DNA of 64,000 bases from Candidatus Zhuqueibacterota bacterium. Its GTDB lineage: Bacteria > Zhuqueibacterota > Zhuqueibacteria > Thermofontimicrobiales > Thermofontimicrobiaceae. A program made the translations under genes and the position numbers. How positions within the stretch are numbered: the stretch's first letter is position 1; every line of letters begins with the position of its first letter. The notes under the pieces are model-generated. The model was not told where the DNA came from. It was given only the letters and a program-made list of their open reading frames with translations, and made no database searches. Positions 1 through 64,000 of the stretch are shown one piece after another. The stretch spans positions 954,774 to 1,018,773 of the forward strand of contig JBMOPW010000014.1 in the NCBI GenBank assembly GCA_049322915.1, given 5' to 3'.

Positions 1-6
1 TAAGGG

Positions 7-1932
7 ATGAGAACTCCTGTCGATCAATTTTTCCGGCTCATGATCCTGCTCGGACTTTTCGTTTTCCCGACAATGGGTCTGTCTCAACAATTTATCGAAT
101 TTAATTCCGGGCGATGGGACCTGTCAAACGCCACGCTGGTCGATTTCCTGGGTCGAAAAGCGATGATGGGGACAGCGGTTCTGACCGATGTTGTCTTTGG
201 CGATGGCGTGATTGAGGTGGACATGGCGGTGACTGGCGGTCGCTCTTATCCGGCCATCAATTTCCGAATAGTGGATGACGATAACTGCGAGCGTTTTTAC
301 ATTCGACCCCATCGCGCCGGGCTGTACCCTGATGCGCTTCAGTACACGCCGGTGTTCAACAAAGTGGCAGGCTGGCAATTGTATTCCGGCGAGGGATTCA
401 CCGCGGCCGGCAACATCCCGGTCAACCAGTGGCTTCATGTGAAGATCGACGTGAAAGGCAGTCAGGCCCGCGTATTTTTGAATGGCGCTTCGGAGCCCGC
501 TCTTGTCATTCATGACTTGAAGCACGGTGTCGCCACCGGGAAACTCGGATTGTCCGGCCCGAGGGATGGTTCTGCCTATTTTTCGAACTTCTGCGTGACG
601 ACGGAGGAGTCGCTGAAATTTGAGCAACCCGTCGCGGATGCAACGCCGGCCGGCATGATGATGGATTGGGAAATTTCGAAGGTCTTCAACGCCGAAAAAA
701 TTGACATTGAAGTGATTGATTACCCCGGTTTTTACCAGATTTTTTATGCCGGCTGGCAACCGGTGAAGGCTGCATCATCTGGATTGGTGGACATTGCCCG
801 ATTCGTGAAAAGAAATCCGCAGCGCCCGGAGTGTTTACTCGCGCGGACCATTGTGAATTCGGATGAAATGCTCGACGTTAAACTGACCTTCGGGTACAGC
901 GACGAGGTCACGTTGTTTCACAATGGTAAAAAATTGTTCTACGGCATGAGCGCGTATCAGTGGCGCGATCCATCGTTCCTGGGCATTGTCGGATTGAATG
1001 ACGTCGCTTTTCTGACGTTGGAAAAGGGACTGAACGAAATAATGCTGGTTGTGAAAGAGAGTTTTGGCGGCTGGGGATTCATGATGAAGGCGGACACCAC
1101 ATTGACGCCGCCGAAGAAACAGCACGACCGCGTGGCAAAGGCCTGGGAGACCGAGGCTGTATTTCTGACGCCGGAATCGGTGGTGTACGATCCGGGCCAG
1201 GATGCGCTGTTCGTGAGCAGCTTTGACAATCGATACAAGAAAGACGCCGGGCCGGAAGAGTACACCGGCTTCATCTCGAAGTTGAAGATCACGGGTGAAA
1301 TTGAGGCGCTGAAATGGGCGGCTCCGCTCCATGGTCCTTGTGGATTGGCGATTTATAAGAAGAAACTGTACACTGTGGAGCGCTGCAATCTCACGGAGAT
1401 CGACCTGAAGACCGGTAAAATTTTAAAGCGCTACCCAATTCCCGGGTGCGATTTTCCCAACGATCTGATTGTCGATTCGGACGGTTCGGTGTACATTTCC
1501 GACACCTCGCCGACCGACCATCGCGCCAGCCGCATTTATAAATTCAAAGGTGGTACATTCGAAGTCTGGGAACGCGGAGGTGAAATTCGCCGCGCCAATG
1601 GCCTTTTCATTCACGAGGGTAAACTGCTCATTGGCAACACCGGCGATGGGTGTTTTAAATCCGCTGATTTGGCCACTAAAAAAATCGGGACCATTGCCTG
1701 TCTTGGAGCCGGAGTCGTCGACGGCATTCGCGTTGATGATCGCGGCGATTATCTCGTTTCCCACTGGGAGGGCCAACTGTATCGGATTTCTCCGGCCGGT
1801 CGCGTCACCGAACTGCTGGACACCATCGGCGACATCAACCTGGCTGATTTTGAATACATCAAAGAGAAGAAATTGCTGATCGTCCCCACATTTGTCGGGA
1901 ATAAAGTTGTTGCCTACAAACTGATTGACTGA
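7..1932 (+). CDS. Secreted multidomain protein: N-terminal DUF1080/ConA-like beta-sandwich plus C-terminal SMP-30/gluconolactonase-like beta-propeller
   Basis: Signal-peptide-like N-terminus. The C-terminal half has typical propeller motifs (TPESVVYD, FPNDLIVDSDGSVYISD, ANGL, DGIRVD, ADFEY). Confidence 0.65.
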   Translation: MRTPVDQFFRLMILLGLFVFPTMGLSQQFIEFNSGRWDLSNATLVDFLGRKAMMGTAVLTDVVFGDGVIEVDMAVTGGRSYPAINFRIVDDDNCERFYIRPHRAGLYPDALQYTPVFNKVAGWQLYSGEGFTAAGNIPVNQWLHVKIDVKGSQARVFLNGASEPALVIHDLKHGVATGKLGLSGPRDGSAYFSNFCVTTEESLKFEQPVADATPAGMMMDWEISKVFNAEKIDIEVIDYPGFYQIFYAGWQPVKAASSGLVDIARFVKRNPQRPECLLARTIVNSDEMLDVKLTFGYSDEVTLFHNGKKLFYGMSAYQWRDPSFLGIVGLNDVAFLTLEKGLNEIMLVVKESFGGWGFMMKADTTLTPPKKQHDRVAKAWETEAVFLTPESVVYDPGQDALFVSSFDNRYKKDAGPEEYTGFISKLKITGEIEALKWAAPLHGPCGLAIYKKKLYTVERCNLTEIDLKTGKILKRYPIPGCDFPNDLIVDSDGSVYISDTSPTDHRASRIYKFKGGTFEVWERGGEIRRANGLFIHEGKLLIGNTGDGCFKSADLATKKIGTIACLGAGVVDGIRVDDRGDYLVSHWEGQLYRISPAGRVTELLDTIGDINLADFEYIKEKKLLIVPTFVGNKVVAYKLID

Positions 1933-1973
1933 AAACCGGAGGTTCACGGAACCGCCATTCACACGAGGAAGCT

Positions 1974-2582
1974 ATGACGAGGACGAGATTTTTTATTGCC
2001 CTGTGCCTGATTCTTTTCGCGGCGCTGCCGGAATCACTGATCGCCCAGAATGAATACCGCGATCGAATGCAACGGCCGGAAGCCATTATGGATACGGTCG
2101 GAATAAAGCCGGGCATGGTGATTGGCGAAGCCGGCGCAGGCGATGGGTACCTGACTTTCTGGCTGGCCCGGCGCGTGGGAGAAACCGGAAAAATCTACGC
2201 CAATGATATAAACGAAAAATCGCTCCGGAAAATTGAGGATCGCAGTAAAAGGGAACGAATCTCCAACATCCGGACGGTGGTTGGCGACGTCGATGATCCT
2301 TTATTTCCCGTGAAAGACCTGGATCTGGTCATTATGCTGATGGCGTTTCATGACTTTGAACAGCCGGTTCAATGGTTGAACAACCTGACCCATTATTTGA
2401 AATCCGGGGCCAGGCTCGTCATTGTGGATAAAGACCCGGATCGATGGGGACAGGGGCATGGCCATTTCATGACGAAAAATAGGCTGCTGGAGACAGTTCA
2501 AAAATCGGATTTTGCGATTGAGCGAATTGAGACCTTCCTGGAGCAGGACAATATTTATATCTTCTCGCGCAAAAATAAATGA
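1974..2582 (+). CDS. Class I SAM-dependent methyltransferase, probably exported
   Basis: Glycine-rich motif I (IGEAGAGDGY), IYANDI, hydrophobic N-terminus. Confidence 0.85.
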   Translation: MTRTRFFIALCLILFAALPESLIAQNEYRDRMQRPEAIMDTVGIKPGMVIGEAGAGDGYLTFWLARRVGETGKIYANDINEKSLRKIEDRSKRERISNIRTVVGDVDDPLFPVKDLDLVIMLMAFHDFEQPVQWLNNLTHYLKSGARLVIVDKDPDRWGQGHGHFMTKNRLLETVQKSDFAIERIETFLEQDNIYIFSRKNK

Positions 2583-2759
2583 GGCAGTGGGACTTTTCAC
2601 CGGCAAAAGAAGCTGAATATCAGCAAGGCTCTCTCGTTGCACCGGAGGCGTTTTATTAACTGACGAAGGCATATTCGAAGCAACAGCCATCGGGTGATTT
2701 GTTGCAGGCGCTGACTTCTTTTCAGGTCGATCAAATCCAACGCGCAGTTAGCATGCCCC

Positions 2760-4469
2760 TTATTTTAAAAGCAGCATTTTTTTTGAATGCTGCCGGGCAT
2801 CGACAATGAGGCTGACAAAATAGACGCCGGAGGCGACATTCTCCTGAGATTGATTTTTCCCATCCCATGTCAGCGTGTGTTGCCCGGCGGAAAATCGGCC
2901 CGAGCCAATCGTCCTGACAAATGCTCCGTCGAGATTGAAGATCGTGACGTGCGCATACTTCGGAGCGTTCAGGATAAAACAGATCGACGTGGAGGCGTTG
3001 AAGGGATTGGGATAGTTGGGTAGCAGGCGAATATCCTGTTCCGGGTGAGGTGATTCTGAAGAGACGTCCGAACTGCTGATTTTCAAATCCACGGCATCGC
3101 CCTCCTTCAAAAAGGAAAGCCGCGCGTTCACAAATCCCCGGTAGTTCGTGGCGCGATTTGCAGAGCGGACATAGGCTGGCGCAAAGTGAGTGATGCTGTT
3201 GGTCTTCAAAACGTAAGCGACGCCGTGCGCAACCGTTAAAATTCCCCCGGCGGAGATGTTGACATCGCTGTTAAATTCGCTGTTATCCCGATCCCCGTTG
3301 AGATAGAGAACGCGATAGCCGGGATGAGCTGCGCAGGCCCACATGCCTCCGATCCAGCGATTTTCGAAATAATAGCTTTCACGGGCTGGGTCTTCCCACA
3401 TGAGTTTGTGGATGATCACGGTATTGGGCACAACATTCGACCCTGCGGATTTTGAAAGGGTCCCGCGCCAGGCAGCGCTTTCGCTGGATGTGAGATAATT
3501 GACGACATCACTGCCGGCGTTTGGCGCATCATCGTCGACGCCGCTCAGGTTGACGGCAGTGAAATTATTGTCCACGAATATCGTTGAAATCGGGTTCAGA
3601 TAAGGGCCGGGATCGATCAGTTCGCGGTGAGCCAGATCAAAGACAGCGCCCCGGGGCAGATGATGAAACACAATGTCGGTGAACGTCAGCGGTTTTCCCG
3701 GCTGGCAATCGATCGTGGATGTTTCGCTCTGATAAAGGATGGAGACAGTGGCGTCGCCGAAGACAGTGGCCAGTCGGGATTCATCCACGCATAAAGCGGT
3801 ATTCTCGCAGATGCCGATGCCCATGATATTTTTCTGACCGTTGTCCACGATGCGGCGGGCTAACATGGGAACGAGCCGGGTCAGCCGGCCCCGCGGGAAA
3901 AAGTGAGAATCGGTCAGAACATCGGGAAGGAGATTTAAAAAATCATCGGTGAGGTGAATGTCCGGCGTGTAGGAATTGTACGCCGACTCGTCCGGGTACA
4001 GATAGCCGCCGGTGGCATCGTAGACAACCTGTCCCAGGACTGCCAGTCCGGCGCTCGTTCCACCGATGACGCCGCCGTGGTTGAAGACGTGGTGAATAGC
4101 ATCTTCCACCAATGTCCCTTTCCACGTCAGCACATACTCGCTCTGGTCGCCGCCCTCCAGGAAGATGCCTTTGGCCGAGATCAATGTGTAGAAGGTAGCC
4201 GAGTCATTTGCCGCAGTTTTGCTGCTGATTCGGAGTGCTTCGCTAGAGCTATCCGCGCCCAGCGAGATGAAGTATTCAGGGTATTCCGGACTCGCCTGGT
4301 CCACATCGATATTGATGATCTTTCCGAAATCCGCTTTTTCAATGAACCAGGTGAAGGGCGCGTCAGCCCAGGAACTGTATTCGCTGCCGCCGCCAACCAT
4401 GAGCAATGATCCCTGGGCGTGCAAAATGAACGGCGCGAACATACACAGAATGAACAATGTCAATTTCAT
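2760..4469 (-). CDS. Secreted cyanophycinase-like S51 serine peptidase with C-terminal FlgD-Ig/sorting domain
   Basis: Motifs LLMVGGG, IFLEGGDQ, GGTSAG (nucleophile), TDSHF, GICENTA. C-terminus has NYPNPFN...WDG...SGVYF. Signal peptide present. Confidence 0.8.
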   Translation of the reverse strand: MKLTLFILCMFAPFILHAQGSLLMVGGGSEYSSWADAPFTWFIEKADFGKIINIDVDQASPEYPEYFISLGADSSSEALRISSKTAANDSATFYTLISAKGIFLEGGDQSEYVLTWKGTLVEDAIHHVFNHGGVIGGTSAGLAVLGQVVYDATGGYLYPDESAYNSYTPDIHLTDDFLNLLPDVLTDSHFFPRGRLTRLVPMLARRIVDNGQKNIMGIGICENTALCVDESRLATVFGDATVSILYQSETSTIDCQPGKPLTFTDIVFHHLPRGAVFDLAHRELIDPGPYLNPISTIFVDNNFTAVNLSGVDDDAPNAGSDVVNYLTSSESAAWRGTLSKSAGSNVVPNTVIIHKLMWEDPARESYYFENRWIGGMWACAAHPGYRVLYLNGDRDNSEFNSDVNISAGGILTVAHGVAYVLKTNSITHFAPAYVRSANRATNYRGFVNARLSFLKEGDAVDLKISSSDVSSESPHPEQDIRLLPNYPNPFNASTSICFILNAPKYAHVTIFNLDGAFVRTIGSGRFSAGQHTLTWDGKNQSQENVASGVYFVSLIVDARQHSKKMLLLK

Positions 4470-4985
4470 CGCATTGGCTTTCAGTTTATTTCGTCAATGA
4501 ATCGTTATTTGGTTGGGATTTATAAGAACGACCATAATGAAAATTTTGACTTCATCATTAGTGCGTTAGCGTCAGGTATTCACACGTGGCTATCAAATTA
4601 TCCCGGCATTGTTCCGATATATACAAAAATCATGTAGGTAGCAACTCAACGCACGTATTCCAGAAGCAGCTGGTTGATTTTTGGAGACCACGATAAATTG
4701 TGGTGCTGGTACAATTTTGAACCAGCGACATGCTTCAGCATAGCCACCTGATGAGTTACTCATGTTGATTAAATTAATTGATGTTCGTTGTTAAAGCAAT
4801 GCCTGAATGTACAACCATGATTTCAATTAAGCAACAATATTATGAAACGTGAGCGAATATTTCCCGTACTAAAATCACCAATTTAAAAAGTGACATTCCA
4901 AGAACTTACTGACGTAAAAAATATTTCGGCACTTCTCAAGTCTTTGAAAATTTTCCACTCAATCATTCATTATGGAGGTTGACAC

Positions 4986-7900
4986 ATGACCAATAAATTA
5001 AAGGCGCTGGCATTTTTTATGTATTTCGTCTGCTTTCCAAGCCTTGGCACCGGCCAAACAGTGCACGATCAAATTCGTGAATTCGAGGCAGCCCGTTTTG
5101 CAAGAAACCAGGGCGCTTTCTCCATGCGCGCAATGAAGGGAGAGCCATCTGATATTGATGTGAGTTACTATCGCATCGACCTGAAAATCAATCCTTACGA
5201 GGAAAATATTTCAGGCAGCGTCTACATGGAGGCCATTTCTCAAATCGCCGGCTTGAATGAAATTTCCCTGGACTTTTTCGACAACATGATCGTGGATTCG
5301 GTGGTTTCCCAGGGAGATACGTTAGGTTGGACTCACTCGGAGAATTCTCTGAATATCACGCTGCCGCAGACGATAGAAATCGATGATTATATCGGACTGC
5401 ACGTTTACTACCACGGTCGCCCTTCGGCAGCCGGCGGATTCAAGTCGTTCGATTTTGGCAGCCACCTGGAATTCCCGATTGTCGCGACCTTATCGCAGCC
5501 ATTCGGCGCCCCGGCCTGGTGGCCCTGCAAAGACGATCCGGCGGACAAAGCAGATTCGGTGGATATCGCGATCACTGTGCCGGACACATTCATCGTTGCC
5601 TCCAATGGCGTGCTTGTCAGCAAGACCGAAAATGAGGACACCACCACAACCTATTTCTGGTCCGAGCGCTATCCCATCAGTACGTATCTGGTGTCTTTGG
5701 CGATCACCAATTACGAGGTGTTTTCGGATTATTATTATTCGGGGACAGACTCCATGGAGGTTCTCTACTTCGTGTACCCGGAAAATGAGGCAGCGGCCCG
5801 CGAGGACTTCACCATCACGGTGGAAGCAATTACGCATTTCTCCTCGCTATTTGGCCAGTATCCTTTCATCGATGAAAAATACGGCATGGCGGAATTTCAG
5901 TGGGGCGGCGCCATGGAGCACCAAACCTGCACCAGCTATGGCCGGGGACTCATTCAGGGGAATCACAGGTATGACAGCTATCTGGTTCACGAATTGGCTC
6001 ACCAGTGGTTCGGCGATCTCATCACCATGAAGCGCTGGTCTCATATCTGGCTGAACGAAGGATTTGCCTCGTATGCCGAAGCCCTGTGGGCCGAGCACCG
6101 GGGAGGGCAGGATTCGTTATTCAATTATATGGACGAATTCGATCAGGGTCTGTTCCCGACATCTGTGTTTGTGTACGACTCCACCAACATCGCAGAACTG
6201 TTCAGTCGAACCGTGTACGATAAAGGCGCGTGGGTGCTGCACATGCTGCGTCACGTGTTGGGCGACAGTTCATTCTTTGAATCGCTGGCAGCGTACCGCG
6301 AGGCGTTTGCGTTCGGGAACGCGACGACCGAAGATTTTCGGGATGTTTGCGAGTCTGTTTACGGCGCGGATTTAGACTGGTTTTTCGAACAGTGGGTGTA
6401 TGGTTTTTTCCGCCCAAGTTATGAATATGCGTGGTCAGATTCTGAGGCTGGTGAGAATCACATTGTCACTCTGAAACTCGACCAGGTTCAGGTGTATACC
6501 GGGCTTTTCAAAATGCCGCTGGATGTGCAGTTGACAACGCTTTCCGGAGATACGACATGTGTCGTCTGGGACAGTCTGGCTTCTCAGACCTTTCAATTTG
6601 TCATGGATGAAGAAGTCATTAAGCTTCAGATCGACCCGGATAATTGGGTGCTCAAGGAATTGCTGATAAAAGACCGGCACAATGTGAGCGGTACAATTTT
6701 CACAGGGGATAAATCGACGCCATTACCGGACGCACTGGTATATTTTTCGAGAATTGATTTGGCCACCTACATGGCGCTTTCTGTGGATACAGTTCACAGT
6801 AAATCGTCGGGACACTATGACATTTCAGTGATACCCGGATTCTATGTTGTCGAAGTTGTAAAACCGGAAGATGGTTATTTGCCGGCTGAGCCCGAATACA
6901 TCGAAATCGACAGAAATATTTCCGGACTCGATTTTGTGCTCACGGCGCCACGAATTTCAACAGGGTACGATTCGCTCCTCGTGTTCCTGGATCAGGGCGA
7001 GAATTTCACCGATACACTGGTGATAGAAAATGCCGGCAATGGTCAATTATTATTCAGCGTTGCGCCAATCCTGAGCGGCGGTATGCTGAAAAGCCCGGCG
7101 AGTTATGCAACGCTTTCTCCTCTCGCGCCGGGATTGAAGATTCCTTTGGGTGAATTGCCTGATATGTCCGGATTGAGGCAAGGAGCAGCGTCCGCTCCGA
7201 CAGGCTCGTGGCAGCTTGTTTACAAAGACCCGGAAGACAATCCAGCCGGAGTTATGGACTTAAGCGAAACCTGGATGCAAATTTCCGGCGGGAAGTTGTA
7301 TTTCAAGGTCAGTTCATTTTATCAATACGCACAGCTCAATCAGTTGGAGTACGATTTGCTGATTGACACGGACGGAAATCCAGATACCGGTATTTTTGCC
7401 GGCTGGCTCGGTGGAGATTACGTGGTTGTGGTGACTGATTTTGGCGGCGTGTTCTCCGCCCTTGCCCGATACACCGGCAGCGGATTCGAGCTTGTAACGC
7501 TGGCAAGTTATGAAAATATGGACGCTGCGAACAACGAGTTTACCACAGCATTTCCATTGACGTCGTTCGGAAGCGCGAAAGTCCTGTCCATGATTTCGGT
7601 GGTGCAGAGTCTTACCAATCCGCTGCTGGATCAGGATGTTGCCCCGAACAACAATTTCGGCTATTTCATTTTCAGCCTGGAGGAAATTCCCTGGCTTCAT
7701 ATTGAGCCGAATTTTGGATTGGTGGAGGCCTCCCAACCAGGCTCAGTCATCATCACCATTCTGCCGGGTGCATTATCCGCCGGTCACTATCATGCGAATC
7801 TGGTGATTGCCAATAATGAAGCGACCAACATGAAAAAAATCGTGCCGATCCGGCTCGATTATATCACCAGTGTGGCGGACCAGGAGACTGTACCCGGATC

Positions 7901-8177
7901 ATTTGCCCTGTTCCAGAATTATCCCAATCCGTTCAATTCGAAAACGCAAATTCGGTATGATTTACCGGCCAAGGGATTTGTGACGTTGGATATCTATAAC
8001 CTGCTGGGCCAAAAGGTTCGGCGGCTTGTTGAGAAAAGCCAGCCGGCCGGAATTTATACGGTGAGTTGGGATGGCCTGGATCATTTGGGCAGGCCTGCCG
8101 GCAATGGCGTTTATTTTTATGTCATAGCTATGGATGATAAAACGTTGCCGGCCCGGAAGATGGTTGTTTTGAAATGA
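4986..8177 (+). CDS. Secreted M1 family zinc aminopeptidase with C-terminal FlgD-Ig/sorting domain
   Basis: GAMEH exopeptidase motif, HELAHQWFG...WLNEGFA zinc motif, YDKG, QNYPNPFN tail, SD GGAGG. Confidence 0.92.
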   Translation: MTNKLKALAFFMYFVCFPSLGTGQTVHDQIREFEAARFARNQGAFSMRAMKGEPSDIDVSYYRIDLKINPYEENISGSVYMEAISQIAGLNEISLDFFDNMIVDSVVSQGDTLGWTHSENSLNITLPQTIEIDDYIGLHVYYHGRPSAAGGFKSFDFGSHLEFPIVATLSQPFGAPAWWPCKDDPADKADSVDIAITVPDTFIVASNGVLVSKTENEDTTTTYFWSERYPISTYLVSLAITNYEVFSDYYYSGTDSMEVLYFVYPENEAAAREDFTITVEAITHFSSLFGQYPFIDEKYGMAEFQWGGAMEHQTCTSYGRGLIQGNHRYDSYLVHELAHQWFGDLITMKRWSHIWLNEGFASYAEALWAEHRGGQDSLFNYMDEFDQGLFPTSVFVYDSTNIAELFSRTVYDKGAWVLHMLRHVLGDSSFFESLAAYREAFAFGNATTEDFRDVCESVYGADLDWFFEQWVYGFFRPSYEYAWSDSEAGENHIVTLKLDQVQVYTGLFKMPLDVQLTTLSGDTTCVVWDSLASQTFQFVMDEEVIKLQIDPDNWVLKELLIKDRHNVSGTIFTGDKSTPLPDALVYFSRIDLATYMALSVDTVHSKSSGHYDISVIPGFYVVEVVKPEDGYLPAEPEYIEIDRNISGLDFVLTAPRISTGYDSLLVFLDQGENFTDTLVIENAGNGQLLFSVAPILSGGMLKSPASYATLSPLAPGLKIPLGELPDMSGLRQGAASAPTGSWQLVYKDPEDNPAGVMDLSETWMQISGGKLYFKVSSFYQYAQLNQLEYDLLIDTDGNPDTGIFAGWLGGDYVVVVTDFGGVFSALARYTGSGFELVTLASYENMDAANNEFTTAFPLTSFGSAKVLSMISVVQSLTNPLLDQDVAPNNNFGYFIFSLEEIPWLHIEPNFGLVEASQPGSVIITILPGALSAGHYHANLVIANNEATNMKKIVPIRLDYITSVADQETVPGSFALFQNYPNPFNSKTQIRYDLPAKGFVTLDIYNLLGQKVRRLVEKSQPAGIYTVSWDGLDHLGRPAGNGVYFYVIAMDDKTLPARKMVVLK

Positions 8178-8231
8178 CATTGGTTTTTTTTAATTACGAC
8201 TCGCATTCATTTATCAGAGGAGAATCGGCTG

Positions 8232-11200
8232 ATGAAAAATAAAAGCATGCAAATCGCTGTAGCGATCATTATGGGCGCCATTTTGTTACCTATGCTGGCC
8301 GTATATTTGGATTTCAAATCCAGGCAACATTCGGGAAACGATCAGCCACGAATGTCCGGCGCAATGGAAGCGCTGAACTTCTGGACGCGCTCCCGCGCTT
8401 ATCCCGGAAAGGACATTTCTGTGGATAAGCATTTAAAGGCGTACGAAAAAGTGAAGATGCAATTGAAAAAAGGCGCTGTGGACGATTCGGAATGGAAGCC
8501 ATTTGGTCCGCACAATGTACCCGGGCGAATGATCGCACTGGCTGTGAATCCCCAAAACGGGAATACGCTCTATGCTGGAAGCGCAAGCGGCGGCCTCTGG
8601 CGGACATTTTCGGCAGCGACAGGTGGAAATTGGGAACGGGTCACCACCGGTTTTCCAACGCTGGGCGTGATGGCCATTGCGATCGATCCGTCGGATTCAA
8701 ACAACATCTTTATCGGCACCGGCGAAGTGTATGGCTTCGATCAATCCATTGGCAGCACGGCAGTTCGTACGATGCGCGGCAGTTACGGCATTGGAATCCT
8801 GAAAACAGAGGACGGCGGTGATACGTGGGAAGCAAGCCTGGACTGGAAATATCATCAGCAGCGGGGCGTGCAGTGCATCCGCATCAATCCGCTCAACCCG
8901 AAAACCGTTTTCGCGGCGACGAGCGAGGGAATTTATCGATCGTTGGACGCCGGCGAAACATGGCACAATGTGCTTGAAGTGCTGATGGGGGAAGATATCA
9001 TCATCAATCCGGCGGATACGAATTTAGTGATAGTGTCCTGTGGAAATTTAGGCAGCCCCGGCGCCGGCTTGTATCGCTCCACCGACGCCGGCACAAACTG
9101 GGATGCCGTCACAGGAATCCCATCGTACACAGGCAAAACATTGATGGATAGGTATGGTTCGGATCCCAATATTATTTTTGCCAGTGTCGCGGACAGCCTC
9201 AATGGGATCGGGTTGTTTCGAACCAATAATTTCGGCGTTTCGTGGACTCAGGTTTACAATTGTTTTACTAATAGCGATATCCCGACCTACCAGGGCTGGT
9301 TCTCGCACTGGGTGGCTGTTCATCCCAATGATGTGTCCCAGGTTATTTACGCCGGCGTGCCCATCAACAAGTCCAACAACGGCGGAATTTCATTTCAGGA
9401 AATCGGCGGTCCCCATGTGGATCATCATAACTATGCGCACGATCCCTACGACCCCAATGTGATTTACATTGCCTGCGACGGCGGCGTTTATCGCAGCAAC
9501 AATTTTGGTGAAAGCTATCAGGACCTCGGTTCCGGACTTCAAACCGGTCAATTTTACAATGGATTTTCAAGCTCGTCCAGCGATTCCAATTTGGCCATTG
9601 GTGGATTCCAGGACAACGGCGTGAATCTTTATTCCGGTGAAATAGACGGCTGGACTACTGTTATCGGCGGCGACGGCTGCTGGACGGCGATTAATCCGCT
9701 GAATGACAACATTATTTATGGTGAGTGGCAATACAATAACCTGATGAAATCTGAAAATCGTGGTCAGTCGTTTGCTTCAGCAGCGACAGGATTGATTGAT
9801 GGGAATGTGGCATTCGTCGCGCCATTCATCATTTCGCCATCCAATCCATCCATTCTGTATTCCGGCAGGAGCAGAATTTATAAAACGACAAATGGAGCGA
9901 GTCAGTGGTTCGCCACGAACAGAAATGTACCGCTGGATGGGAATCCGGCGCTCTCCATGGCCATTTCCGCAACCAACCCTGATGTTGTTTATGTGGGAAC
10001 TGCTCCGGTCTACAACTCCCCGCACATTTTTCGAACGAGTGACGGAGGCGATACCTGGGTGAATGTCACTCGCTTTTTGCCGGATCGCTATCCCATGGAT
10101 ATCGCGGTGGACCCCAATGATGATAAAACTGTGTATGTCGCCTTTGGCGGTTTCGATTCCGGTCACGTTTTTAAAACCACGAATTCGGGCGAGTACTGGA
10201 TGGACATCACCGGCACCTTGCCGGACATCCCAACATCTTCCGTGGCAATCGATCCGCTGAATTCGAACCATGTCTATGTTGGAAACGACCTCGGCGTGTA
10301 CGTATCCACAGATGGAGGAATGACGTGGGAGGATTTCAGCAGTGGCTTGCCGGAAGCAGTCATGGCCATGGACCTGAATATTTCTGCTTCAAACCGGAGT
10401 CTCCGCGTGGCTACACACGGCAATGGCGTTTATCAAAAACCGCTTGTCTATAAACCTGAAATCTATTTGCTGTTCAGTCTGGACCCGTTTCCCAGTGTCG
10501 TGTTAGAAGGAGCGGAAATTGAGTTTGCAGCCTACGTGACAAACATGGGAACCGGAAGGTTGACCGAAACGTCCGCAGCCCAGGTTCGGGTGGTGGATCA
10601 CTCCGAAAATGAAGTCTTCACTGACACGAAATCATTTGAAAATTTGGGACCCAAGGAAACCCAGCGAATTCAGTTCGACAACAATTTTGTGGCGCAGAAC
10701 CTTGGCATTTACACGGTGCAATTTATTTATACCGGCGCTGCGCCCTCGTCCGTTGCCGACACGATTGAACAGGTGGTTTCAGTTGTGACAGCGCCGACGA
10801 TCGCCAGGGCGGGTGTGGAGAAGGAATATCGCGCTTACGATGAAATCTCCGGGGGAACAGTCCTGCCATTTGGCGACGATAGCTACGCACAATTATATCT
10901 GCCATTTGTTTTTTCTTTTGACCAATGGGATTATAATAAAATTCAAATCTGTTCCAACGGCTGGTGCGAATTTGGCGTTGGCCAGGACGGATCGGAGCGG
11001 GGGCTCTCCACGGCTCAACAAATCGGCACAATCGGGGCAAATGAAAACGGCAGGCTTGCCGGGACAGCGCGGCCGTCCAAATCACTGGGCCCGTGGTGGG
11101 AGGACTTAAATCCTGAAGATTCCAGGAATCCGGGACAGGTGAGCTACAGAACAATAGGCATAGCGCCACATCGGATTTTTATCATTCAATGGAAAAATAT

Positions 11201-11801
11201 GAGAGCCTATTACGATCAGTCCGTCACCACGCGCGTGAATTTCCAGGTGCGATTGTACGAGACGTCGGATTTGATCGAATTCCATTACGGGCCGGTTGTT
11301 CGGGGCACATTCGGTGGCGGAGATGCCGGCGCCATGATTGGCTTTAAAGATCATATTGGCGGCGACTACCATTTTTACGATATCGCTGCAGGTGGAATGG
11401 GTTTAGCCGGCGAAATTGTCACACATTTAAGTCCGCTCACAGATTGGCCCGGGCCGGATAGCTGCTATGTCATTCAAACCATCACGACAGATACGGTTCT
11501 GGATGACGATTCATCGCTGCCAACGACAATCGCCCTGCACCAGAATTATCCCAACCCATTCAACCTATCGACCACTATTCAGTTCGATTTGCCCGGAACA
11601 ATGCGCGTCACGCTGAAAATTTATAACACGCTGGGACAGGAAGTGAAGACGCTGACGGACGACGTCTTGCATGCCGGCAGAAAATCCATCGTGTGGAATG
11701 GGAAAGATCAGACCGGAAGAGTGGTCGGCTCCGGAGTATATCTGGTGCAACTACGCGCCGGCCACGAGACCATCACCCGCAAGATGATGGTCGTGAAATA
11801 G
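8232..11801 (+). CDS. Secreted BNR/Asp-box (VPS10/GH74-like) beta-propeller protein with FlgD-Ig/sorting domain
   Basis: Repeated S/T-x-D-x-G-x-T-W Asp-boxes and a QNYPNPFN tail. Confidence 0.8.
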   Translation: MKNKSMQIAVAIIMGAILLPMLAVYLDFKSRQHSGNDQPRMSGAMEALNFWTRSRAYPGKDISVDKHLKAYEKVKMQLKKGAVDDSEWKPFGPHNVPGRMIALAVNPQNGNTLYAGSASGGLWRTFSAATGGNWERVTTGFPTLGVMAIAIDPSDSNNIFIGTGEVYGFDQSIGSTAVRTMRGSYGIGILKTEDGGDTWEASLDWKYHQQRGVQCIRINPLNPKTVFAATSEGIYRSLDAGETWHNVLEVLMGEDIIINPADTNLVIVSCGNLGSPGAGLYRSTDAGTNWDAVTGIPSYTGKTLMDRYGSDPNIIFASVADSLNGIGLFRTNNFGVSWTQVYNCFTNSDIPTYQGWFSHWVAVHPNDVSQVIYAGVPINKSNNGGISFQEIGGPHVDHHNYAHDPYDPNVIYIACDGGVYRSNNFGESYQDLGSGLQTGQFYNGFSSSSSDSNLAIGGFQDNGVNLYSGEIDGWTTVIGGDGCWTAINPLNDNIIYGEWQYNNLMKSENRGQSFASAATGLIDGNVAFVAPFIISPSNPSILYSGRSRIYKTTNGASQWFATNRNVPLDGNPALSMAISATNPDVVYVGTAPVYNSPHIFRTSDGGDTWVNVTRFLPDRYPMDIAVDPNDDKTVYVAFGGFDSGHVFKTTNSGEYWMDITGTLPDIPTSSVAIDPLNSNHVYVGNDLGVYVSTDGGMTWEDFSSGLPEAVMAMDLNISASNRSLRVATHGNGVYQKPLVYKPEIYLLFSLDPFPSVVLEGAEIEFAAYVTNMGTGRLTETSAAQVRVVDHSENEVFTDTKSFENLGPKETQRIQFDNNFVAQNLGIYTVQFIYTGAAPSSVADTIEQVVSVVTAPTIARAGVEKEYRAYDEISGGTVLPFGDDSYAQLYLPFVFSFDQWDYNKIQICSNGWCEFGVGQDGSERGLSTAQQIGTIGANENGRLAGTARPSKSLGPWWEDLNPEDSRNPGQVSYRTIGIAPHRIFIIQWKNMRAYYDQSVTTRVNFQVRLYETSDLIEFHYGPVVRGTFGGGDAGAMIGFKDHIGGDYHFYDIAAGGMGLAGEIVTHLSPLTDWPGPDSCYVIQTITTDTVLDDDSSLPTTIALHQNYPNPFNLSTTIQFDLPGTMRVTLKIYNTLGQEVKTLTDDVLHAGRKSIVWNGKDQTGRVVGSGVYLVQLRAGHETITRKMMVVK

Positions 11802-11995
11802 CAGTTAATGATTCAATCGACGATGCCAATTCCTGAAAATCGGACAGGCGCCGGGGTGTTTCATGCCTTTATACCAATTTATTCAAGCAGCATAGAGGCA
11901 TGGAATTCCTTCCGATGACGCTGCCGCAGTTGAAAGTCAAAAAAATAGTCGCCGGTAAAATTGTGGAGAGCGATTGGCAGGCGATAAGGTCGCGC

Positions 11996-13930
11996 TTAAT
12001 CCCAGAATTCCCAGCGCAGGCCATAGTGCAGGGTTCTGCCGCTCATGGGATAGCCATAGACCATTTGATAGTCTGTATCGATGAGATTTTCGAGCGTGAA
12101 ATACATTTTCAGGTTGCCGAAATCCACGAGGGCGTTGGCATTCAGGAGAAAGACAGACGCCAGCGTTTGATTGGAAGATACAAAATAATAGGGATGGGAC
12201 ATGGCGCTGGTCCGCTCGCTGTAATAGCGCGCTTCGAGACGGAGCGTTGGCTGCAAATCATTTTCGAAAAAGCTGTCCGAATATTGCAGGTAGCTTATGG
12301 CTGAAAATTGTGGGTAATTGCCGGGCGCCGAGCCACGGACGCCGGAGAGATAACAGGACATCTGCAATTTTTTCGAGAACATCCAGTTGGCCTGAATGTC
12401 CGCGCCAATAAATTTCCGGTCCCCTGAATTCGTGCAGATCGCTTTCACAGAGTCGATGGATTCGAAAGCGATTGGATTGTGAATGGTCTTCAGATAGGCT
12501 TCCGCGAGAATTTCCAGCTCAGGGGTCGGCTGCCACCTGACGCCGGTTGAGATCGCGCGATGTATTTCCTGGCTCAGATTGCTGTTGCCGGTAAAGTTGG
12601 TTTGCCCATACAATTGAAACAGCGTGGGGTAATTGATGGAACTGTTGATCGCCCCGATCCATTTCAGTTTGCCGAATTTCAGAAAGCCAGACGCGCCGCC
12701 AGCCACGGATGAACCCTGGCCGCTGCGGAAGGTGTACGTCCCCAGCAGCCGCAATCCACGGGTTTCCCTCTGTAGCAAATCATCCATCAGGTAGATGGAA
12801 CCCTGATCCGCCCGACGTTTCCCCACATCATCGCTCGTGACCCATTCATGGCAAAAATTCGCTCCGGCTGTCCATGCCTGTCCGAACAGGGAGTCGCTGA
12901 TTTGCGTCGTCATGCCGGCATAGTTGCCGTCATTTTGAGCGTCCATGTTCGCATCGGAATCGGTGCGGGTCTGGTTCTGATCGCTGTAATAAAACGTGCT
13001 GACAAAATTTGGAACAGTGGAATCAAGGACATGCCCTTTCACGGTCAATGTCTGATCCAACCGGCCAATTTTTTCCACCGCATTCGGGGTCGCCAGCGTG
13101 TCGTTGGCCATCAGAGGCCCTGGCGCACGACGCGCCAATTTATTATGGAGCCAGGAATATTCGATCGCCCAGGTGGCCGAAGGGAAATAGAACACTTTGC
13201 CGCGGAAATTCTGCAAGTCCGAATTGTAGGCTGCGCTCTCCCCATCGTATGACCGGAAAATTCCGCCCAACAAAAAATTCGCAGTCCGGGTCGCGCGCTG
13301 ACCAAACGTGATGTCCACGTCGCTGAAGCCAAGCCCGGCTTTGTGATACCCGACTCGCGAGTAGGGATTATTTTCAGTGAAGACATCGCTGGTGAGGGAG
13401 ACCATCTCGCCGTGAACGGAGGAAAGGGGCGAAGAAATGCCCTGCTCAATGGTCGCCGTGCGGATGAATTGAGCCGGAATGAAATTCAGATCCATGCCGC
13501 CGTAAATGGGATCGTAGAGGGGACGGCCGTCCAGGAACAGATGGGTCTGGACGGGTAGACTGCCATGCCTGCCAATTCCTAAGTGTTGGCCGGAGTTCCC
13601 CCGATCGAACAGGAATAATCCCGGGGCGTATTCAAAATAGGTTCCCAGGTCCTCTTCGAAGTGATGGCGAATGTGAGATTTTGATTTTTCCCAGAACGAA
13701 GAGAAGGCGCTTTTTACCGTGGTGTCCTTGAACGCGATCGCTGCGGCCGGATGTCCCTTCAGTTTGAGCAGAGAATCCGGTTTGACCACAAAGGTGTCCT
13801 GCCGGGCAACGCACAAGCGCCGTCCTGATGCATCTTTGGCAAACGAGCCGTTGCCGGGCAACAAGAATGCAGCAGAGACGAAAATGGCCAGCACTGTGCC
13901 CGGTAATGTGTATCGGTTCCTGGAATTCAC
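11996..13930 (-). CDS. TonB-dependent-receptor-like outer membrane beta-barrel
   Basis: Plug-like segment (LFLDGRPL...DLNFIP) and C-terminal ENLIDTDY...GRTLHYGLRWEF beta-signal. Confidence 0.7.
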   Translation of the reverse strand: MNSRNRYTLPGTVLAIFVSAAFLLPGNGSFAKDASGRRLCVARQDTFVVKPDSLLKLKGHPAAAIAFKDTTVKSAFSSFWEKSKSHIRHHFEEDLGTYFEYAPGLFLFDRGNSGQHLGIGRHGSLPVQTHLFLDGRPLYDPIYGGMDLNFIPAQFIRTATIEQGISSPLSSVHGEMVSLTSDVFTENNPYSRVGYHKAGLGFSDVDITFGQRATRTANFLLGGIFRSYDGESAAYNSDLQNFRGKVFYFPSATWAIEYSWLHNKLARRAPGPLMANDTLATPNAVEKIGRLDQTLTVKGHVLDSTVPNFVSTFYYSDQNQTRTDSDANMDAQNDGNYAGMTTQISDSLFGQAWTAGANFCHEWVTSDDVGKRRADQGSIYLMDDLLQRETRGLRLLGTYTFRSGQGSSVAGGASGFLKFGKLKWIGAINSSINYPTLFQLYGQTNFTGNSNLSQEIHRAISTGVRWQPTPELEILAEAYLKTIHNPIAFESIDSVKAICTNSGDRKFIGADIQANWMFSKKLQMSCYLSGVRGSAPGNYPQFSAISYLQYSDSFFENDLQPTLRLEARYYSERTSAMSHPYYFVSSNQTLASVFLLNANALVDFGNLKMYFTLENLIDTDYQMVYGYPMSGRTLHYGLRWEFWD

Positions 13931-14072
13931 GATAAATTTCTCTTTTCATGTCCGAATGGGTGAATGCGCCGAACGGGACGCAGTGACGCTTCGCTATCAA
14001 GCCCGGCAAGCGATGGATGCCGCCGTTCAACCAATGTCCTGTTCCGGCCTGGTTGAACGGCTTCCCCTCCGG

Positions 14073-14990
14073 TTACTGATTTTTACCAGACATTCGGTGA
14101 ATTGTATTCTTGATGATATAATTTACCATTTTGGGATTTTCGCGCAAGCGTCGCACGGAATAGGCGAACCACTCTTTGCCGAACGGCACGTACACGCGGA
14201 GTCGGTGTCCTGAATTGACGATAATCCTCCGCAATTCCGGATCAACGCCCAGCAGCATCTGAAATTCGTACTGATTGGGTTTTAACTTCAATCGGTCAAT
14301 GAGCTTCAAACCTTCAAACACAAGTTTTTCATCATGCGTGGCAATGGCGACATAGCATTTATTGGACAGCAATTTCTCCATCATGTAGCGATAGCTTTCA
14401 GTCACAATCTCCGGGTCTTTGTACACCACGTCGCGTTTTTCCCAATAGTACGCGCCTTTGCACAGCCGGAGATTGGCTTTATGAGGGATGAGGTCATTCA
14501 CATCCCCGATTAAACGCCGCAGGTACGATTGAATGGCGGTTCCCACATTATCAAAATCTTTGTGTAATTTCAAAAAAACTTCCAGAGTATCATCCACGCA
14601 GGAAGAGTCTTCAATATCGATGCGGACAAAATTGTTCAGTTTTTTGGCTTCCTCGACCAGAGTTCTGATGTTATTGTAGCAGAATTCTTTATCGATCTTC
14701 AAACCCATGTGCGTCGGTTTCACGGAGACATTGGAGTCCAATTTTTCGTCATGGATGGTGTGTAAAATATTCTTGTAAGTCTCCATAGCTTTCAACGCAT
14801 CTTCTTTATTCTTCACTTCTTCACCCAATAAATCCAGCGTCGCACAGATACCCTGAGCATTCAATTCCTTGATTTTACGAATGGCATCTTCCAATTTTTC
14901 TCCGGCAATGTACTGTCGGGAAACGATTCCAACAAGCGGTTTCGGGACAAAAGGCAGTATAGCGGCAATTAAATTGTTGAACCAGATCAT
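14073..14990 (-). CDS. Monofunctional proline dehydrogenase
   Basis: Motifs YIAGE, LDLLGE, SVKPT, RLCKGAY, ATHD, EFQMLLG, YVPFG, RRLRENP. Start moved to the ATG at 14990, which follows an SD GGAGG. Confidence 0.92.
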   Translation of the reverse strand: MIWFNNLIAAILPFVPKPLVGIVSRQYIAGEKLEDAIRKIKELNAQGICATLDLLGEEVKNKEDALKAMETYKNILHTIHDEKLDSNVSVKPTHMGLKIDKEFCYNNIRTLVEEAKKLNNFVRIDIEDSSCVDDTLEVFLKLHKDFDNVGTAIQSYLRRLIGDVNDLIPHKANLRLCKGAYYWEKRDVVYKDPEIVTESYRYMMEKLLSNKCYVAIATHDEKLVFEGLKLIDRLKLKPNQYEFQMLLGVDPELRRIIVNSGHRLRVYVPFGKEWFAYSVRRLRENPKMVNYIIKNTIHRMSGKNQ

Positions 14991-15339
14991 CGAACCCTCC
15001 ATTTTAATTAGGATCTGAAATTCTGAACAGAACATTTGGCATCACGGATTGGGCGGATGCACTGACAGCATGCAATGCCTCGGAGATATTTGGCAGGTTG
15101 ATCCAAAAAAACCGTTATCGTTGCATGCATCTCCATTGACCCAATTCGAAAACAAATCATGAAGAATGAAGCATATCCAACCAGGATGGAAATTCATAAC
15201 ACGGAAAATAAAAATTTATTTCAAATAAAGCAAGAGATTTTCTTGAGGCGCCGGTCTCATCCCGGTCTGGTGGTAAAATGCGGTGTTACAGCGGCGGAGT
15301 TTGGCCGAGAGGAGAGTCTCTGATCGGTTCGGAGTCTGT

Positions 15340-17085
15340 TTAATATTTTTTGTGATAGCGATTGGTGATGGGCATGCGACGATCCCGGCCAAATGCCCGC
15401 GGTGTAATTTTAATGCCCGGGGGGCCCTGTCGGCGTTTGTACTCGCTCATATCCACCAGATGAATCACTTTGCGCACGGTTCGTTCGTCGAACCCAGCCG
15501 CGACAACCTGTTCGACCGTGGCGTTATTCTCGACGTACTCGACCAAAATGGGATCGAGAATGTCGTAGGGGGGCAGGCTATCTTCATCCTTCTGGTTCGG
15601 CCGCAGCTCGGCTGATGGCGGTTTGGCAATTGTATTTTGTGGGATGACTTCTCTGCCGCGCGTCTCGTTCAACAACTGAGAAAGCTGATACACCACTGTT
15701 TTTGGCACATCCTTGATCACAGCCAGGCCGCCGGCCATGTCGCCATAAAGTGTGCAATAGCCCACGCTCACCTCGCTTTTGTTGCCGGTTGTGAGAGCCA
15801 GCCAGCCAAATTTATTTGACAGCGCCATGATGATATTGCCACGGATTCGGGCCTGAATATTCTCTTCAGCAATGTCAAAGGGTCGGTTGGCGAACGGTTC
15901 CCTGAGCATCGACTGGTACTGCTCAAAGGTTTCCTGGATGGGGATTGTCAGGAAGGTGATGTTGAGGTTTCTGGCAAGCGCCTCGGCGTCGGTTTTGCTC
16001 GATTCGCTGGAAAAGATGGACGGCATACTCACGCCGATGACGTTCTCCGCTCCCAGCGCATCGACGGAAATGGCCGCGGTGAGCGCGGAATCGATGCCGC
16101 CGCTGAGTCCCAGCACGACCTTGCTGAAGCCGTTCTTGCGGACATAATCCCGGGTACCCAGCACCAGCGCGCGATAAATTTCTTCCACCGGATCGAGTTT
16201 GGCCACCGAGGTTGCCGGAACAGGGGGGCGCTCAGAGCCGGTCGTCGGCGTCTGAATAGCGAGGAAGTCGTGTTTGAACGGCGGGATGAACTGGCTTTTC
16301 CTTTGTTGAAAGGACCGATCGGACGCGCGGGCATTTCGGATCCTCTCCACATCGATATCGCACACAACCAGGTCCGGCTCGAATTGTTTTCCGCGCAAAA
16401 CGATGGCGCCGTTCTCGTCGAGAATCAGGCTGTTCCCGTCGAAGACCAATTCGTCCTGGCCTCCCACGATGTTCACGTAGCAGATGGCCGCCCGATTGTG
16501 CATGGCGCGATGTTTGAGCAATTGTTCCCGTTCGGCCACCTTGCCGTAGTGAAACGGAGATGCTGAAATGTTGAGGATCACCTCGGCATTGGCTGTGAGC
16601 GCCTGAGTCTCGGTCACGCTGTCTTTGATCCAGATATCCTCGCAGATGTTCAACCCGATCGCGACCCCGGCCACTTCAAATACCAGCGGCCGATTGCCGG
16701 GCTCGAAGTACCGCTTTTCATCGAACACGCTGTAGTTGGGCAGAAAAATTTTATGATAAACGCCAGCCACCCGGCCATCTGAGAGAACGGCAGCGGCATT
16801 GTAAATTTTTTCGTGAATGGAATCGGCAAATCCGATAATAGCCGTGATTCCAGAGGCGTCGCGCGCAATCTGCTGGAGACAATCAACATTATCACGAATG
16901 AACTGCGGTCGAAGCAGCAGGTCCTCCGGCGGATAGCCGGTGATCGCCAATTCCGGAAAGGCGACGATGTCGGCGCGCTGCGCTTTTGCTGATTCAATCG
17001 TGCGTCGGATGATCGCGGCATTGCCCTGAAAATCGCCCACAGTGACATTCACCTGGGCTAATGCAATTCGAAGAGGTTGTGGCAT
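15340..17085 (-). CDS. nadE: Glutamine-dependent NAD+ synthetase
   Basis: Nitrilase domain (FPEL, K, ICEDIW) plus synthetase domain (GLSGGIDS, NIQARIR, TGNKSE, PSAEL, EYKRRQ). Confidence 0.96.
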   Translation of the reverse strand: MPQPLRIALAQVNVTVGDFQGNAAIIRRTIESAKAQRADIVAFPELAITGYPPEDLLLRPQFIRDNVDCLQQIARDASGITAIIGFADSIHEKIYNAAAVLSDGRVAGVYHKIFLPNYSVFDEKRYFEPGNRPLVFEVAGVAIGLNICEDIWIKDSVTETQALTANAEVILNISASPFHYGKVAEREQLLKHRAMHNRAAICYVNIVGGQDELVFDGNSLILDENGAIVLRGKQFEPDLVVCDIDVERIRNARASDRSFQQRKSQFIPPFKHDFLAIQTPTTGSERPPVPATSVAKLDPVEEIYRALVLGTRDYVRKNGFSKVVLGLSGGIDSALTAAISVDALGAENVIGVSMPSIFSSESSKTDAEALARNLNITFLTIPIQETFEQYQSMLREPFANRPFDIAEENIQARIRGNIIMALSNKFGWLALTTGNKSEVSVGYCTLYGDMAGGLAVIKDVPKTVVYQLSQLLNETRGREVIPQNTIAKPPSAELRPNQKDEDSLPPYDILDPILVEYVENNATVEQVVAAGFDERTVRKVIHLVDMSEYKRRQGPPGIKITPRAFGRDRRMPITNRYHKKY

Positions 17086-17100
17086 AATAATCCCTGAACG

Positions 17101-17514
17101 TTATTCGCCCATGGCTTTGATGATGACGCGCTTGCGTCGCATGCCATCAAATTCAGCGTAGTAAATTTGCTGCCACGGTCCCAGGTCCAACGCGCCGTTG
17201 GTAACCGGCACAATCACTTCGTGACCGATGAGCAGGTTCTTTAAGTGAGCATCGCCGTTGTCCTCGCCGGTGCGATGGTGGCGATACGGCAGACCCTCCG
17301 GAGCGAGCTTCTGCAGCCAGTCTTCGATGTCCTGAATCAGCCCGGATTCCGCGTCATTGATGTAGACGCCGGCAGTAATGTGCATGGCCGAGACCAGGAT
17401 CATCCCGTCCTGAATGCCGCTCTGGCTCAGTGCGTGTTCGACCTCGTGCGTGATATTGACGAAATCACGTCTATGCGGCGTGTTGAACCAAAGGTAATGA
17501 GTGAAAAATTTCAT
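17101..17514 (-). CDS. yjbQ: YjbQ/UPF0047 family protein
   Basis: Motifs [36 protein letters not shown]. Confidence 0.9.
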
Positions 17515-17656
17515 GTCCGTTGACCTTTAAGTCAGTGATGCGGGGAAATAGTTGCCCAAAAGGAGATATGATTGAACCCTTGTTTTTGCAAATCGCTGAA
17601 CCACAGGTGTGGAGAATCAATCGTTAAAACAGGCATGAACCGCATGGGCAGGATGC

Positions 17657-18160
17657 TCAATTCATTTCGCCCAGAATGAGCAACTCACGCTCGGATAGCG
17701 TCTGATTGATCCCATCGATGAGATCGAATAAGTGATTCATGAAATCGCAGCCTTCGGATTCCAGATCGACTTTGCCCATTTCCTGGACTTCTTCGGAAAA
17801 AATTTGAACCTGTTTTTTGAGTTGAATTTCATACTCATAAAGTCGTTGCAGAGTTCCGGGGAAAATTTTTGCGGGAACCGAGATTTGGTACACAGGGTTC
17901 TGAAGAGACCGCAATACTGTTTTCAGTGTTGTGGAAACCTTGGTAAACGTTTCGCGGCACACAGCACTTTTGTTCTGTTCAATTTTTTGATTGTAGGAAG
18001 CGATTTGTTTTTCAACGTTTTTCAATTGCTCTGAAAAAAACTCTCTCAATCGACGGTCGGTTTGTTGGCGGGATTTGGCAACCTGGTACCCGCTGTAACC
18101 GCGAATGGTCTTCATAAGATCGTTCTCTAACGTTTCGGCAGATTGAAAATTGCTCTTCAT
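17657..18160 (-). CDS. Hypothetical helical protein
   Basis: ORF with SD GGAG before the ATG at 18160; the IRGYSGY...RQQTDRRLRE segment looks protein-like. Confidence 0.7.
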   Translation of the reverse strand: MKSNFQSAETLENDLMKTIRGYSGYQVAKSRQQTDRRLREFFSEQLKNVEKQIASYNQKIEQNKSAVCRETFTKVSTTLKTVLRSLQNPVYQISVPAKIFPGTLQRLYEYEIQLKKQVQIFSEEVQEMGKVDLESEGCDFMNHLFDLIDGINQTLSERELLILGEMN

Positions 18161-19202
18161 GAAAAACTCCTTGATAGTTGTATATTTAAAACACGAATGA
18201 GTCCAACCTGGACAATCCCTCAAAGGCTGGAAAAGGCACAGTCCCCGGGGCTGAAAAACCTATGGCACGCGCTCTGTCGAAAGAAAACTTACAGGACGGG
18301 TCGCGTCCATCGTTCAGCTAATTTAAATTCAGATTACAGTAGCATAATGTGCAGTTCGCCTACAATCGCTTAACCCGCATTATTCATTGTTTTTCTGAAG
18401 GAAGCGGGATAACCTGAATGGTACATGATTTTCAATTAAGCAGATAAAACTGAGTTTGATTTTGTATATCCACTGAACAATTAGAAAGAAAAAAACTTAA
18501 CGACAGTTTTATCTAATTTTATGAATAATTCAGGTTAAATTGAACAGTATGATTTCAGAATGAGATGAGCCTATAAAATAAACCGTGACGCATTTTCGTT
18601 GGTCAGCAATGCACTGTGAGGATAAATAAAACTGACCCATGGTTCAAAGTCAAACGGCGCCTATCAAGGTATTCTTTATATTCATCGTATTCGTTTTATA
18701 GAACTTTAATAAAAATAATCGAGAACTCAGCTCAGAGCGTTTTTAGATTGAATTGTTGAAGGTGGGAACGGTTGTGTTTGAAGACCAACAACACAAAAGT
18801 AACAATCGATCTGCATTTATCCACAAGCAAATGAAGCAATTTTGGTGTTCCCTCATTGGTGGATTTTGTTCGTATATGATAACCACATGACGATATCAAT
18901 GAACACTATCTATTTGAATCACTGATAGATTAAATTTAAAATGCAACACCGATTGAAACGTACCGGGGATTTATGTAAACTATGTGCCAGAATCTGTTCA
19001 TGGTTTTTTCAAGCGAAAAAAGTTAAAGAAATTAATATTAAAAATCAAGGGTTTTTTTAGATTTTAAAATTTAAGTTCCAAGGCGCAGCATAACATACAG
19101 GCAGGATTTAAAAAGAGCTTGACTTTGTTTCTGAATATGTTTACAATAGCCAGGGATACCCTGAGATGATAGTAAAACCAGTCATAAAAAGAGGATAGGT
19201 TC

Positions 19203-20093
19203 ATGAAAAAGATCAATGGAGTCCTGGTTCTGGGAGTGACGCTTATGATGTCTGCCTGTGTTAACAAAACTGCGGATTGGGGGGAACTGAAAAATTATAT
19301 CACCAAAGAAATGGAGAAATATAGCGCGGTGGTTGCTGTGGCCTTTGAAGATTTGCAGACCGGTGAGACATTCTTTTTTAATGAGACCAGACAGATGCAC
19401 GCTGCAAGCACCATGAAGACGCCTGTGATGATCGAGGTGTTCAGGCAGATGGAACTGGGCAAATTCAGTCTGACTGATTCACTGCTAGTAAAAAATGAGT
19501 TCCGCAGTATTGTCGATAGCAGCGTCTATTCCCTGGACTTTGGAGAGGACAGCGATGATGCGGTGTATAAAAATCAGGGCAAAAAAATGAGCATCAACGA
19601 TCTGGTTTATCAGATGATCACCGTGAGCAGTAACTTTGCGACCAATTTGCTGGTGGATCTGGTATCCGCGAAAAATATCATGCAGACCATGAGCGAAATC
19701 GGGGCGAAGAATATTCAGGTGCTGCGCGGAGTCGAAGACCCAAAAGCGTACGAGCAGGGGTTGAATAACACCACGGATGCCTACGATATGATGCTGGTGA
19801 TGAAAGCCATTGCACTGAAGCAGGTAGCGACACCGGCGGCCTGCGAAAAGATGACCGCCGTTTTATTGGATCAAAAATTCAACAATAAAATACCGGCCCT
19901 TTTGCCCAAAGAGGTGAAAGTCGCGCACAAAACCGGCTCCATCACGCGCATCGACCATGATGCGGCCATTGTCTTTGTGAAGCCGGATCATGCCTGCGTG
20001 CTGGTCGTTCTCACGAGCGGTTTTGATCAGCACAAAGACGCGGAGCAGGTCATTGCTCAGATTTCAAAAATGATCTATGATAAAGTATCCTGA
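19203..20093 (+). CDS. Class A beta-lactamase-like serine hydrolase, lipoprotein
   Basis: Lipobox MSAC, SxxK (ASTMK), SSN, HKTG. Confidence 0.88.
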   Translation: MKKINGVLVLGVTLMMSACVNKTADWGELKNYITKEMEKYSAVVAVAFEDLQTGETFFFNETRQMHAASTMKTPVMIEVFRQMELGKFSLTDSLLVKNEFRSIVDSSVYSLDFGEDSDDAVYKNQGKKMSINDLVYQMITVSSNFATNLLVDLVSAKNIMQTMSEIGAKNIQVLRGVEDPKAYEQGLNNTTDAYDMMLVMKAIALKQVATPAACEKMTAVLLDQKFNNKIPALLPKEVKVAHKTGSITRIDHDAAIVFVKPDHACVLVVLTSGFDQHKDAEQVIAQISKMIYDKVS

Positions 20094-20140
20094 GCCCAAC
20101 ATCTGAATTTGCACTGACGGCGAAGACAGATTTCAGCCGA

Positions 20141-21445
20141 TTATTTGGGCAGACCTTTGCGGGCGACTTGTTCCACGACCTCGACGAAATAGTCCAGCTC
20201 TTCGATGGTGGTGTACACGCTCGGCGTCACCCGCACCCCTTTGAATTCATCGTGGACGATGGGCACGGTGAAAATTTTATGATTGTTGAACAGGTAGTCG
20301 CACAAGGCGCTCGGTTCAATTCCGTGAATATGAAAATTCGCCAATCCGCACGATTGCTCCGGATCAAGGGATGTATTGAAACCTGTTCCGGGGAAGGAAA
20401 CGACTTGCCTGGCCCAGTAATTTTTCAGGTACCGCAAGCGTTCCTCCTTTCGTTTCGGGCCGATCCCGTTATGAAAATGAATTGCCTGGGCAATTGCGAT
20501 TTCGATGGGAAATGACCTCGTGCCGAGCGCTTCGAACTTGCGGATATCGTTGCTGTTTGGCTCGGCCGGCGCGAATAGCGGCCAGAGTTTCTCGATTTTC
20601 TCCCGCTTCACCCAGAGCATACCGGTGCCGAACGGGGCGCAGAGCCATTTGTGCAGGCTGGTCCCGAAATAATCGCAATGCAGATCTGAGATGTTGTATT
20701 CGATATGGGCGAACGAGTGCGCAGCATCGACAATCACTTCAATGCCGTGGGTGTGCGCCATGTCGCAAATTTCCTGCACCGGGGTGATCTGGCCGGTTAA
20801 AAAGATGACGTGGCTGATCAGAATGACTTTCGTTTTTTTCGTGATAGCAGCTTCCAGAATCTTCGTGATTTCGTGGATGTCTTTCGGCGGCGTGGGCAGC
20901 GATACTGTTTTGAGGACGACTCCCCGCCGTTTTTCCAACTGGCGCAAGGCATTCATCATGTTGGGATAATCCTGGTTGGTGGTGAGAATCTCATCGCCGG
21001 CGTTCAACGTCAGTCCGAATATCACCGTTTCCAGCGCCTCTGTCGTATTTCTGCAAATGGCCACCTCTTCGGACTCGCAACCTGCCAGTTGCGCCAATCG
21101 CGTCCGAACTGTTTCCCTCATGGGCCCGAGGACGGTCCACATGGTGTATGCCGGCGCTTCATTGGCAAATTCGTTGTGTCGGACGAGCGCGTCCTGAACA
21201 ACTTTTGGCGAGGGACTGACACCGCCGTTGTTCAGATTGATGATTCCTCTGGCGTTGGTGAATGCCCGTTGAATTTCAAACCAGAAATCTTCATCGGATG
21301 CCACCTCGCCCGGCGACAGATGGGCGACCCGCGCCGAAGCAGCCTCTATTTCCGAAGTGAGTGCGGGGTTAAAATAGGATCTCGTCACCATGGCGCCGGT
21401 GAAAATTCCCATCTGCTTTATGAATTCTCGTCGTGAATTTTGCAT
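20141..21445 (-). CDS. Tat-exported class V PLP-dependent aminotransferase (isopenicillin-N-epimerase-like)
   Basis: Twin-arginine motif SRREFIK, DAAHSF, PLP lysine in SLHKWL. Confidence 0.88.
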   Translation of the reverse strand: MQNSRREFIKQMGIFTGAMVTRSYFNPALTSEIEAASARVAHLSPGEVASDEDFWFEIQRAFTNARGIINLNNGGVSPSPKVVQDALVRHNEFANEAPAYTMWTVLGPMRETVRTRLAQLAGCESEEVAICRNTTEALETVIFGLTLNAGDEILTTNQDYPNMMNALRQLEKRRGVVLKTVSLPTPPKDIHEITKILEAAITKKTKVILISHVIFLTGQITPVQEICDMAHTHGIEVIVDAAHSFAHIEYNISDLHCDYFGTSLHKWLCAPFGTGMLWVKREKIEKLWPLFAPAEPNSNDIRKFEALGTRSFPIEIAIAQAIHFHNGIGPKRKEERLRYLKNYWARQVVSFPGTGFNTSLDPEQSCGLANFHIHGIEPSALCDYLFNNHKIFTVPIVHDEFKGVRVTPSVYTTIEELDYFVEVVEQVARKGLPK

Positions 21446-21675
21446 GCCAAATTCCTTTGTTTTATCGATAGGGGTGAATGAAAAAGGGGAATTATGTCGT
21501 TCATCGATACGATGGATTGCCTAAATAAATAAATTAAACCCAGAATGTCAAGCTAAAAATTTCTAGTGACGCAAAGAAAAAATTTTAAAGGATGGGCGAT
21601 GAGAAATCGGGAACCTGACTGGGTGGTTTTCGGTAAGACAATAAAATCAATTATCGAATTGAGAAAGGGATCGTC

Positions 21676-22302
21676 ATGGAAATAGTTAATTCACAGATCG
21701 AAGCATACATTCGGGAACTGGTGCCGATCGGGAATCCGGTTTTAAAGGAGATGGAAGCCTATGGTATGGAAAGGAAATTTCCAATTATCGGTCCGCTGTG
21801 CGGACAATTTTTACGACAAATGGCAGCCGTGAGTCAGGCAAATGCGATCTTTGAGATGGGCTCCGGATTTGGGTATTCAGCCGTCTGGTTTGCCATGGGT
21901 ATGGCCCGGCGCGGGAAAATCATCTGCACCGATGGCGATGAAAAAAATAGGGACAGGGCGCTTGCATATTTCGACCGATTGGGCATTCGTGACAGCGTGG
22001 AATTCCATGTCGGGCACGCCCAGGATATTCTCAGGAAATACGATGGACCGTTCGATATCATTTTCAATGATGTCGATAAGGAGCAATACCCGGATACCAT
22101 CGACCTGGCGCTGTCGCGATTGCGTAAAGGCGGATTGTTCATCACGGATAATGCGCTGTGGGACGGTGAAGTGCTAAGAGCGAGCGGCGATAAGTATACG
22201 GAAGGTGTGAAGGAATTCAACCGACTGTTGTTCGCGCGAAACGACTGCGTTACTCTCATTGTACCGTTACGCGACGGACTCGCTGTGAGCGTGAAGCTGT
22301 AG
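21676..22302 (+). CDS. O-methyltransferase (caffeoyl-CoA/COMT-like)
   Basis: Motifs EMGSGFGYS, FDIIFNDVDK, DNALWDG, PLRDG. Confidence 0.9.
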   Translation: MEIVNSQIEAYIRELVPIGNPVLKEMEAYGMERKFPIIGPLCGQFLRQMAAVSQANAIFEMGSGFGYSAVWFAMGMARRGKIICTDGDEKNRDRALAYFDRLGIRDSVEFHVGHAQDILRKYDGPFDIIFNDVDKEQYPDTIDLALSRLRKGGLFITDNALWDGEVLRASGDKYTEGVKEFNRLLFARNDCVTLIVPLRDGLAVSVKL

Positions 22303-22362
22303 ACCAGGCAGTTATATTCAATCAACAGAAAAGCCCGAAGGATTCGCACAGCCAGAAAGGGC

Positions 22363-22400
22363 AAAAAAAAAGAGACTTCATCGATGTGAAGTCTCTTCTT
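22363..22400 (-). terminator. Intrinsic terminator, possibly bidirectional
   Basis: Perfect 11-bp stem AAGAGACTTCA/TGAAGTCTCTT (22370-22397) with an A-run on the left, between convergent genes. Confidence 0.8.
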
Positions 22401-22448
22401 CCATTCGTTGCACAGCACGTTTCATTTACAGATAAAGATTGGGATCAC

Positions 22449-22643
22449 TCAGTTGTGATCAAATGTTTCCAGCGTTCCCTGCAGCACAATCCGATATTCA
22501 CCTGTTTCTCTGTTCAGACTTTCGACAATGGCTCTGCAATCATCAGAGCTCTGAAGCATATTTCCAATCTGTCTCTTCAATGTTGAGGAGGATATATTCG
22601 CGTTACGAATGATTTCCAAATCACGGACATTAAATTTAGTCAT
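22449..22643 (-). CDS. Small hypothetical protein (64 aa), paralog of 22776..22976
   Basis: SD GGAGGTG; aligns end to end with its neighbour. Confidence 0.8.
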   Translation of the reverse strand: MTKFNVRDLEIIRNANISSSTLKRQIGNMLQSSDDCRAIVESLNRETGEYRIVLQGTLETFDHN

Positions 22644-22775
22644 AAATCACACCTCCATCAAAGATTAATCTTACCCTGTCATTTTGTTTAACATAAAATC
22701 ATGAAGATAATTTGACGAGTCAATGGAACAAGAGAAAATTGATGATTGATTTTATATGAAGTTAAAAGTCATTTC

Positions 22776-22976
22776 CTACTGTAACATGGGCTCATTCTGT
22801 TTCAGAGTTCCTCGAAGTATGATGCGATAATTTCCGGTACTTTTATCAATTCGACTCACATCGGCACGCCAGTCTTTTGATGAACGCAAAATATTTCCGA
22901 TTTTTTCGCGCAGTGCGTTGGATGAGGGCGGAATCAACTCGATCAAATCAAAATCTCTGGTGTAAAATTTTTCCAT
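22776..22976 (-). CDS. Small hypothetical protein (66 aa), paralog of 22449..22643
   Basis: Very strong SD AAAGGAGGTGA; aligns end to end with its neighbour. Confidence 0.8.
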   Translation of the reverse strand: MEKFYTRDFDLIELIPPSSNALREKIGNILRSSKDWRADVSRIDKSTGNYRIILRGTLKQNEPMLQ

Positions 22977-23525
22977 CGAAACCTTTCACCTCCTTTCATA
23001 TTTTTATTGTATGCCATAAAAGTTTAAACTTTCTTACCCCTGCCCGGAGACTTGAGTTCGGGGTAAGCACTACGAATATACTACTATTATGGGTTAAAAG
23101 TCAACTGTTGTGACAGTAAATTAATTTAAGAAATATTAACAACGTAGGCTGAGTTTTACCTCTTAAAAAATATATCGTAATGAGCTGAGAAAAGTTTAAT
23201 TTTTTTTGATGAATTTATTGTCATGTAATTCTCCTGTTGTCTCCCTTCTGCTCATTCAGTCATTCGGGACTCCTTTCAATACTACCTTGACCCACGAAGA
23301 TGAAGGATGTCGCAGCGCTTTCAAATGACGCATCACCAGAACAGTGCAGAGATAGGAAATCGGGCGATACTTGCAACATAACAATTGCAGCCCGGGGGAG
23401 TTGTGTTGTCAATGTAGTGGGCCGGCAAAACTACGTCATCAGAAAGCAACCAGAAAATGAATGAAAACGAACAGAATCTCTGTCGGCCTGCGGGGAAATG
23501 ACTTCACTGCGCCTGAGATTCAAAC

Positions 23526-24140
23526 TCAGACTTTCACCATTTTATCGAATGGCAGCCGATGAATCAGAAAATTGACATGGATGTCTTTGGCAAGATAGTG
23601 ATCGACCTTATGAAGCATGCCCATAAATAGCAGCCCGGTTTCAGATTGCTGAAGCGTCGCATCGATTCGATTGGCAATGAATCGATCCCGTTGCTGCAGT
23701 AATGTTGCACTATGCTGTTTGTATTCCTCCGACCTTTTTCTCTTAATGAACGGATTTTCAGCGGTCATTATTTTTTGAATGAAATGGTATTCCTTGAGTA
23801 GCAACTCTTTATCCTCAGTTCCCTCAAGCATGGCCCCGTTTTGAATGAGCGACCGGAGAAGGAGATGGTTCTTGCTGCCGCTGTTGGCTAATTCAGTCAC
23901 AATCTCCAATTCCCGACCGCAGACCGGCAATCCATCCTGGTACAGACGCGTGCTGGTCCAGATGACATTCAATTCCTGGACAGTGCGCGTGAGCCCTTCC
24001 CACATGTGGTCGATGGAAGTCACGTGGGCGTTGTAATGGGACTCCGAAAATTGGTGCGTATACGCCTGCCTGAACGAACTGGCCATTGAACCCAGGTCCG
24101 CTTCTGTATGAATGATGGGAACATAGATCAGGTCACGCAT
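23526..24140 (-). CDS. Hypothetical protein, last gene of the gas vesicle operon
   Basis: The ATG at 24140 overlaps the upstream gene's end. Conserved-looking motifs LIYVPIIH, LYQDGLP, LEGTED, RDRFIA, LFMGMLH. Confidence 0.8.
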   Translation of the reverse strand: MRDLIYVPIIHTEADLGSMASSFRQAYTHQFSESHYNAHVTSIDHMWEGLTRTVQELNVIWTSTRLYQDGLPVCGRELEIVTELANSGSKNHLLLRSLIQNGAMLEGTEDKELLLKEYHFIQKIMTAENPFIKRKRSEEYKQHSATLLQQRDRFIANRIDATLQQSETGLLFMGMLHKVDHYLAKDIHVNFLIHRLPFDKMVKV

Positions 24141-24522
24141 GGGCCATGACCTTTTCTTCAACAGCTTCCCGGCAGATGGATTCGATAAGGTTCAATTGTA
24201 TCGGCTTGGTGATGTAATCATAGGCGCCAAGTTGCATGGCCTGCCGCGCTGTGGTGATGTCGCCGTAGCCGGTCAGAATAATCACCACCGTTCTGCCCCA
24301 GCCTTCCAGTCGCGTCAGCCGTCTCAGCGTTTCGATGCCGTCCATTTCCGGCATGTTGATATCTAAAAAAATGATATCGGGTTTTTCAATGCCAAACATG
24401 GTAATCGCCTCGAAACCGTTCTGCGCATACGTCACGTGATAGCCCGATGTCTCCAATGTCCGGCGCAGAAGCAGAAAAATTTCTTCATTGTCGTCGACAA
24501 TCAATACGTTAATTTTATCCAT
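24133..24522 (-). CDS. Stand-alone CheY-like response regulator receiver
   Basis: Motifs LIVDD, FLDINMPEMDG, ILTG, DYITKP. Confidence 0.93.
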   Translation of the reverse strand: MDKINVLIVDDNEEIFLLLRRTLETSGYHVTYAQNGFEAITMFGIEKPDIIFLDINMPEMDGIETLRRLTRLEGWGRTVVIILTGYGDITTARQAMQLGAYDYITKPIQLNLIESICREAVEEKVMAHA

Positions 24523-25003
24523 GACGATTTCCTTTCAATGGATGAAGGCATGCTTCCACAATCCCGTTTTTTAATGTGGCCGAAATGTTAGACGGATCAA
24601 TCAAAAATGGGAGCACAATTTCTGTGGCGTATTTTCGCTTGATGCCGTCCATGCCTCCAATTGCTTCGAAGATGAGGATATCCCCTTCAACGGACAGATG
24701 AATATCTTGTTCGCTGACGAGACCGGGACAATCCACAATCAGAATGACCGATTCCGCTTCGGTGAAAATTTCCGTGTTCGGCGACTGGTATCGGTCGATG
24801 AGCATGCTTTTATGGAGCCGCGAAAATTTTGGCTCATTGATGAAGACCCAGGTTTTGGGCGTATGGCATGTCTCTTCTTCCCGGCGGGTCCGCTGTTGAA
24901 CTGCTGCAAGCGAGCTGATTTTCCGAATGTCAAAGGTCACAGCTCGCGCAGGGCGACGCGTCGATGTCTTGATATCCCTAAGCCCTTTTAGCCGCATCTT
25001 CAA
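24515..25003 (-). CDS. Hsp20/alpha-crystallin domain protein with a basic N-terminal extension
   Basis: C-terminal domain EIFTE...IVDCPG...[11 protein letters not shown]. The start is TTG 25003 or ATG 24997. Confidence 0.75.
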
Positions 25004-27113
25004 TCGCTTGAGTTAAATGCGCTTTCGTTATTTTTAACTTCGCGTAATCGAATGGACCCTCCCGGTGAGACTCGACAATGTCGCGGATCGCCGCCATGGA
25101 TGCAGAACGGCAGACGGATTCAATTTCTGCTCCGGACATGCCTTCCGTATCCTGCGCCAGGATTTTAATATCCACATTGCGCGCGAGGGGTTTGTTCTTC
25201 AAATGGACTTGAAAAATGGCCTGCCGTGTGTCTAAATCCGGCAGGGGAAGCTCGATCAAATAATCGAATCGTCCGGGACGAAGCACAGCCGGATCGATGA
25301 TATCCAGCCGGTTTGTCGCTGCAATGATGACGACATTTTTCAAGCCCTCGATGCCGTCGAGTTCAGTCAGCAATTGGCTGATGACCCGCTCGGTCACATG
25401 CGAATCGCCGGTACCACTGCCGCGCACCGGGGCGATGGCATCCATTTCGTCGAAGAACAGAATACACGGCGACGCCTGTCTTGCTTTTTTAAACAGCTCG
25501 CGCACGCCTTTTTCGCTCTCGCCAACCCATTTCGACAATAATTCCGGCCCCTTGATGGAGATGAAATTCACCTCACTCTCCGTGGCGACGGCCCTGGCTA
25601 GCAGCGTCTTGCCGGTGCCGGGGGAACCGTACAGCAGGATACCTTTCGGTGGAATGGTGTTCGAGACTTCAAATAACTCAGCGTATTTCAGCGGCCATTC
25701 GATGGCTTCAATGAGCCTGCGTTTCACTTGCTCCAGTCCGCCAACCTGATCCCATTTGACATTGGGCACTTCGATGGAAACCTCGCGGGTGGCTGATGGC
25801 TCCACTTCCTTCAGCGCTTCACGGAAATGCGACATAGTCACTTCCAATTCCAGGAGCGTCTCGATTGGGATAGAATCCATGTCAAATTCAATTTTTGGGA
25901 ATATGGTGCGAAGCGCGATCATTGCTGATTCGCGACAGAGCGCTGCCAGATCGGCGCCCACAAAACCATGCGTGATTTCTGCCAGGCGGTTGAGGTCCAC
26001 GTCTTCGGCTAACGGCATACCGCGCGTGTGAATTTGCAGAATTTGTTCGCGACCTTTCTTATCCGGGACGCCAATCGTGATTTCCCGATCGAACCGTCCC
26101 GGGCGTCGCAACGCCGGATCAATGGCGTTGGGGATATTGGTCGCGCCGATGACAATCACCTGGCCGCGTCCGGCAAGCCCATCCATCAACGCCAGCAGTT
26201 GGGCGACAACCCGTTTTTCCACATCGCCAACAGCGGATTCGCGCTTCGGTGAAATTGCGTCGATCTCATCCAGGAAAATAATGCTCGGCGCCTGCTTGCT
26301 GGCCTGCTCAAAAATGCCGCGTAGTTTAGCCTCGCTTTCCCCATAGAATTTGTGAATCACCTCCGGGCCGTTGATGGCAAAAAAGGAGGCATCGGTTTCA
26401 TTGGCCACGGCGCGGGCGATCAACGTCTTTCCCGTTCCCGGCGGCCCCAAAAGTAACACCCCTTTGGGCGGTTCAATGCCGAGTCGCTGAAAAATTTGCG
26501 GGTATTTGAGCGGCAGCTCAATCATCTCGCGAATGCGCTGTATCTCCTTGTGCAGACCACCAATATCTTCGTAGGAAATTTTATGCGATGGTTTTTTTTC
26601 ACCCTCCCGGGATTTTATCTGAATCGCTGTGGTTGGCTGTACAATCACGACGCCGTCAGGATGGGTCTCCAGCACAGTGAAATCCTGTGACCGGGAGCCG
26701 ATCAAATTCGCCCGGATGCGGTCGTTTTTCATCAGCGGCAGGCCTTCGATCAAACGACCGATATAGCGGCTCTCGCGCGAGCTGTCGGTGATCAGCGTGA
26801 GCGGATCCAAAATTAATTTCTCGGCGTTTTGCGATGCAACTTTTTTAATTTTCACGCGCTCATCAATGCCCACTTTGGCATTCTCCCGGATCAGGCCATC
26901 GATTTGCACGAGCTGCTTGCCCCGGTTTTCAGGATAGGTCGGCATGAGTTTCGCGACAGTGGTCTGTTTGCCAACGACTTCCACAATATCGCCGACGCCG
27001 GCGCCAATGGTCTGCATATCTGCCGGATCGATTCGGGCGATGCCGCGGCCCACATCTTTGGAGAATGATTCAGTAACGCGCAAGGTCAACACGGGATGTT
27101 CATTCGATTTCAT
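24978..27113 (-). CDS. Cdc48/p97/VAT-family double-ring AAA+ ATPase
   Basis: N-domain ([10 protein letters not shown]), D1 with [20 protein letters not shown]2 with [25 protein letters not shown] before the ATG at 27113. Confidence 0.95.
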
Positions 27114-27160
27114 AGCTGTAAACTCCTGCAAGCGTGGGAAAAGACATCCATCGGATTATC

Positions 27161-27685
27161 TTATTTGTTGATTTTAATTTCCAGAATGCCATTTTTGAAC
27201 ACATAGGATAGCGACTCCACCTTCACTTTGGCAGGCAGCAAGAGCTCCTTGTGATATTTTCGTTTTGCATGGTTGGCATCAATGGTCAACACATCCTCGT
27301 TCAAATCCAGCTTCACATCCTTTTCCTCGATGCCGGGCATCTCGGCGATCACCTGAATTTCGTGCGCTTCTTCGAAAATGTCCGTCATCGGCTCGCGCAC
27401 TTCATCGACGATGGGGCCGTGGTCGCTTTTTTTAACATTGCCAAATGACTGAACTTCGGGTTTGCCGCCAGTGCCCATTTTAATCGAGAAACCATACACG
27501 CCTTTTAAATCCTTTAACGGACCTTCGCCGTTGAATTCCTGAGTGCGCTCCTTGATGATTTGGCCTTTTTCAGACAATTCACTCACCAGGTCCACCAGAT
27601 TGCCAAGGCCCTTGAACAATCCGCCTAAGCCCAGATCAATATTGATCTGATGCTCGTCATCTTTCTTTTTCTTAGTCTGTTCCAT
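27161..27685 (-). CDS. Hsp20/alpha-crystallin protein (GvpH-like)
   Basis: Motifs GVYGFSIK, FGNV, REPMTDIFEE, IAEMPG, FKNGILEI. Start moved to the ATG at 27685. Confidence 0.88.
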   Translation of the reverse strand: MEQTKKKKDDEHQINIDLGLGGLFKGLGNLVDLVSELSEKGQIIKERTQEFNGEGPLKDLKGVYGFSIKMGTGGKPEVQSFGNVKKSDHGPIVDEVREPMTDIFEEAHEIQVIAEMPGIEEKDVKLDLNEDVLTIDANHAKRKYHKELLLPAKVKVESLSYVFKNGILEIKINK

Positions 27686-27986
27686 TGAAGGTTCCTTTAT
27701 TCTGAGGTTGTTCCAATTGCGTGATTCGCTCTTTGAGCTGTTTATTTTCTTCTTCCAACTGTTTTGCATTCCGGCTCAAATAGGAATCCGTCTCCCACCA
27801 GTTGATGCCCATTTCAATCGCCTTATCCACAGAAGCGATCATCAGCCGGATTTTAATGGTGAGCAATTCAATATCTGCAATCTTGATCTGGATGTCCCCT
27901 GCGATGACAATCCCTTTGTCCAATACCCGTTCCAGAATATCCGCGAGATTCGTGGAATATATTCCGTGGGTGATCTCTTCCGACAT
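27672..27986 (-). CDS. gvpJ: Gas vesicle protein GvpJ (GvpA/J/M family)
   Basis: LADILERVLDKGIVIAGDI...IELLTIKIRL...GINWW followed by a coiled tail. SD AAGGAG. Confidence 0.9.
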   Translation of the reverse strand: MSEEITHGIYSTNLADILERVLDKGIVIAGDIQIKIADIELLTIKIRLMIASVDKAIEMGINWWETDSYLSRNAKQLEEENKQLKERITQLEQPQNKGTFNGTD

Positions 27987-28025
27987 GTTGTTCTCCTTGA
28001 TCATTTATCCGATGCGGACAGCAGC

Positions 28026-28565
28026 CTACATCAGATTTCCCAGCGGCCCAAGTTCAATATTCAGTTCTTCTTGCTGCAGCCCGAAGACCAGTTTTAATTC
28101 TTCTACTTTCTTATCGAGCGCCAAAAAAGTCAGTCCCAATTTCTGAATTTCGACGGACGCCAGCGCACCTGCCTGAATGCGGCGCATGGCTTCGCGTTCC
28201 ATGAGCCGTTTGATCAACACAACCAGCGTCAGCACTAATTTGGCGAGCCCCTGTTCTGCCTCCTGCGGTTTTGGGAATTGCAAGTAGTGCGAAATATTGC
28301 TCTCTGCTTTGGCTATTTCCTGCTCAAGTTTTTGGATGTATTCGCACTCCTCCAGCGTCGGCTCACGGTCGGGATTCATCCCTGAGCGACCATGCGCCGC
28401 ATCCAATTTGGAAATCGATGTAGCAATCAGCCGAATTCCAATATAGATCAGATCAATATCGGCTACGCGTACGGTCAGGTCGCCTGTCACAACAGCGCCT
28501 GTCTCGATCACCCTGTCCAGCGCATCCAACAGCGTCACATGAGTCTGTTCGCTTCTTTGCTGCAT
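28026..28565 (-). CDS. gvpK: GvpJ/M/S-family domain fused to GvpK
   Basis: N-terminal TLLDALDRVIETGAVVTGD...ADIDLIY; C-terminal GLAKLVLTLV...LMEREAMRR...LNIELGPLG. Confidence 0.85.
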   Translation of the reverse strand: MQQRSEQTHVTLLDALDRVIETGAVVTGDLTVRVADIDLIYIGIRLIATSISKLDAAHGRSGMNPDREPTLEECEYIQKLEQEIAKAESNISHYLQFPKPQEAEQGLAKLVLTLVVLIKRLMEREAMRRIQAGALASVEIQKLGLTFLALDKKVEELKLVFGLQQEELNIELGPLGNLM

Positions 28566-28567
28566 GA

Positions 28568-29371
28568 TTAAACCTTCGCAAAATGATAGGGCGGCCAGGG
28601 ACCACTGAATTCAATCTGCAGTCCGTTATCGTTTAAAGATGCCCGGGATTTTTCCACCTCCTGCTTGAAAGCGGACACAGCGTCTTCGGGAATCAGGAAA
28701 ATGGCGTTCAAAATCATCGGTTCCTGTCTGCCGGTCAATTCCTTCTCCAGCAATTTCCCGCGAACGCTCTGACAGGCGTGGTGCGCCAGCGCGTCAAAGA
28801 CGGATGTGGCATAGGCCTCAGTACGTTGCGCCGCAGCAACCAACATCTGCTCATTCAATTCCGATTGAAAAAAATAAGCCATACCTCGTGGCATGGCCTG
28901 GATTTGCTTCTTCTTGAGCAGAAGCACCGGGTTGTTTTCCAGCACTTCCGATTGAATTGGATTCGGGTCCGCGACGTAGAGCTTGGCGCTCCATTCCTGC
29001 CTGTGATGCAATGAAGCCAGGCATTGGGAATATTTCCCGGATTCATGCGTGATGGTCTGTTCCACCGTTTCCTGATTCAGGAAAACAGTGCCAAATCGCA
29101 TGGGAATGACCGGGCAAATGCATCCATCCGCGTTCATGGCGGATTCAATGACAGCTTCGTGCCGTTGCGCCATGCCCTTGATCCAGTTCAGGTCGTCCTG
29201 CGCTTTTTGCTGGATTCGTTCCCGGTCCATTTGCTCCATGGGAACCTGGCTCACGATGGCCTCGAGATTTTGCACCGGCAGTGCGAATGCCCTGTTCTGC
29301 TCAAACAATCCCGGCGCTGAAAAAGCCGCATCTCCTTTTTCGCGGATGCAATACAGATAAAAACCGTTCAT
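28568..29371 (-). CDS. gvpL: GvpL/GvpF family gas vesicle protein
   Basis: Motifs YLYCI, HEAVI, IPMRFGTVF, ILNAIFLI, SGPWPPYHF. Confidence 0.9.
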   Translation of the reverse strand: MNGFYLYCIREKGDAAFSAPGLFEQNRAFALPVQNLEAIVSQVPMEQMDRERIQQKAQDDLNWIKGMAQRHEAVIESAMNADGCICPVIPMRFGTVFLNQETVEQTITHESGKYSQCLASLHHRQEWSAKLYVADPNPIQSEVLENNPVLLLKKKQIQAMPRGMAYFFQSELNEQMLVAAAQRTEAYATSVFDALAHHACQSVRGKLLEKELTGRQEPMILNAIFLIPEDAVSAFKQEVEKSRASLNDNGLQIEFSGPWPPYHFAKV

Positions 29372-29601
29372 GAATGTCGTCCCTGAATTTCGGAGATTCG
29401 CGAGACAATCTGCTCTTCGAGAATGACGTATTGTTCCATGTCGATCTCGTTGGTCTCCAGTTGAATTTGCGCTTCCAGCAGTTTTCGCTGCCAGTAGGTT
29501 ACATTATTCAATTCCTGATCCACAGCCTTGTGAATTTCTTTGAAGATGCCGAATAAGCCCTTGACAGGCAGAGCTAATAAATCGTCTATGAAAATGGCCA
29601 T
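29368..29601 (-). CDS. gvpG: Gas vesicle protein GvpG
   Basis: IDDLLALPVKGL...IHKAVDQEL...EIDMEQY; lies between two gvpF/L genes. Confidence 0.82.
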   Translation of the reverse strand: MAIFIDDLLALPVKGLFGIFKEIHKAVDQELNNVTYWQRKLLEAQIQLETNEIDMEQYVILEEQIVSRISEIQGRHS

Positions 29602-29694
29602 AACAGTCACTCATGCGTTGCGATGATCACCAAAGAATTTCCCAACAGCATGGGCCGCGCTGTTGGGATGAATTCCATGAAGGGATTGCAGGTC

Positions 29695-30465
29695 TCAATT
29701 GAGACCCAATTCCAGAATGTTGATGTCTATTTCCACGAAATTGTACGGTGGTATGGGCCCGACATATTTGATAATGAATCGCTTCAGATTCTCTTCATTG
29801 AGCGCGCCAACCCAGGCATCGAACAATTTCTCCTGGTCGCTGTCGACTAAAAAGGAAGCATTGACCACCATCTTGTCCCCGATGATGTTGCCCAGACGAT
29901 AATCGATGCAGAGTTCGCGCAGCGGGGAGAGGATCCGTTCGCTCTCTCGCTTTCGTTTTTCGATGAGTGCGTTCTCGACCAGCTTGCCGACCTCGATTCG
30001 CTGAAAGTAGGACTTTTCCTGCGGCAGGGTCAAAAGGGAATCACGCAGCTTTTTGATCTGATTGTTTTCATTCAGAATTTCGTTGTAGGCAATGTCACTG
30101 TCCCAGAAGACTTTCAAACCCAATTCTCTTTTTCCGCGCAGCCGGTCAAGATAGTCCTGAAATTCATCGTACCGCTTTTCCAGAATGGCCATGATGTTCT
30201 GTTCATTCCTGGCAATGGTGGCAAATCGAACTGGCAGCGGGTTTAAATTCCTGGACAGCGCTTCTTCAATGACTTTTTGATGCGCAAGATAATTTTTACT
30301 GAGCAAGGGGTAGTTCACAATGGGCGTGTCGCTGATGACAGCGCCGATATGATTGAAATGAATGCTGTGAACCGGCGCCGGAGTCTCTCCAATATTTCGC
30401 GATCCAAATGTTTGACTTTTTTCTTCTTCAATAATGCAATAAATGTATTTCCCGTTTTCAGACAT
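29695..30465 (-). CDS. gvpF: Gas vesicle protein GvpF
   Basis: Motifs GKYIYCII, HQKVIE, LPVRFAT, ELGLK, NASFLV, YVGPIPPYNF. Start moved to the ATG at 30465. Confidence 0.92.
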   Translation of the reverse strand: MSENGKYIYCIIEEEKSQTFGSRNIGETPAPVHSIHFNHIGAVISDTPIVNYPLLSKNYLAHQKVIEEALSRNLNPLPVRFATIARNEQNIMAILEKRYDEFQDYLDRLRGKRELGLKVFWDSDIAYNEILNENNQIKKLRDSLLTLPQEKSYFQRIEVGKLVENALIEKRKRESERILSPLRELCIDYRLGNIIGDKMVVNASFLVDSDQEKLFDAWVGALNEENLKRFIIKYVGPIPPYNFVEIDINILELGLN

Positions 30466-30482
30466 GACAGTCCCCGTATAAT

Positions 30483-31495
30483 TTAAAATTCGGCTGAATG
30501 GATGAGCACCGTTTCCTCGATAGCATGCTTGTCGAATGAGTAGCGATAATTCTGACAATAGGTTTCCAGAACACGTACCGCATCGGTTATCTCCCTGAAT
30601 TGCCGCTCGGCGTGCGTCATATCGGAATTTTTATCAGGATGACACCTGGCGGCCAGGCAGTGATAGGCGGATTTAATTTCGAACATTGTAGCGGATTCGG
30701 ACAGGCCCAGAGTCCGTCGGGCATGATCGATGAGAGCGTGGTCTGTGAGTTCCAGCTTCAAATTGGCAAAACTGACAGGAGGCATGGGGCCAATGTATTT
30801 GAACGTCAATTCAGATTCATATTTTTTGGCCAGATCATTGACTTTCTGGTCGAAGCTGGTTTCCGCTTCTCTCTCAACCAGAAAGGAGCCATTGAAAATC
30901 ATCCCTTCATTAGACAGCGGCCCGCAGACACACTGTTGCTCCCCGTTGCACAGCGCCCGTAGAATATCCTCGACCAGCTCTTTTTCTTTTTTTGCCATTG
31001 TATCAAAAATCATTTTACCAATGTCGATGCGGGCGCACTGCTTGTCCACCTCGGAGAGCGAATTCATCGCATTCACCCTGGCGAGGATGCCCGGATCAGT
31101 CCGGGAGATTGAATTGATCCATTCCAGCTTGTTGGCCGATGCCTGAACAACCGCTCGACCTTGCCACGAATGCGTTGGAACAGCGTTTTGAATTGGATAT
31201 AGGCTTGCCCCAGGATTTTCTGAACAGAAGTTTCGTCATCAGCGACATTGCCGAACTGGAGCGGAATAATCGTATGCAGCCGTGACACATGTTCAATGGC
31301 CAGTTGATGGCCCCGGACAAGCTCAGTCAGAAGCGCTTTATCAAGACGGTCGAAGGTTATCAGGGGATGGTCGCTCACAACAGCGGCAATGTCTTTATAA
31401 CCGATAGTGTAGACGTTATTTTGGGTTCCAATTCCAATAGGTCCAAAACTGCAGGGCTGGTCTGACTCAATAAATCCATAAATGTAATGGCTCAT
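30483..31495 (-). pseudogene. GvpF/L-DnaJ fusion gene split by a 1-nt frameshift near 31152-31153
   Basis: ORF 31073..31513 is the GvpF N-half and 30483..31076 is the C-half plus a J-domain (LGL...IKSAY...HPDKN). One added base joins them as GKVExVVQASANK... Confidence 0.8.
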
Positions 31496-31529
31496 TCCTG
31501 TGCCCATCTTCAATTGTTTTAATCAGAAA

Positions 31530-31838
31530 TCAAACTTTAAATTCACGGGTTTGCCAGCGGTTCTTCACCACTTTGGTTTGCTTTTTCAGGTCGGGTTGAT
31601 TCTCATTTGAATTGAACTCATTTTCAATGGATTTTGCAATTTCCGAGTCGATGGCCCCGATCCGTTCTGCATTTCTGGAATGCCGTTGCGCTAAAACCTG
31701 GTTATCTTTTTGAAGCAGTTGACGTTCGTTATCCAGCATGAAAAGGGATAAGAATTTGGAACGTCGTCTTTTGGATATAGAACGAATATGTATTTTCTGG
31801 CTCGTTCGAATGTCATTAATGCCAGCAAGTCGTGACAT
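31530..31838 (-). CDS. Basic coiled-coil gas vesicle accessory protein (GvpV-like)
   Basis: SD GAGGTG, position after gvpN-gvpO, coiled coil FLSLFMLDNERQLLQ... Confidence 0.65.
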   Translation of the reverse strand: MSRLAGINDIRTSQKIHIRSISKRRRSKFLSLFMLDNERQLLQKDNQVLAQRHSRNAERIGAIDSEIAKSIENEFNSNENQPDLKKQTKVVKNRWQTREFKV

Positions 31839-31871
31839 GGTTCACCTCTTGAATTTTTCACTGCATGAAAT

Positions 31872-32126
31872 TTACGTCGACTCTTTTCGCGGGCGCATGC
31901 TTTTTCTGCTATAGCCGACAACTTCGTAATTGGAATCTATCTGAACATCATAAACCGCTACCATATCGTCCTGGGCTATTTTTCGCATATACTCTGTTTC
32001 TTCAATGCTTTCAAAAATTGAAGACCAGCCGGAGTCGACCGGCTTCACTTCAACGACCCGTCCATTTTTCCCCAGCGCGCTGTTAAAAAAAGCGACTACT
32101 GATGCAACAACTTTTGCGACAGCCAT
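31872..32126 (-). CDS. gvpO: Gas vesicle protein GvpO/GvpR family
   Basis: VVEV...GW..IFESIE...AVYDVQID...VVGYSR. SD GAGG before the ATG at 32126. Confidence 0.78.
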   Translation of the reverse strand: MAVAKVVASVVAFFNSALGKNGRVVEVKPVDSGWSSIFESIEETEYMRKIAQDDMVAVYDVQIDSNYEVVGYSRKSMRPRKEST

Positions 32127-32134
32127 AGTTAACC

Positions 32135-33049
32135 TCAGCAATGAATTGCAAGGAGCTCTTCAATCGTTTTCATTGTGCTCGATTTCGGAGCGCCATTGAA
32201 TTTGTATGTATGAATTTCCGATGTCAAAACATCCAGGCAAATTTTTTTGAAGCGAACATTTTTTCTGGATGGAATGATTTTCAGTAGTTTAATGATGCGA
32301 CCGATCTTGATGGCATCCCGGAGCGTTGGTCGGTCTGTGTGCCCGTCCTGCGAGCGAAATGAGCGCACCAGGTGCACGATTTTTTTGGCATGCTGATATT
32401 TAATACCGGCGCGCCTCTGGGTGATCTGAATTTCGGTCTCCGCATCCAGGCAGCCCAGATCAATGGTAATCATTCGGTCGAGCAGCGCATCCTGAGCCCG
32501 ATGAATACCGACGTACTCCTGGGGATTGCTGGTGAAAATGACGCGAAATTCAGGATGGACATTGATGTAAACTTCCCCTTTGGTCTGGCCGGGAAGGTCA
32601 AGCATTTTTTCTTCAAGAATCGCCAGCAGGATGTTATTCGCCTCCGGCCTGGAACGCGTGAATTCATCATAAATCAGAGTGAGACCATTTTTGCAGGCCA
32701 GCGACAATCGTTTATCGATCCATTGCCGGTCGATTCGCTCCTCGGTTTTGTAAACATGGTGAATAAAATTGTCCACGACTTTTTTTGACCGGATGCCCTG
32801 TTCTGCTCCGACCAGATCCGATGTCGACAATTCATCATCCCCGTGCATGATGATGATAGGCCGGCCAATTTCGGCAGCCAAATGCATGGCCAGCGAGGTT
32901 TTCCCTGTTCCGGCCGGCCCACAGAAATGAATCGGAAAACCTGCATGCATATAAATTCGGGCATAGGAGAGAATATCTTTCAAAAATGGAGTTAGAATAA
33001 AGTCATTGTCGACAATCGGTTCAAGCACAACAGCAGAGGTTTCTCTCAT
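32135..33049 (-). CDS. gvpN: Gas vesicle AAA+ ATPase GvpN
   Basis: Motifs GPAGTGKT, VVDNFIH, YDEFTRSRPEANN, FTSNPQEYVG, QDALLDR. Confidence 0.96.
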   Translation of the reverse strand: MRETSAVVLEPIVDNDFILTPFLKDILSYARIYMHAGFPIHFCGPAGTGKTSLAMHLAAEIGRPIIIMHGDDELSTSDLVGAEQGIRSKKVVDNFIHHVYKTEERIDRQWIDKRLSLACKNGLTLIYDEFTRSRPEANNILLAILEEKMLDLPGQTKGEVYINVHPEFRVIFTSNPQEYVGIHRAQDALLDRMITIDLGCLDAETEIQITQRRAGIKYQHAKKIVHLVRSFRSQDGHTDRPTLRDAIKIGRIIKLLKIIPSRKNVRFKKICLDVLTSEIHTYKFNGAPKSSTMKTIEELLAIHC

Positions 33050-33449
33050 GTTTATCTCCAAAATGCACATCTATTCGGATCGGCGCGAATTGACAGGCAT
33101 GACAATTCACCCTACCAGTTCCTGCGACCAAATCGGCGGACGGTGTGGCCTGGCTGTGAAACGATGATGTCATAACCCCACTGTACAGCACAGGTCAATC
33201 CCTTTTGTATCAGCGAATGCAGAACAATAAAGGACAACCCGAGCTTATTTGCAGGACGATGCTCAGAAGGGGATGCCAGTGCCAATTGGTCGAAGGCACC
33301 AACCTGTCCGAATCTCAACCTTCGTCCCAATGAATAATGCCTGATCAATCACCGCACAAGTATCTGTTCGAAGTCGCCAACGATCTGGTATTTTAGTAAA
33401 TTAGATAATAGCCAACATGGTTTCAGTCAATGTCGGCAATGCGAAGCTA

Positions 33450-34766
33450 TCAGTTTGGAAAATAGAGATTGTCCTGTTTCCTGACCAGATCTTTTTCGAT
33501 GAGCGCTTTGGCATACGGAATTAACTTCTGCCACTTCAAATCCATGGCCTTTCCGATGTCCGTCAATTTCGCGCCTGCTGCGCCGTGTTCTTTTATCAAA
33601 GCCAGGATTTTTTCTTCCGCGCCATTTTGTGAATTCTCAACCGGCATCGATGGAGCATTCTGTTCAGCCACGGGTGCTTTGGCCTGGGTTGTGCGCTGTT
33701 TCTTTGCGGAAGGCCGTTCACCTCGTCGCTTTCCATCGATGAGGTTGGCGATGTTTTGCCATTCCTGAATTGCTTCCTGATTCTCCGATTGCAGCCGGTT
33801 CAGCATGGTCGTTATCTCGGATTTCATGGCGTTCAGTGAATTCAACCGGCCCGTCATCGCTTCCTGAGCCTGACGAATTCGGTCGGCGTTCCCCTGTTTC
33901 AAATTCGTTTTCAAATCCGAAAACATTCCGGACAGATTGGAGCGCATCTCATCGTGCGCTTGATGAAAACCTGTCAGCATGCCGGCAATTTCCTGGCTCT
34001 GCTTCTGCTGATTTCGCTGAATCCGGGCCATCAGTTCGTTGAAACTCTGCAGCCGTTCTTTGTTAAAGCCCTTGAACGAAATTGTCTCTCTGAGAATTTT
34101 TGACATGGCAGCATGGTCATTTTTAAAGTTCTCAATCAATGCGCTCGAATTTTTAAACAGTGTGTCCAGGTAGTTTGCTCGTTCTTCAATTTCCTTCTCC
34201 GCCCGGGAAAACCGCTCCTGTTCCTGCAGCGATAGCCTTTTTTTGAACTCAGCCAAATCGGTCTGGAAATTATTCAGCAGTTGCTTCATGTCGTTGCTTC
34301 GGCTCCGATGCTGGTCACGAAATGTGTTGAGATTGCCGGCGACATCGGCTTTGTTTTGAGAAATTTGATTCTGCAAACCGGTCATGAACCGGTCAAATTC
34401 GTTCAGGCGCGCTGATCGGAAGTTATTCAACAATTCGGCGACAGAGTTGGAAAAATCAGAAGCGCCATCGCCTTTAAATGCAGCTAACAGCGTGGATAGC
34501 TCTTTCACCCTCTGGTTAATTTCCTCCTGAGTATCAGCGAATCGCTTTTTATTATCATTGGCCAGGTTAGTCTTCAGGTCATTCAACTTCTGTTTTAATG
34601 CCTCGCTCATTTCGTGATGCTCATCGCGAAATCGGTTCAGCATTTCCCGTGTGGATTGAGCTGTCACAGAATTCGACTTCACAATCGTGGCTATTGAATT
34701 CAATCGCTCATCAAAAGAGGTAAGTATCTCCTCTTTCAAGCGCCTCATTTCATCTAAATTAGACAT
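33450..34766 (-). CDS. GvpC-like helical repeat protein with a C-terminal winged-helix-like domain
   Basis: Sits between gvpA and gvpN. Recurrent F-x3-H-x2-M helices; the tail reads EEKILALIKEH..GAKLTDIG....KWQKL....KALIEKDLVRKQDNLYF. Confidence 0.7.
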   Translation of the reverse strand: MSNLDEMRRLKEEILTSFDERLNSIATIVKSNSVTAQSTREMLNRFRDEHHEMSEALKQKLNDLKTNLANDNKKRFADTQEEINQRVKELSTLLAAFKGDGASDFSNSVAELLNNFRSARLNEFDRFMTGLQNQISQNKADVAGNLNTFRDQHRSRSNDMKQLLNNFQTDLAEFKKRLSLQEQERFSRAEKEIEERANYLDTLFKNSSALIENFKNDHAAMSKILRETISFKGFNKERLQSFNELMARIQRNQQKQSQEIAGMLTGFHQAHDEMRSNLSGMFSDLKTNLKQGNADRIRQAQEAMTGRLNSLNAMKSEITTMLNRLQSENQEAIQEWQNIANLIDGKRRGERPSAKKQRTTQAKAPVAEQNAPSMPVENSQNGAEEKILALIKEHGAAGAKLTDIGKAMDLKWQKLIPYAKALIEKDLVRKQDNLYFPN

Positions 34767-34787
34767 ATAAAAATCTCCAGGTTAACT

Positions 34788-35444
34788 TTAATGGATCGCC
34801 TCATGGGCGTTATCTATATTCGCTTTTTGCAAGATAATTTTTTTGTCGTGAAGTTCATTCCACAGGGCTCTCATTTCACTGTGTTCGCGGGAAATTTCAT
34901 TCAACATGGATTTGATTTCGCTGTTTCGCTCCATCTGTTGCGCGCGAATTTTTTCGATCATCTTTTTGAAATCTTTAATCCGCATCTGCTCGCTGTTTTC
35001 GAGCAACGATTTTAAATTATTGGTCATCTCTTCCTGATCGCGACGAAATGAAATGATGTTTTTTTGAATGGCGTCCCCATTCTTTTCCAGTCTTGCGATG
35101 GTTTCATGGGATTGCTCAATTTTGCCAGTGGCTTATGATTCGAGGAAAATGGAAGCGAGATTTTTATGCTCATCGGCGAAGAGCCGCAACGTTAGCTTCA
35201 TGTCTTTTTCGCATTCAATTTGATAGAACTGTAAATCGCTCAGCATGAGGTCGAAGTCTTTCTTCCTCAATGATTTTTCGTGGGCTAACGAATCTTTTAG
35301 TCTGTCCCAATTAGTTTTCCTTTTTTCACGGCAATCATCCAGGGTGTTATAGGTAGAGCTCACAATCTCCTCGATTTTACTGACTCGCATGGTATACTTG
35401 TTGATAAAATCACGAGTGATTGTTTGCATTTGATCGATTTCCAT
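34788..35444 (-). pseudogene. Helical two-repeat (GvpC-like) protein gene interrupted by an in-frame TAA at 35133-35135
   Basis: ORFs 35133..35444 and 34788..35027 are in the same frame with an open linker. Internal repeats SLRKKDFDLML and QMRIKDFKKMI. Confidence 0.72.
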
Positions 35445-35603
35445 GGTACGGCATCCTTTTCAATTGGCATAACTGAAATGAAAAAAATGATTGCAGAAAA
35501 AGTGTCAGGAAATCTTTGGCAGAATATACTCATTGTAACAATTAGAGCTGGTTCAGAATTAAGGATATTCTGGCAAAAACCTCCTGATGAGGCAATCACC
35601 CGG

Positions 35604-35819
35604 TTATGCAGGATGCGCTGCTGTTGCAGTCAATCCAATCGCTTCTGCATACTTCAGATAGGTCTCGACTGAAGCCAACACAACTCGCGCTTCAATTGCG
35701 AGTAATTCAATACCGACCAGTGAGACTCGCGCCCACGCATCGATGACGATGCCTTTGTCCAGGATGCGGTCGATCACTTCGACGAGGCTTGAGGAAGCCA
35801 TAGTTTTTTCTACTGCCAT
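35604..35819 (-). CDS. gvpA: Major gas vesicle structural protein GvpA, copy 2
   Basis: [55 protein letters not shown]. Confidence 0.98.
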
Positions 35820-35894
35820 TGTAGTAACTCCATTTTTAATGTTAGTTGATTGCGATGAATCACGCCATTTTTAGGTGATCATCAATGTAATTGA

Positions 35895-36110
35895 TTACGC
35901 CGGGTGCGCTGCAGTTGCAGTCAACCCAATCGCTTCTGCATACTTCAAATAGGTCTCTACCGAAGCCAACACAACGCGCGCTTCGACCGCCAGTAATTCG
36001 ATACCCACCAGGGATACGCGTGCCCACGCATCGATGACGATGCCCTTATCCAGTATGCGATCGATTACTTCAACGAGACTTGAAGAAGCCATAGTCTTTT
36101 CTACTGCCAT
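35895..36110 (-). CDS. gvpA: Major gas vesicle structural protein GvpA, copy 1
   Basis: Same 71-aa protein apart from V/I at residue 42. Very strong SD AAAGGAGGTGA before the ATG at 36110. Confidence 0.98.
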
Positions 36111-36736
36111 ATTCTCACCTCCTTTCATGAATGGTATAATGTGGAAATTGCGCCTTTGAAGGCGTTTCGTTTTCATCATCTTTGAAATCTCATTACGGTA
36201 TTTTATTTTACAATTTCTATTCCATGAAATCAGGCTAAAATAATATGCGAATGGAGTCAGTATTTTCAATACATTAGTTACAATCGTTCATCATGAATGA
36301 AGAAGACAATTGAGGAAAAAAATACACCTTTATGGTGTGCATTCCATAGACTGAATTCCAGCACAGTTTAAAATCGACGGAATTTTATGAAACTTGAGAA
36401 AAAGAAAATGAATTAATGGTCAAATAGGTTGGGAAAAAGATAGAATAAATGACCGAAGAGAAAGAATCGAGTTAAGGCAGTGAGATTTCTGTTTCGGCCA
36501 GGAATTCATGTAAGTCATACGGAAAAATAAGTCAAACATTTGAGTATGAACTGCGTTTAAGAATTGTAAAACAAAGTGACGATGAACAATCCCTCGAAAT
36601 CGAATTCCAGTTACTTTGAAGATGACGAAATGAACATGCGGGTGTAAATTTCCCTGCATCCCAATTTTTTGCTTGACTTTCAGCTTATTATTTAATAATA
36701 TACCAAACACTTTGAACGAAAACTGGAGGTCTTCCT

Positions 36737-37387
36737 ATGAAGAAAAGCTTGAGTATCGTGTTGCTTGTGGTGCTTATCATCGCATGTGTGGGTGCGGAAA
36801 TGGCATACTCCCAGGCATTGACCACGACGATATTGAAGGCCGGCTATTTCAATCCAAAAGGCAGTAAGGACGGATTCATTTTTGGCGCCGGGTATTCGTG
36901 GATCGTTGACGAATCAGTCGATATCGGAATTGCAATTGATTATTTCAGAAAAAATTACACTGAGGAAACGCAGATTGCGCAGTCTGTTTCCGAAGGGGGA
37001 ACGGTGGAAAATCAGATACGAACCAACGCTGAATTCACAACGAACATCCTGCCCATTTACGGCGTGCTCAATGTAAAATTCCCGGCCGGCACATATCTGG
37101 ATTATTTCGTCAGCGGTGGCCTGGGCTATGAAATGCTGTTCAGTAAAGAACAAACGTTCGGGGAGAATGCATTCAGCAGTTCCCGATATTATAGCGGCTT
37201 TAAATGGTTGCTCGCCGCGGGCATCATGTATCAAGTGGGATCCAGATCGTCATTTCTGGCGGAGGTCTACTACGACGGGACCAAAGTGAGTCGCGATAAA
37301 AAGGACGAAGTCGGCGCGCCGATTCGATACGAAGTTGATCTCTCAGGAATTGGATTCAGAGTTGGGGTTCGAATGGGCTTCCGATGA
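36737..37387 (+). CDS. Small outer membrane beta-barrel protein
   Basis: Signal peptide, amphipathic beta-strands, C-terminal RVGVRMGF, SD GGAGG. Confidence 0.78.
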   Translation: MKKSLSIVLLVVLIIACVGAEMAYSQALTTTILKAGYFNPKGSKDGFIFGAGYSWIVDESVDIGIAIDYFRKNYTEETQIAQSVSEGGTVENQIRTNAEFTTNILPIYGVLNVKFPAGTYLDYFVSGGLGYEMLFSKEQTFGENAFSSSRYYSGFKWLLAAGIMYQVGSRSSFLAEVYYDGTKVSRDKKDEVGAPIRYEVDLSGIGFRVGVRMGFR

Positions 37388-37460
37388 GATGCTATTCTGT
37401 CAGGAATTAGTCAACAGCAATCGACCTGCTGATCCTTGCTGCACAGAGATTTGATAGCAC

Positions 37461-37502
37461 TGGAGTATTGGATGACCGAATATCTTCATATCCAATACTC
37501 CA
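37461..37502. repeat. Intergenic 13-bp perfect inverted repeat (stem-loop)
   Basis: TGGAGTATTGGAT (37461-37473) pairs with ATCCAATACTCCA (37490-37502). No U-tract follows. Confidence 0.7.
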
Positions 37503-37608
37503 TCCTTCTACTGATTTGAGTCATTCAATCATTGATCATCGCATGACGCGTTCATGATTTTGAATTTCCTTCTTTTTCTAAAATAAAAACGTTAGTCCTC
37601 TCAACATT

Positions 37609-38436
37609 ATGCAGAATTACCAATACGGACAAATGCGATTTGGTTTGGGCGGCGGATACATGACGCCGGCGGTGCAGTACACCATATTCGCAAACGGCAT
37701 TGTATTTTTATTGCAGCTATTGGTCGGGAATCGCCTGATCGACTTGTTCGGTTTGCACCCGGCCAGCGTCTTCCCCGGTTTTGCAATCTGGCAATTTTTC
37801 ACCTACATGTTTTTGCACGGTGGTTTCATCCACATCCTGTTCAACATGCTCATTCTATGGATGTTCGGCTGCGAAGTCGAGAGGCATTGGGGAAGCAAAG
37901 AATTCATTAAATACTACCTAATTTGTGGTGTTGGTGCTGGCTTATTTCACCTGATTTTTAATTTATCGTCCAATATACCTGTGGTCGGCGCGTCCGGCGC
38001 GATTTATGGGATTATCCTCGCATTCGCTATGTTATTCCCGGACCGACCCATCATTCTATTCCCGTTTTTCATCGCGCTGAAAGCAAAATACTGGGCGATC
38101 ATCATGGCTGGTATGCAATTGGTTTTCGGGTTATTGGGCGGTGGCGGCATTGCCCATTTCGCCCATTTGGGGGGAATGGTCGTTGGCTATATAACGCTGA
38201 AATTGGGGTGGCGCGTTTCGTTGATTCGGGACTATGCCAGCCAGAAACGTACAGAATGGAGGCTCAGACAAATGATCCGCGAACGGCAAAAAATGCTGAC
38301 GCTCAGGGAAGAGATCGATTTAATCCTGGATAAAATAAATGATGTTGGCTACGAAAATCTGACAGACGAGGAAAAACGAAAATTACAATCTGCCAGCCAT
38401 TCGTTAGCTGAAGATGAACAGAAACCGGTTCGATAA
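37609..38436 (+). CDS. Rhomboid intramembrane serine protease
   Basis: Motifs WQFFTYMFLH, HILFNM, GASGA, AHLGG; cytoplasmic tail IDLILDKI...GYENLT. Confidence 0.93.
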   Translation: MQNYQYGQMRFGLGGGYMTPAVQYTIFANGIVFLLQLLVGNRLIDLFGLHPASVFPGFAIWQFFTYMFLHGGFIHILFNMLILWMFGCEVERHWGSKEFIKYYLICGVGAGLFHLIFNLSSNIPVVGASGAIYGIILAFAMLFPDRPIILFPFFIALKAKYWAIIMAGMQLVFGLLGGGGIAHFAHLGGMVVGYITLKLGWRVSLIRDYASQKRTEWRLRQMIRERQKMLTLREEIDLILDKINDVGYENLTDEEKRKLQSASHSLAEDEQKPVR

Positions 38437-38442
38437 TCTTCC

Positions 38443-39954
38443 ATGTTGAGATGTTATTTTCCAAAAATCTGCATTGCATGTGCATTCATTTCGGTGATCA
38501 GTATCGCTGCAAGAACAAACGCGCAGGAAGTTACCATCGTTTACCGGGAGGCTGTTAATTACTCGGAAACCGTGACGACGATTTTCCATGAGGACGTTCG
38601 GTTTATTTCGGTGAATGAATTGGCGCGTGTCCTCAATGCCCACATCGTAAATAATGATCTGAATCGAAAATCCCTAATTCAACTGGACGGTAAGGCGATT
38701 AAAGTAACGGCATTCAATCCGTTCATTCAGGTTGACGATCAGACGTTCCAGCTTCCCATCGACACTATTTTGAGAAATTCGGAAATTTACCTGCCGTTCA
38801 AATACGCGCTGGAAATTTTGGGCGTTGCAGTTCCGAACCGGTTCGAGTACGATGAATCGAGCAATACACTGATCCTGCAAAGGAGCATGAATTACAATGT
38901 CGAAGATATTGAAGTCGATGCAAAAATCAACGGCACGTTGATCCGTATCAAGACGATTCGGGATTTTAAGAGTTCGGACATCAGCCTCCGCGCCAGTCAG
39001 GGATGGCTTTATGTTGATCTCTATGGCGGTCGGGCCGATTCCGCTTCGCTCTATAAAACATTCAGTAGTGGATTAATCGTACGAATCATTGCCAGCCAGA
39101 TATCTCCGGATTTATTGCAAATTGGTTTCCGTCTGCGGGATGAACTTGTGGAGAAACATATCATTTCTCAGAATCCCCGTGAGATCATGGTATCGCTGAA
39201 GACGAAGAAGGATTTGTCTGCGGAAATAACCAAAGATTTGGAGAACGAAAAGAGCAAATGGCTCATCGATAAAATCGTAATTGATCCGGGCCATGGGGGC
39301 AAAGACCCGGGTGCTGTGGGGCGAAAATATCGCACCTACGAGAAGGATGTTGTGCTGGGAATTGCCAGACACCTGAAGGAACTGTTGGTCAGTCAGTTGG
39401 GAATAGACGTATTGATGACCCGTGAGGATGACCGTTTTATCGAGTTATATCAGCGAACCGAATTCGCCAACAGAAATCAGGCGAAGCTTTTTATTAGCAT
39501 CCACGCTAACTCGGTTGAAAACAACTCGCGCGTTCGGGGTGTGAGTACTTATTTTCTTGGACCTGGTAAATCGGAAGAGGCTCGACAAGTTGCGCGTTTG
39601 GAAAATTCAGTAATCAAGTATGAAAACGAGAGCAAATATGCTGACTTGACCCAGGAAAATTTTATTCTTTCCTCGATGGCTCAAAACATTTACAATCTGG
39701 AAAGCCAGGATCTGGCGGAAATGGTGCAGAAGGAAATAACACAGGAATGTGGGCTTAAAGATCGGGGCGTTATCCAGGCGGAATTTTACGTATTATGGAA
39801 AGCGTCCATGCCGAATATCCTCATCGAGACTGCCTACATTTCCAATGCGAACGAAGAGAATTTGTTGCGGTCGAATGCGTTTCAGAAAAAACAGGCAATG
39901 GCCATTTTCCGCAGCATCAAAAAATTCAAAGAGAAATACGAATCGGAGCTATAA
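38443..39954 (+). CDS. N-acetylmuramoyl-L-alanine amidase (Amidase_3, AmiC-like)
   Basis: Motifs IDPGHGGKDPGA, EK, FISIHAN, ILIETAYISN. Confidence 0.93.
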   Translation: MLRCYFPKICIACAFISVISIAARTNAQEVTIVYREAVNYSETVTTIFHEDVRFISVNELARVLNAHIVNNDLNRKSLIQLDGKAIKVTAFNPFIQVDDQTFQLPIDTILRNSEIYLPFKYALEILGVAVPNRFEYDESSNTLILQRSMNYNVEDIEVDAKINGTLIRIKTIRDFKSSDISLRASQGWLYVDLYGGRADSASLYKTFSSGLIVRIIASQISPDLLQIGFRLRDELVEKHIISQNPREIMVSLKTKKDLSAEITKDLENEKSKWLIDKIVIDPGHGGKDPGAVGRKYRTYEKDVVLGIARHLKELLVSQLGIDVLMTREDDRFIELYQRTEFANRNQAKLFISIHANSVENNSRVRGVSTYFLGPGKSEEARQVARLENSVIKYENESKYADLTQENFILSSMAQNIYNLESQDLAEMVQKEITQECGLKDRGVIQAEFYVLWKASMPNILIETAYISNANEENLLRSNAFQKKQAMAIFRSIKKFKEKYESEL

Positions 39955-39984
39955 AAAAAAGCCCCCAGCTTTCGCCAGGGACTT
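39953..39984 (-). terminator. Intrinsic terminator of the response regulator gene
   Basis: Minus strand reads AAGTCCCTGGC-GAAA-GCTGGGGGCTT followed by a T-run. Confidence 0.75.
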
Positions 39985-40007
39985 CGGAGGGAGGAAAAAA
40001 TGAGATG

Positions 40008-40691
40008 TTACAAAAATCTATAACCTGTTCCGTGAATAGTCTCTATGTATTGTGATGGGTATTTATATTCACCCAGTTTCTCGCGCAGTCGTTTGATGTG
40101 GACGTCGACTGTCCGGTTGGTGACATATACTTTCCTGCCCCACACTTTTTCCAAAATTTCTTTACGGGAAAATACGTTCTCCCGTCGGGATGCCAGAAGG
40201 TACAACAACTTGAATTGAATGTAAGTTAAATCAATCGGTTTCCCTGATTTCCGCACTTTGTGTTCATCCAGATCAATCTCAATATCTTTCACTTTAATTT
40301 TCTTACTCTCCGTTCTTTCGACGCGGTCAATGACAGCTTTCATACGAGCGACGATCGATTTGGTGCTGAACGGTTTGATCACATAATCATCAGCGCCAAT
40401 TTGGAACGCTTTGACAACGTCATTTTCATTGTCGTTGGAGGTAACAATAATCAGTGCGGCTTTTCGTGTATCAAAGTCATCTTTCAGATTTTTACAAATA
40501 TTCCACATATCTTCACCGAAGTCATCATGGTCTACGATGACTGCCTTCGGCCGCTCAGCTAAAACGATTTCCTGTACCCTATCAGGATCGTTCATACTGA
40601 TCGCTACGAAACCCTCATCCTCAACAATCCTGGACATGGAGTTGGGGTTGCCGTTCTGTGCATCAACAACCAATACTTTTCCCTTATCCAT
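40008..40691 (-). CDS. OmpR/PhoB-family response regulator
   Basis: Receiver domain (GADDYVIKPF) plus winged helix (RTVDVHIKRLREKL, IETIHGTGYRF). Confidence 0.93.
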   Translation of the reverse strand: MDKGKVLVVDAQNGNPNSMSRIVEDEGFVAISMNDPDRVQEIVLAERPKAVIVDHDDFGEDMWNICKNLKDDFDTRKAALIIVTSNDNENDVVKAFQIGADDYVIKPFSTKSIVARMKAVIDRVERTESKKIKVKDIEIDLDEHKVRKSGKPIDLTYIQFKLLYLLASRRENVFSRKEILEKVWGRKVYVTNRTVDVHIKRLREKLGEYKYPSQYIETIHGTGYRFL

Positions 40692-40767
40692 TTCTCTTTC
40701 CTCTTCTTTAACTGTGGTTCAACACTACTGAATTTATAAGATACTTGTTTTCGCATCAAAATAAATG

Positions 40768-40869
40768 ACCTCGTATCGAGATATGATGCAGTACTTGATT
40801 TTCCCAAACCCTTCACCCCAACCGTCAACATCATGGATTAGAGCTGTGAACCCAATCTCGATACGAGGT
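40768..40869. repeat. Perfect 15-bp inverted repeat enclosing 72 bp
   Basis: ACCTCGTATCGAGAT (40768-40782) and ATCTCGATACGAGGT (40855-40869). Confidence 0.85.
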
Positions 40870-40933
40870 GCAAGCCCAAATATGACACTCTTTAACAATC
40901 AAACATCAATCATCAAAAGACATACATAGCATC

Positions 40934-40950
40934 AGCAAAGATTATGCCAG
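40934..40950 (-). promoter_or_regulatory. Putative sigma54 -24/-12 promoter
   Basis: Minus strand CTGGCATAATCTTTGCT fits TGGCAY-N5-TTGCW with exact spacing, about 240 bp upstream of the response regulator. Confidence 0.65.
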
Positions 40951-41364
40951 TTGCGATTAAAAAATCCATTAGGTAAGAACTTAGACTCTTGTCATGTGAC
41001 GACAGCAATAACTCACTGAAAAATTAATGTGTTATAAATTTGATTTTTTTGCCGGGCAAAATCGGTATCAATCGTATTGTTGTCTTCTTTATTCAGCAAC
41101 TGACGGTTTACCTTTCAGATGGCCGGAAATCAACCAATATATTATAAAAATGAAAGATTCAAATCGGTACACTTTTTCTTAACTTTTTCCGGTTAAACAT
41201 TGAAATATAGTTTTAATTTTAAATATTGATTACAATTCTGAAAAAAGTGAATGGGCTAACCATGTTAAAATAAAAGTTAATATAATGAAATTTCAGACCT
41301 ATTGTTAAAAAATTGTCTCATACTCATCATTGTTTCATTTTAGAACAATGAGAATGTAACACCA

Positions 41365-41562
41365 ATGAAATTTTTCGATTTAAAATTGACCAGTGAAAGT
41401 GACAAGAATCTGTTCACTCCGGATCGTAAGCATGAAATAGAGCCAGGGCAGGTGTATTTCGGTTCAACAGAAGATGGCATTCAGGTTGAATTTTCTTTTC
41501 TGAAAAAGATACAAAAGGATGAGCAAGCCGAATATGATAGAAATCACAAAATGTTAACCTGA
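41365..41562 (+). CDS. Small hypothetical protein
   Basis: 65-aa ATG ORF with protein-like composition in an AT-rich gap; weak SD. Confidence 0.5.
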   Translation: MKFFDLKLTSESDKNLFTPDRKHEIEPGQVYFGSTEDGIQVEFSFLKKIQKDEQAEYDRNHKMLT

Positions 41563-41628
41563 GGGTAATCAGCCTAACTTAATCGGATTGAATGACATGC
41601 AGTGTGCAAATGCGAATTGCCGGACGTA

Positions 41629-42837
41629 TCATTTCAAAAGAATGACCCTCATCGTGGTGCCTTCGCCAGGTTTGGTGTCTTTGATCAGAAGTCGGCCTCG
41701 GTGATAGTCTTCGATGATCCGCTTGGCCAGGTTCAATCCCAGACCCCATCCCCGTTTTTTTGTGCTGAAACCCGGTCTGAAAACCAGGCGACGCTCATGG
41801 GGCGTGATGCCTTTGCCGTTGTCTTTGATGTCAATAAAAATATGGCGCTGTGAATCCTCGAGAATCCCGGTTGAGATCACAATGAGGCCGGATTCCTTCT
41901 CGATCGCGTCCAGGGCATTTTTGATGAGATTTTCGATCACCCATTCAAATAAGTCCCTGTTGAGATTCACCGGGGGAATATTTTCTAACTTTTCGATAAG
42001 GCGAATTTTCTTTCCCATGTGCGGGAGTCGCCGCTGGAAATACTTGACGATGTCTCCGATAATGATGTTAATATCATTCTTTTTCAAATCAGAGCGAGAG
42101 CCAATTTGAGAAAAACGAGTGGCGACTTTATTGAGCCGCTGCACATCGTTTTCCATATCTGGTAGAATTTTGTCCACATTATCCGAAGATTGACCAGTCC
42201 TCAGCAATTCCAGCCAACCCATGAGAGAAGACAATGGTGTGCCCAACTGGTGCGCAGTCTCCTTGGCCATTCCCACCCAGATATATTGTTCCTCACTCTT
42301 TTTGATGCTGTGAAATCCCAGAAAAGCGACCAGAATGAAAAGACCAATCACGCCAATTTCCACGTAGGGGAACCAGATGAGCCGCGTGATGAGACTGGAG
42401 TCGCCGTAATAGAGGTACTGCTGAAGCAGCAAAGCGCCCGTTGTATCTTCATGGATTTGAATGGAAACCGGACTGACCTCCTTTTCGAGATTCATCACCA
42501 TTTTTTTTACGCGTTCCAGGGCCAGAGGCGATCTATCGTCCGGATCAACGGAAAGACCCACCCAGTAGACAGGGTTTTTATTTTCATCGGTGAGAATGAT
42601 TGGGAAATTGGTCTTTTGAATGATTTGCTCAAACAGAAAATTTAAATTCTCAATGTCGTTCTCTGCTGTGGCTTTTGAATGAAGGTTGGCATAGAATTCC
42701 AATATGCTTCGCGACTGAACTCGCATGTCCTGAACGATGGATTGGGAATAATAGAGCAGAAACAGAATGAGCAGTATCGCCACTGTGAACAGAATCAATG
42801 TGAATCGATCGGAAAAAAGAAAGAGCGATTTCTTCAT
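41629..42837 (-). CDS. Membrane sensor histidine kinase
   Basis: Two TM helices, H-box ETAHQLGTP, N-box ENLIKNA, DNGKG, GWGLGL. Confidence 0.93.
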   Translation of the reverse strand: MKKSLFLFSDRFTLILFTVAILLILFLLYYSQSIVQDMRVQSRSILEFYANLHSKATAENDIENLNFLFEQIIQKTNFPIILTDENKNPVYWVGLSVDPDDRSPLALERVKKMVMNLEKEVSPVSIQIHEDTTGALLLQQYLYYGDSSLITRLIWFPYVEIGVIGLFILVAFLGFHSIKKSEEQYIWVGMAKETAHQLGTPLSSLMGWLELLRTGQSSDNVDKILPDMENDVQRLNKVATRFSQIGSRSDLKKNDINIIIGDIVKYFQRRLPHMGKKIRLIEKLENIPPVNLNRDLFEWVIENLIKNALDAIEKESGLIVISTGILEDSQRHIFIDIKDNGKGITPHERRLVFRPGFSTKKRGWGLGLNLAKRIIEDYHRGRLLIKDTKPGEGTTMRVILLK

Positions 42838-42849
42838 GAGGAATCCTGG

Positions 42850-43345
42850 TTATTGATACTTTTCTGCGACGACGATCATCTCGTCATCAATGTGCAGCAA
42901 TGATGCTGTTTTATAAACCATGGTATGGAATTTGACCAGCAGCCAGAGCGCCCGGCCGGGTTTCAGGGTCAATTTGTTGAACTCCTGTTGCCGCTGCGCC
43001 GCTGTCTTTTTCCAAACTAATCTTATTCCGGGTATGATCACATCGTTGAAAATATTTTTCAATTCAATGGAGGAGTTCATTTCCCTGACCCTGAATCCTT
43101 TCGACGTCATTAACCGGCTGATGGTTTTTTGGAAAAATAATTGACGTGATTCAGCCCCATCGCCCACCATTTATTGTGCAGTAAACCGGCGGAGTAACTA
43201 ACCCACTGAGGCGCCTGAACGAACAGTCAGCTTCCGACCGGAGTCGAATTCGGAATTTCGCCTTATCGCTCTTGTGGCAGACAATGCATTTGATGTTCTC
43301 AAAAATATCAGCCGAGTTCTCTGCCGCGTCATGTATTGAATTCAT
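42850..43345 (-). pseudogene. Remnant of a class I SAM methyltransferase gene (internal deletion plus frameshift)
   Basis: N-terminal CIVC and C-terminal KWWAMGLNHVNYFSK|KTISRLMTSKGF...DEMIVVAEK lie in different frames, with a shift in the T6 tract at 43125-43130. The SAM-binding core is absent. Confidence 0.55.
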
Positions 43346-43374
43346 GGTTACCCCGGAATGAAAATTGGACGCGA

Positions 43375-46017
43375 TCAATTGGACTTGATCTTCATTTTTT
43401 TAACAGAAAAAATGAACGCTGCTACAAGCGCGATGGATGTCATCAGACTGATGATCAGGCCAATTCTGAACGATGCTGGTTTGAAGACAAATTCAATCTC
43501 GTGCTGGCCCGGCGTCAGAAAAATAGACCGCAGAATATAATCGGTTTTGAAGATTTTGGTCTCCTTCCCATCGACGTACGCCTTCCAGCCTTTGGGGTAG
43601 TAAATCTCTGAAAGCACCAGGAGCGAAGGGGCTGCCGCGTTCGCCTTCAATTTGATCGTGTGAATATCGAACGAGGTCAATTCGACAGTGTTATCAGCAA
43701 CCGGACCAATGACGAATGGCGGCTCTTCTTCCAGGACAGCCACCCGCGCCGGGTCGAATTCAGCCGACTTCATGTAATTGAAAATGTCTTCCTTGCCCCG
43801 GATTGTTTTTATTTCATTGACAAAAAATGCGCGCGGCAGACTTGAGTTGTTCTGATAGACCAGAGGCTGACTGCGCAGGACAAGCTGATAGTTCGGCTCG
43901 CTCAGCGGGTAGAGCGAAGTGATGTACCTGACATTGAGCATTTTCAGCCAATTGTTGTCCGTGCGGATACGGTCCTCCGGGATGTCCTGCGGCAGCACGA
44001 TTTGGATGGAGGGCTGGCCATCCTGCAGCACTTCTTTGTAGTATTTTGACAGGAAGAAGGGGATGGGCTGACCGCTGTAAGGCAGCCGGACATTGCCATC
44101 CAGTCCGGTTTCTTCCAAAAATTCCTGGTAAATTCTGAGCTTGGCCGCGTGATACCCGCTCACATTCTGAATGCGGTGATACATGTACCAATTGGCTGGC
44201 TTCTCATCGACGGCTGAAAATATCCGGAACGGCCCGGGCTGGTTTTCAAGGTACTGAACGGCAGCGGTCTTACGAAAGTAAGCCTCTTCATTCACGGCTG
44301 ATTTTGGGTCCACAATGTTGAAATCGACAATCCAAAAATCCGCGATGGCAAGGACGATGATTGTCAGAGCCAGCAGACCGGACTTCATTTTTCCCTGTAC
44401 ATAATGAAGAATGGCGAAGCCGCACAGGCCGACCAGAATCAGCATTTTCACGGCATCGGTCAGCGCCATTTCATAGGCGCGCATTTGACCCGCCGGATTC
44501 AATCCCTTGCCGGAATCGGCCATCCAGCCCAGCATGGTGCTTTTGCCGAGGATGATGAATAGCGTGATGACAATGCCCACGGCTCCGAAGATGTAAAAGT
44601 ATTTTCTCACAAGTTCAGTTTTTTTATCGGCCAATTTTGAGTATGAGGGTTTTTTATAAGTAATAGTCTGGTTCAATCCCTCGCCTTTCAGTATAATTTT
44701 AGATACGCCATCCGAATCGGCTCTATTCTTAGCCACTTTTTGGTCGGATGATTCTCTTAAATTGAATAGCTGTTGCAATCCCAGCGCTGCCAGCAGCACC
44801 AGGGAGAAATCCAGCAGAATATGGATCATGCTCGGCACGCGAAATTTATTGAAGAACGGGAGCAGTTTGAACATGGGATCGTACAGGATCGGGAAGTGCT
44901 TGCCGAAGGAGATGATCAGCGATAGCGCGGCCACAATGGTCAGAAAAATCGCGTAGCGATCCCGTTTCAGCACCAGCGCCAGCCCGGCCAGAAACAGGAC
45001 GATGATGCCGGCGTACAGTGGATAGTCTGTGAACGGCATTTTTCCCCAATAAGTAGCTGAACCGCCGAAACCAAAAAATGAAGGGACAAAGAACGTAATG
45101 ACTTCTGCCGGAGAAAATGACCAACTGGAAGCGTAGTCATAGCTCAGTCCGCCTTCAGCGCCGCCGCCTCGGATGGAAAAATGAGAGTATTCGTACACGG
45201 AAAGGTAAAGAACCGATGCCATGAGCAGCGCCACGAGCGCGGAACCTGCCATCAGCCCCAGACCTTTGAGGATGTTGGATACCTGTTTTGTCTCTTTATA
45301 TTCGACGATGAAGTGAACGATCATGTACAAACCGATAAACATGTAGGTGTAATAGCAGACCTGAACGTGGGTTCGAAGCAGCTGAAATCCGATGGCGAAT
45401 GCGGTGAGGACGAAGTAGAACAGGTTTTTCTTCACCAGCATCCGGTTCACCGCCCAGAAAATGAGAGGGATAACCACCACCGAGAGGAATTTGCTATTGT
45501 GGCCGTACGAGGTGAACGCCACAAACTGAGGCAGAAACATCATCGAAATTGCCGCAAAGAGCGCAGCCAGCCGGTTGACATTCAATGACAGCATCAGCAA
45601 ATAGGTCAACATGCCGAAGAAGACGTAGTTGAGAATTATTCGCATGAACGGAGTCAGAGGGAGGACGGCCGACATCCCTTTGAGAACGTAATTGATGATC
45701 GTATCCACGACGTTGATGAGCGGCGCCAGGAAGCTGCCGAACGACGGCATGCCCGAAAAAATGTAAGGATTCCATAGCGGGTACGAGCCGCTTTTCAACG
45801 CATCATTGATAAAAGTCTGGTAGCTTTTTGATGTCAATGAATCCGGCTGCACCAGCGTTTTTCCTTCGAACACAATGGGATAGTAAAAAATGAGCAGCAG
45901 CACGAACAGGATGATCGCTGCTGACCAATGGGGATGGTCTTTAAAAAAATTCGATTGTGCCCGGTGAGTCGTGGGCTTTTTCGCGGATGGCTTTTGAGTC
46001 TTTTTAATCCTGGCCAT
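43375..46017 (-). CDS. YfhO-family multi-pass membrane protein (GT-C-like glycosyltransferase)
   Basis: Motifs PLWNPYIFSGMP, FNKFRVPS, GYHAAKL, MLNVRY, LPRAF, SEIYYPKGW. Confidence 0.88.
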   Translation of the reverse strand: MARIKKTQKPSAKKPTTHRAQSNFFKDHPHWSAAIILFVLLLIFYYPIVFEGKTLVQPDSLTSKSYQTFINDALKSGSYPLWNPYIFSGMPSFGSFLAPLINVVDTIINYVLKGMSAVLPLTPFMRIILNYVFFGMLTYLLMLSLNVNRLAALFAAISMMFLPQFVAFTSYGHNSKFLSVVVIPLIFWAVNRMLVKKNLFYFVLTAFAIGFQLLRTHVQVCYYTYMFIGLYMIVHFIVEYKETKQVSNILKGLGLMAGSALVALLMASVLYLSVYEYSHFSIRGGGAEGGLSYDYASSWSFSPAEVITFFVPSFFGFGGSATYWGKMPFTDYPLYAGIIVLFLAGLALVLKRDRYAIFLTIVAALSLIISFGKHFPILYDPMFKLLPFFNKFRVPSMIHILLDFSLVLLAALGLQQLFNLRESSDQKVAKNRADSDGVSKIILKGEGLNQTITYKKPSYSKLADKKTELVRKYFYIFGAVGIVITLFIILGKSTMLGWMADSGKGLNPAGQMRAYEMALTDAVKMLILVGLCGFAILHYVQGKMKSGLLALTIIVLAIADFWIVDFNIVDPKSAVNEEAYFRKTAAVQYLENQPGPFRIFSAVDEKPANWYMYHRIQNVSGYHAAKLRIYQEFLEETGLDGNVRLPYSGQPIPFFLSKYYKEVLQDGQPSIQIVLPQDIPEDRIRTDNNWLKMLNVRYITSLYPLSEPNYQLVLRSQPLVYQNNSSLPRAFFVNEIKTIRGKEDIFNYMKSAEFDPARVAVLEEEPPFVIGPVADNTVELTSFDIHTIKLKANAAAPSLLVLSEIYYPKGWKAYVDGKETKIFKTDYILRSIFLTPGQHEIEFVFKPASFRIGLIISLMTSIALVAAFIFSVKKMKIKSN

Positions 46018-47494
46018 GAATGCTTCTCCCTTTTCTGTTAATAACTTCTTGTATCAATTTTTTATATCCGGCAATTTCAGTATGCCTGAAGAATTTCATC
46101 GTGTACAATAGGATTGGATAGCTGATGAGAAGGCCGACTTTGAGGATGATGCTCATGCCCAGCGGCGATTCCGGAACGAACGTCCCAATCAGGTAAAGGG
46201 CGATGCCAACAGTCACAATTTTCACGATGCGAGCTTTCTCGTAGTTCACCCGATACAGCCGGGATGAGACGATGTACATGAAGATCAGAATGAACAGATA
46301 GGAAATCGCTGTATTGATTGCTGCAGCGATCATTCCATATCCGGGAATGAACACAATGTTCAGGGTGATGTTGATGGCAGCGCCGATGGTAGCAATCAGC
46401 GTGTAGAAAATCGTCTTGGATTTCAACAGTACACCGATGTCCACGATGTAGTACAACCCGAAAAAAATATAGGACATGGCGATGTACGGAATGGCGCGCA
46501 TCCCCGGTAAATACGCAGCCGTGCTGAAGTTGATTATGATTTCTTTAATAAAAAATGTCAGCGCCAGGAACAGAAAAACGGCTGCTAGCAGAAAATAAGT
46601 CACTGCGCCGGCGTAGATGCTTTTCGCCTCCGGTTTTTTCTGAACCGAAAACACGAATGGCAGCCAGGCGGTTCGGAAGGGCATGACCAGAACCATCTGG
46701 ATGATCATGCCGAATTTATAGGCGATATCGTAAAGCCCCACCTGATCAGCCGACGAATAGATATTCAACAGATAGCGGTCGGACATGGTCAGTAAATAGT
46801 TTGCCACGCTGCCTGGCACCATGGGCAGCCCAAAGTGCAGCAGCTTCTTCAGCGCAGTTGCTGAAAATGCCAGACCTGTTTTTCGGAAAACAACGATCAT
46901 CACGACAAGGAACAGGATCGCCGAGGTGTACAGGCTGCTCTTGACGACGCCAAGAATGCCCTGTCGGAGAATCAGCACGTGCAGGATGTTGAATCCGACC
47001 AGCAATGTGAAATGCAGAGTGTTGAGCATCGAATAGAGAACCGGTTTTTCCAGCGTGCGCAGATAGGCCAGCGCCAATAACCGGAACAGATTGAAAAATA
47101 CCGATCCGAACAGGATTTTCAGATAGACCGCATTGTCAGGATTCCGGAAGATGATCTCGGAGACAAGTCCCGCATTGAAAAAAAGAACAAGCAACAGCGG
47201 AAATGCAACGGCCGCTGTGAACAGAACGGCAGAGGAAAAAACCACGTTTCGTTCCGACTCGGATGTGTAGTCGTGATAGACTTTGAACACTGCCGAATTC
47301 AAACTGAGCGAAAGCAACAGCCACAGGAAGACTTCAACAAGGTTCAGCAACGAAATGATGCCAACCTGCTCCTGGGACAGCAACCGTGTGTAGAGCGGAA
47401 TCAGAAAGAATGCAATCGCCTTGATGACGGCGTCGCCCAAACCATAGACAAGAGTCTGGCTGGAAAGGCGTTTGAAGTGTTCAATCATAGGCAT
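46004..47494 (-). CDS. Wzx-like oligosaccharide flippase
   Basis: Many TM helices; FLIPLYTRLL, LLHFGLP, SDRYLL, VGLYDIAYK. Confidence 0.9.
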   Translation of the reverse strand: MPMIEHFKRLSSQTLVYGLGDAVIKAIAFFLIPLYTRLLSQEQVGIISLLNLVEVFLWLLLSLSLNSAVFKVYHDYTSESERNVVFSSAVLFTAAVAFPLLLVLFFNAGLVSEIIFRNPDNAVYLKILFGSVFFNLFRLLALAYLRTLEKPVLYSMLNTLHFTLLVGFNILHVLILRQGILGVVKSSLYTSAILFLVVMIVVFRKTGLAFSATALKKLLHFGLPMVPGSVANYLLTMSDRYLLNIYSSADQVGLYDIAYKFGMIIQMVLVMPFRTAWLPFVFSVQKKPEAKSIYAGAVTYFLLAAVFLFLALTFFIKEIIINFSTAAYLPGMRAIPYIAMSYIFFGLYYIVDIGVLLKSKTIFYTLIATIGAAINITLNIVFIPGYGMIAAAINTAISYLFILIFMYIVSSRLYRVNYEKARIVKIVTVGIALYLIGTFVPESPLGMSIILKVGLLISYPILLYTMKFFRHTEIAGYKKLIQEVINRKGRSIHGQD

Positions 47495-47509
47495 TGAATT
47501 AATAACATA

Positions 47510-48286
47510 TCACATCCGGGACTTTCGCTGATAAAGAGCCACCAGCCAGTTTGGCCGGCGCCGGGTCAACAGCTTGTTCATTCCCTCGCAGAGAAAAATA
47601 ATCGGGTTCATTTTGAATTTCGGAAATTGGGTATTCTCGCAGTTGGGGCACATCACGATTCGCCGAGGAGGAATGGGAAACCAGCCATGCCCCAGTTCCT
47701 GCCGAATTTTCAGGAGAAAGGGAATGTACCTCCGCCAGGGCTTACCGACCTCAGCGATTTTCAGACAGTGGAATTCCGAAAACAATTTTTCCAACCGCTG
47801 CCGGGTGTATGATTGAAAATGATACGAGACATTGAACACAGTGCTGCACCGCGGGCACTTCATTGCGTTCTTGGCCAGCAGCTCGTTGTTCGGCACCGAG
47901 ATGATCAGGTATTTCGAAGCGACCCGCTGCATTTCCTGAATCGCAGCGCGGAGCAGGGAGTCATCGAGATGTTCCAGCATTTCGCTGGAGAGAATTAAAT
48001 CCACGGACGACGAGGACAATGGCAGCGCATCAGCCTGACCGTTAATTTTGGGAACATCCACATACTGCAATGCCGCAAAACTGCGGTCCAATCCCCTGAT
48101 GGCGAATCGTCGGCCCAGGGGATTGGTGATCAGGCCATTGCCACAGCCAACATCCAGAATGGAAGTGACATCCGACGGGATCATCGCTTCTATCAGGTCG
48201 ATCTTGGACTGAAGGTGTTCGTCCATCCGGAAGGTATCCCAGTTGTCCGCGATCTCATAGCACTTTTTATTGTCCTGCGTATTCAT
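47510..48286 (-). CDS. Class I SAM-dependent methyltransferase with two CxxC pairs
   Basis: ILDVGCGNG, SEMLEHL, ISVP; CPRC and CPNC. Confidence 0.88.
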   Translation of the reverse strand: MNTQDNKKCYEIADNWDTFRMDEHLQSKIDLIEAMIPSDVTSILDVGCGNGLITNPLGRRFAIRGLDRSFAALQYVDVPKINGQADALPLSSSSVDLILSSEMLEHLDDSLLRAAIQEMQRVASKYLIISVPNNELLAKNAMKCPRCSTVFNVSYHFQSYTRQRLEKLFSEFHCLKIAEVGKPWRRYIPFLLKIRQELGHGWFPIPPRRIVMCPNCENTQFPKFKMNPIIFLCEGMNKLLTRRRPNWLVALYQRKSRM

Positions 48287-49491
48287 TTCTTCCCGATTCC
48301 AATTCGTCCGTAAAGGTGAAGAAGCTGATCCGCGCTTCTCTCCCAGTTGTACTCTCTGATAATGGCGTCATATCCGTTTCTCCCGAATTCTTCGCGACGC
48401 TGTGGATCGCTGGATAACTGCACCAGCTTTGCGGCCAGGTCTTCCGGGTCGCCGCTGCGGAAAATCAAGCCGGCCTGTGACTTTCGGACGATGCGCTGCA
48501 AGGGTGCGCAATCCGACACCAGCAGCGGTTTGCGTTTATACATATAATGAAATAGCTTGTGAGGAATGGTGAAATCGTTCTGTTCGTTCTTCAAATGAGG
48601 GATCACGCCGATGTCGCATTGCCCGATGAACGAGGGGATGGCGTGTTCCTTTTGCCAGCCGTGAAATTCGACGTTGCGAATTTGTTCGGCGCTGGCTTTT
48701 TCGCGCAACTGGCTTTCAGTTCGTCCGGACCCAACCAGATGGAGCCGGAGATTGGGCTGGTCCGACTGAAGGATTTTCATGGCGTCCAGCAGCGTTTCCA
48801 GTCCCCGATGCAAATCGAATCCGCCGGAATAGATCAGGGCAATTTCCTGCTCGCGTTTGTCGAGCGTCACGGCCAGGGCTTTTTCATCGAATGAACTGAA
48901 ATGGATGTAGTTGGGGACGACAAAAATTCTGTCCTCCGGCGCGCTCAGGGATCGGATTCTGTCCTTCATCTCTTCGATCACGGAGATGATGTACGAGGCG
49001 CAACCGACCTGCCTCCGTTCGTAGCGCTCCCACTGGTCGATGGATACCAGCAGCCGGCCCAGCAACGTGTTGGCAAATGCGTACACTTTGAGCGCGGCCG
49101 GGTAATTCTCGTGCAAGTCCAGCACATAGGGGATATGGAATGCATTTTTTATCCTTCGGCCGACTTCAGCCAGACGCAGATCATGGACATGAAGAATGTC
49201 GATGCCGTGCTGAGCGACGAAACGGGTCGCCTGCCTCGTCCAGGCGTGGAAATAGGCCGGCACTGTCAGCGCGACGACATTGAATTTATTATGAAATGTT
49301 CTGGAAATTCGAAACCGATGCACGGTGATGTTTTCGCTGTACGCTTCGATGAGCGGCCGCTTCCCGGAGAAATCATAACACAGCAGGTGCACATCGTAAC
49401 CAGCCGACGCCAGTGACCGCATTTCATTTTCGACGCGTGTATCCGGCGGAAAATCGACATCGAGTAACATTCCAATGGTGGCTTTGCGCAT
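48283..49491 (-). CDS. GT4 family glycosyltransferase
   Basis: Motifs FPPDTRV, LHVHDL, DLHENYP, PHKLFHYM, YNWE. Start moved to the ATG at 49491. Confidence 0.9.
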   Translation of the reverse strand: MRKATIGMLLDVDFPPDTRVENEMRSLASAGYDVHLLCYDFSGKRPLIEAYSENITVHRFRISRTFHNKFNVVALTVPAYFHAWTRQATRFVAQHGIDILHVHDLRLAEVGRRIKNAFHIPYVLDLHENYPAALKVYAFANTLLGRLLVSIDQWERYERRQVGCASYIISVIEEMKDRIRSLSAPEDRIFVVPNYIHFSSFDEKALAVTLDKREQEIALIYSGGFDLHRGLETLLDAMKILQSDQPNLRLHLVGSGRTESQLREKASAEQIRNVEFHGWQKEHAIPSFIGQCDIGVIPHLKNEQNDFTIPHKLFHYMYKRKPLLVSDCAPLQRIVRKSQAGLIFRSGDPEDLAAKLVQLSSDPQRREEFGRNGYDAIIREYNWERSADQLLHLYGRIGIGKK

Positions 49492-50039
49492 GAACGTTAT
49501 TCCAATTGGATGACAGAGGTGAACTATTTCATTGCCTGGGTGCGTAACCTTCCACAGGTTCATCGTTCAGGGTTAATGATAACGTATCGTTGATGACAGA
49601 CTATGGGAGCGTAAAAAATGTTACGCGCAACCATATCCAAAACACCAGGCAGGAACGCTGAACCCGGAACCTGTGAACGGCTGCTCTGGTGCTTTTTCAA
49701 GCTACAAATTATAAAGAAATAATATGAAAAAATCAAATCATTTATTCAATTTTCCACAACAAAATCGGCGGCTGCTCAGCCACTTGATCGCGCTGGAAAT
49801 TCATCCAGCGCTGGCAATGGCCGGGATGGATGTCGCCGAATAAGCGTATCGCTCGGGGTGAATATCCCGAACGATGGGTTGGCGCATTCGATGTCGGCAT
49901 TGAGTCGCTGCGTGGAGATTGGAGCCCGGTGGATTGGAGTTGCAGCTCCTGATGACAGGCTGGAAAATGGCCAGCAAGGCGCGATTGGCGTTTGAGACCA
50001 GGATAGTCTTTCACTGAATTACCGGGAGGGAGTAACATT

Positions 50040-51365
50040 TCAGGATGAACCGGTGAGGTTCTGAAAAATGGCTTCCAGTTGTTTCAACTGTTCAGCGCGA
50101 AGGTAGGCGCCGATGCGGTCAGTATGGGACGGCTGCCATTGTCCAGCCTGCCAGTGGCGATATTGGCTGAACAGAAAATTCTGAATTCCGGGCAAATCAT
50201 CGTAATCGAACATGGAACCGACTCCGGTGTCGTTCAAAATATGGGCGGCGTCGCCGTCCGTTGGTCCAACGGCGAGAATGTACCGCTGGCTGGCCAGATA
50301 TTCGAACAGTTTCCCTGTCACAATGGCTTTTCTGGTCGCCGAATTATTGATCACCAGCAGCAGCAAATGAGATTGGCAGATTTTTTCGATGGCCTGCTGA
50401 TGCGGGATGAAATTGTGCATAGCCAGGATATCATCGATCTGAAACGCAGAAAGCGCCTGGCGCGCGGTGCTATCGATATTCCCATAGAATCGAATCTGAA
50501 AAGAGCCCGGCGCAATTTTCCCGCTCGATTTAAGATTGGCGACTGCCTGATAGAACACAGGCGTCAGGCGGGAGTAGGGTAGATTGCCGATATAGGTGAT
50601 GACGAATGTATCGCGCGGCGGATTGGGAATTTTAGCGGGAAAGGCGTCCGGGTCGAATCCGTTATAAATTACATGAAAGCGACGCCGGTCCAGATTTTTG
50701 CGTCCCTGAATGAGTAAATCGACGCAGCCGGGGCTCACGGCAACGGTGGCATCGGCGCTGCGGAGGACTTTGCCCTCCAGCCAGCGATCCGCGGCTACAG
50801 TCAGCGCTGAGCGCTTTATATCCGAGTAATATTCGATATTGACCCAGGGATCGCGGAAGTCGGCCACAAACGGCAGTCCTGTTTTTTGGGCGATTTTCCG
50901 TGCGATGAGATGAACCGTGTGCGGCGGCCCGGAGGAAAGGATGATCGCGATGTCGGGATTGTCCTTGATGGCCCGAATGCCGGCGCGCACCCCAATGCCG
51001 TACCAGCCGATACGGCCATCCGGGATGAAAAAATTGGCGCGGATGAAATTGGCGATCTTTTCCCTCCAGCCGGCTTTTTTGTTGGCTGACAGCACGGCGA
51101 GCGGAATTTTTTCATCCTTCTTTTTGCCCAGGAACGCGCGATAGAAATTGTATGGCTCGAAAATTTCCGTGCGGATTATTTTCACCTGCGACGGAATTAC
51201 TTTTTCCAGACTTGAGTCGAGGCTGGTGTAATCGCCGTTCTTCACCGTCAAAACGACCGGTTCCCAGCCATTCCCGGTCATGTGCTGGATGATGCGGATA
51301 ATTCGCTGCACAGAGGGTCCGCCGGCCGGCGGAAAATAATAGGTGATGAATAGAAATTTTTTCAA
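50040..51365 (-). CDS. GT4 family glycosyltransferase
   Basis: Motifs YYFPP, SSGPPH, ADFRDPW, YNGFD, GKLFEY. TTG start. Confidence 0.9.
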   Translation of the reverse strand: MKKFLFITYYFPPAGGPSVQRIIRIIQHMTGNGWEPVVLTVKNGDYTSLDSSLEKVIPSQVKIIRTEIFEPYNFYRAFLGKKKDEKIPLAVLSANKKAGWREKIANFIRANFFIPDGRIGWYGIGVRAGIRAIKDNPDIAIILSSGPPHTVHLIARKIAQKTGLPFVADFRDPWVNIEYYSDIKRSALTVAADRWLEGKVLRSADATVAVSPGCVDLLIQGRKNLDRRRFHVIYNGFDPDAFPAKIPNPPRDTFVITYIGNLPYSRLTPVFYQAVANLKSSGKIAPGSFQIRFYGNIDSTARQALSAFQIDDILAMHNFIPHQQAIEKICQSHLLLLVINNSATRKAIVTGKLFEYLASQRYILAVGPTDGDAAHILNDTGVGSMFDYDDLPGIQNFLFSQYRHWQAGQWQPSHTDRIGAYLRAEQLKQLEAIFQNLTGSS

Positions 51366-51476
51366 TGATCAACTCCGGTGGCTGAAACGTTGGGCGCTTT
51401 GGCAAACCGCCCGATCCGCTCGCCGTGATGACGTGAGAAAACAACGCGCACAGCGACGCTTCAGAAATATGAAGCG

Positions 51477-51902
51477 TCACGGGACGTCCTGATCCAACGG
51501 CGCTTTCGGATCGGAATTGGCTTCAGGCTTCCAATCATCCCAATCGGTGAAGCGGGCGGCATGCTCGACCTGCTGCGGATCAACTGTGCGAATGTCGACG
51601 TCGAGATTCAGCCGCTTTGCAATCAACGGCTGCAACTGATTCGGCTGCTGAATCAGCTTTTCTTTGGACGTGCGGTTGATGCTTTTAATGAGCCGTTCAA
51701 TTTTCAGCGCAGTCCCAACTGTCCCTTCAAAATGCCAGCACTGGGCAATCCGGCTGGGCCGGTGGCTTCGCGTATACCGCGAATTTGCTTTGCCGTCCAA
51801 GTGCTGGCGGAATCGTTTCACTAAATTCGTCGAATAGCCGGTGTAAAAATTCCGGTTCGAGCATTCCAATATATAAATCCAGAAGCTTTTAGTTTCGGTC
51901 AT
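51477..51902 (-). CDS. GIY-YIG nuclease family protein (YhbQ-like)
   Basis: IYILEC...FYTGYS...RFRQH...YTR...ALKIERLIK. Start moved to the ATG at 51902. Confidence 0.88.
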   Translation of the reverse strand: MTETKSFWIYILECSNRNFYTGYSTNLVKRFRQHLDGKANSRYTRSHRPSRIAQCWHFEGTVGTALKIERLIKSINRTSKEKLIQQPNQLQPLIAKRLNLDVDIRTVDPQQVEHAARFTDWDDWKPEANSDPKAPLDQDVP

Positions 51903-52854
51903 GTTTCCCCGAATCAGCGCGCGGCTGGTTCTCGAAAAAATGCTCGCTGTGTGGATTGAAAATGACATTCAGGTTGCGGGGCAAAATTCCAATGTCGAAT
52001 TTCGAATTGAAATAGAGCTCGCCATCCAGATGGGCTGGCGCTTCGCTTTCGAATTGAAAACTGATTTTATCGATTGTAAAATAATTCACCACCGCGTCGT
52101 GGATATGGACTTTTTTGATCACGCGGAGCAGTTCTTTCACGCGCCCGGCCAATGGCAATTCCTGAATGAGGCACACGTCGAGCAGACCATCGTTGGCGAT
52201 GGCATTGGGAGTCAGATAGAATCCGCCGGCAAGTCGCCGTCCGATGGCAATGGTATTCAGAAATGTCCTGGCCTGTTTAGTGGAACCGTCGATGGTGATC
52301 TGCATTTCTTTTTCTTTGTAGGTCACCAGCGTTTTCAAAATATGCCACCAGTATTTGGATTTGCTGCCGGCCTTCACATGTCGGCTGTTCTGGGATTCAT
52401 AATTTTCGCACGCCACCTGGGCGTCGTAGCCCAGACCCATGCCGTTGATGAAATAGCGGTCGTTGCAGCGGCCGACATCCATTTTAATGATGTTCTTTTG
52501 AAAAAAGATGTCCCAGTCGCTGTCTGTGAACCGGTCGGAGAATCCCAGAATGTTGATGAAATCGTTGCCGGTGCCGGCAGGAATGGCGCCGAAAATCACA
52601 TCAGGCACATTGACGAGACTCTGCACGACCTCGCTGAACGTGCCATCACCTCCAACGGACATAATGTGCCGCACGCCTTTTTGAACGAACTGCCTGGCAA
52701 GTTCGGTCGCGTGCCCTTTTTTTTCGGTGAATACGATGTCTGCCGTGATGTGATGTTGAGCCAATTTCTCCCTGACTGTCGTTACAAAAGAGCCGGCAAA
52801 TCCGTTCCCGGCAATGGGATTGATGATGAAAACCCAGCCTGAGTGTTGATTCAT
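51889..52854 (-). CDS. YegS/DAGK family lipid kinase
   Basis: Motifs INPIAG, GGDGT, PAGTGNDF, GLGYDA, DGLLD, DGE. Confidence 0.93.
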   Translation of the reverse strand: MNQHSGWVFIINPIAGNGFAGSFVTTVREKLAQHHITADIVFTEKKGHATELARQFVQKGVRHIMSVGGDGTFSEVVQSLVNVPDVIFGAIPAGTGNDFINILGFSDRFTDSDWDIFFQKNIIKMDVGRCNDRYFINGMGLGYDAQVACENYESQNSRHVKAGSKSKYWWHILKTLVTYKEKEMQITIDGSTKQARTFLNTIAIGRRLAGGFYLTPNAIANDGLLDVCLIQELPLAGRVKELLRVIKKVHIHDAVVNYFTIDKISFQFESEAPAHLDGELYFNSKFDIGILPRNLNVIFNPHSEHFFENQPRADSGKHDRN

Positions 52855-52947
52855 TTTTCCTCCATCCAGATTTTGTGCGAGTGATGTTTCGTGATTCGGC
52901 GAATAGCGGCTGCCTCCAAAATTGGCGCAGCACGAACGAAGCGGTGA

Positions 52948-53196
52948 TTATAACACGCCGCCTCCGATGATGAGACGGATAATTCCGAACATGACAGCGA
53001 TTGCGCAGCAAATGACGCCGCCGATGGCAGCGCCGCGGGTTCGCTCGTCAGACGTGGCCAGTGAGATGACGCTGATGATAAGCCCAATGCCGGAGAAAGG
53101 GATGTTCAGCCAGTTTAAAGCGCCAAGACACGGGATGAATCCGACGACCATGCCCAGAATTGCCAGAATTCCCCAAATGAGACTGAGTGTTTGCAT
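52948..53196 (-). CDS. Small membrane protein
   Basis: About three hydrophobic helices; SD AAGGAGG. Confidence 0.75.
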   Translation of the reverse strand: MQTLSLIWGILAILGMVVGFIPCLGALNWLNIPFSGIGLIISVISLATSDERTRGAAIGGVICCAIAVMFGIIRLIIGGGVL

Positions 53197-53319
53197 TGAA
53201 TCCTCCTTTGTTCAAAATCCATGATCATTTAACTGCGCGGTAACTCCGTTGACAGAATGAATTGAATCGCCGATTGCCCATCCATTTTGCCTGCGTCACG
53301 TCCCTGCTCGTTCGCCAAA

Positions 53320-53670
53320 TTAAGCGCGCGGAAGTGTGAATCGCTCCCGGACAGATCTGCGTCCAACCTGCCGAACGAAGTACGCCAGGCAGACAATTTC
53401 GTTGACAATGAACGCCGCATACAACGGAATACTCAAGCGGTTGCCGGCGTAGGCCGCAGTGAAATCACCACGGGATATGGCAATGAATCCTGTGGTCAGC
53501 CCACAGAACAGGCAATCTTTATTGTATTTTGTTTTCCATTGACAGGTCGGCGTCAGCGCGTAAATCTCCCCGGCAGAAATCAGAAAAGGCGCCGTCACGA
53601 TGAAAAGAATGATCGCGCTCAGGATGAGCCATACAATCACAATGGCAAGTTTCACTTGCTGGTTCATCAT
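53320..53670 (-). CDS. DUF2752-like membrane protein
   Basis: C...CLFCGLT..F...GDF..A...N between TM helices. Confidence 0.78.
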   Translation of the reverse strand: MMNQQVKLAIVIVWLILSAIILFIVTAPFLISAGEIYALTPTCQWKTKYNKDCLFCGLTTGFIAISRGDFTAAYAGNRLSIPLYAAFIVNEIVCLAYFVRQVGRRSVRERFTLPRA

Positions 53671-53718
53671 CTATCAGTGGCCTTGTGTTTTCTGCAATCG
53701 GAGGAAAAACGCTCCGGC

Positions 53719-53928
53719 CTAATTGGTGAAAAAATCGAATATGTTGCCTAGCATGCTGCTCTCCGCTTTGTAGATTTCCGTGAATTTGCACCGGGCGCAG
53801 GTGACAGTGGAAAACCGTTGTGTCTGGACATTGAATATCTTCGTCCAGAATCCGCCGGTCGCCCGGAATTCACCGATCTCGTATTGCGTGTTGCCGCACT
53901 TGGGACATTTAAAATTCAGTTGGTTCAT
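53719..53928 (-). CDS. Zinc-ribbon protein (YpzJ/DUF2082-like)
   Basis: CPKC...GGFWTKIFNVQ...CARCKFTEIY. Confidence 0.85.
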   Translation of the reverse strand: MNQLNFKCPKCGNTQYEIGEFRATGGFWTKIFNVQTQRFSTVTCARCKFTEIYKAESSMLGNIFDFFTN

Positions 53929-53991
53929 GGTTCGATACCATTTTCAGCTAAGGTTATTGCAGCCGACGCGTTGGCTGCGACTAATGTGCGA

Positions 53992-54305
53992 TTAACCCTA
54001 CAACGTCATTTAGTAAATTTATCACAATATGTTGAGTTTTTCATCTATCAAAAATACAATATACAGCGAAAAAAATCTATGTGACGTAGTAGGGTTAACC
54101 CTACAACGTCATTTAGTAAATTTATCACAATATGTTGAGTTTTTCATCTATCAAAAATACAATATACAACGATAAAAAATCTATGTGACGTAGTAGGGTT
54201 AACCCTACAACGTCATTTAGTAAATTTATCACAATATGTTGAGTTTTTCATCTATCAAAAATACAATATACAACGAAAAAAATCTATGTGACGTAGTAGG
54301 GTTAA
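53992..54305. mobile_element. Three tandem copies of a roughly 99-bp MITE-like element, each bounded by TTAA
   Basis: Units 53996-54094, 54099-54198 and 54203-54301. TIRs CCCTACAACGTCA / TGACGTAGTAGGG match at 12 of 13 positions. TTAA at 53992, 54095, 54199 and 54302. Confidence 0.8.
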
Positions 54306-54997
54306 TTATCTGTTGGTAAACGCCACAGCTTCAGGTCTTTGAAGAGTTCCCCCTGACTGGCCCGCTGTTTTATACTTTCGGCCTGTTGGTACAGGAGATT
54401 TTCACCAATGACCACTTTAAAGTTAGGATCATCGTCGTAGGGAGCGTATATCACAGCGGTGAATTCTTTCTGTACCTCATTCAAATGAAGGGCCTGAGCG
54501 CGGGCATCCTCCAGTTTTTCAAACGATCCGGCGATCACGAACCAGATATGTCGACTGCTGATGCGGCTGCCGGTCAATCCGCGGAGAAGCTGCTGCCAAC
54601 CTGTTTCTCTGAGACGAGCAAACGTTTTGACCGAGTCGGTGACTGCCGGTTCCTGGGCGTACGCGCTGGCGACAATATTCATCTGGCCGATGTGGGTTTT
54701 CGTTGATTGGAGCGAGGCTTTAGGCACATCCACCTGACCGGCATTCAACAGTGCGGTAATGAGCGCCGGCGCGACGATTCCCAACTCGAAGATTTTCACC
54801 GGGCTGTGTTCGTCTTTGTGAAGAAATGCGATAACGCCGCCCAGATAAAACAGGACAACAACCCGCAAAGCATAGCCGAACACAGCCATGATGGTGACGT
54901 TGATGAGAAGTATGTTCAGATCAACTGCTAATAAATTCATGATAATGGGAGTGAGAGCTCCCATTCCACCTATCATAATTTTTTTCCCTGTTGTCAT
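54302..54997 (-). CDS. Membrane protein with a C-terminal SPOR-like domain
   Basis: N-terminal TM helices; WFVIAGSF..LEDA...FKVVIG. SD GGGAG before the ATG at 54997. Confidence 0.7.
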   Translation of the reverse strand: MTTGKKIMIGGMGALTPIIMNLLAVDLNILLINVTIMAVFGYALRVVVLFYLGGVIAFLHKDEHSPVKIFELGIVAPALITALLNAGQVDVPKASLQSTKTHIGQMNIVASAYAQEPAVTDSVKTFARLRETGWQQLLRGLTGSRISSRHIWFVIAGSFEKLEDARAQALHLNEVQKEFTAVIYAPYDDDPNFKVVIGENLLYQQAESIKQRASQGELFKDLKLWRLPTDN

Positions 54998-55375
54998 TTG
55001 AGGCACTCCCTCGTTATTGGTGCTTGCTTCATGCACGATCCTATTTAAGGGCCGGGCGGGCGCATGTATTTTTATCAGTCCGACGATGGGCAACTAAACC
55101 AGTTCGCTGAACGCGTCTGTCACTGCTTCAGTCTGAGCGCCACTATGCTGACCCGGACTTATATGGCAGTCAATATATAAAAAATGTATTATCATGTCAA
55201 GTAAATATTACAGTTCTATCAAATTAGTCGTAGGTACGCTTGGCGCTGGATGAATATCCAGCGCGATCATGTAGCTAAACAATTACAATGAGGCCCGGCA
55301 AAGCGCGGGATAGATGGTGGGAACAGCAGCAACGCGAACTTAGTACAGCATTTCACAATTTCTTGTAGGGTAGGT

Positions 55376-55453
55376 TGTCATGCCCGTCCCGCATTTGCGG
55401 GATTATCGGGCATCCTCAAAATGGATTCCCGCTAAAAACATGCGGGAATGACA
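55376..55453. repeat. REP-like double-hairpin palindromic element
   Basis: TGTCATGCCCG...CGGGCATCC-x-GGATTCCCGC-N8-GCGGGAATGACA. Confidence 0.7.
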
Positions 55454-55515
55454 GCACTCTATGAATGCAGTTTTTAAAATTTTCAAACCCTATAACAATT
55501 TATGAAATGATGTAC

Positions 55516-56193
55516 TTAGTCTTCCACGACATACTCAAACAGCAGACTGGACAACACGATGAAAATGATGTCGAACGCGACCAGGATGTTCAGCCAGGAC
55601 AGTGCGCCGGCGATTGTCCCGCTTTGGATTAACGCGCTCGTCGCTTTCACGGCGGAGAGAATAATGGGGATGGCGATTGGAAATAGCAGGACCGGCAGCA
55701 TAATTTCCCGCGCGCGCGTATTCACGGAAACTGCGGACAGCAACGTGCCCACAGCGGCGAACCCTAATGTTCCCAGGAAGACGAACAGGATCAGCGGCAG
55801 CAGAATCGGGAAAATGCTGAGGTTGAAGAAGACAATCATCACCGGGAGGATGATGATTTCCATCATCAGCATGAAGATAAAATTGCCCAGCGCCTTGCCC
55901 AGATAGATGACAATGTGGTCGACCGGGCAGAGCAGCAGTCCCTGAAGGCAGCCCTGGTCGACTTCGTAGATGAACGAACGATTCAGCCCCAGAATGCCGG
56001 CAAAAGTGATGGCAACCCACAGAATGCCGGGAATCATATCCAGCACCAGCGTGCTGCCCGGTTCGAACATGAAATTGAAAATGATGACGACGATCAGGCA
56101 GAAGATCATCATGGAGGAGATGGTCTCGCGGCTTCGATATTCCGAGAGAATGTCCTTCCAGGCGATGGTGAGAATTGCATTCATCTGGGTCAC
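55516..56193 (-). CDS. ccmB: Heme exporter / cytochrome c maturation protein CcmB
   Basis: Motifs IAWKDI..EYR, PGILWV, LQGLLL.P, REIMLPVLLFP. Confidence 0.93.
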   Translation of the reverse strand: MTQMNAILTIAWKDILSEYRSRETISSMMIFCLIVVIIFNFMFEPGSTLVLDMIPGILWVAITFAGILGLNRSFIYEVDQGCLQGLLLCPVDHIVIYLGKALGNFIFMLMMEIIILPVMIVFFNLSIFPILLPLILFVFLGTLGFAAVGTLLSAVSVNTRAREIMLPVLLFPIAIPIILSAVKATSALIQSGTIAGALSWLNILVAFDIIFIVLSSLLFEYVVED

Positions 56194-56897
56194 GAGATAC
56201 TCCCCTCGGTCATGTTGCGGTAATTGGCCTGAAAATTTTCAAACGTCGTTTCGCGACAGGCCTGCTGATCCAGCACCTTGCCCCTGGAGATGATGGCGTA
56301 GTGATCGGCCAGGGACCAGCCCACATGCAAATCGTGGGTAGTCATCATCAGCAAGCGATCCGGTGAAACCAGCGACTGCAACAAGTGGGTGAAAATATCA
56401 ATCCCCCGTTGATCCAGTCCGGTGAACGGCTCATCCAGCAGAATAATCCGCGGATCGTTCAACAGCGCCCGGGCAATGGCAAGACGCTGATGCATGCCGC
56501 GCGAGAAATTCCGGACAAGGTCTGTTTTACGCTCGATCAGGCCAACCTGAGCCAGGAGATCGTCAATCTCCCGGTCGTTCTGTTTGACCAGATACATACG
56601 GGAATAGAAGCGGAGGTTCTCTTCAGCGGTCAATTTATCGTAGAGAAAACTTTGATGGCCAATGAAGCCAATCTGCTTTCGCACATTGAGACGCGAGCGG
56701 TGCGGGTCTGCGCCGTCGATCGTGATGCTGCCATCGGTGGCGCGGGAGAGCGTGGCTATGATTTTGAGCAACGTGGTCTTTCCTGCGCCATTTGGGCCAA
56801 CGATCATCCAGAATTCGCCGGCGTTCAACGTGAGATTGATCCCGCGCAGGGCATAGATTGAGCCGAACGATTTGATCAGATTTTGAATGACGATCAT
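56190..56897 (-). CDS. ccmA: CcmA ABC ATPase
   Basis: GPNGAGKT, FSRGM, LLDEP. The ATG at 56897 overlaps the upstream stop (ATGA). Confidence 0.92.
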   Translation of the reverse strand: MIVIQNLIKSFGSIYALRGINLTLNAGEFWMIVGPNGAGKTTLLKIIATLSRATDGSITIDGADPHRSRLNVRKQIGFIGHQSFLYDKLTAEENLRFYSRMYLVKQNDREIDDLLAQVGLIERKTDLVRNFSRGMHQRLAIARALLNDPRIILLDEPFTGLDQRGIDIFTHLLQSLVSPDRLLMMTTHDLHVGWSLADHYAIISRGKVLDQQACRETTFENFQANYRNMTEGSIS

Positions 56898-57853
56898 GAT
56901 TTTCTTAACGTATATCCAAATCCAACAACCAGCAGAATGCCGACTGCGATGAGCACAACCCATTTCACCGGAAATGATTTATCCGGCAGGTTGGTCACAG
57001 TGATATCCAGGGTTTTCCCCGGCATGAGTCCGCGGACCGAGTACCGTTTGTAATTGATATTTCGGATGGGAAAATTGCCCATGGGCATAATTCCTGGCCC
57101 TTCCAGCGAAACCTCCGGGTTGGAGATAAAAATATTGACCTCTCCAATCGGGTAGAGCGTGTCGCGCGTGTAATGCCAGTCCCCTTTTTTATGAGGAACA
57201 AAATAGCGATACGAGAGTTGGCGCGACCCGGGCGAGAGCAAATCCGTAGTCAACAAATTGCCCTCCTTGATGAAGACTGATTGCCTGGCTTCCGGCGTGA
57301 GAATTTCCAGGTCGTGAAAGTGTTCCGGCAAGGGGAATTTCAAAACCCAACTTCCGCTGCTGTCGCTGTAGTTCTGACCGATGAACGTTTTTGTCCCCAT
57401 ATTTTGGATGATGAAAATTTCGCGCATCCGAATGCCTTCCTCTTCCGGTTCAATGAACAGATGCTCCAACTGGAAGCTGATCATATTCTTCAGGGAGGTC
57501 GTGTCGTAAACCACCACGCTGCTTTGAAGAGAGCCATGCCCCGGAAATAAACGCGCGCCGTGGCCGTAATAGACCACTCCTTCAAAAGTGGCGCGGGGGT
57601 AGTAGGTTTTCAGCGTATCGAAGGGGACAGCGTGGAAAGAGAACTCCCCGCGCTCGTTCGTCGTCTGGACGTAAGTCGAATCGTCGATCAGCGAGTGGCC
57701 CTGATAAACCAGCAGTTCCACGTCGATGCCGGAGACGATTGCGCTATCGGCTGAACCATTGTAGACAAATCCGGAGACAGCGCCTGTCTGACTGAACACC
57801 AGCGACGAGGCCGCGATATAGAGCAGGAAAAAAAATAGGATTTTTTTATGCAT
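56894..57853 (-). CDS. Periplasmic beta-rich protein with a C-terminal membrane anchor, within the ccm operon
   Basis: Signal peptide, beta-sandwich-like segments, C-terminal TM helix, no CxxC. Confidence 0.75.
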   Translation of the reverse strand: MHKKILFFFLLYIAASSLVFSQTGAVSGFVYNGSADSAIVSGIDVELLVYQGHSLIDDSTYVQTTNERGEFSFHAVPFDTLKTYYPRATFEGVVYYGHGARLFPGHGSLQSSVVVYDTTSLKNMISFQLEHLFIEPEEEGIRMREIFIIQNMGTKTFIGQNYSDSSGSWVLKFPLPEHFHDLEILTPEARQSVFIKEGNLLTTDLLSPGSRQLSYRYFVPHKKGDWHYTRDTLYPIGEVNIFISNPEVSLEGPGIMPMGNFPIRNINYKRYSVRGLMPGKTLDITVTNLPDKSFPVKWVVLIAVGILLVVGFGYTLRKS

Positions 57854-58052
57854 AATGATTACCGTCTGGTTTGATACATCAATCGGATGAATAAAACGAT
57901 TTACTGAAATTAGACCGATCATTCAAGCAGATATGTCCCATCTATCGCCCGCGCTGGATGAATGACCGGCGCGATCGTGGTTCAATAAACGGAATGCACT
58001 CCACATGAATTTTTTTCGGATGCCACAATTCACTCAAACTGATTGAGCAGGA

Positions 58053-60089
58053 CTATTTCGTGCGCCTCCGCCTTCCGCGCCTGACCTGAGGTTTGGCTGC
58101 CGGTTTGGCCGCTGGTCTGGCTGCGGCAAGCAATTTTTTCTGCTTGCGTTTATTTTTAGCCGAGTGAAGGAGAATGATGATGATGCCCACGGCCATGACG
58201 CCGCCGCCGATCCACATCCAGTTCATGAGCGGATTGACCATCAGTACAAATGTAGCGGACTCATCCTCCTGGTAGCTGGCGAGACTAACGTACAAATCTT
58301 CAATGAGATTCGACTGAACTGCAACCTCGGTGGTGTATTGCTGCTGTCCCATGCTGGATCTGTAGTAAAAGCGCTGCGGCACCAGTGTGCCCACTTTTTT
58401 CTCGTCGACATACACGGACATTTCGGCTGTGAGCACATCTTTATTGCTATCGTTGCGCTCGCCCATCTTCTCGTACACCAGCTTGTATTTGCCGATGCTG
58501 GTTGTTTCGCCTTTTTGCAGCGTGATTTCCTTTTCCTGTTTATAGACCGTGGTTCCAACAATCGCCACGTACACCATCATCACGCCGAGATGGATCAGGT
58601 AAGCGGAATAGCGCCGCGTGTTGAGTTTCATGACAAAACCGATGGCAGCCAGGAGACTCTTATCCTGAGATCTTTTGTTCGATGCGATGTTATTGATAAT
58701 TACTGAGAAAATAATGGACAGCGTCAGGAATGCAAACCCCAGGGTGAGCAGCGCATTTGCATTGCGAACCCCCAGTGCGAACAGAATGATTGCAAAGACG
58801 AAAGAGAGGATCAGCGCCGGAATAAATCTCTTCAATGTTTTTTGAGACGTTTCGCGCCAGGTGACTATCGGGCAGATCGCTATCAGCATCAGCAGGAATA
58901 TCCCCAGTGGTACCGAAATCCGGTTGAAGTAGGGCTGACCCAGGGTGATCTGTTTTCCGATGAACAGCTCCGTGAAGGCCGGATACAGCGTCCCCCATAA
59001 GATGGCGATCATCAACACTGAGAAAATGATGTTGTTCAGGAGAAAGGTGAAATCGCGGCTCAAATAGTTGTCGATGTGTTTCGGCGATCTCAACTGGCGC
59101 AGGCGCAACAGGATGAGGAAAATAGCCGCCGCAGCAACGATTCCCATGAACACGAGAAAAAGAGTGCCGATATTGGATTTACCAAAAGCGTGCACCGAGG
59201 AGATGATGCCGCTGCGGGTGATGAACGTTCCCAGAATCGTCAGTAAAAATGTGGTCACAATGAGCACCACATTCCACACCTTCATCATATCCCGCGATTT
59301 TTGCGCCATGAGCGAATGGACAAATGCCGTCCCGGTGAGCCAGGGAAGCAGCGAGGCGTTTTCTACCGGGTCCCAGGCCCAATACCCGCCCCAGCCTAAT
59401 TCAACATAGGCCCATTGGGCGCCTAAAAGATTGCCAATGGTCAGTGAAATCCACGCGAACAGCGTCCAGTTCCGGCTACGCTCCAGCCAGTCCCAGGATA
59501 AATCGCCCCTGATCAATGCCGCTATGGCGAAGGAAAATGGAACGGTGAATCCGACGAATCCCAGGAATAGCGTGGGCGGATGAAAGATCATTTCCGGGTT
59601 TTGCAGCAGCGGATTTAATCCTAATCCGTCCGGCATTGGCGTAGGCAATTTCTCGAAAGGATTGGACGCGTAGCTGACCAGTATCAGAAAGAACAGGGTG
59701 ACGATGTTGTAAACGGTGAAGATAATCGGTTTGAGCTGAAAGTCTTCTTTACGGTTCCAAAAGACGAACATGGCATTGAACATCGTCAAGAGCCAGGCCC
59801 AGAACAGGATGGAACCGTGCTGTCCGGCCCACACCGCGGAAATGGTATAAAGCAAGGGCAACTGCCTGTCTGAATACTCGGCGACATAGCGGATAGAGAA
59901 ATCCCGCGTTAAAAATGCAACTGCCAGCAGAGCGATCGAAACAGTGGCAAAAAGAAACTGCCCGTAGATAGCAATTTCAGCATTGTGAATCAGCGATTTT
60001 ATATTTAATTTAATTCCAGAGAAGCCGGCCCAAATGGAGTATGCGGTTAGCGCGAAAGCAGCCAATAAAAAATAATAACCAATTGCCAA
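58053..60089 (-). CDS. ccmF: Cytochrome c heme lyase CcmF
   Basis: Motifs WAGQHGS, GLNPLLQ, HPP, WAYVELGWGGYWAWDPVEN, SVHAF. Confidence 0.96.
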   Translation of the reverse strand: MAIGYYFLLAAFALTAYSIWAGFSGIKLNIKSLIHNAEIAIYGQFLFATVSIALLAVAFLTRDFSIRYVAEYSDRQLPLLYTISAVWAGQHGSILFWAWLLTMFNAMFVFWNRKEDFQLKPIIFTVYNIVTLFFLILVSYASNPFEKLPTPMPDGLGLNPLLQNPEMIFHPPTLFLGFVGFTVPFSFAIAALIRGDLSWDWLERSRNWTLFAWISLTIGNLLGAQWAYVELGWGGYWAWDPVENASLLPWLTGTAFVHSLMAQKSRDMMKVWNVVLIVTTFLLTILGTFITRSGIISSVHAFGKSNIGTLFLVFMGIVAAAAIFLILLRLRQLRSPKHIDNYLSRDFTFLLNNIIFSVLMIAILWGTLYPAFTELFIGKQITLGQPYFNRISVPLGIFLLMLIAICPIVTWRETSQKTLKRFIPALILSFVFAIILFALGVRNANALLTLGFAFLTLSIIFSVIINNIASNKRSQDKSLLAAIGFVMKLNTRRYSAYLIHLGVMMVYVAIVGTTVYKQEKEITLQKGETTSIGKYKLVYEKMGERNDSNKDVLTAEMSVYVDEKKVGTLVPQRFYYRSSMGQQQYTTEVAVQSNLIEDLYVSLASYQEDESATFVLMVNPLMNWMWIGGGVMAVGIIIILLHSAKNKRKQKKLLAAARPAAKPAAKPQVRRGRRRRTK

Positions 60090-60107
60090 AAGAATTCTCC
60101 TTGAAAA

Positions 60108-60491
60108 TTATTCTCGTTTTGCTTCGTATTTGGATGGACACTTCGTCATGATTTGGGTGGCAAGAAACACATTGTTCTCGTACTTGCCTTCAACGACGAC
60201 GGAAAGGTCTTCTGTAAACGTATCCGGGGCAACCCCTTTGTAACGGACATCCATCGTCCTGGAACCGTCCGTTATCTGGAATGTCAGCAGCAGGTCCCTG
60301 GCATTCCAATTGATCGAGCCCGGGACAATTTTTCCGTTGATGCGCGTCCCTTTACCAATGAATTGATCCTGCTGATCGTAAAATTCGCTCACTTCCAAAA
60401 AATAAACCGATGAATTGTTCATGCCGGACCAGAAGAGGTATCCAACAACCAGCAGGATAATGCTTCCGCCAACGGCTAATTTTTTATTCAT
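60108..60491 (-). CDS. ccmE: Heme chaperone CcmE, CxxxY variant
   Basis: N-terminal anchor, PDTF, VVVEG, TKCPSKYE. Confidence 0.93.
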   Translation of the reverse strand: MNKKLAVGGSIILLVVGYLFWSGMNNSSVYFLEVSEFYDQQDQFIGKGTRINGKIVPGSINWNARDLLLTFQITDGSRTMDVRYKGVAPDTFTEDLSVVVEGKYENNVFLATQIMTKCPSKYEAKRE

Positions 60492-60506
60492 ATCCTTTTC
60501 CCTCCA

Positions 60507-61775
60507 TCACTTGATAATATCCGTGCCCATAAAGTCACGGAGCACTTGCGGGACAACCACCGTTCCTTCATCGGTCTGATAATTTTCCAGGATGGCGATG
60601 ACTGTTCTCGGCAGAGCCAGACCTGAACCGTTCAGCGTATGCACCAGTTCCGGTTTCGCGGAGGCATTTCGTTTGAATCGAATATTCATGCGCCGCGCCT
60701 GAAAATCTTCAAAATTGCTGCACGAGGAAACCTCCAGCCATTTGCGCAATCCGCTCGCCCAGACTTCGATGTCGTAGCATTTAGCCGCGGCGAAACTGAG
60801 GTCCCCGGTGGCAAGGCTCAGCACGCGATAGGGCAGACCAAGCAGTTGCAGCACTTCTTCTGCATTCTGTAGCAGCGATTCCAGCTCGTCGTAAGATGTT
60901 TCCGGCCTGACGAATTTCACCATTTCCACTTTGTCGAACTGGTGCACGCGAATGAGTCCGCGGGTATCCTTGCCATAGGTGCCGGCCTCTCGCCGGAAAC
61001 AGGGGGTGAAAGCCGTGTAATACACCGGCAGTTGCTCGTCCTGCAATGTCACATCCCGCAACAGGTTCGTCACTGTCACTTCGGCAGTGGGAATCAAAAA
61101 TAAATCGTCGAGAGTCGCCAGGTACATATCCTCTTCGAGCTTGGGCAATTGCCCTGTGCCGAACATGCTCTCCCTGTTGGCAAGATAGGGTGGCGACACT
61201 TCGGTGTAACCGTGCTTTTTCACGTGCAGGTCCAGCATGAACGCGATCAACGCCCGCTGCAATCGGGCTCCCAGTCCAACGGTATTGATGAACGAGGAAC
61301 CAGCTACTTTGGCGCCGCCAGCCAGATCAAGGATGCCCAATTTTTCTCCCACTTCCCAGTGAGGAAGCGGCTTGAAATCCTGCTGCGGCAAATCACCCCA
61401 CGTACGAACCACCTCATTGGCCGACTCATCCTTGCCTTGCGGCACCGATGCGTGCGGGATATTCGGTATCCGGATCAGGATGTTGTATATGGTTTCATCG
61501 ATGACTTTGATTTTGTCATCGATGAGTTTTATCCGTTCGGATACCTCTTTCATTTTGCTGATGATTTCAGAAGCGTCCTGCTTCTGCTTTTTCAATCGTC
61601 CAACTTCTTCCGAAACAGTGTTCCGCTGATGTTTGAGTTCCTCGACCTCGGTTAACAGCTCGCGTTTCTCAGCATCCGTGGCCAGCAGCAAATCAATGTC
61701 AGCATGGTCGTTCTTTAACTGAACTGCCCGCTTCACGGTTTCAACATTTTGCCGGATGTACCTGATATCTAACAT
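60507..61775 (-). CDS. serS: Seryl-tRNA synthetase
   Basis: Motifs MLDIRYIR, LIPTAEV, FRREAG, HQFDKVE, EVSSCSN, LNGSGLA. Start moved to the ATG at 61775. Confidence 0.97.
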   Translation of the reverse strand: MLDIRYIRQNVETVKRAVQLKNDHADIDLLLATDAEKRELLTEVEELKHQRNTVSEEVGRLKKQKQDASEIISKMKEVSERIKLIDDKIKVIDETIYNILIRIPNIPHASVPQGKDESANEVVRTWGDLPQQDFKPLPHWEVGEKLGILDLAGGAKVAGSSFINTVGLGARLQRALIAFMLDLHVKKHGYTEVSPPYLANRESMFGTGQLPKLEEDMYLATLDDLFLIPTAEVTVTNLLRDVTLQDEQLPVYYTAFTPCFRREAGTYGKDTRGLIRVHQFDKVEMVKFVRPETSYDELESLLQNAEEVLQLLGLPYRVLSLATGDLSFAAAKCYDIEVWASGLRKWLEVSSCSNFEDFQARRMNIRFKRNASAKPELVHTLNGSGLALPRTVIAILENYQTDEGTVVVPQVLRDFMGTDIIK

Positions 61776-62015
61776 AGTTTTCCTCAGTATCTGAAATTTT
61801 TTGAATCGCCCTGATGACGGCGGAAAGGGCTTTCGACGCGTTTGGCTGTGCCAATGAACCAGCTGGAAGCCTGTTACTTTTCCCCGGACACCTCGAAAGG
61901 CAACCATGACGGAGGCCCGCGCTGAAATGCACAGGTGCATTGAGCGAACATCGCTGCTCCGTGCAATTCCGACCTGCTGGTAAAAATTCAGCGCGCGCTG
62001 CTCAAAAAGATCCGA

Positions 62016-63416
62016 TCATTGCCCTTTGCCGGCGATCATGACGTAAAGTGTATTTAATAATATTTTTAAATCCATTCTCAGGGACATATTTTCGAGATAA
62101 AATAAATCGAATTCCAATTTCTTCCGAACGTTATCGACACTTGTATCGTAGCCGGCTTTGATCTGAGCCCAGCCGGTAATGCCGGGTTTCATACGCAACC
62201 GTCGCGAATACAGAGGTATTTCGCGCTTCAATTTGTCGACGAAGAAAGGGCGCTCCGGACGCGGCCCAATCAGACTCATATCATTGAACAGAATATTGAA
62301 GAATTGGGGAATTTCATCGATCCGCATTTTGCGCATGATTTTCCCGACAACAGTCACGCGCGGATCTGTCTCATCGGCCCAAATCGGCCCGGTCTCTTTT
62401 TCAGCGCGATGCACCATGGAGCGAAATTTGAAAATCGTGAAAATTCTGCCGTTCATGCCCACGCGTTTTTGTTTGAACAGAACCGGCCCGGATGATTCCA
62501 GTTTGATGGCCAGAGCGACCAGAATCCAGATCGGCGAGAATACAATCAGCACAAACAGCGATATTCCAATGTCCATGGTGCGCTTCACCCGTTTTTCCCA
62601 GGGCGGCATGAGCTGCGGTAAAATTTCCATCAGCGGCACGCCGTAGAGCTGATTGGTTCGACCATAGCCCATGACGATGTCGTAAATATCAGGCACAATC
62701 TTCAACTGGACCGGCAGGGAATCGCATCGCGAGATGATGCTCAGCACTTGTTTCGGTGCGACTTCCTTGGGGGCAATGACGATCTCTTCGACTTTGTACT
62801 GGTCAACGAGGCGGGCAATTTCCTTCACCGAGCCAATGACCCGCGTCCCGTCGTGCTGTTCATTTATCCTGTCTTTTGAGAGAGAGACGAATCCCACCAC
62901 TTCGTAGCCCAGGGCTGGTGATTTTTTCAATTGATCGTAAACCGCCCGGGATTTATCGCTCCACCCAATGATGACGGTATTTCTGCGACCAATGCCTATC
63001 TGGAGCAATTTTCGTTGAATTGTCCGGATGATGATGCGACCGAGGCTGACGACAAACACGAGCATGAACCAGTAAGAGATGATCATGACCCGGCTGAATG
63101 GCGGCGTTGAGTTCAGATCGATGCGATAGTCCGAAGTGAGCAGGAAGATGAGGAACACGCCGATACTGACTGTTTTGAGGACCGCGATGAATTCATCGAA
63201 CCGCGAATGGGCGTACCAGGATTTGTAAAGCCCATAGAAAAAAAACAGAAAGAACCAGAACAGGAAAATCAGATTCGACAAAAAGAAATTATAGAAAATG
63301 CCGTCTTCTGTGTAATACCCCAACTTCTGTCGAAGCAAACCCCAAAAGAAAAACGTGACGTGAATCGCCAGGTAATCAACGAGAATGAGAAGTATTTTTT
63401 CAATAGTTTTGGGCAT
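62016..63416 (-). CDS. Polyprenyl-phosphate sugar phosphotransferase (WcaJ/WbaP-like priming glycosyltransferase)
   Basis: Motifs KRTMDI, FKFRSM, DPRVT, DEIPQF, MSLIGPRPE, KPGITGWAQ. Confidence 0.93.
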   Translation of the reverse strand: MPKTIEKILLILVDYLAIHVTFFFWGLLRQKLGYYTEDGIFYNFFLSNLIFLFWFFLFFFYGLYKSWYAHSRFDEFIAVLKTVSIGVFLIFLLTSDYRIDLNSTPPFSRVMIISYWFMLVFVVSLGRIIIRTIQRKLLQIGIGRRNTVIIGWSDKSRAVYDQLKKSPALGYEVVGFVSLSKDRINEQHDGTRVIGSVKEIARLVDQYKVEEIVIAPKEVAPKQVLSIISRCDSLPVQLKIVPDIYDIVMGYGRTNQLYGVPLMEILPQLMPPWEKRVKRTMDIGISLFVLIVFSPIWILVALAIKLESSGPVLFKQKRVGMNGRIFTIFKFRSMVHRAEKETGPIWADETDPRVTVVGKIMRKMRIDEIPQFFNILFNDMSLIGPRPERPFFVDKLKREIPLYSRRLRMKPGITGWAQIKAGYDTSVDNVRKKLEFDLFYLENMSLRMDLKILLNTLYVMIAGKGQ

Positions 63417-64000
63417 TTATAAGCGTTTCATTCGAATGGGTTCCCACATTGCGACTTTAGACTTTTCAGCAAAACGGAATTTCATAGCAGTCAAGTTGGC
63501 CGTGTGAACAAGACAACAATTGAACGACGCACCGGACTATCCACGGCGCTAAATTATCACTTATATACGATCCAAATCAGGCAGCCGGCGAAATTGAGAC
63601 TGATGATGGGCTGGAATTGGTCGTCCATCCCGACTGTTTTGCGCTTCAATTTTCCGAAATGAAAAATGAATCAGCGCCGCCGAAATGGGCATACACGATC
63701 TGAAAACAGCTCCGCAGAGAAACATCTCCTTCATAATTTGGCCGATTTGGTTTTTCACTGGTCATGGAATACGTTCTGAAAAATGACAGTGATTACACGA
63801 ACAACAAATTCGGTTCGTTCCAACACATGCACCGAACTTATGCCACGAGGACAGGATTCCGGGAAATTTCATTGGTAAATTCAACCCAGGGTCGAATGCG
63901 GCGCGTCGGCCAGCACTGCATTGCCAGGGATCTGTTGAATTTCCACTCCTTGACAATTTTATTTGATTCATTGTATCGGGAAACGCAATTAAAGTCTGAT

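Follow-up and report, generated by a model that had tools for sequence, protein, structure and literature searches.

Does a bacterial gas vesicle (gvp) operon that also encodes an unfoldase and small heat-shock proteins carry a protein-handling module of its own, and if so, what might that module handle? The window analyzed here, a 64,000-nucleotide stretch of a Candidatus Zhuqueibacterota genome, raises this question on its minus strand between positions 23526 and 36110, where a tightly packed gvp operon is found. In order, it encodes two copies of gvpA, coiled-coil genes, gvpN, a gvpO-like ORF, a gvpF-J-domain fusion, gvpF, gvpG, gvpL, gvpJ-K, and gvpJ. After these come Hsp20, an AAA+ ATPase of the VAT/Cdc48 type, a second, weakly matching Hsp20, a receiver, and a protein of 204 aa (Table 1). 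Pfam and NCBIfam profile searches located every gene named in the original prediction where it had been placed, and the ORF coordinates agree with its description of genes that overlap or nearly abut. The gas vesicle operon is real and of a widespread type, and it carries its own protein-handling module.

Gene content and lesions of the operon

The translations of the two gvpA copies differ at one residue, and a strong AGGAGG ribosome-binding site precedes the first copy. No sigma-54 -24/-12 match with two or fewer mismatches was found upstream of gvpA between positions 36110 and 36740.

Table 1. Features of the gvp operon and its upstream region in the window
Feature	Position	Strand	Evidence or remark
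Sigma-70-like promoter match, TTGAAA-18-TATTAT, upstream of gvpA copy 1	36240..36269	-	Consensus match only
gvpA copy 1, 71 aa	35895..36110	-	PF00741, 57.7 bits
gvpA copy 2, 71 aa	35604..35819	-	PF00741, 58.5 bits
Coiled-coil gene at GvpC position, interrupted	34788..35444	-	Single frame, TAA at 35133-35135
438-aa coiled-coil protein	33450..34766	-	Four degenerate L-x-x-F-x-x-x-H-x-x-M motifs
gvpN, AAA+ ATPase	32135..33070	-	TIGR02640, 336.4 bits (cutoff 266.8)
gvpO-like ORF, weak	31872..32141	-	PF05800, 21.7 bits (below cutoff of 25)
Conserved 102-aa ORF	31530..31838	-	No Pfam or NCBIfam match
gvpF-J-domain fusion, HPD present, split	30483..31513	-	PF06386, N- and C-terminal halves; PF00226, 50.9 bits
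gvpF	29695..30558	-	PF06386, 218.7 bits
gvpG	29368..29610	-	PF05120, 40.8 bits
gvpL/F	28568..29371	-	PF06386, 176.9 bits
gvpJ/M-gvpK fusion	28026..28565	-	PF00741, 48.1 bits; PF05121, 88.2 bits
gvpJ	27672..28004	-	PF00741, 65.5 bits
Hsp20a, archaeal-Hsp20-like	27161..27769	-	PF00011, 31.5 bits; NF041800, 149.6 bits (cutoff 140)
VAT/Cdc48-type double-ring AAA+ unfoldase	24978..27131	-	TIGR01243, 965.5 bits (cutoff 802.65)
Hsp20b, divergent second Hsp20-like	24515..25003	-	PF00011, 17.5 bits (below cutoff of 20.8)
Stand-alone response-regulator receiver	24133..24522	-	PF00072, 106.8 bits
204-aa protein "h211," putative hydrolase	23526..24140 (ORF to 24161)	-	TIKI/TraB/ChaN-superfamily-like predicted fold

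Several of the names originally proposed need qualification. The predicted gvpO exists as an ORF, but its profile score lies under the Pfam cutoff. Of the two predicted Hsp20s, Hsp20a exceeds its cutoffs, but the second copy falls short of the Pfam one; Hsp20b is also below cutoff for NF041800 (48.5 bits) and has orthologs at L005, L006, and L022, three of the loci compared. The label "gvpV-like" is not supported, as the 102-aa ORF matches no family in Pfam or NCBIfam; weak relatives occupy the same position in other loci, and similar Atlas clusters carry only the name "hypothetical protein." Coiled-coil genes do lie at the position where two GvpC-like genes had been predicted, but they comprise three ORFs, none of which matches Pfam GvpC. 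The 438-aa coiled-coil protein also has a weak winged-helix C terminus (HTH_45, 21.1 bits, below cutoff), and its L005 ortholog contains a 153-nt repeat in 3.1 copies.

The prediction had hinted, by speaking of a "repaired cluster," that the operon is damaged. Lesions do exist, in the form of a nonsense codon and a frameshift. ORFs 35133-35444 and 34788-35027 make up one reading frame with one in-frame TAA between them, and the alignment to the L005 ortholog (positions 2030-2665), an intact ORF of 212 codons, spans this TAA. The gvpF-J-domain gene has lost 1 nt near 31152-31154, which splits it into ORFs 31073-31513 and 30483-31076; this deletion was placed by comparison with the intact L005 ortholog, whose tblastn alignment changes frame there. 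Because both lesions recur in a second, independent assembly, the window's gvp copy may be decaying. With the first coiled-coil gene and gvpF-J broken, this copy may therefore no longer make vesicles.

The unfoldase, its partners, and the 204-aa protein

Profile searches delineate CDC48_N, CDC48_2, and two AAA domains in the ATPase, whose start is probably the ATG at 27113. Among solved structures, the closest to it is VAT (5g4f; E 3e-221, residues 9-679). The catalytic motifs are intact: Walker A and B are conserved in both AAA domains, and the pore loops read KFYGESE and KWVGESE. The first of these loops is identical in all 69 Cdc48 orthologs, the aromatic position of the D2 loop is W, Y, or F in all variants listed (66 of the 69 orthologs), and the Walker A/B variants listed keep the core residues.

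In archaea, VAT/Cdc48 uses HbYX to dock on the 20S proteasome. The window's protein resembles Thermoplasma acidophilum VAT and archaeal Cdc48 in its N-D1-D2 architecture and in the aromatic pore loops of both rings, but it is bacterial, is embedded in a gvp operon, and lacks HbYX. Its translation ends in AAKRA, just as had been read originally, and an HbYX tail is found in 0/69 orthologs. The host genome encodes no 20S proteasome pair, having a single PF00227 match in a 191-aa open frame.

In bacteria, small heat-shock proteins, DnaK/DnaJ, and ClpB form a disaggregation pathway. The logic here is the same, with a holdase, an Hsp70-recruiting J-protein, and a hexameric AAA+ threading motor, but the motor is of the Cdc48 type rather than an Hsp100, and GvpF, a client-specific binder, carries the J-domain as a fusion. 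The predicted J-domain is a recurrent feature in this form, since all 17 J-domain ORFs across 80 Cdc48 loci are fused to GvpF, 16 of them with HPD. The host genome also encodes a DnaK and a ClpB of its own, which makes the module an addition.

The last gene had been noted only as hypothetical; it is present, but that its product is TIKI/TraB-like and a conserved part of the module had been missed. No Pfam or NCBIfam family scores above cutoff for the ORF (23526-24161). PF01963 reaches 15.7 bits (cutoff 26.8), and sub-threshold PF01963 matches occur in 31 of 52 family members. An AF2 model (pLDDT 91) matched ChaN (2g5g, Z 10.0), HopBA1 (5t09, Z 8.7), and PMT, EreC, and RRSP (Z 6.3 to 7.2), and on this model the protein has a predicted TIKI/TraB/ChaN-superfamily fold. 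H11, E117, and R151 are invariant in the family and H177 is nearly so; the 120 members listed are unnamed or "hypothetical," except for one that is evidently mislabeled. The available text of PMC6254334 describes TIKI/TraB/PrgY/ChaN/erythromycin-esterase proteins as a hydrolase superfamily, peptidases included, and the model matches superfamily structures given there (ChaN 2G5G, HopBA1 5T09, PMT 2EBF, Bcr135-type, and RRSP). The conserved pair of His, together with Glu residues and an Arg, likewise recalls the 2His/2Glu-plus-basic-residue active site set out in that text. Unlike canonical members, however, the 204-aa protein is much shorter (~200 aa) and falls below the PF01963 cutoff.

Conservation of the module with gvp genes

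We examined the flanks of the 80 closest relatives of this Cdc48 among genome contigs. At least one gvp ORF was present in 65/80 and at least three in 57/80. Hsp20 lay within 3 kb of Cdc48 in 74/80 loci, the 204-aa protein in 55/80, and a receiver ORF in 47/80, and in many loci the module was positioned between gvp genes. Of the 15 loci without gvp, 14 were shorter than 12 kb. At one locus whose flanks reach the full 10 kb, L023, the Hsp20, Cdc48, and 204-aa genes are all present and gvp genes are absent. With the 204-aa protein as the anchor, 80 metagenome loci were collected, 20 of which have at least 2.5 kb on each side; among these 20, Cdc48 occurred in 16, gvp genes in 15, and Hsp20 in 17. 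The tightest link of the 204-aa protein is to receiver-containing ORFs, which adjoin it in 69/80 metagenome loci.

Within the host phylum, a sample of 151 genomes was searched for PF00741 and Cdc48 orthologs. PF00741 was found in five, and full-length Cdc48 orthologs (74 to 100% identity) in exactly the same five; the other 146 had none, and a genome of the same genus had neither. Pairwise distances for Cdc48 correlated with those for GvpN (r 0.83, 53 loci), Hsp20 (r 0.86, 72 loci), and the 204-aa protein (r 0.83, 58 loci), and 0 of 2,000 permutations of the distance matrices reached the observed values, although plain co-inheritance as an island should likewise produce co-location and correlated distances. 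A separate Cdc48-like clade, 48 to 54% identical, has no gvp gene or 204-aa protein nearby and Hsp20 in only 1/6 loci. By its neighborhoods, then, the window's Cdc48 is dedicated to gvp.

The predicted linkage of cdc48 and hsp20 to gvp is thus borne out as strong co-conservation. The suggested KSB1-like host also holds, as the L005 genome is titled candidate division KSB1 and shares a GTDB class with the window's genome. The same set recurs across many bacterial phyla, in line with the caveat that chaperone-bearing gvp clusters occur elsewhere, and this host therefore shares the parts with others. Phyla are intermixed in the Cdc48 tree, with Acidobacteriota in at least four places, which indicates that the locus moves horizontally. 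Absence of the module from many gvp clusters had been overlooked: among the Acidobacteriota sampled, only 2/9 gvp-positive genomes have it and 7/9 do not. The module is not universal, and gas vesicles as such do not require it; to our knowledge, the studied gvp clusters of Anabaena, Bacillus megaterium, and Halobacterium lack it.

Possible roles of the module

From sequence, we infer that the module acts in shell-protein quality control or turnover, most likely, in our guarded judgment, in quality control of the very hydrophobic GvpA/J/M proteins. According to the portions available of two reports, GvpA expressed without assembly factors aggregates and causes proteotoxic stress (PMC12848028), and monomeric GvpA is bound by GvpF (PMC9501494). 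GvpF would bind monomeric shell protein and its fused J-domain would pass this to host DnaK, while small heat-shock proteins would hold shell protein that escapes. Misassembled or aggregated shell protein could then be threaded past the aromatic pore loops of the VAT/Cdc48-type hexamer for reuse or destruction. The adjacent TIKI/TraB-like protein is a candidate hydrolytic partner or adaptor, and the receiver domain may couple the module to a phospho-signal. The substrate, the direction (assembly aid or removal), the contacts between the parts, and enzymatic activity are what we infer in this scheme; the lack of the module in 7/9 gvp-positive Acidobacteriota, the gvp-free module of L023, the close link of the 204-aa protein to response regulators, and the broken J-domain and coiled-coil genes of the window count against it.

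Gas vesicles are very stable, and we know of no active route for their removal. It is possible, if rather unlikely, that the module is such a route, with Cdc48 extracting GvpA from collapsed or unwanted vesicles, the TIKI/TraB-like protein cleaving it, and the receiver in control. The operon would then encode an active means to lose buoyancy or recycle shell protein instead of help with assembly. An unfoldase with aromatic pore loops in both rings and no proteasome partner would suit this role, as would its tight linkage to a putative hydrolase-fold protein with conserved His/Glu/Arg, from a superfamily described in the available text as including peptidases (PMC6254334), and the receiver or sigma-54 regulator genes adjoining in most loci. 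However, these data are also compatible with quality control on the assembly side, and the holdase and the GvpF-J fusion suggest handling of newly made protein.

In haloarchaea, GvpD acts on GvpE. By analogous logic, it is conceivable, though in our view decidedly unlikely, that Cdc48, the 204-aa protein, and the receiver set how much of a regulator is present or how active it is, the sigma-54 response regulator of sister clusters being one example, and do not act on shell proteins. Because response regulators are its tightest link, the 204-aa protein would suit a regulatory role no less than a proteolytic one, and the long receiver ORFs of sister loci are REC-sigma54-HTH regulators, like Serratia GvrA as it appears in the accessible part of PMC4982088. 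Nevertheless, a small heat-shock protein is the most constant neighbor of Cdc48, and a holdase is unexpected in a purely regulatory circuit; in addition, the window's cluster has neither a sigma-54 regulator nor a sigma-54 promoter match upstream of gvpA. That the module is a generic stress or proteostasis island, brought together with gvp by chance of horizontal transfer and having no vesicle-specific role, is very improbable: the phylum-mixing Cdc48 tree and L023 would fit, but the strict match in the host phylum (5/5 gvp-positive genomes versus 0/146 others), the placement between gvp genes, and the separate gvp-free clade argue against it.

No published description of a gvp cluster with a Cdc48 module was found in the literature searched. 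Castillo and Saier (2010; PMC2963123), in the part available, report gvp clusters with an ArsA/Get3-like ATPase and Hsp20 in several phyla and propose, from gene context only, a chaperone or energizing role. Those clusters are alike in pairing an extra ATPase with a small heat-shock protein, but the window's cluster has a double-ring AAA+ ATPase of the Cdc48/VAT family rather than a two-domain ArsA, for which it has no gene; it also adds the GvpF-J fusion, the receiver, and the TIKI/TraB-like protein. For Serratia sp. ATCC 39006, the available text of PMC4982088 describes a two-operon gvp cluster with GvrA (NtrC-type), GvpH, GvpZ, GvrB, and GvrC, names Desulfomonile tiedjei as sharing this plan, lists GvpZ as having no known function, and makes no mention of a Cdc48. 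In sister loci, a sigma-54 response regulator adjoins Hsp20 and two gvpF/L genes come next, an order that resembles Serratia gvrA-gvpH-gvpZ-gvpF2-gvpF3; the window's cluster, in contrast, has no sigma-54 regulator.

New here are the predicted fold of the 204-aa protein, its conserved His/Glu/Arg, and its travel with Cdc48, Hsp20, and response regulators. Taken together, we observe a bacterial gas vesicle operon equipped with an unfolding motor of its own, with small heat-shock proteins, and with a chaperone-recruiting domain; it also encodes a hydrolase-like protein that had escaped notice.

Architecture of the gas vesicle cluster and its two interruptions

Translation of the ORFs and searches against Pfam and NCBIfam bore out, with corrections, the original prediction of a gvp cluster that also encodes Cdc48, Hsp20, and J-domain proteins. 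The ORFs are listed in order of transcription below. Profiles for GvpA, GvpN, GvpF/L, GvpG, GvpJ/M, and GvpK exceeded their cutoffs and that for GvpO was weak; within the core set, the Pfam matches above cutoff included three to PF06386 as well as PF05120, PF05121, and, in the GvpJ ORFs, PF00741. Across the whole 6.25-Mb genome, PF00741 has four matches, and every one of them falls inside this cluster.

ORFs of the gas vesicle cluster (window positions 23526-36110), in order of transcription
Feature	Coordinates	Strand	Profile matches
GvpA, two ORFs (first and second), each 71 aa, differing at one residue		minus	PF00741, 57.7 and 58.5 bits (cutoff 25)
Three coiled-coil ORFs	35133-35444 and 34788-35027 (two of the three)	minus	No GvpC match in Pfam or NCBIfam
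GvpN		minus	TIGR02640, 336 bits
GvpO, weak		minus	
102-aa ORF		minus	No known family
GvpF in two pieces, J-domain closing the second (GvpF-J)	30483-31513	minus	PF06386; PF00226, 50.9 bits (cutoff 27.8)
GvpF, GvpG, GvpL/F		minus	PF06386, PF05120
GvpJ-GvpK fusion, then GvpJ		minus	PF00741, PF05121
Hsp20	27161-27769	minus	PF00011, 31.5 bits (cutoff 20.8); NF041800, 149.6 (cutoff 140)
717-aa Cdc48-family ATPase	24978-27131	minus	TIGR01243, 965.5 bits (cutoff 802.65); PF02359, 88 bits (double-psi-barrel N domain); PF02933, 35.5 bits; PF00004, twice
Second Hsp20-like protein, weak	24515-25003	minus	PF00011, 17.5 bits (cutoff 20.8); NF041800, 48.5 (cutoff 140)
Stand-alone receiver		minus	
204-aa protein (last ORF)	23526-24140	minus	No family match in Pfam or NCBIfam

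Adjacent ORFs mostly overlap by a few bases or lie less than 100 nt apart, and the widest gaps follow gvpA2 (159 nt) and precede gvpN (379 nt). Its downstream border is formed by an O-methyltransferase gene (plus strand) and an aminotransferase gene; upstream come ~600 nt of noncoding DNA and then genes on the plus strand that encode an unknown protein, a rhomboid protease, and an amidase. The first gvpA is preceded by a sigma-70-like match and a strong ribosome-binding site; the sigma-54 promoter pattern had no match upstream of this gene, and its matches across the window were fewer than in shuffled sequence. An Rfam search of 17500-37500 returned no family. Elsewhere in the window, a low-GC stretch (0.41) holds an ~170-nt dispersed element (18370-18540), with 40 matches in the window's genome (73-100% identity) and 45 in G113, a genome of the same genus, among the matches listed.

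Two GvpC-like genes had been predicted; the ORFs number three, two of them being one interrupted frame, and none matches a GvpC family. Their likeness to GvpC consists of their position after gvpA, the helical repeat character, and a recurring motif, hydrophobic-x-x-F-x-x-x-H-x-x-M, which is found within 33450-35444 in four copies in a 438-aa protein and in one copy in each half of the interrupted gene. The coiled-coil orthologue in L005, the locus of the closest KSB1 relative, contains 3.1 tandem copies of a 51-aa unit bearing the same motif; in contrast to L005, the coiled-coil genes of the window gave no DNA-level tandem repeat with TRF. Proteins of this type may define a family of GvpC analogues. 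The Atlas clusters matched by the 438-aa protein and by the 102-aa ORF were all named "hypothetical protein." L005 also carries, between its coiled-coil gene and gvpN, an extra ORF (3709-4113) with a DnaJ-type CXXCXGXG zinc finger, of which the window gap at 33070-33450 holds no remnant, and a separate gvpK (13779-14174) after the gene for the 204-aa protein.

The interrupted coiled-coil gene is a single frame broken by one TAA at 35133-35135; the closest relative has an uninterrupted orthologue (L005:2030-2665), whose alignment runs across the TAA site. In gvpF-J, the frame changes near 31152-31154, upstream of the J-domain, where one base is missing; the intact 340-aa orthologue in L005 aligns to one frame as far as ...GKVE and to the other from VVQA... 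onward. A Logan contig from sequencing run X1 (27,949 nt, word depth 71) is identical to the window over 30900-35500, with 0 differences and 0 gaps, so neither lesion was introduced by the MAG's assembler, and assembly error in this sense was ruled out as the cause of both. X1 may be the source sample itself, so this check does not count as independent biological evidence; neither lesion site is reached by run X2 or X3. Programmed frameshifting at gvpF-J was likewise rejected: the shift site lacks a slippery heptamer, and in L005 the orthologue occupies a single frame. An orthologous Cdc48 gene in another genome of the same class (G050:C136:54769-56913) contains one in-frame TAG, and lesions in such clusters are thus not limited to the window. 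In view of the stop codon and the frameshift, both brought to light by this analysis, we put at about one in three the possibility that the window's copy of the cluster is nonfunctional.

Association of Cdc48 with gas vesicle genes

The best relative of the window's Cdc48, at 79% identity, lies on the contig titled candidate division KSB1 (L005), which corresponds by coordinates to G090, a sampled genome of the same class as the window's. This agrees with the KSB1-like host originally proposed; a literature search found no paper joining KSB1 and gas vesicles. Gas vesicle genes are rare in the host phylum, with PF00741 present in 5 of 151 sampled genomes, the window's own included. The same five genomes, and no others in the sample, have full-length Cdc48 orthologues (74-100% identity, E = 0); this exact match of presence and absence within KSB1 is new in this analysis. 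In three of the four other Cdc48-positive genomes, Cdc48 lies within a few kilobases of gvp genes on the same contig. A further genome of the phylum (G141) gave a Cdc48 match of only 57%, cut by a contig end. G113 has neither gvp genes nor Cdc48 and keeps both flanks of the window at 72-79% DNA identity; the 14.4 kb between window positions 23222 and 37611 have no counterpart there. Because homology to both flanks ends a few hundred bases short of contig ends (G113:C128, ~17012-17466, and G113:C38, ~51576-52105), the island junction cannot be read in this genome.

To extend the comparison, six-frame ORFs of the 80 best Cdc48 loci were searched with the window proteins using phmmer. Of these loci, 65 carried one gvp ORF or more and 57 carried at least three; Hsp20 lay within 3 kb of Cdc48 at 74, relatives of the 204-aa protein at 55, and a receiver-containing ORF at 47. 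The gvp-less loci numbered 15, of which 14 were shorter than 12 kb. Together with the five-for-five match in the host phylum, these counts uphold the predicted co-conservation of cdc48 and hsp20 with gvp genes. The gvp-linked loci span 11 named phyla plus KSB1 (phylum as in the origin table of each record), in keeping with the caveat that chaperone-bearing gvp clusters exist in other phyla. The remaining gvp-less locus, L023, is a 22.1-kb Thermodesulfovibrionales MAG locus that encodes Hsp20, Cdc48, and the 204-aa protein and lacks gvp genes throughout its full 10-kb flanks; either the gvp genes are elsewhere or the module is able to stand alone. A Syntrophaceae MAG locus (L072) has, besides the module Cdc48, a second Cdc48-like ORF after gvpN (19045-20322, E = 8e-167), cut by the locus end.

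Among 201 sampled Acidobacteriota genomes, 9 have PF00741 above its cutoff, and only 2 of these (G151 and G301), each with the gene on its gvp contig, encode Cdc48 at 60-61% identity; no Cdc48 match at E ≤ 1e-120 was obtained for the remaining 7. Seven more genomes of this phylum, a count that includes G203, which is marked unpublished and enters no other result, carry Cdc48-like genes (48-54% identity) and lack PF00741. The neighborhoods of six such genes (L085-L090) hold no gvp gene and no 204-aa protein, with Hsp20 in one. The chaperone module is therefore not universal in gvp clusters, nor is bacterial Cdc48 always linked to gvp.

In a FastTree phylogeny of 74 Cdc48 sequences, four of the five full-length non-gvp sequences fell outside the gvp-linked set; the fifth (L089) joined it on a branch of 0.98, a length that makes its placement unsure. 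The gvp-linked Cdc48 set, which by this tree appears apart from a non-gvp Cdc48 clade, is an addition of this analysis. The window's Cdc48 groups with L005 and L006 (support 99), beside Nitrospinota, and Acidobacteriota sequences appear in at least four places, which indicates horizontal transfer. Distance matrices computed for Cdc48, GvpN, Hsp20, and the 204-aa protein are correlated, with r of 0.75-0.86, a level reached in 0 of 2,000 permutations. The locus thus moves or descends as a unit, which is not by itself proof of shared function.

The Cdc48 motor and its putative partners

The best solved relative of the window's Cdc48 is VAT of Thermoplasma (5g4f; E = 3e-221, residues 9-679). Across 69 orthologues, the Walker A G-K-T and Walker B D-E residues are invariant in both AAA domains, the D1 pore loop KFYGESE is present in all 69, and the aromatic position of the D2 pore loop is W, Y, or F in every variant listed (66 of the 69 sequences). 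Archaeal TIGR01243 members feature a C-terminal HbYX (hydrophobic-Tyr-X) for docking to the 20S proteasome. This tail had been noted as missing from the window's Cdc48, and it is found in none of the 69 orthologues. The genome has one PF00227 match, in a 191-aa open frame, which would fit HslV alone. From these residues and profiles, the motor looks active and looks to be without a proteasome partner. The genome also encodes a normal DnaK and a ClpB above its cutoff.

The J-domain of GvpF-J retains its HPD. The 80 loci yielded 17 J-domain ORFs, every one fused C-terminally to GvpF, and HPD is kept in 16. GvpF binds monomeric GvpA and may serve as its chaperone, according to excerpts of one report (PMC9501494), so a J-domain carried on GvpF would recruit DnaK to GvpA.

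An alignment of 52 members of the 204-aa protein family showed invariant H11, Q68, D69, N91, E117, and R151, with H177, E109, and E167 near-invariant (at least 90%). Against PF01963 (TraB/PrgY/GumN), the window protein scored 15.7 bits, under the cutoff of 26.8, and by sequence threshold it would not be counted in the TIKI/TraB superfamily. Subthreshold PF01963 matches were obtained for 31 of the 52 relatives (best E, 7e-5), and the protein is the sole PF01963 candidate genome-wide (E = 0.04). Its AlphaFold model (pLDDT 91, pTM 0.84) had no Foldseek match in the PDB at E ≤ 0.001. VIA-align, an exhaustive search, aligned the model with ChaN (2g5g; Z 10.0, 156 residues, rmsd 4.2) and HopBA1 (5t09; Z 8.7, 147 residues, rmsd 3.8), followed by PMT (2ebf, 7.2), EreC (6xcq, 6.8), 2qgm (6.8), and RRSP (5w6l, 6.3). 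Because models without a clear match typically reach a best Z of 7 to 8 in this search, only the ChaN and HopBA1 rows exceed background. The model would share a parallel beta-sheet core fold with ChaN, HopBA1, the PMT C domain, Bcr135/Ere, and RRSP, and we regard the predicted TIKI/TraB/ChaN fold as reasonably secure. In the excerpted description of the TIKI superfamily, its members take in ChaN, HopBA1, PMT, Bcr135, and RRSP, and the active site comprises two His and two Glu residues plus a conserved basic residue (PMC6254334).

The family is large, with at least 3,317 clusters at E ≤ 1e-5 among 8,000 candidates scored; the 120 clusters listed are unnamed or "hypothetical," save one that is evidently mislabeled. 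A metagenome search anchored on the 204-aa protein (10-sequence alignment) yielded 80 loci, with Cdc48 at 36, gvp genes at 39, Hsp20 at 40, and receiver ORFs at 69. Restricting the tally to the 20 loci flanked by 2.5 kb or more in both directions gave 16 for Cdc48, 15 for gvp, and 17 for Hsp20, with at least one of these at 19. The putative TIKI/TraB-like partner of the gvp-Cdc48 module is an addition of this analysis. We know of no TIKI/TraB-like fold acting as a partner of AAA+ unfoldases.

Possible roles of the module

As the best reading of the whole, we favor, with moderate confidence, quality control of the shell proteins by the cluster's own module. The small heat shock protein would act as a holdase, the GvpF-J fusion would work together with DnaK, and Cdc48 would serve as the unfoldase; the TIKI-like 204-aa protein could be a hydrolase or an adaptor, and the receiver a switch. 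For the originally proposed chaperone line dedicated to gas vesicles, support extends to the co-conservation of the module with gvp genes; the mechanism is putative.

Active dismantling of collapsed or unwanted vesicles seems to us unlikely, with some chance of being correct. A more specific proposal, which is doubtful enough to be offered as speculation, is that the VAT/Cdc48-type hexamer and the TIKI/TraB-like protein make up a new two-part ATP-dependent degradation system, switched by the receiver, that would extract shell protein from the walls of such vesicles; if true, it would be the first known case of gas vesicles being actively taken apart. A regulatory circuit in which the module acts on a regulator is improbable. 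In its favor, the long receiver ORFs of sister loci are REC-sigma54-HTH regulators, which resemble GvrA of Serratia as excerpts of PMC4982088 describe it; that paper lists GvpZ as a protein of unknown function and makes no mention of a Cdc48. That the module is a stress island hitch-hiking with gvp we consider very improbable.

Quality control of shell proteins by the module would bear on an open problem, namely, by what means a protein as extremely hydrophobic as GvpA stays in solution, enters the growing shell, and is later removed. To our knowledge, GvpN is the only ATPase of gas vesicles studied so far. An unfoldase-class second motor, conserved across 12 or more phyla in their gvp clusters and accompanied there by a holdase, a J-protein specific to the client, and a protein resembling a hydrolase, provides concrete candidates for testing. 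Our literature search, which covered main texts and few subscription journals, found no Cdc48/VAT-type ATPase, GvpF-J fusion, or TraB/TIKI-like protein named in gvp clusters. Papers combining gas vesicles with cdc48 were haloarchaeal or unrelated, judging by titles and abstract openings, and those with valosin were unrelated. Castillo and Saier, in the excerpts of their work, describe gvp clusters that contain Hsp20 and homologues of ArsA, for which they propose an energizing or chaperone role (PMC2963123).

The analysis also delimits a clade of bacterial Cdc48 whose client can be predicted, a rarity among bacterial Cdc48 homologues. Work on acoustic reporters chose clusters with the fewest non-gvp genes (PMC10344784), and GvpA proteotoxicity hampers heterologous gas vesicle expression, as excerpts of PMC12848028 state. 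The accessory genes of the module may be the answer of the natural hosts to this proteotoxicity.
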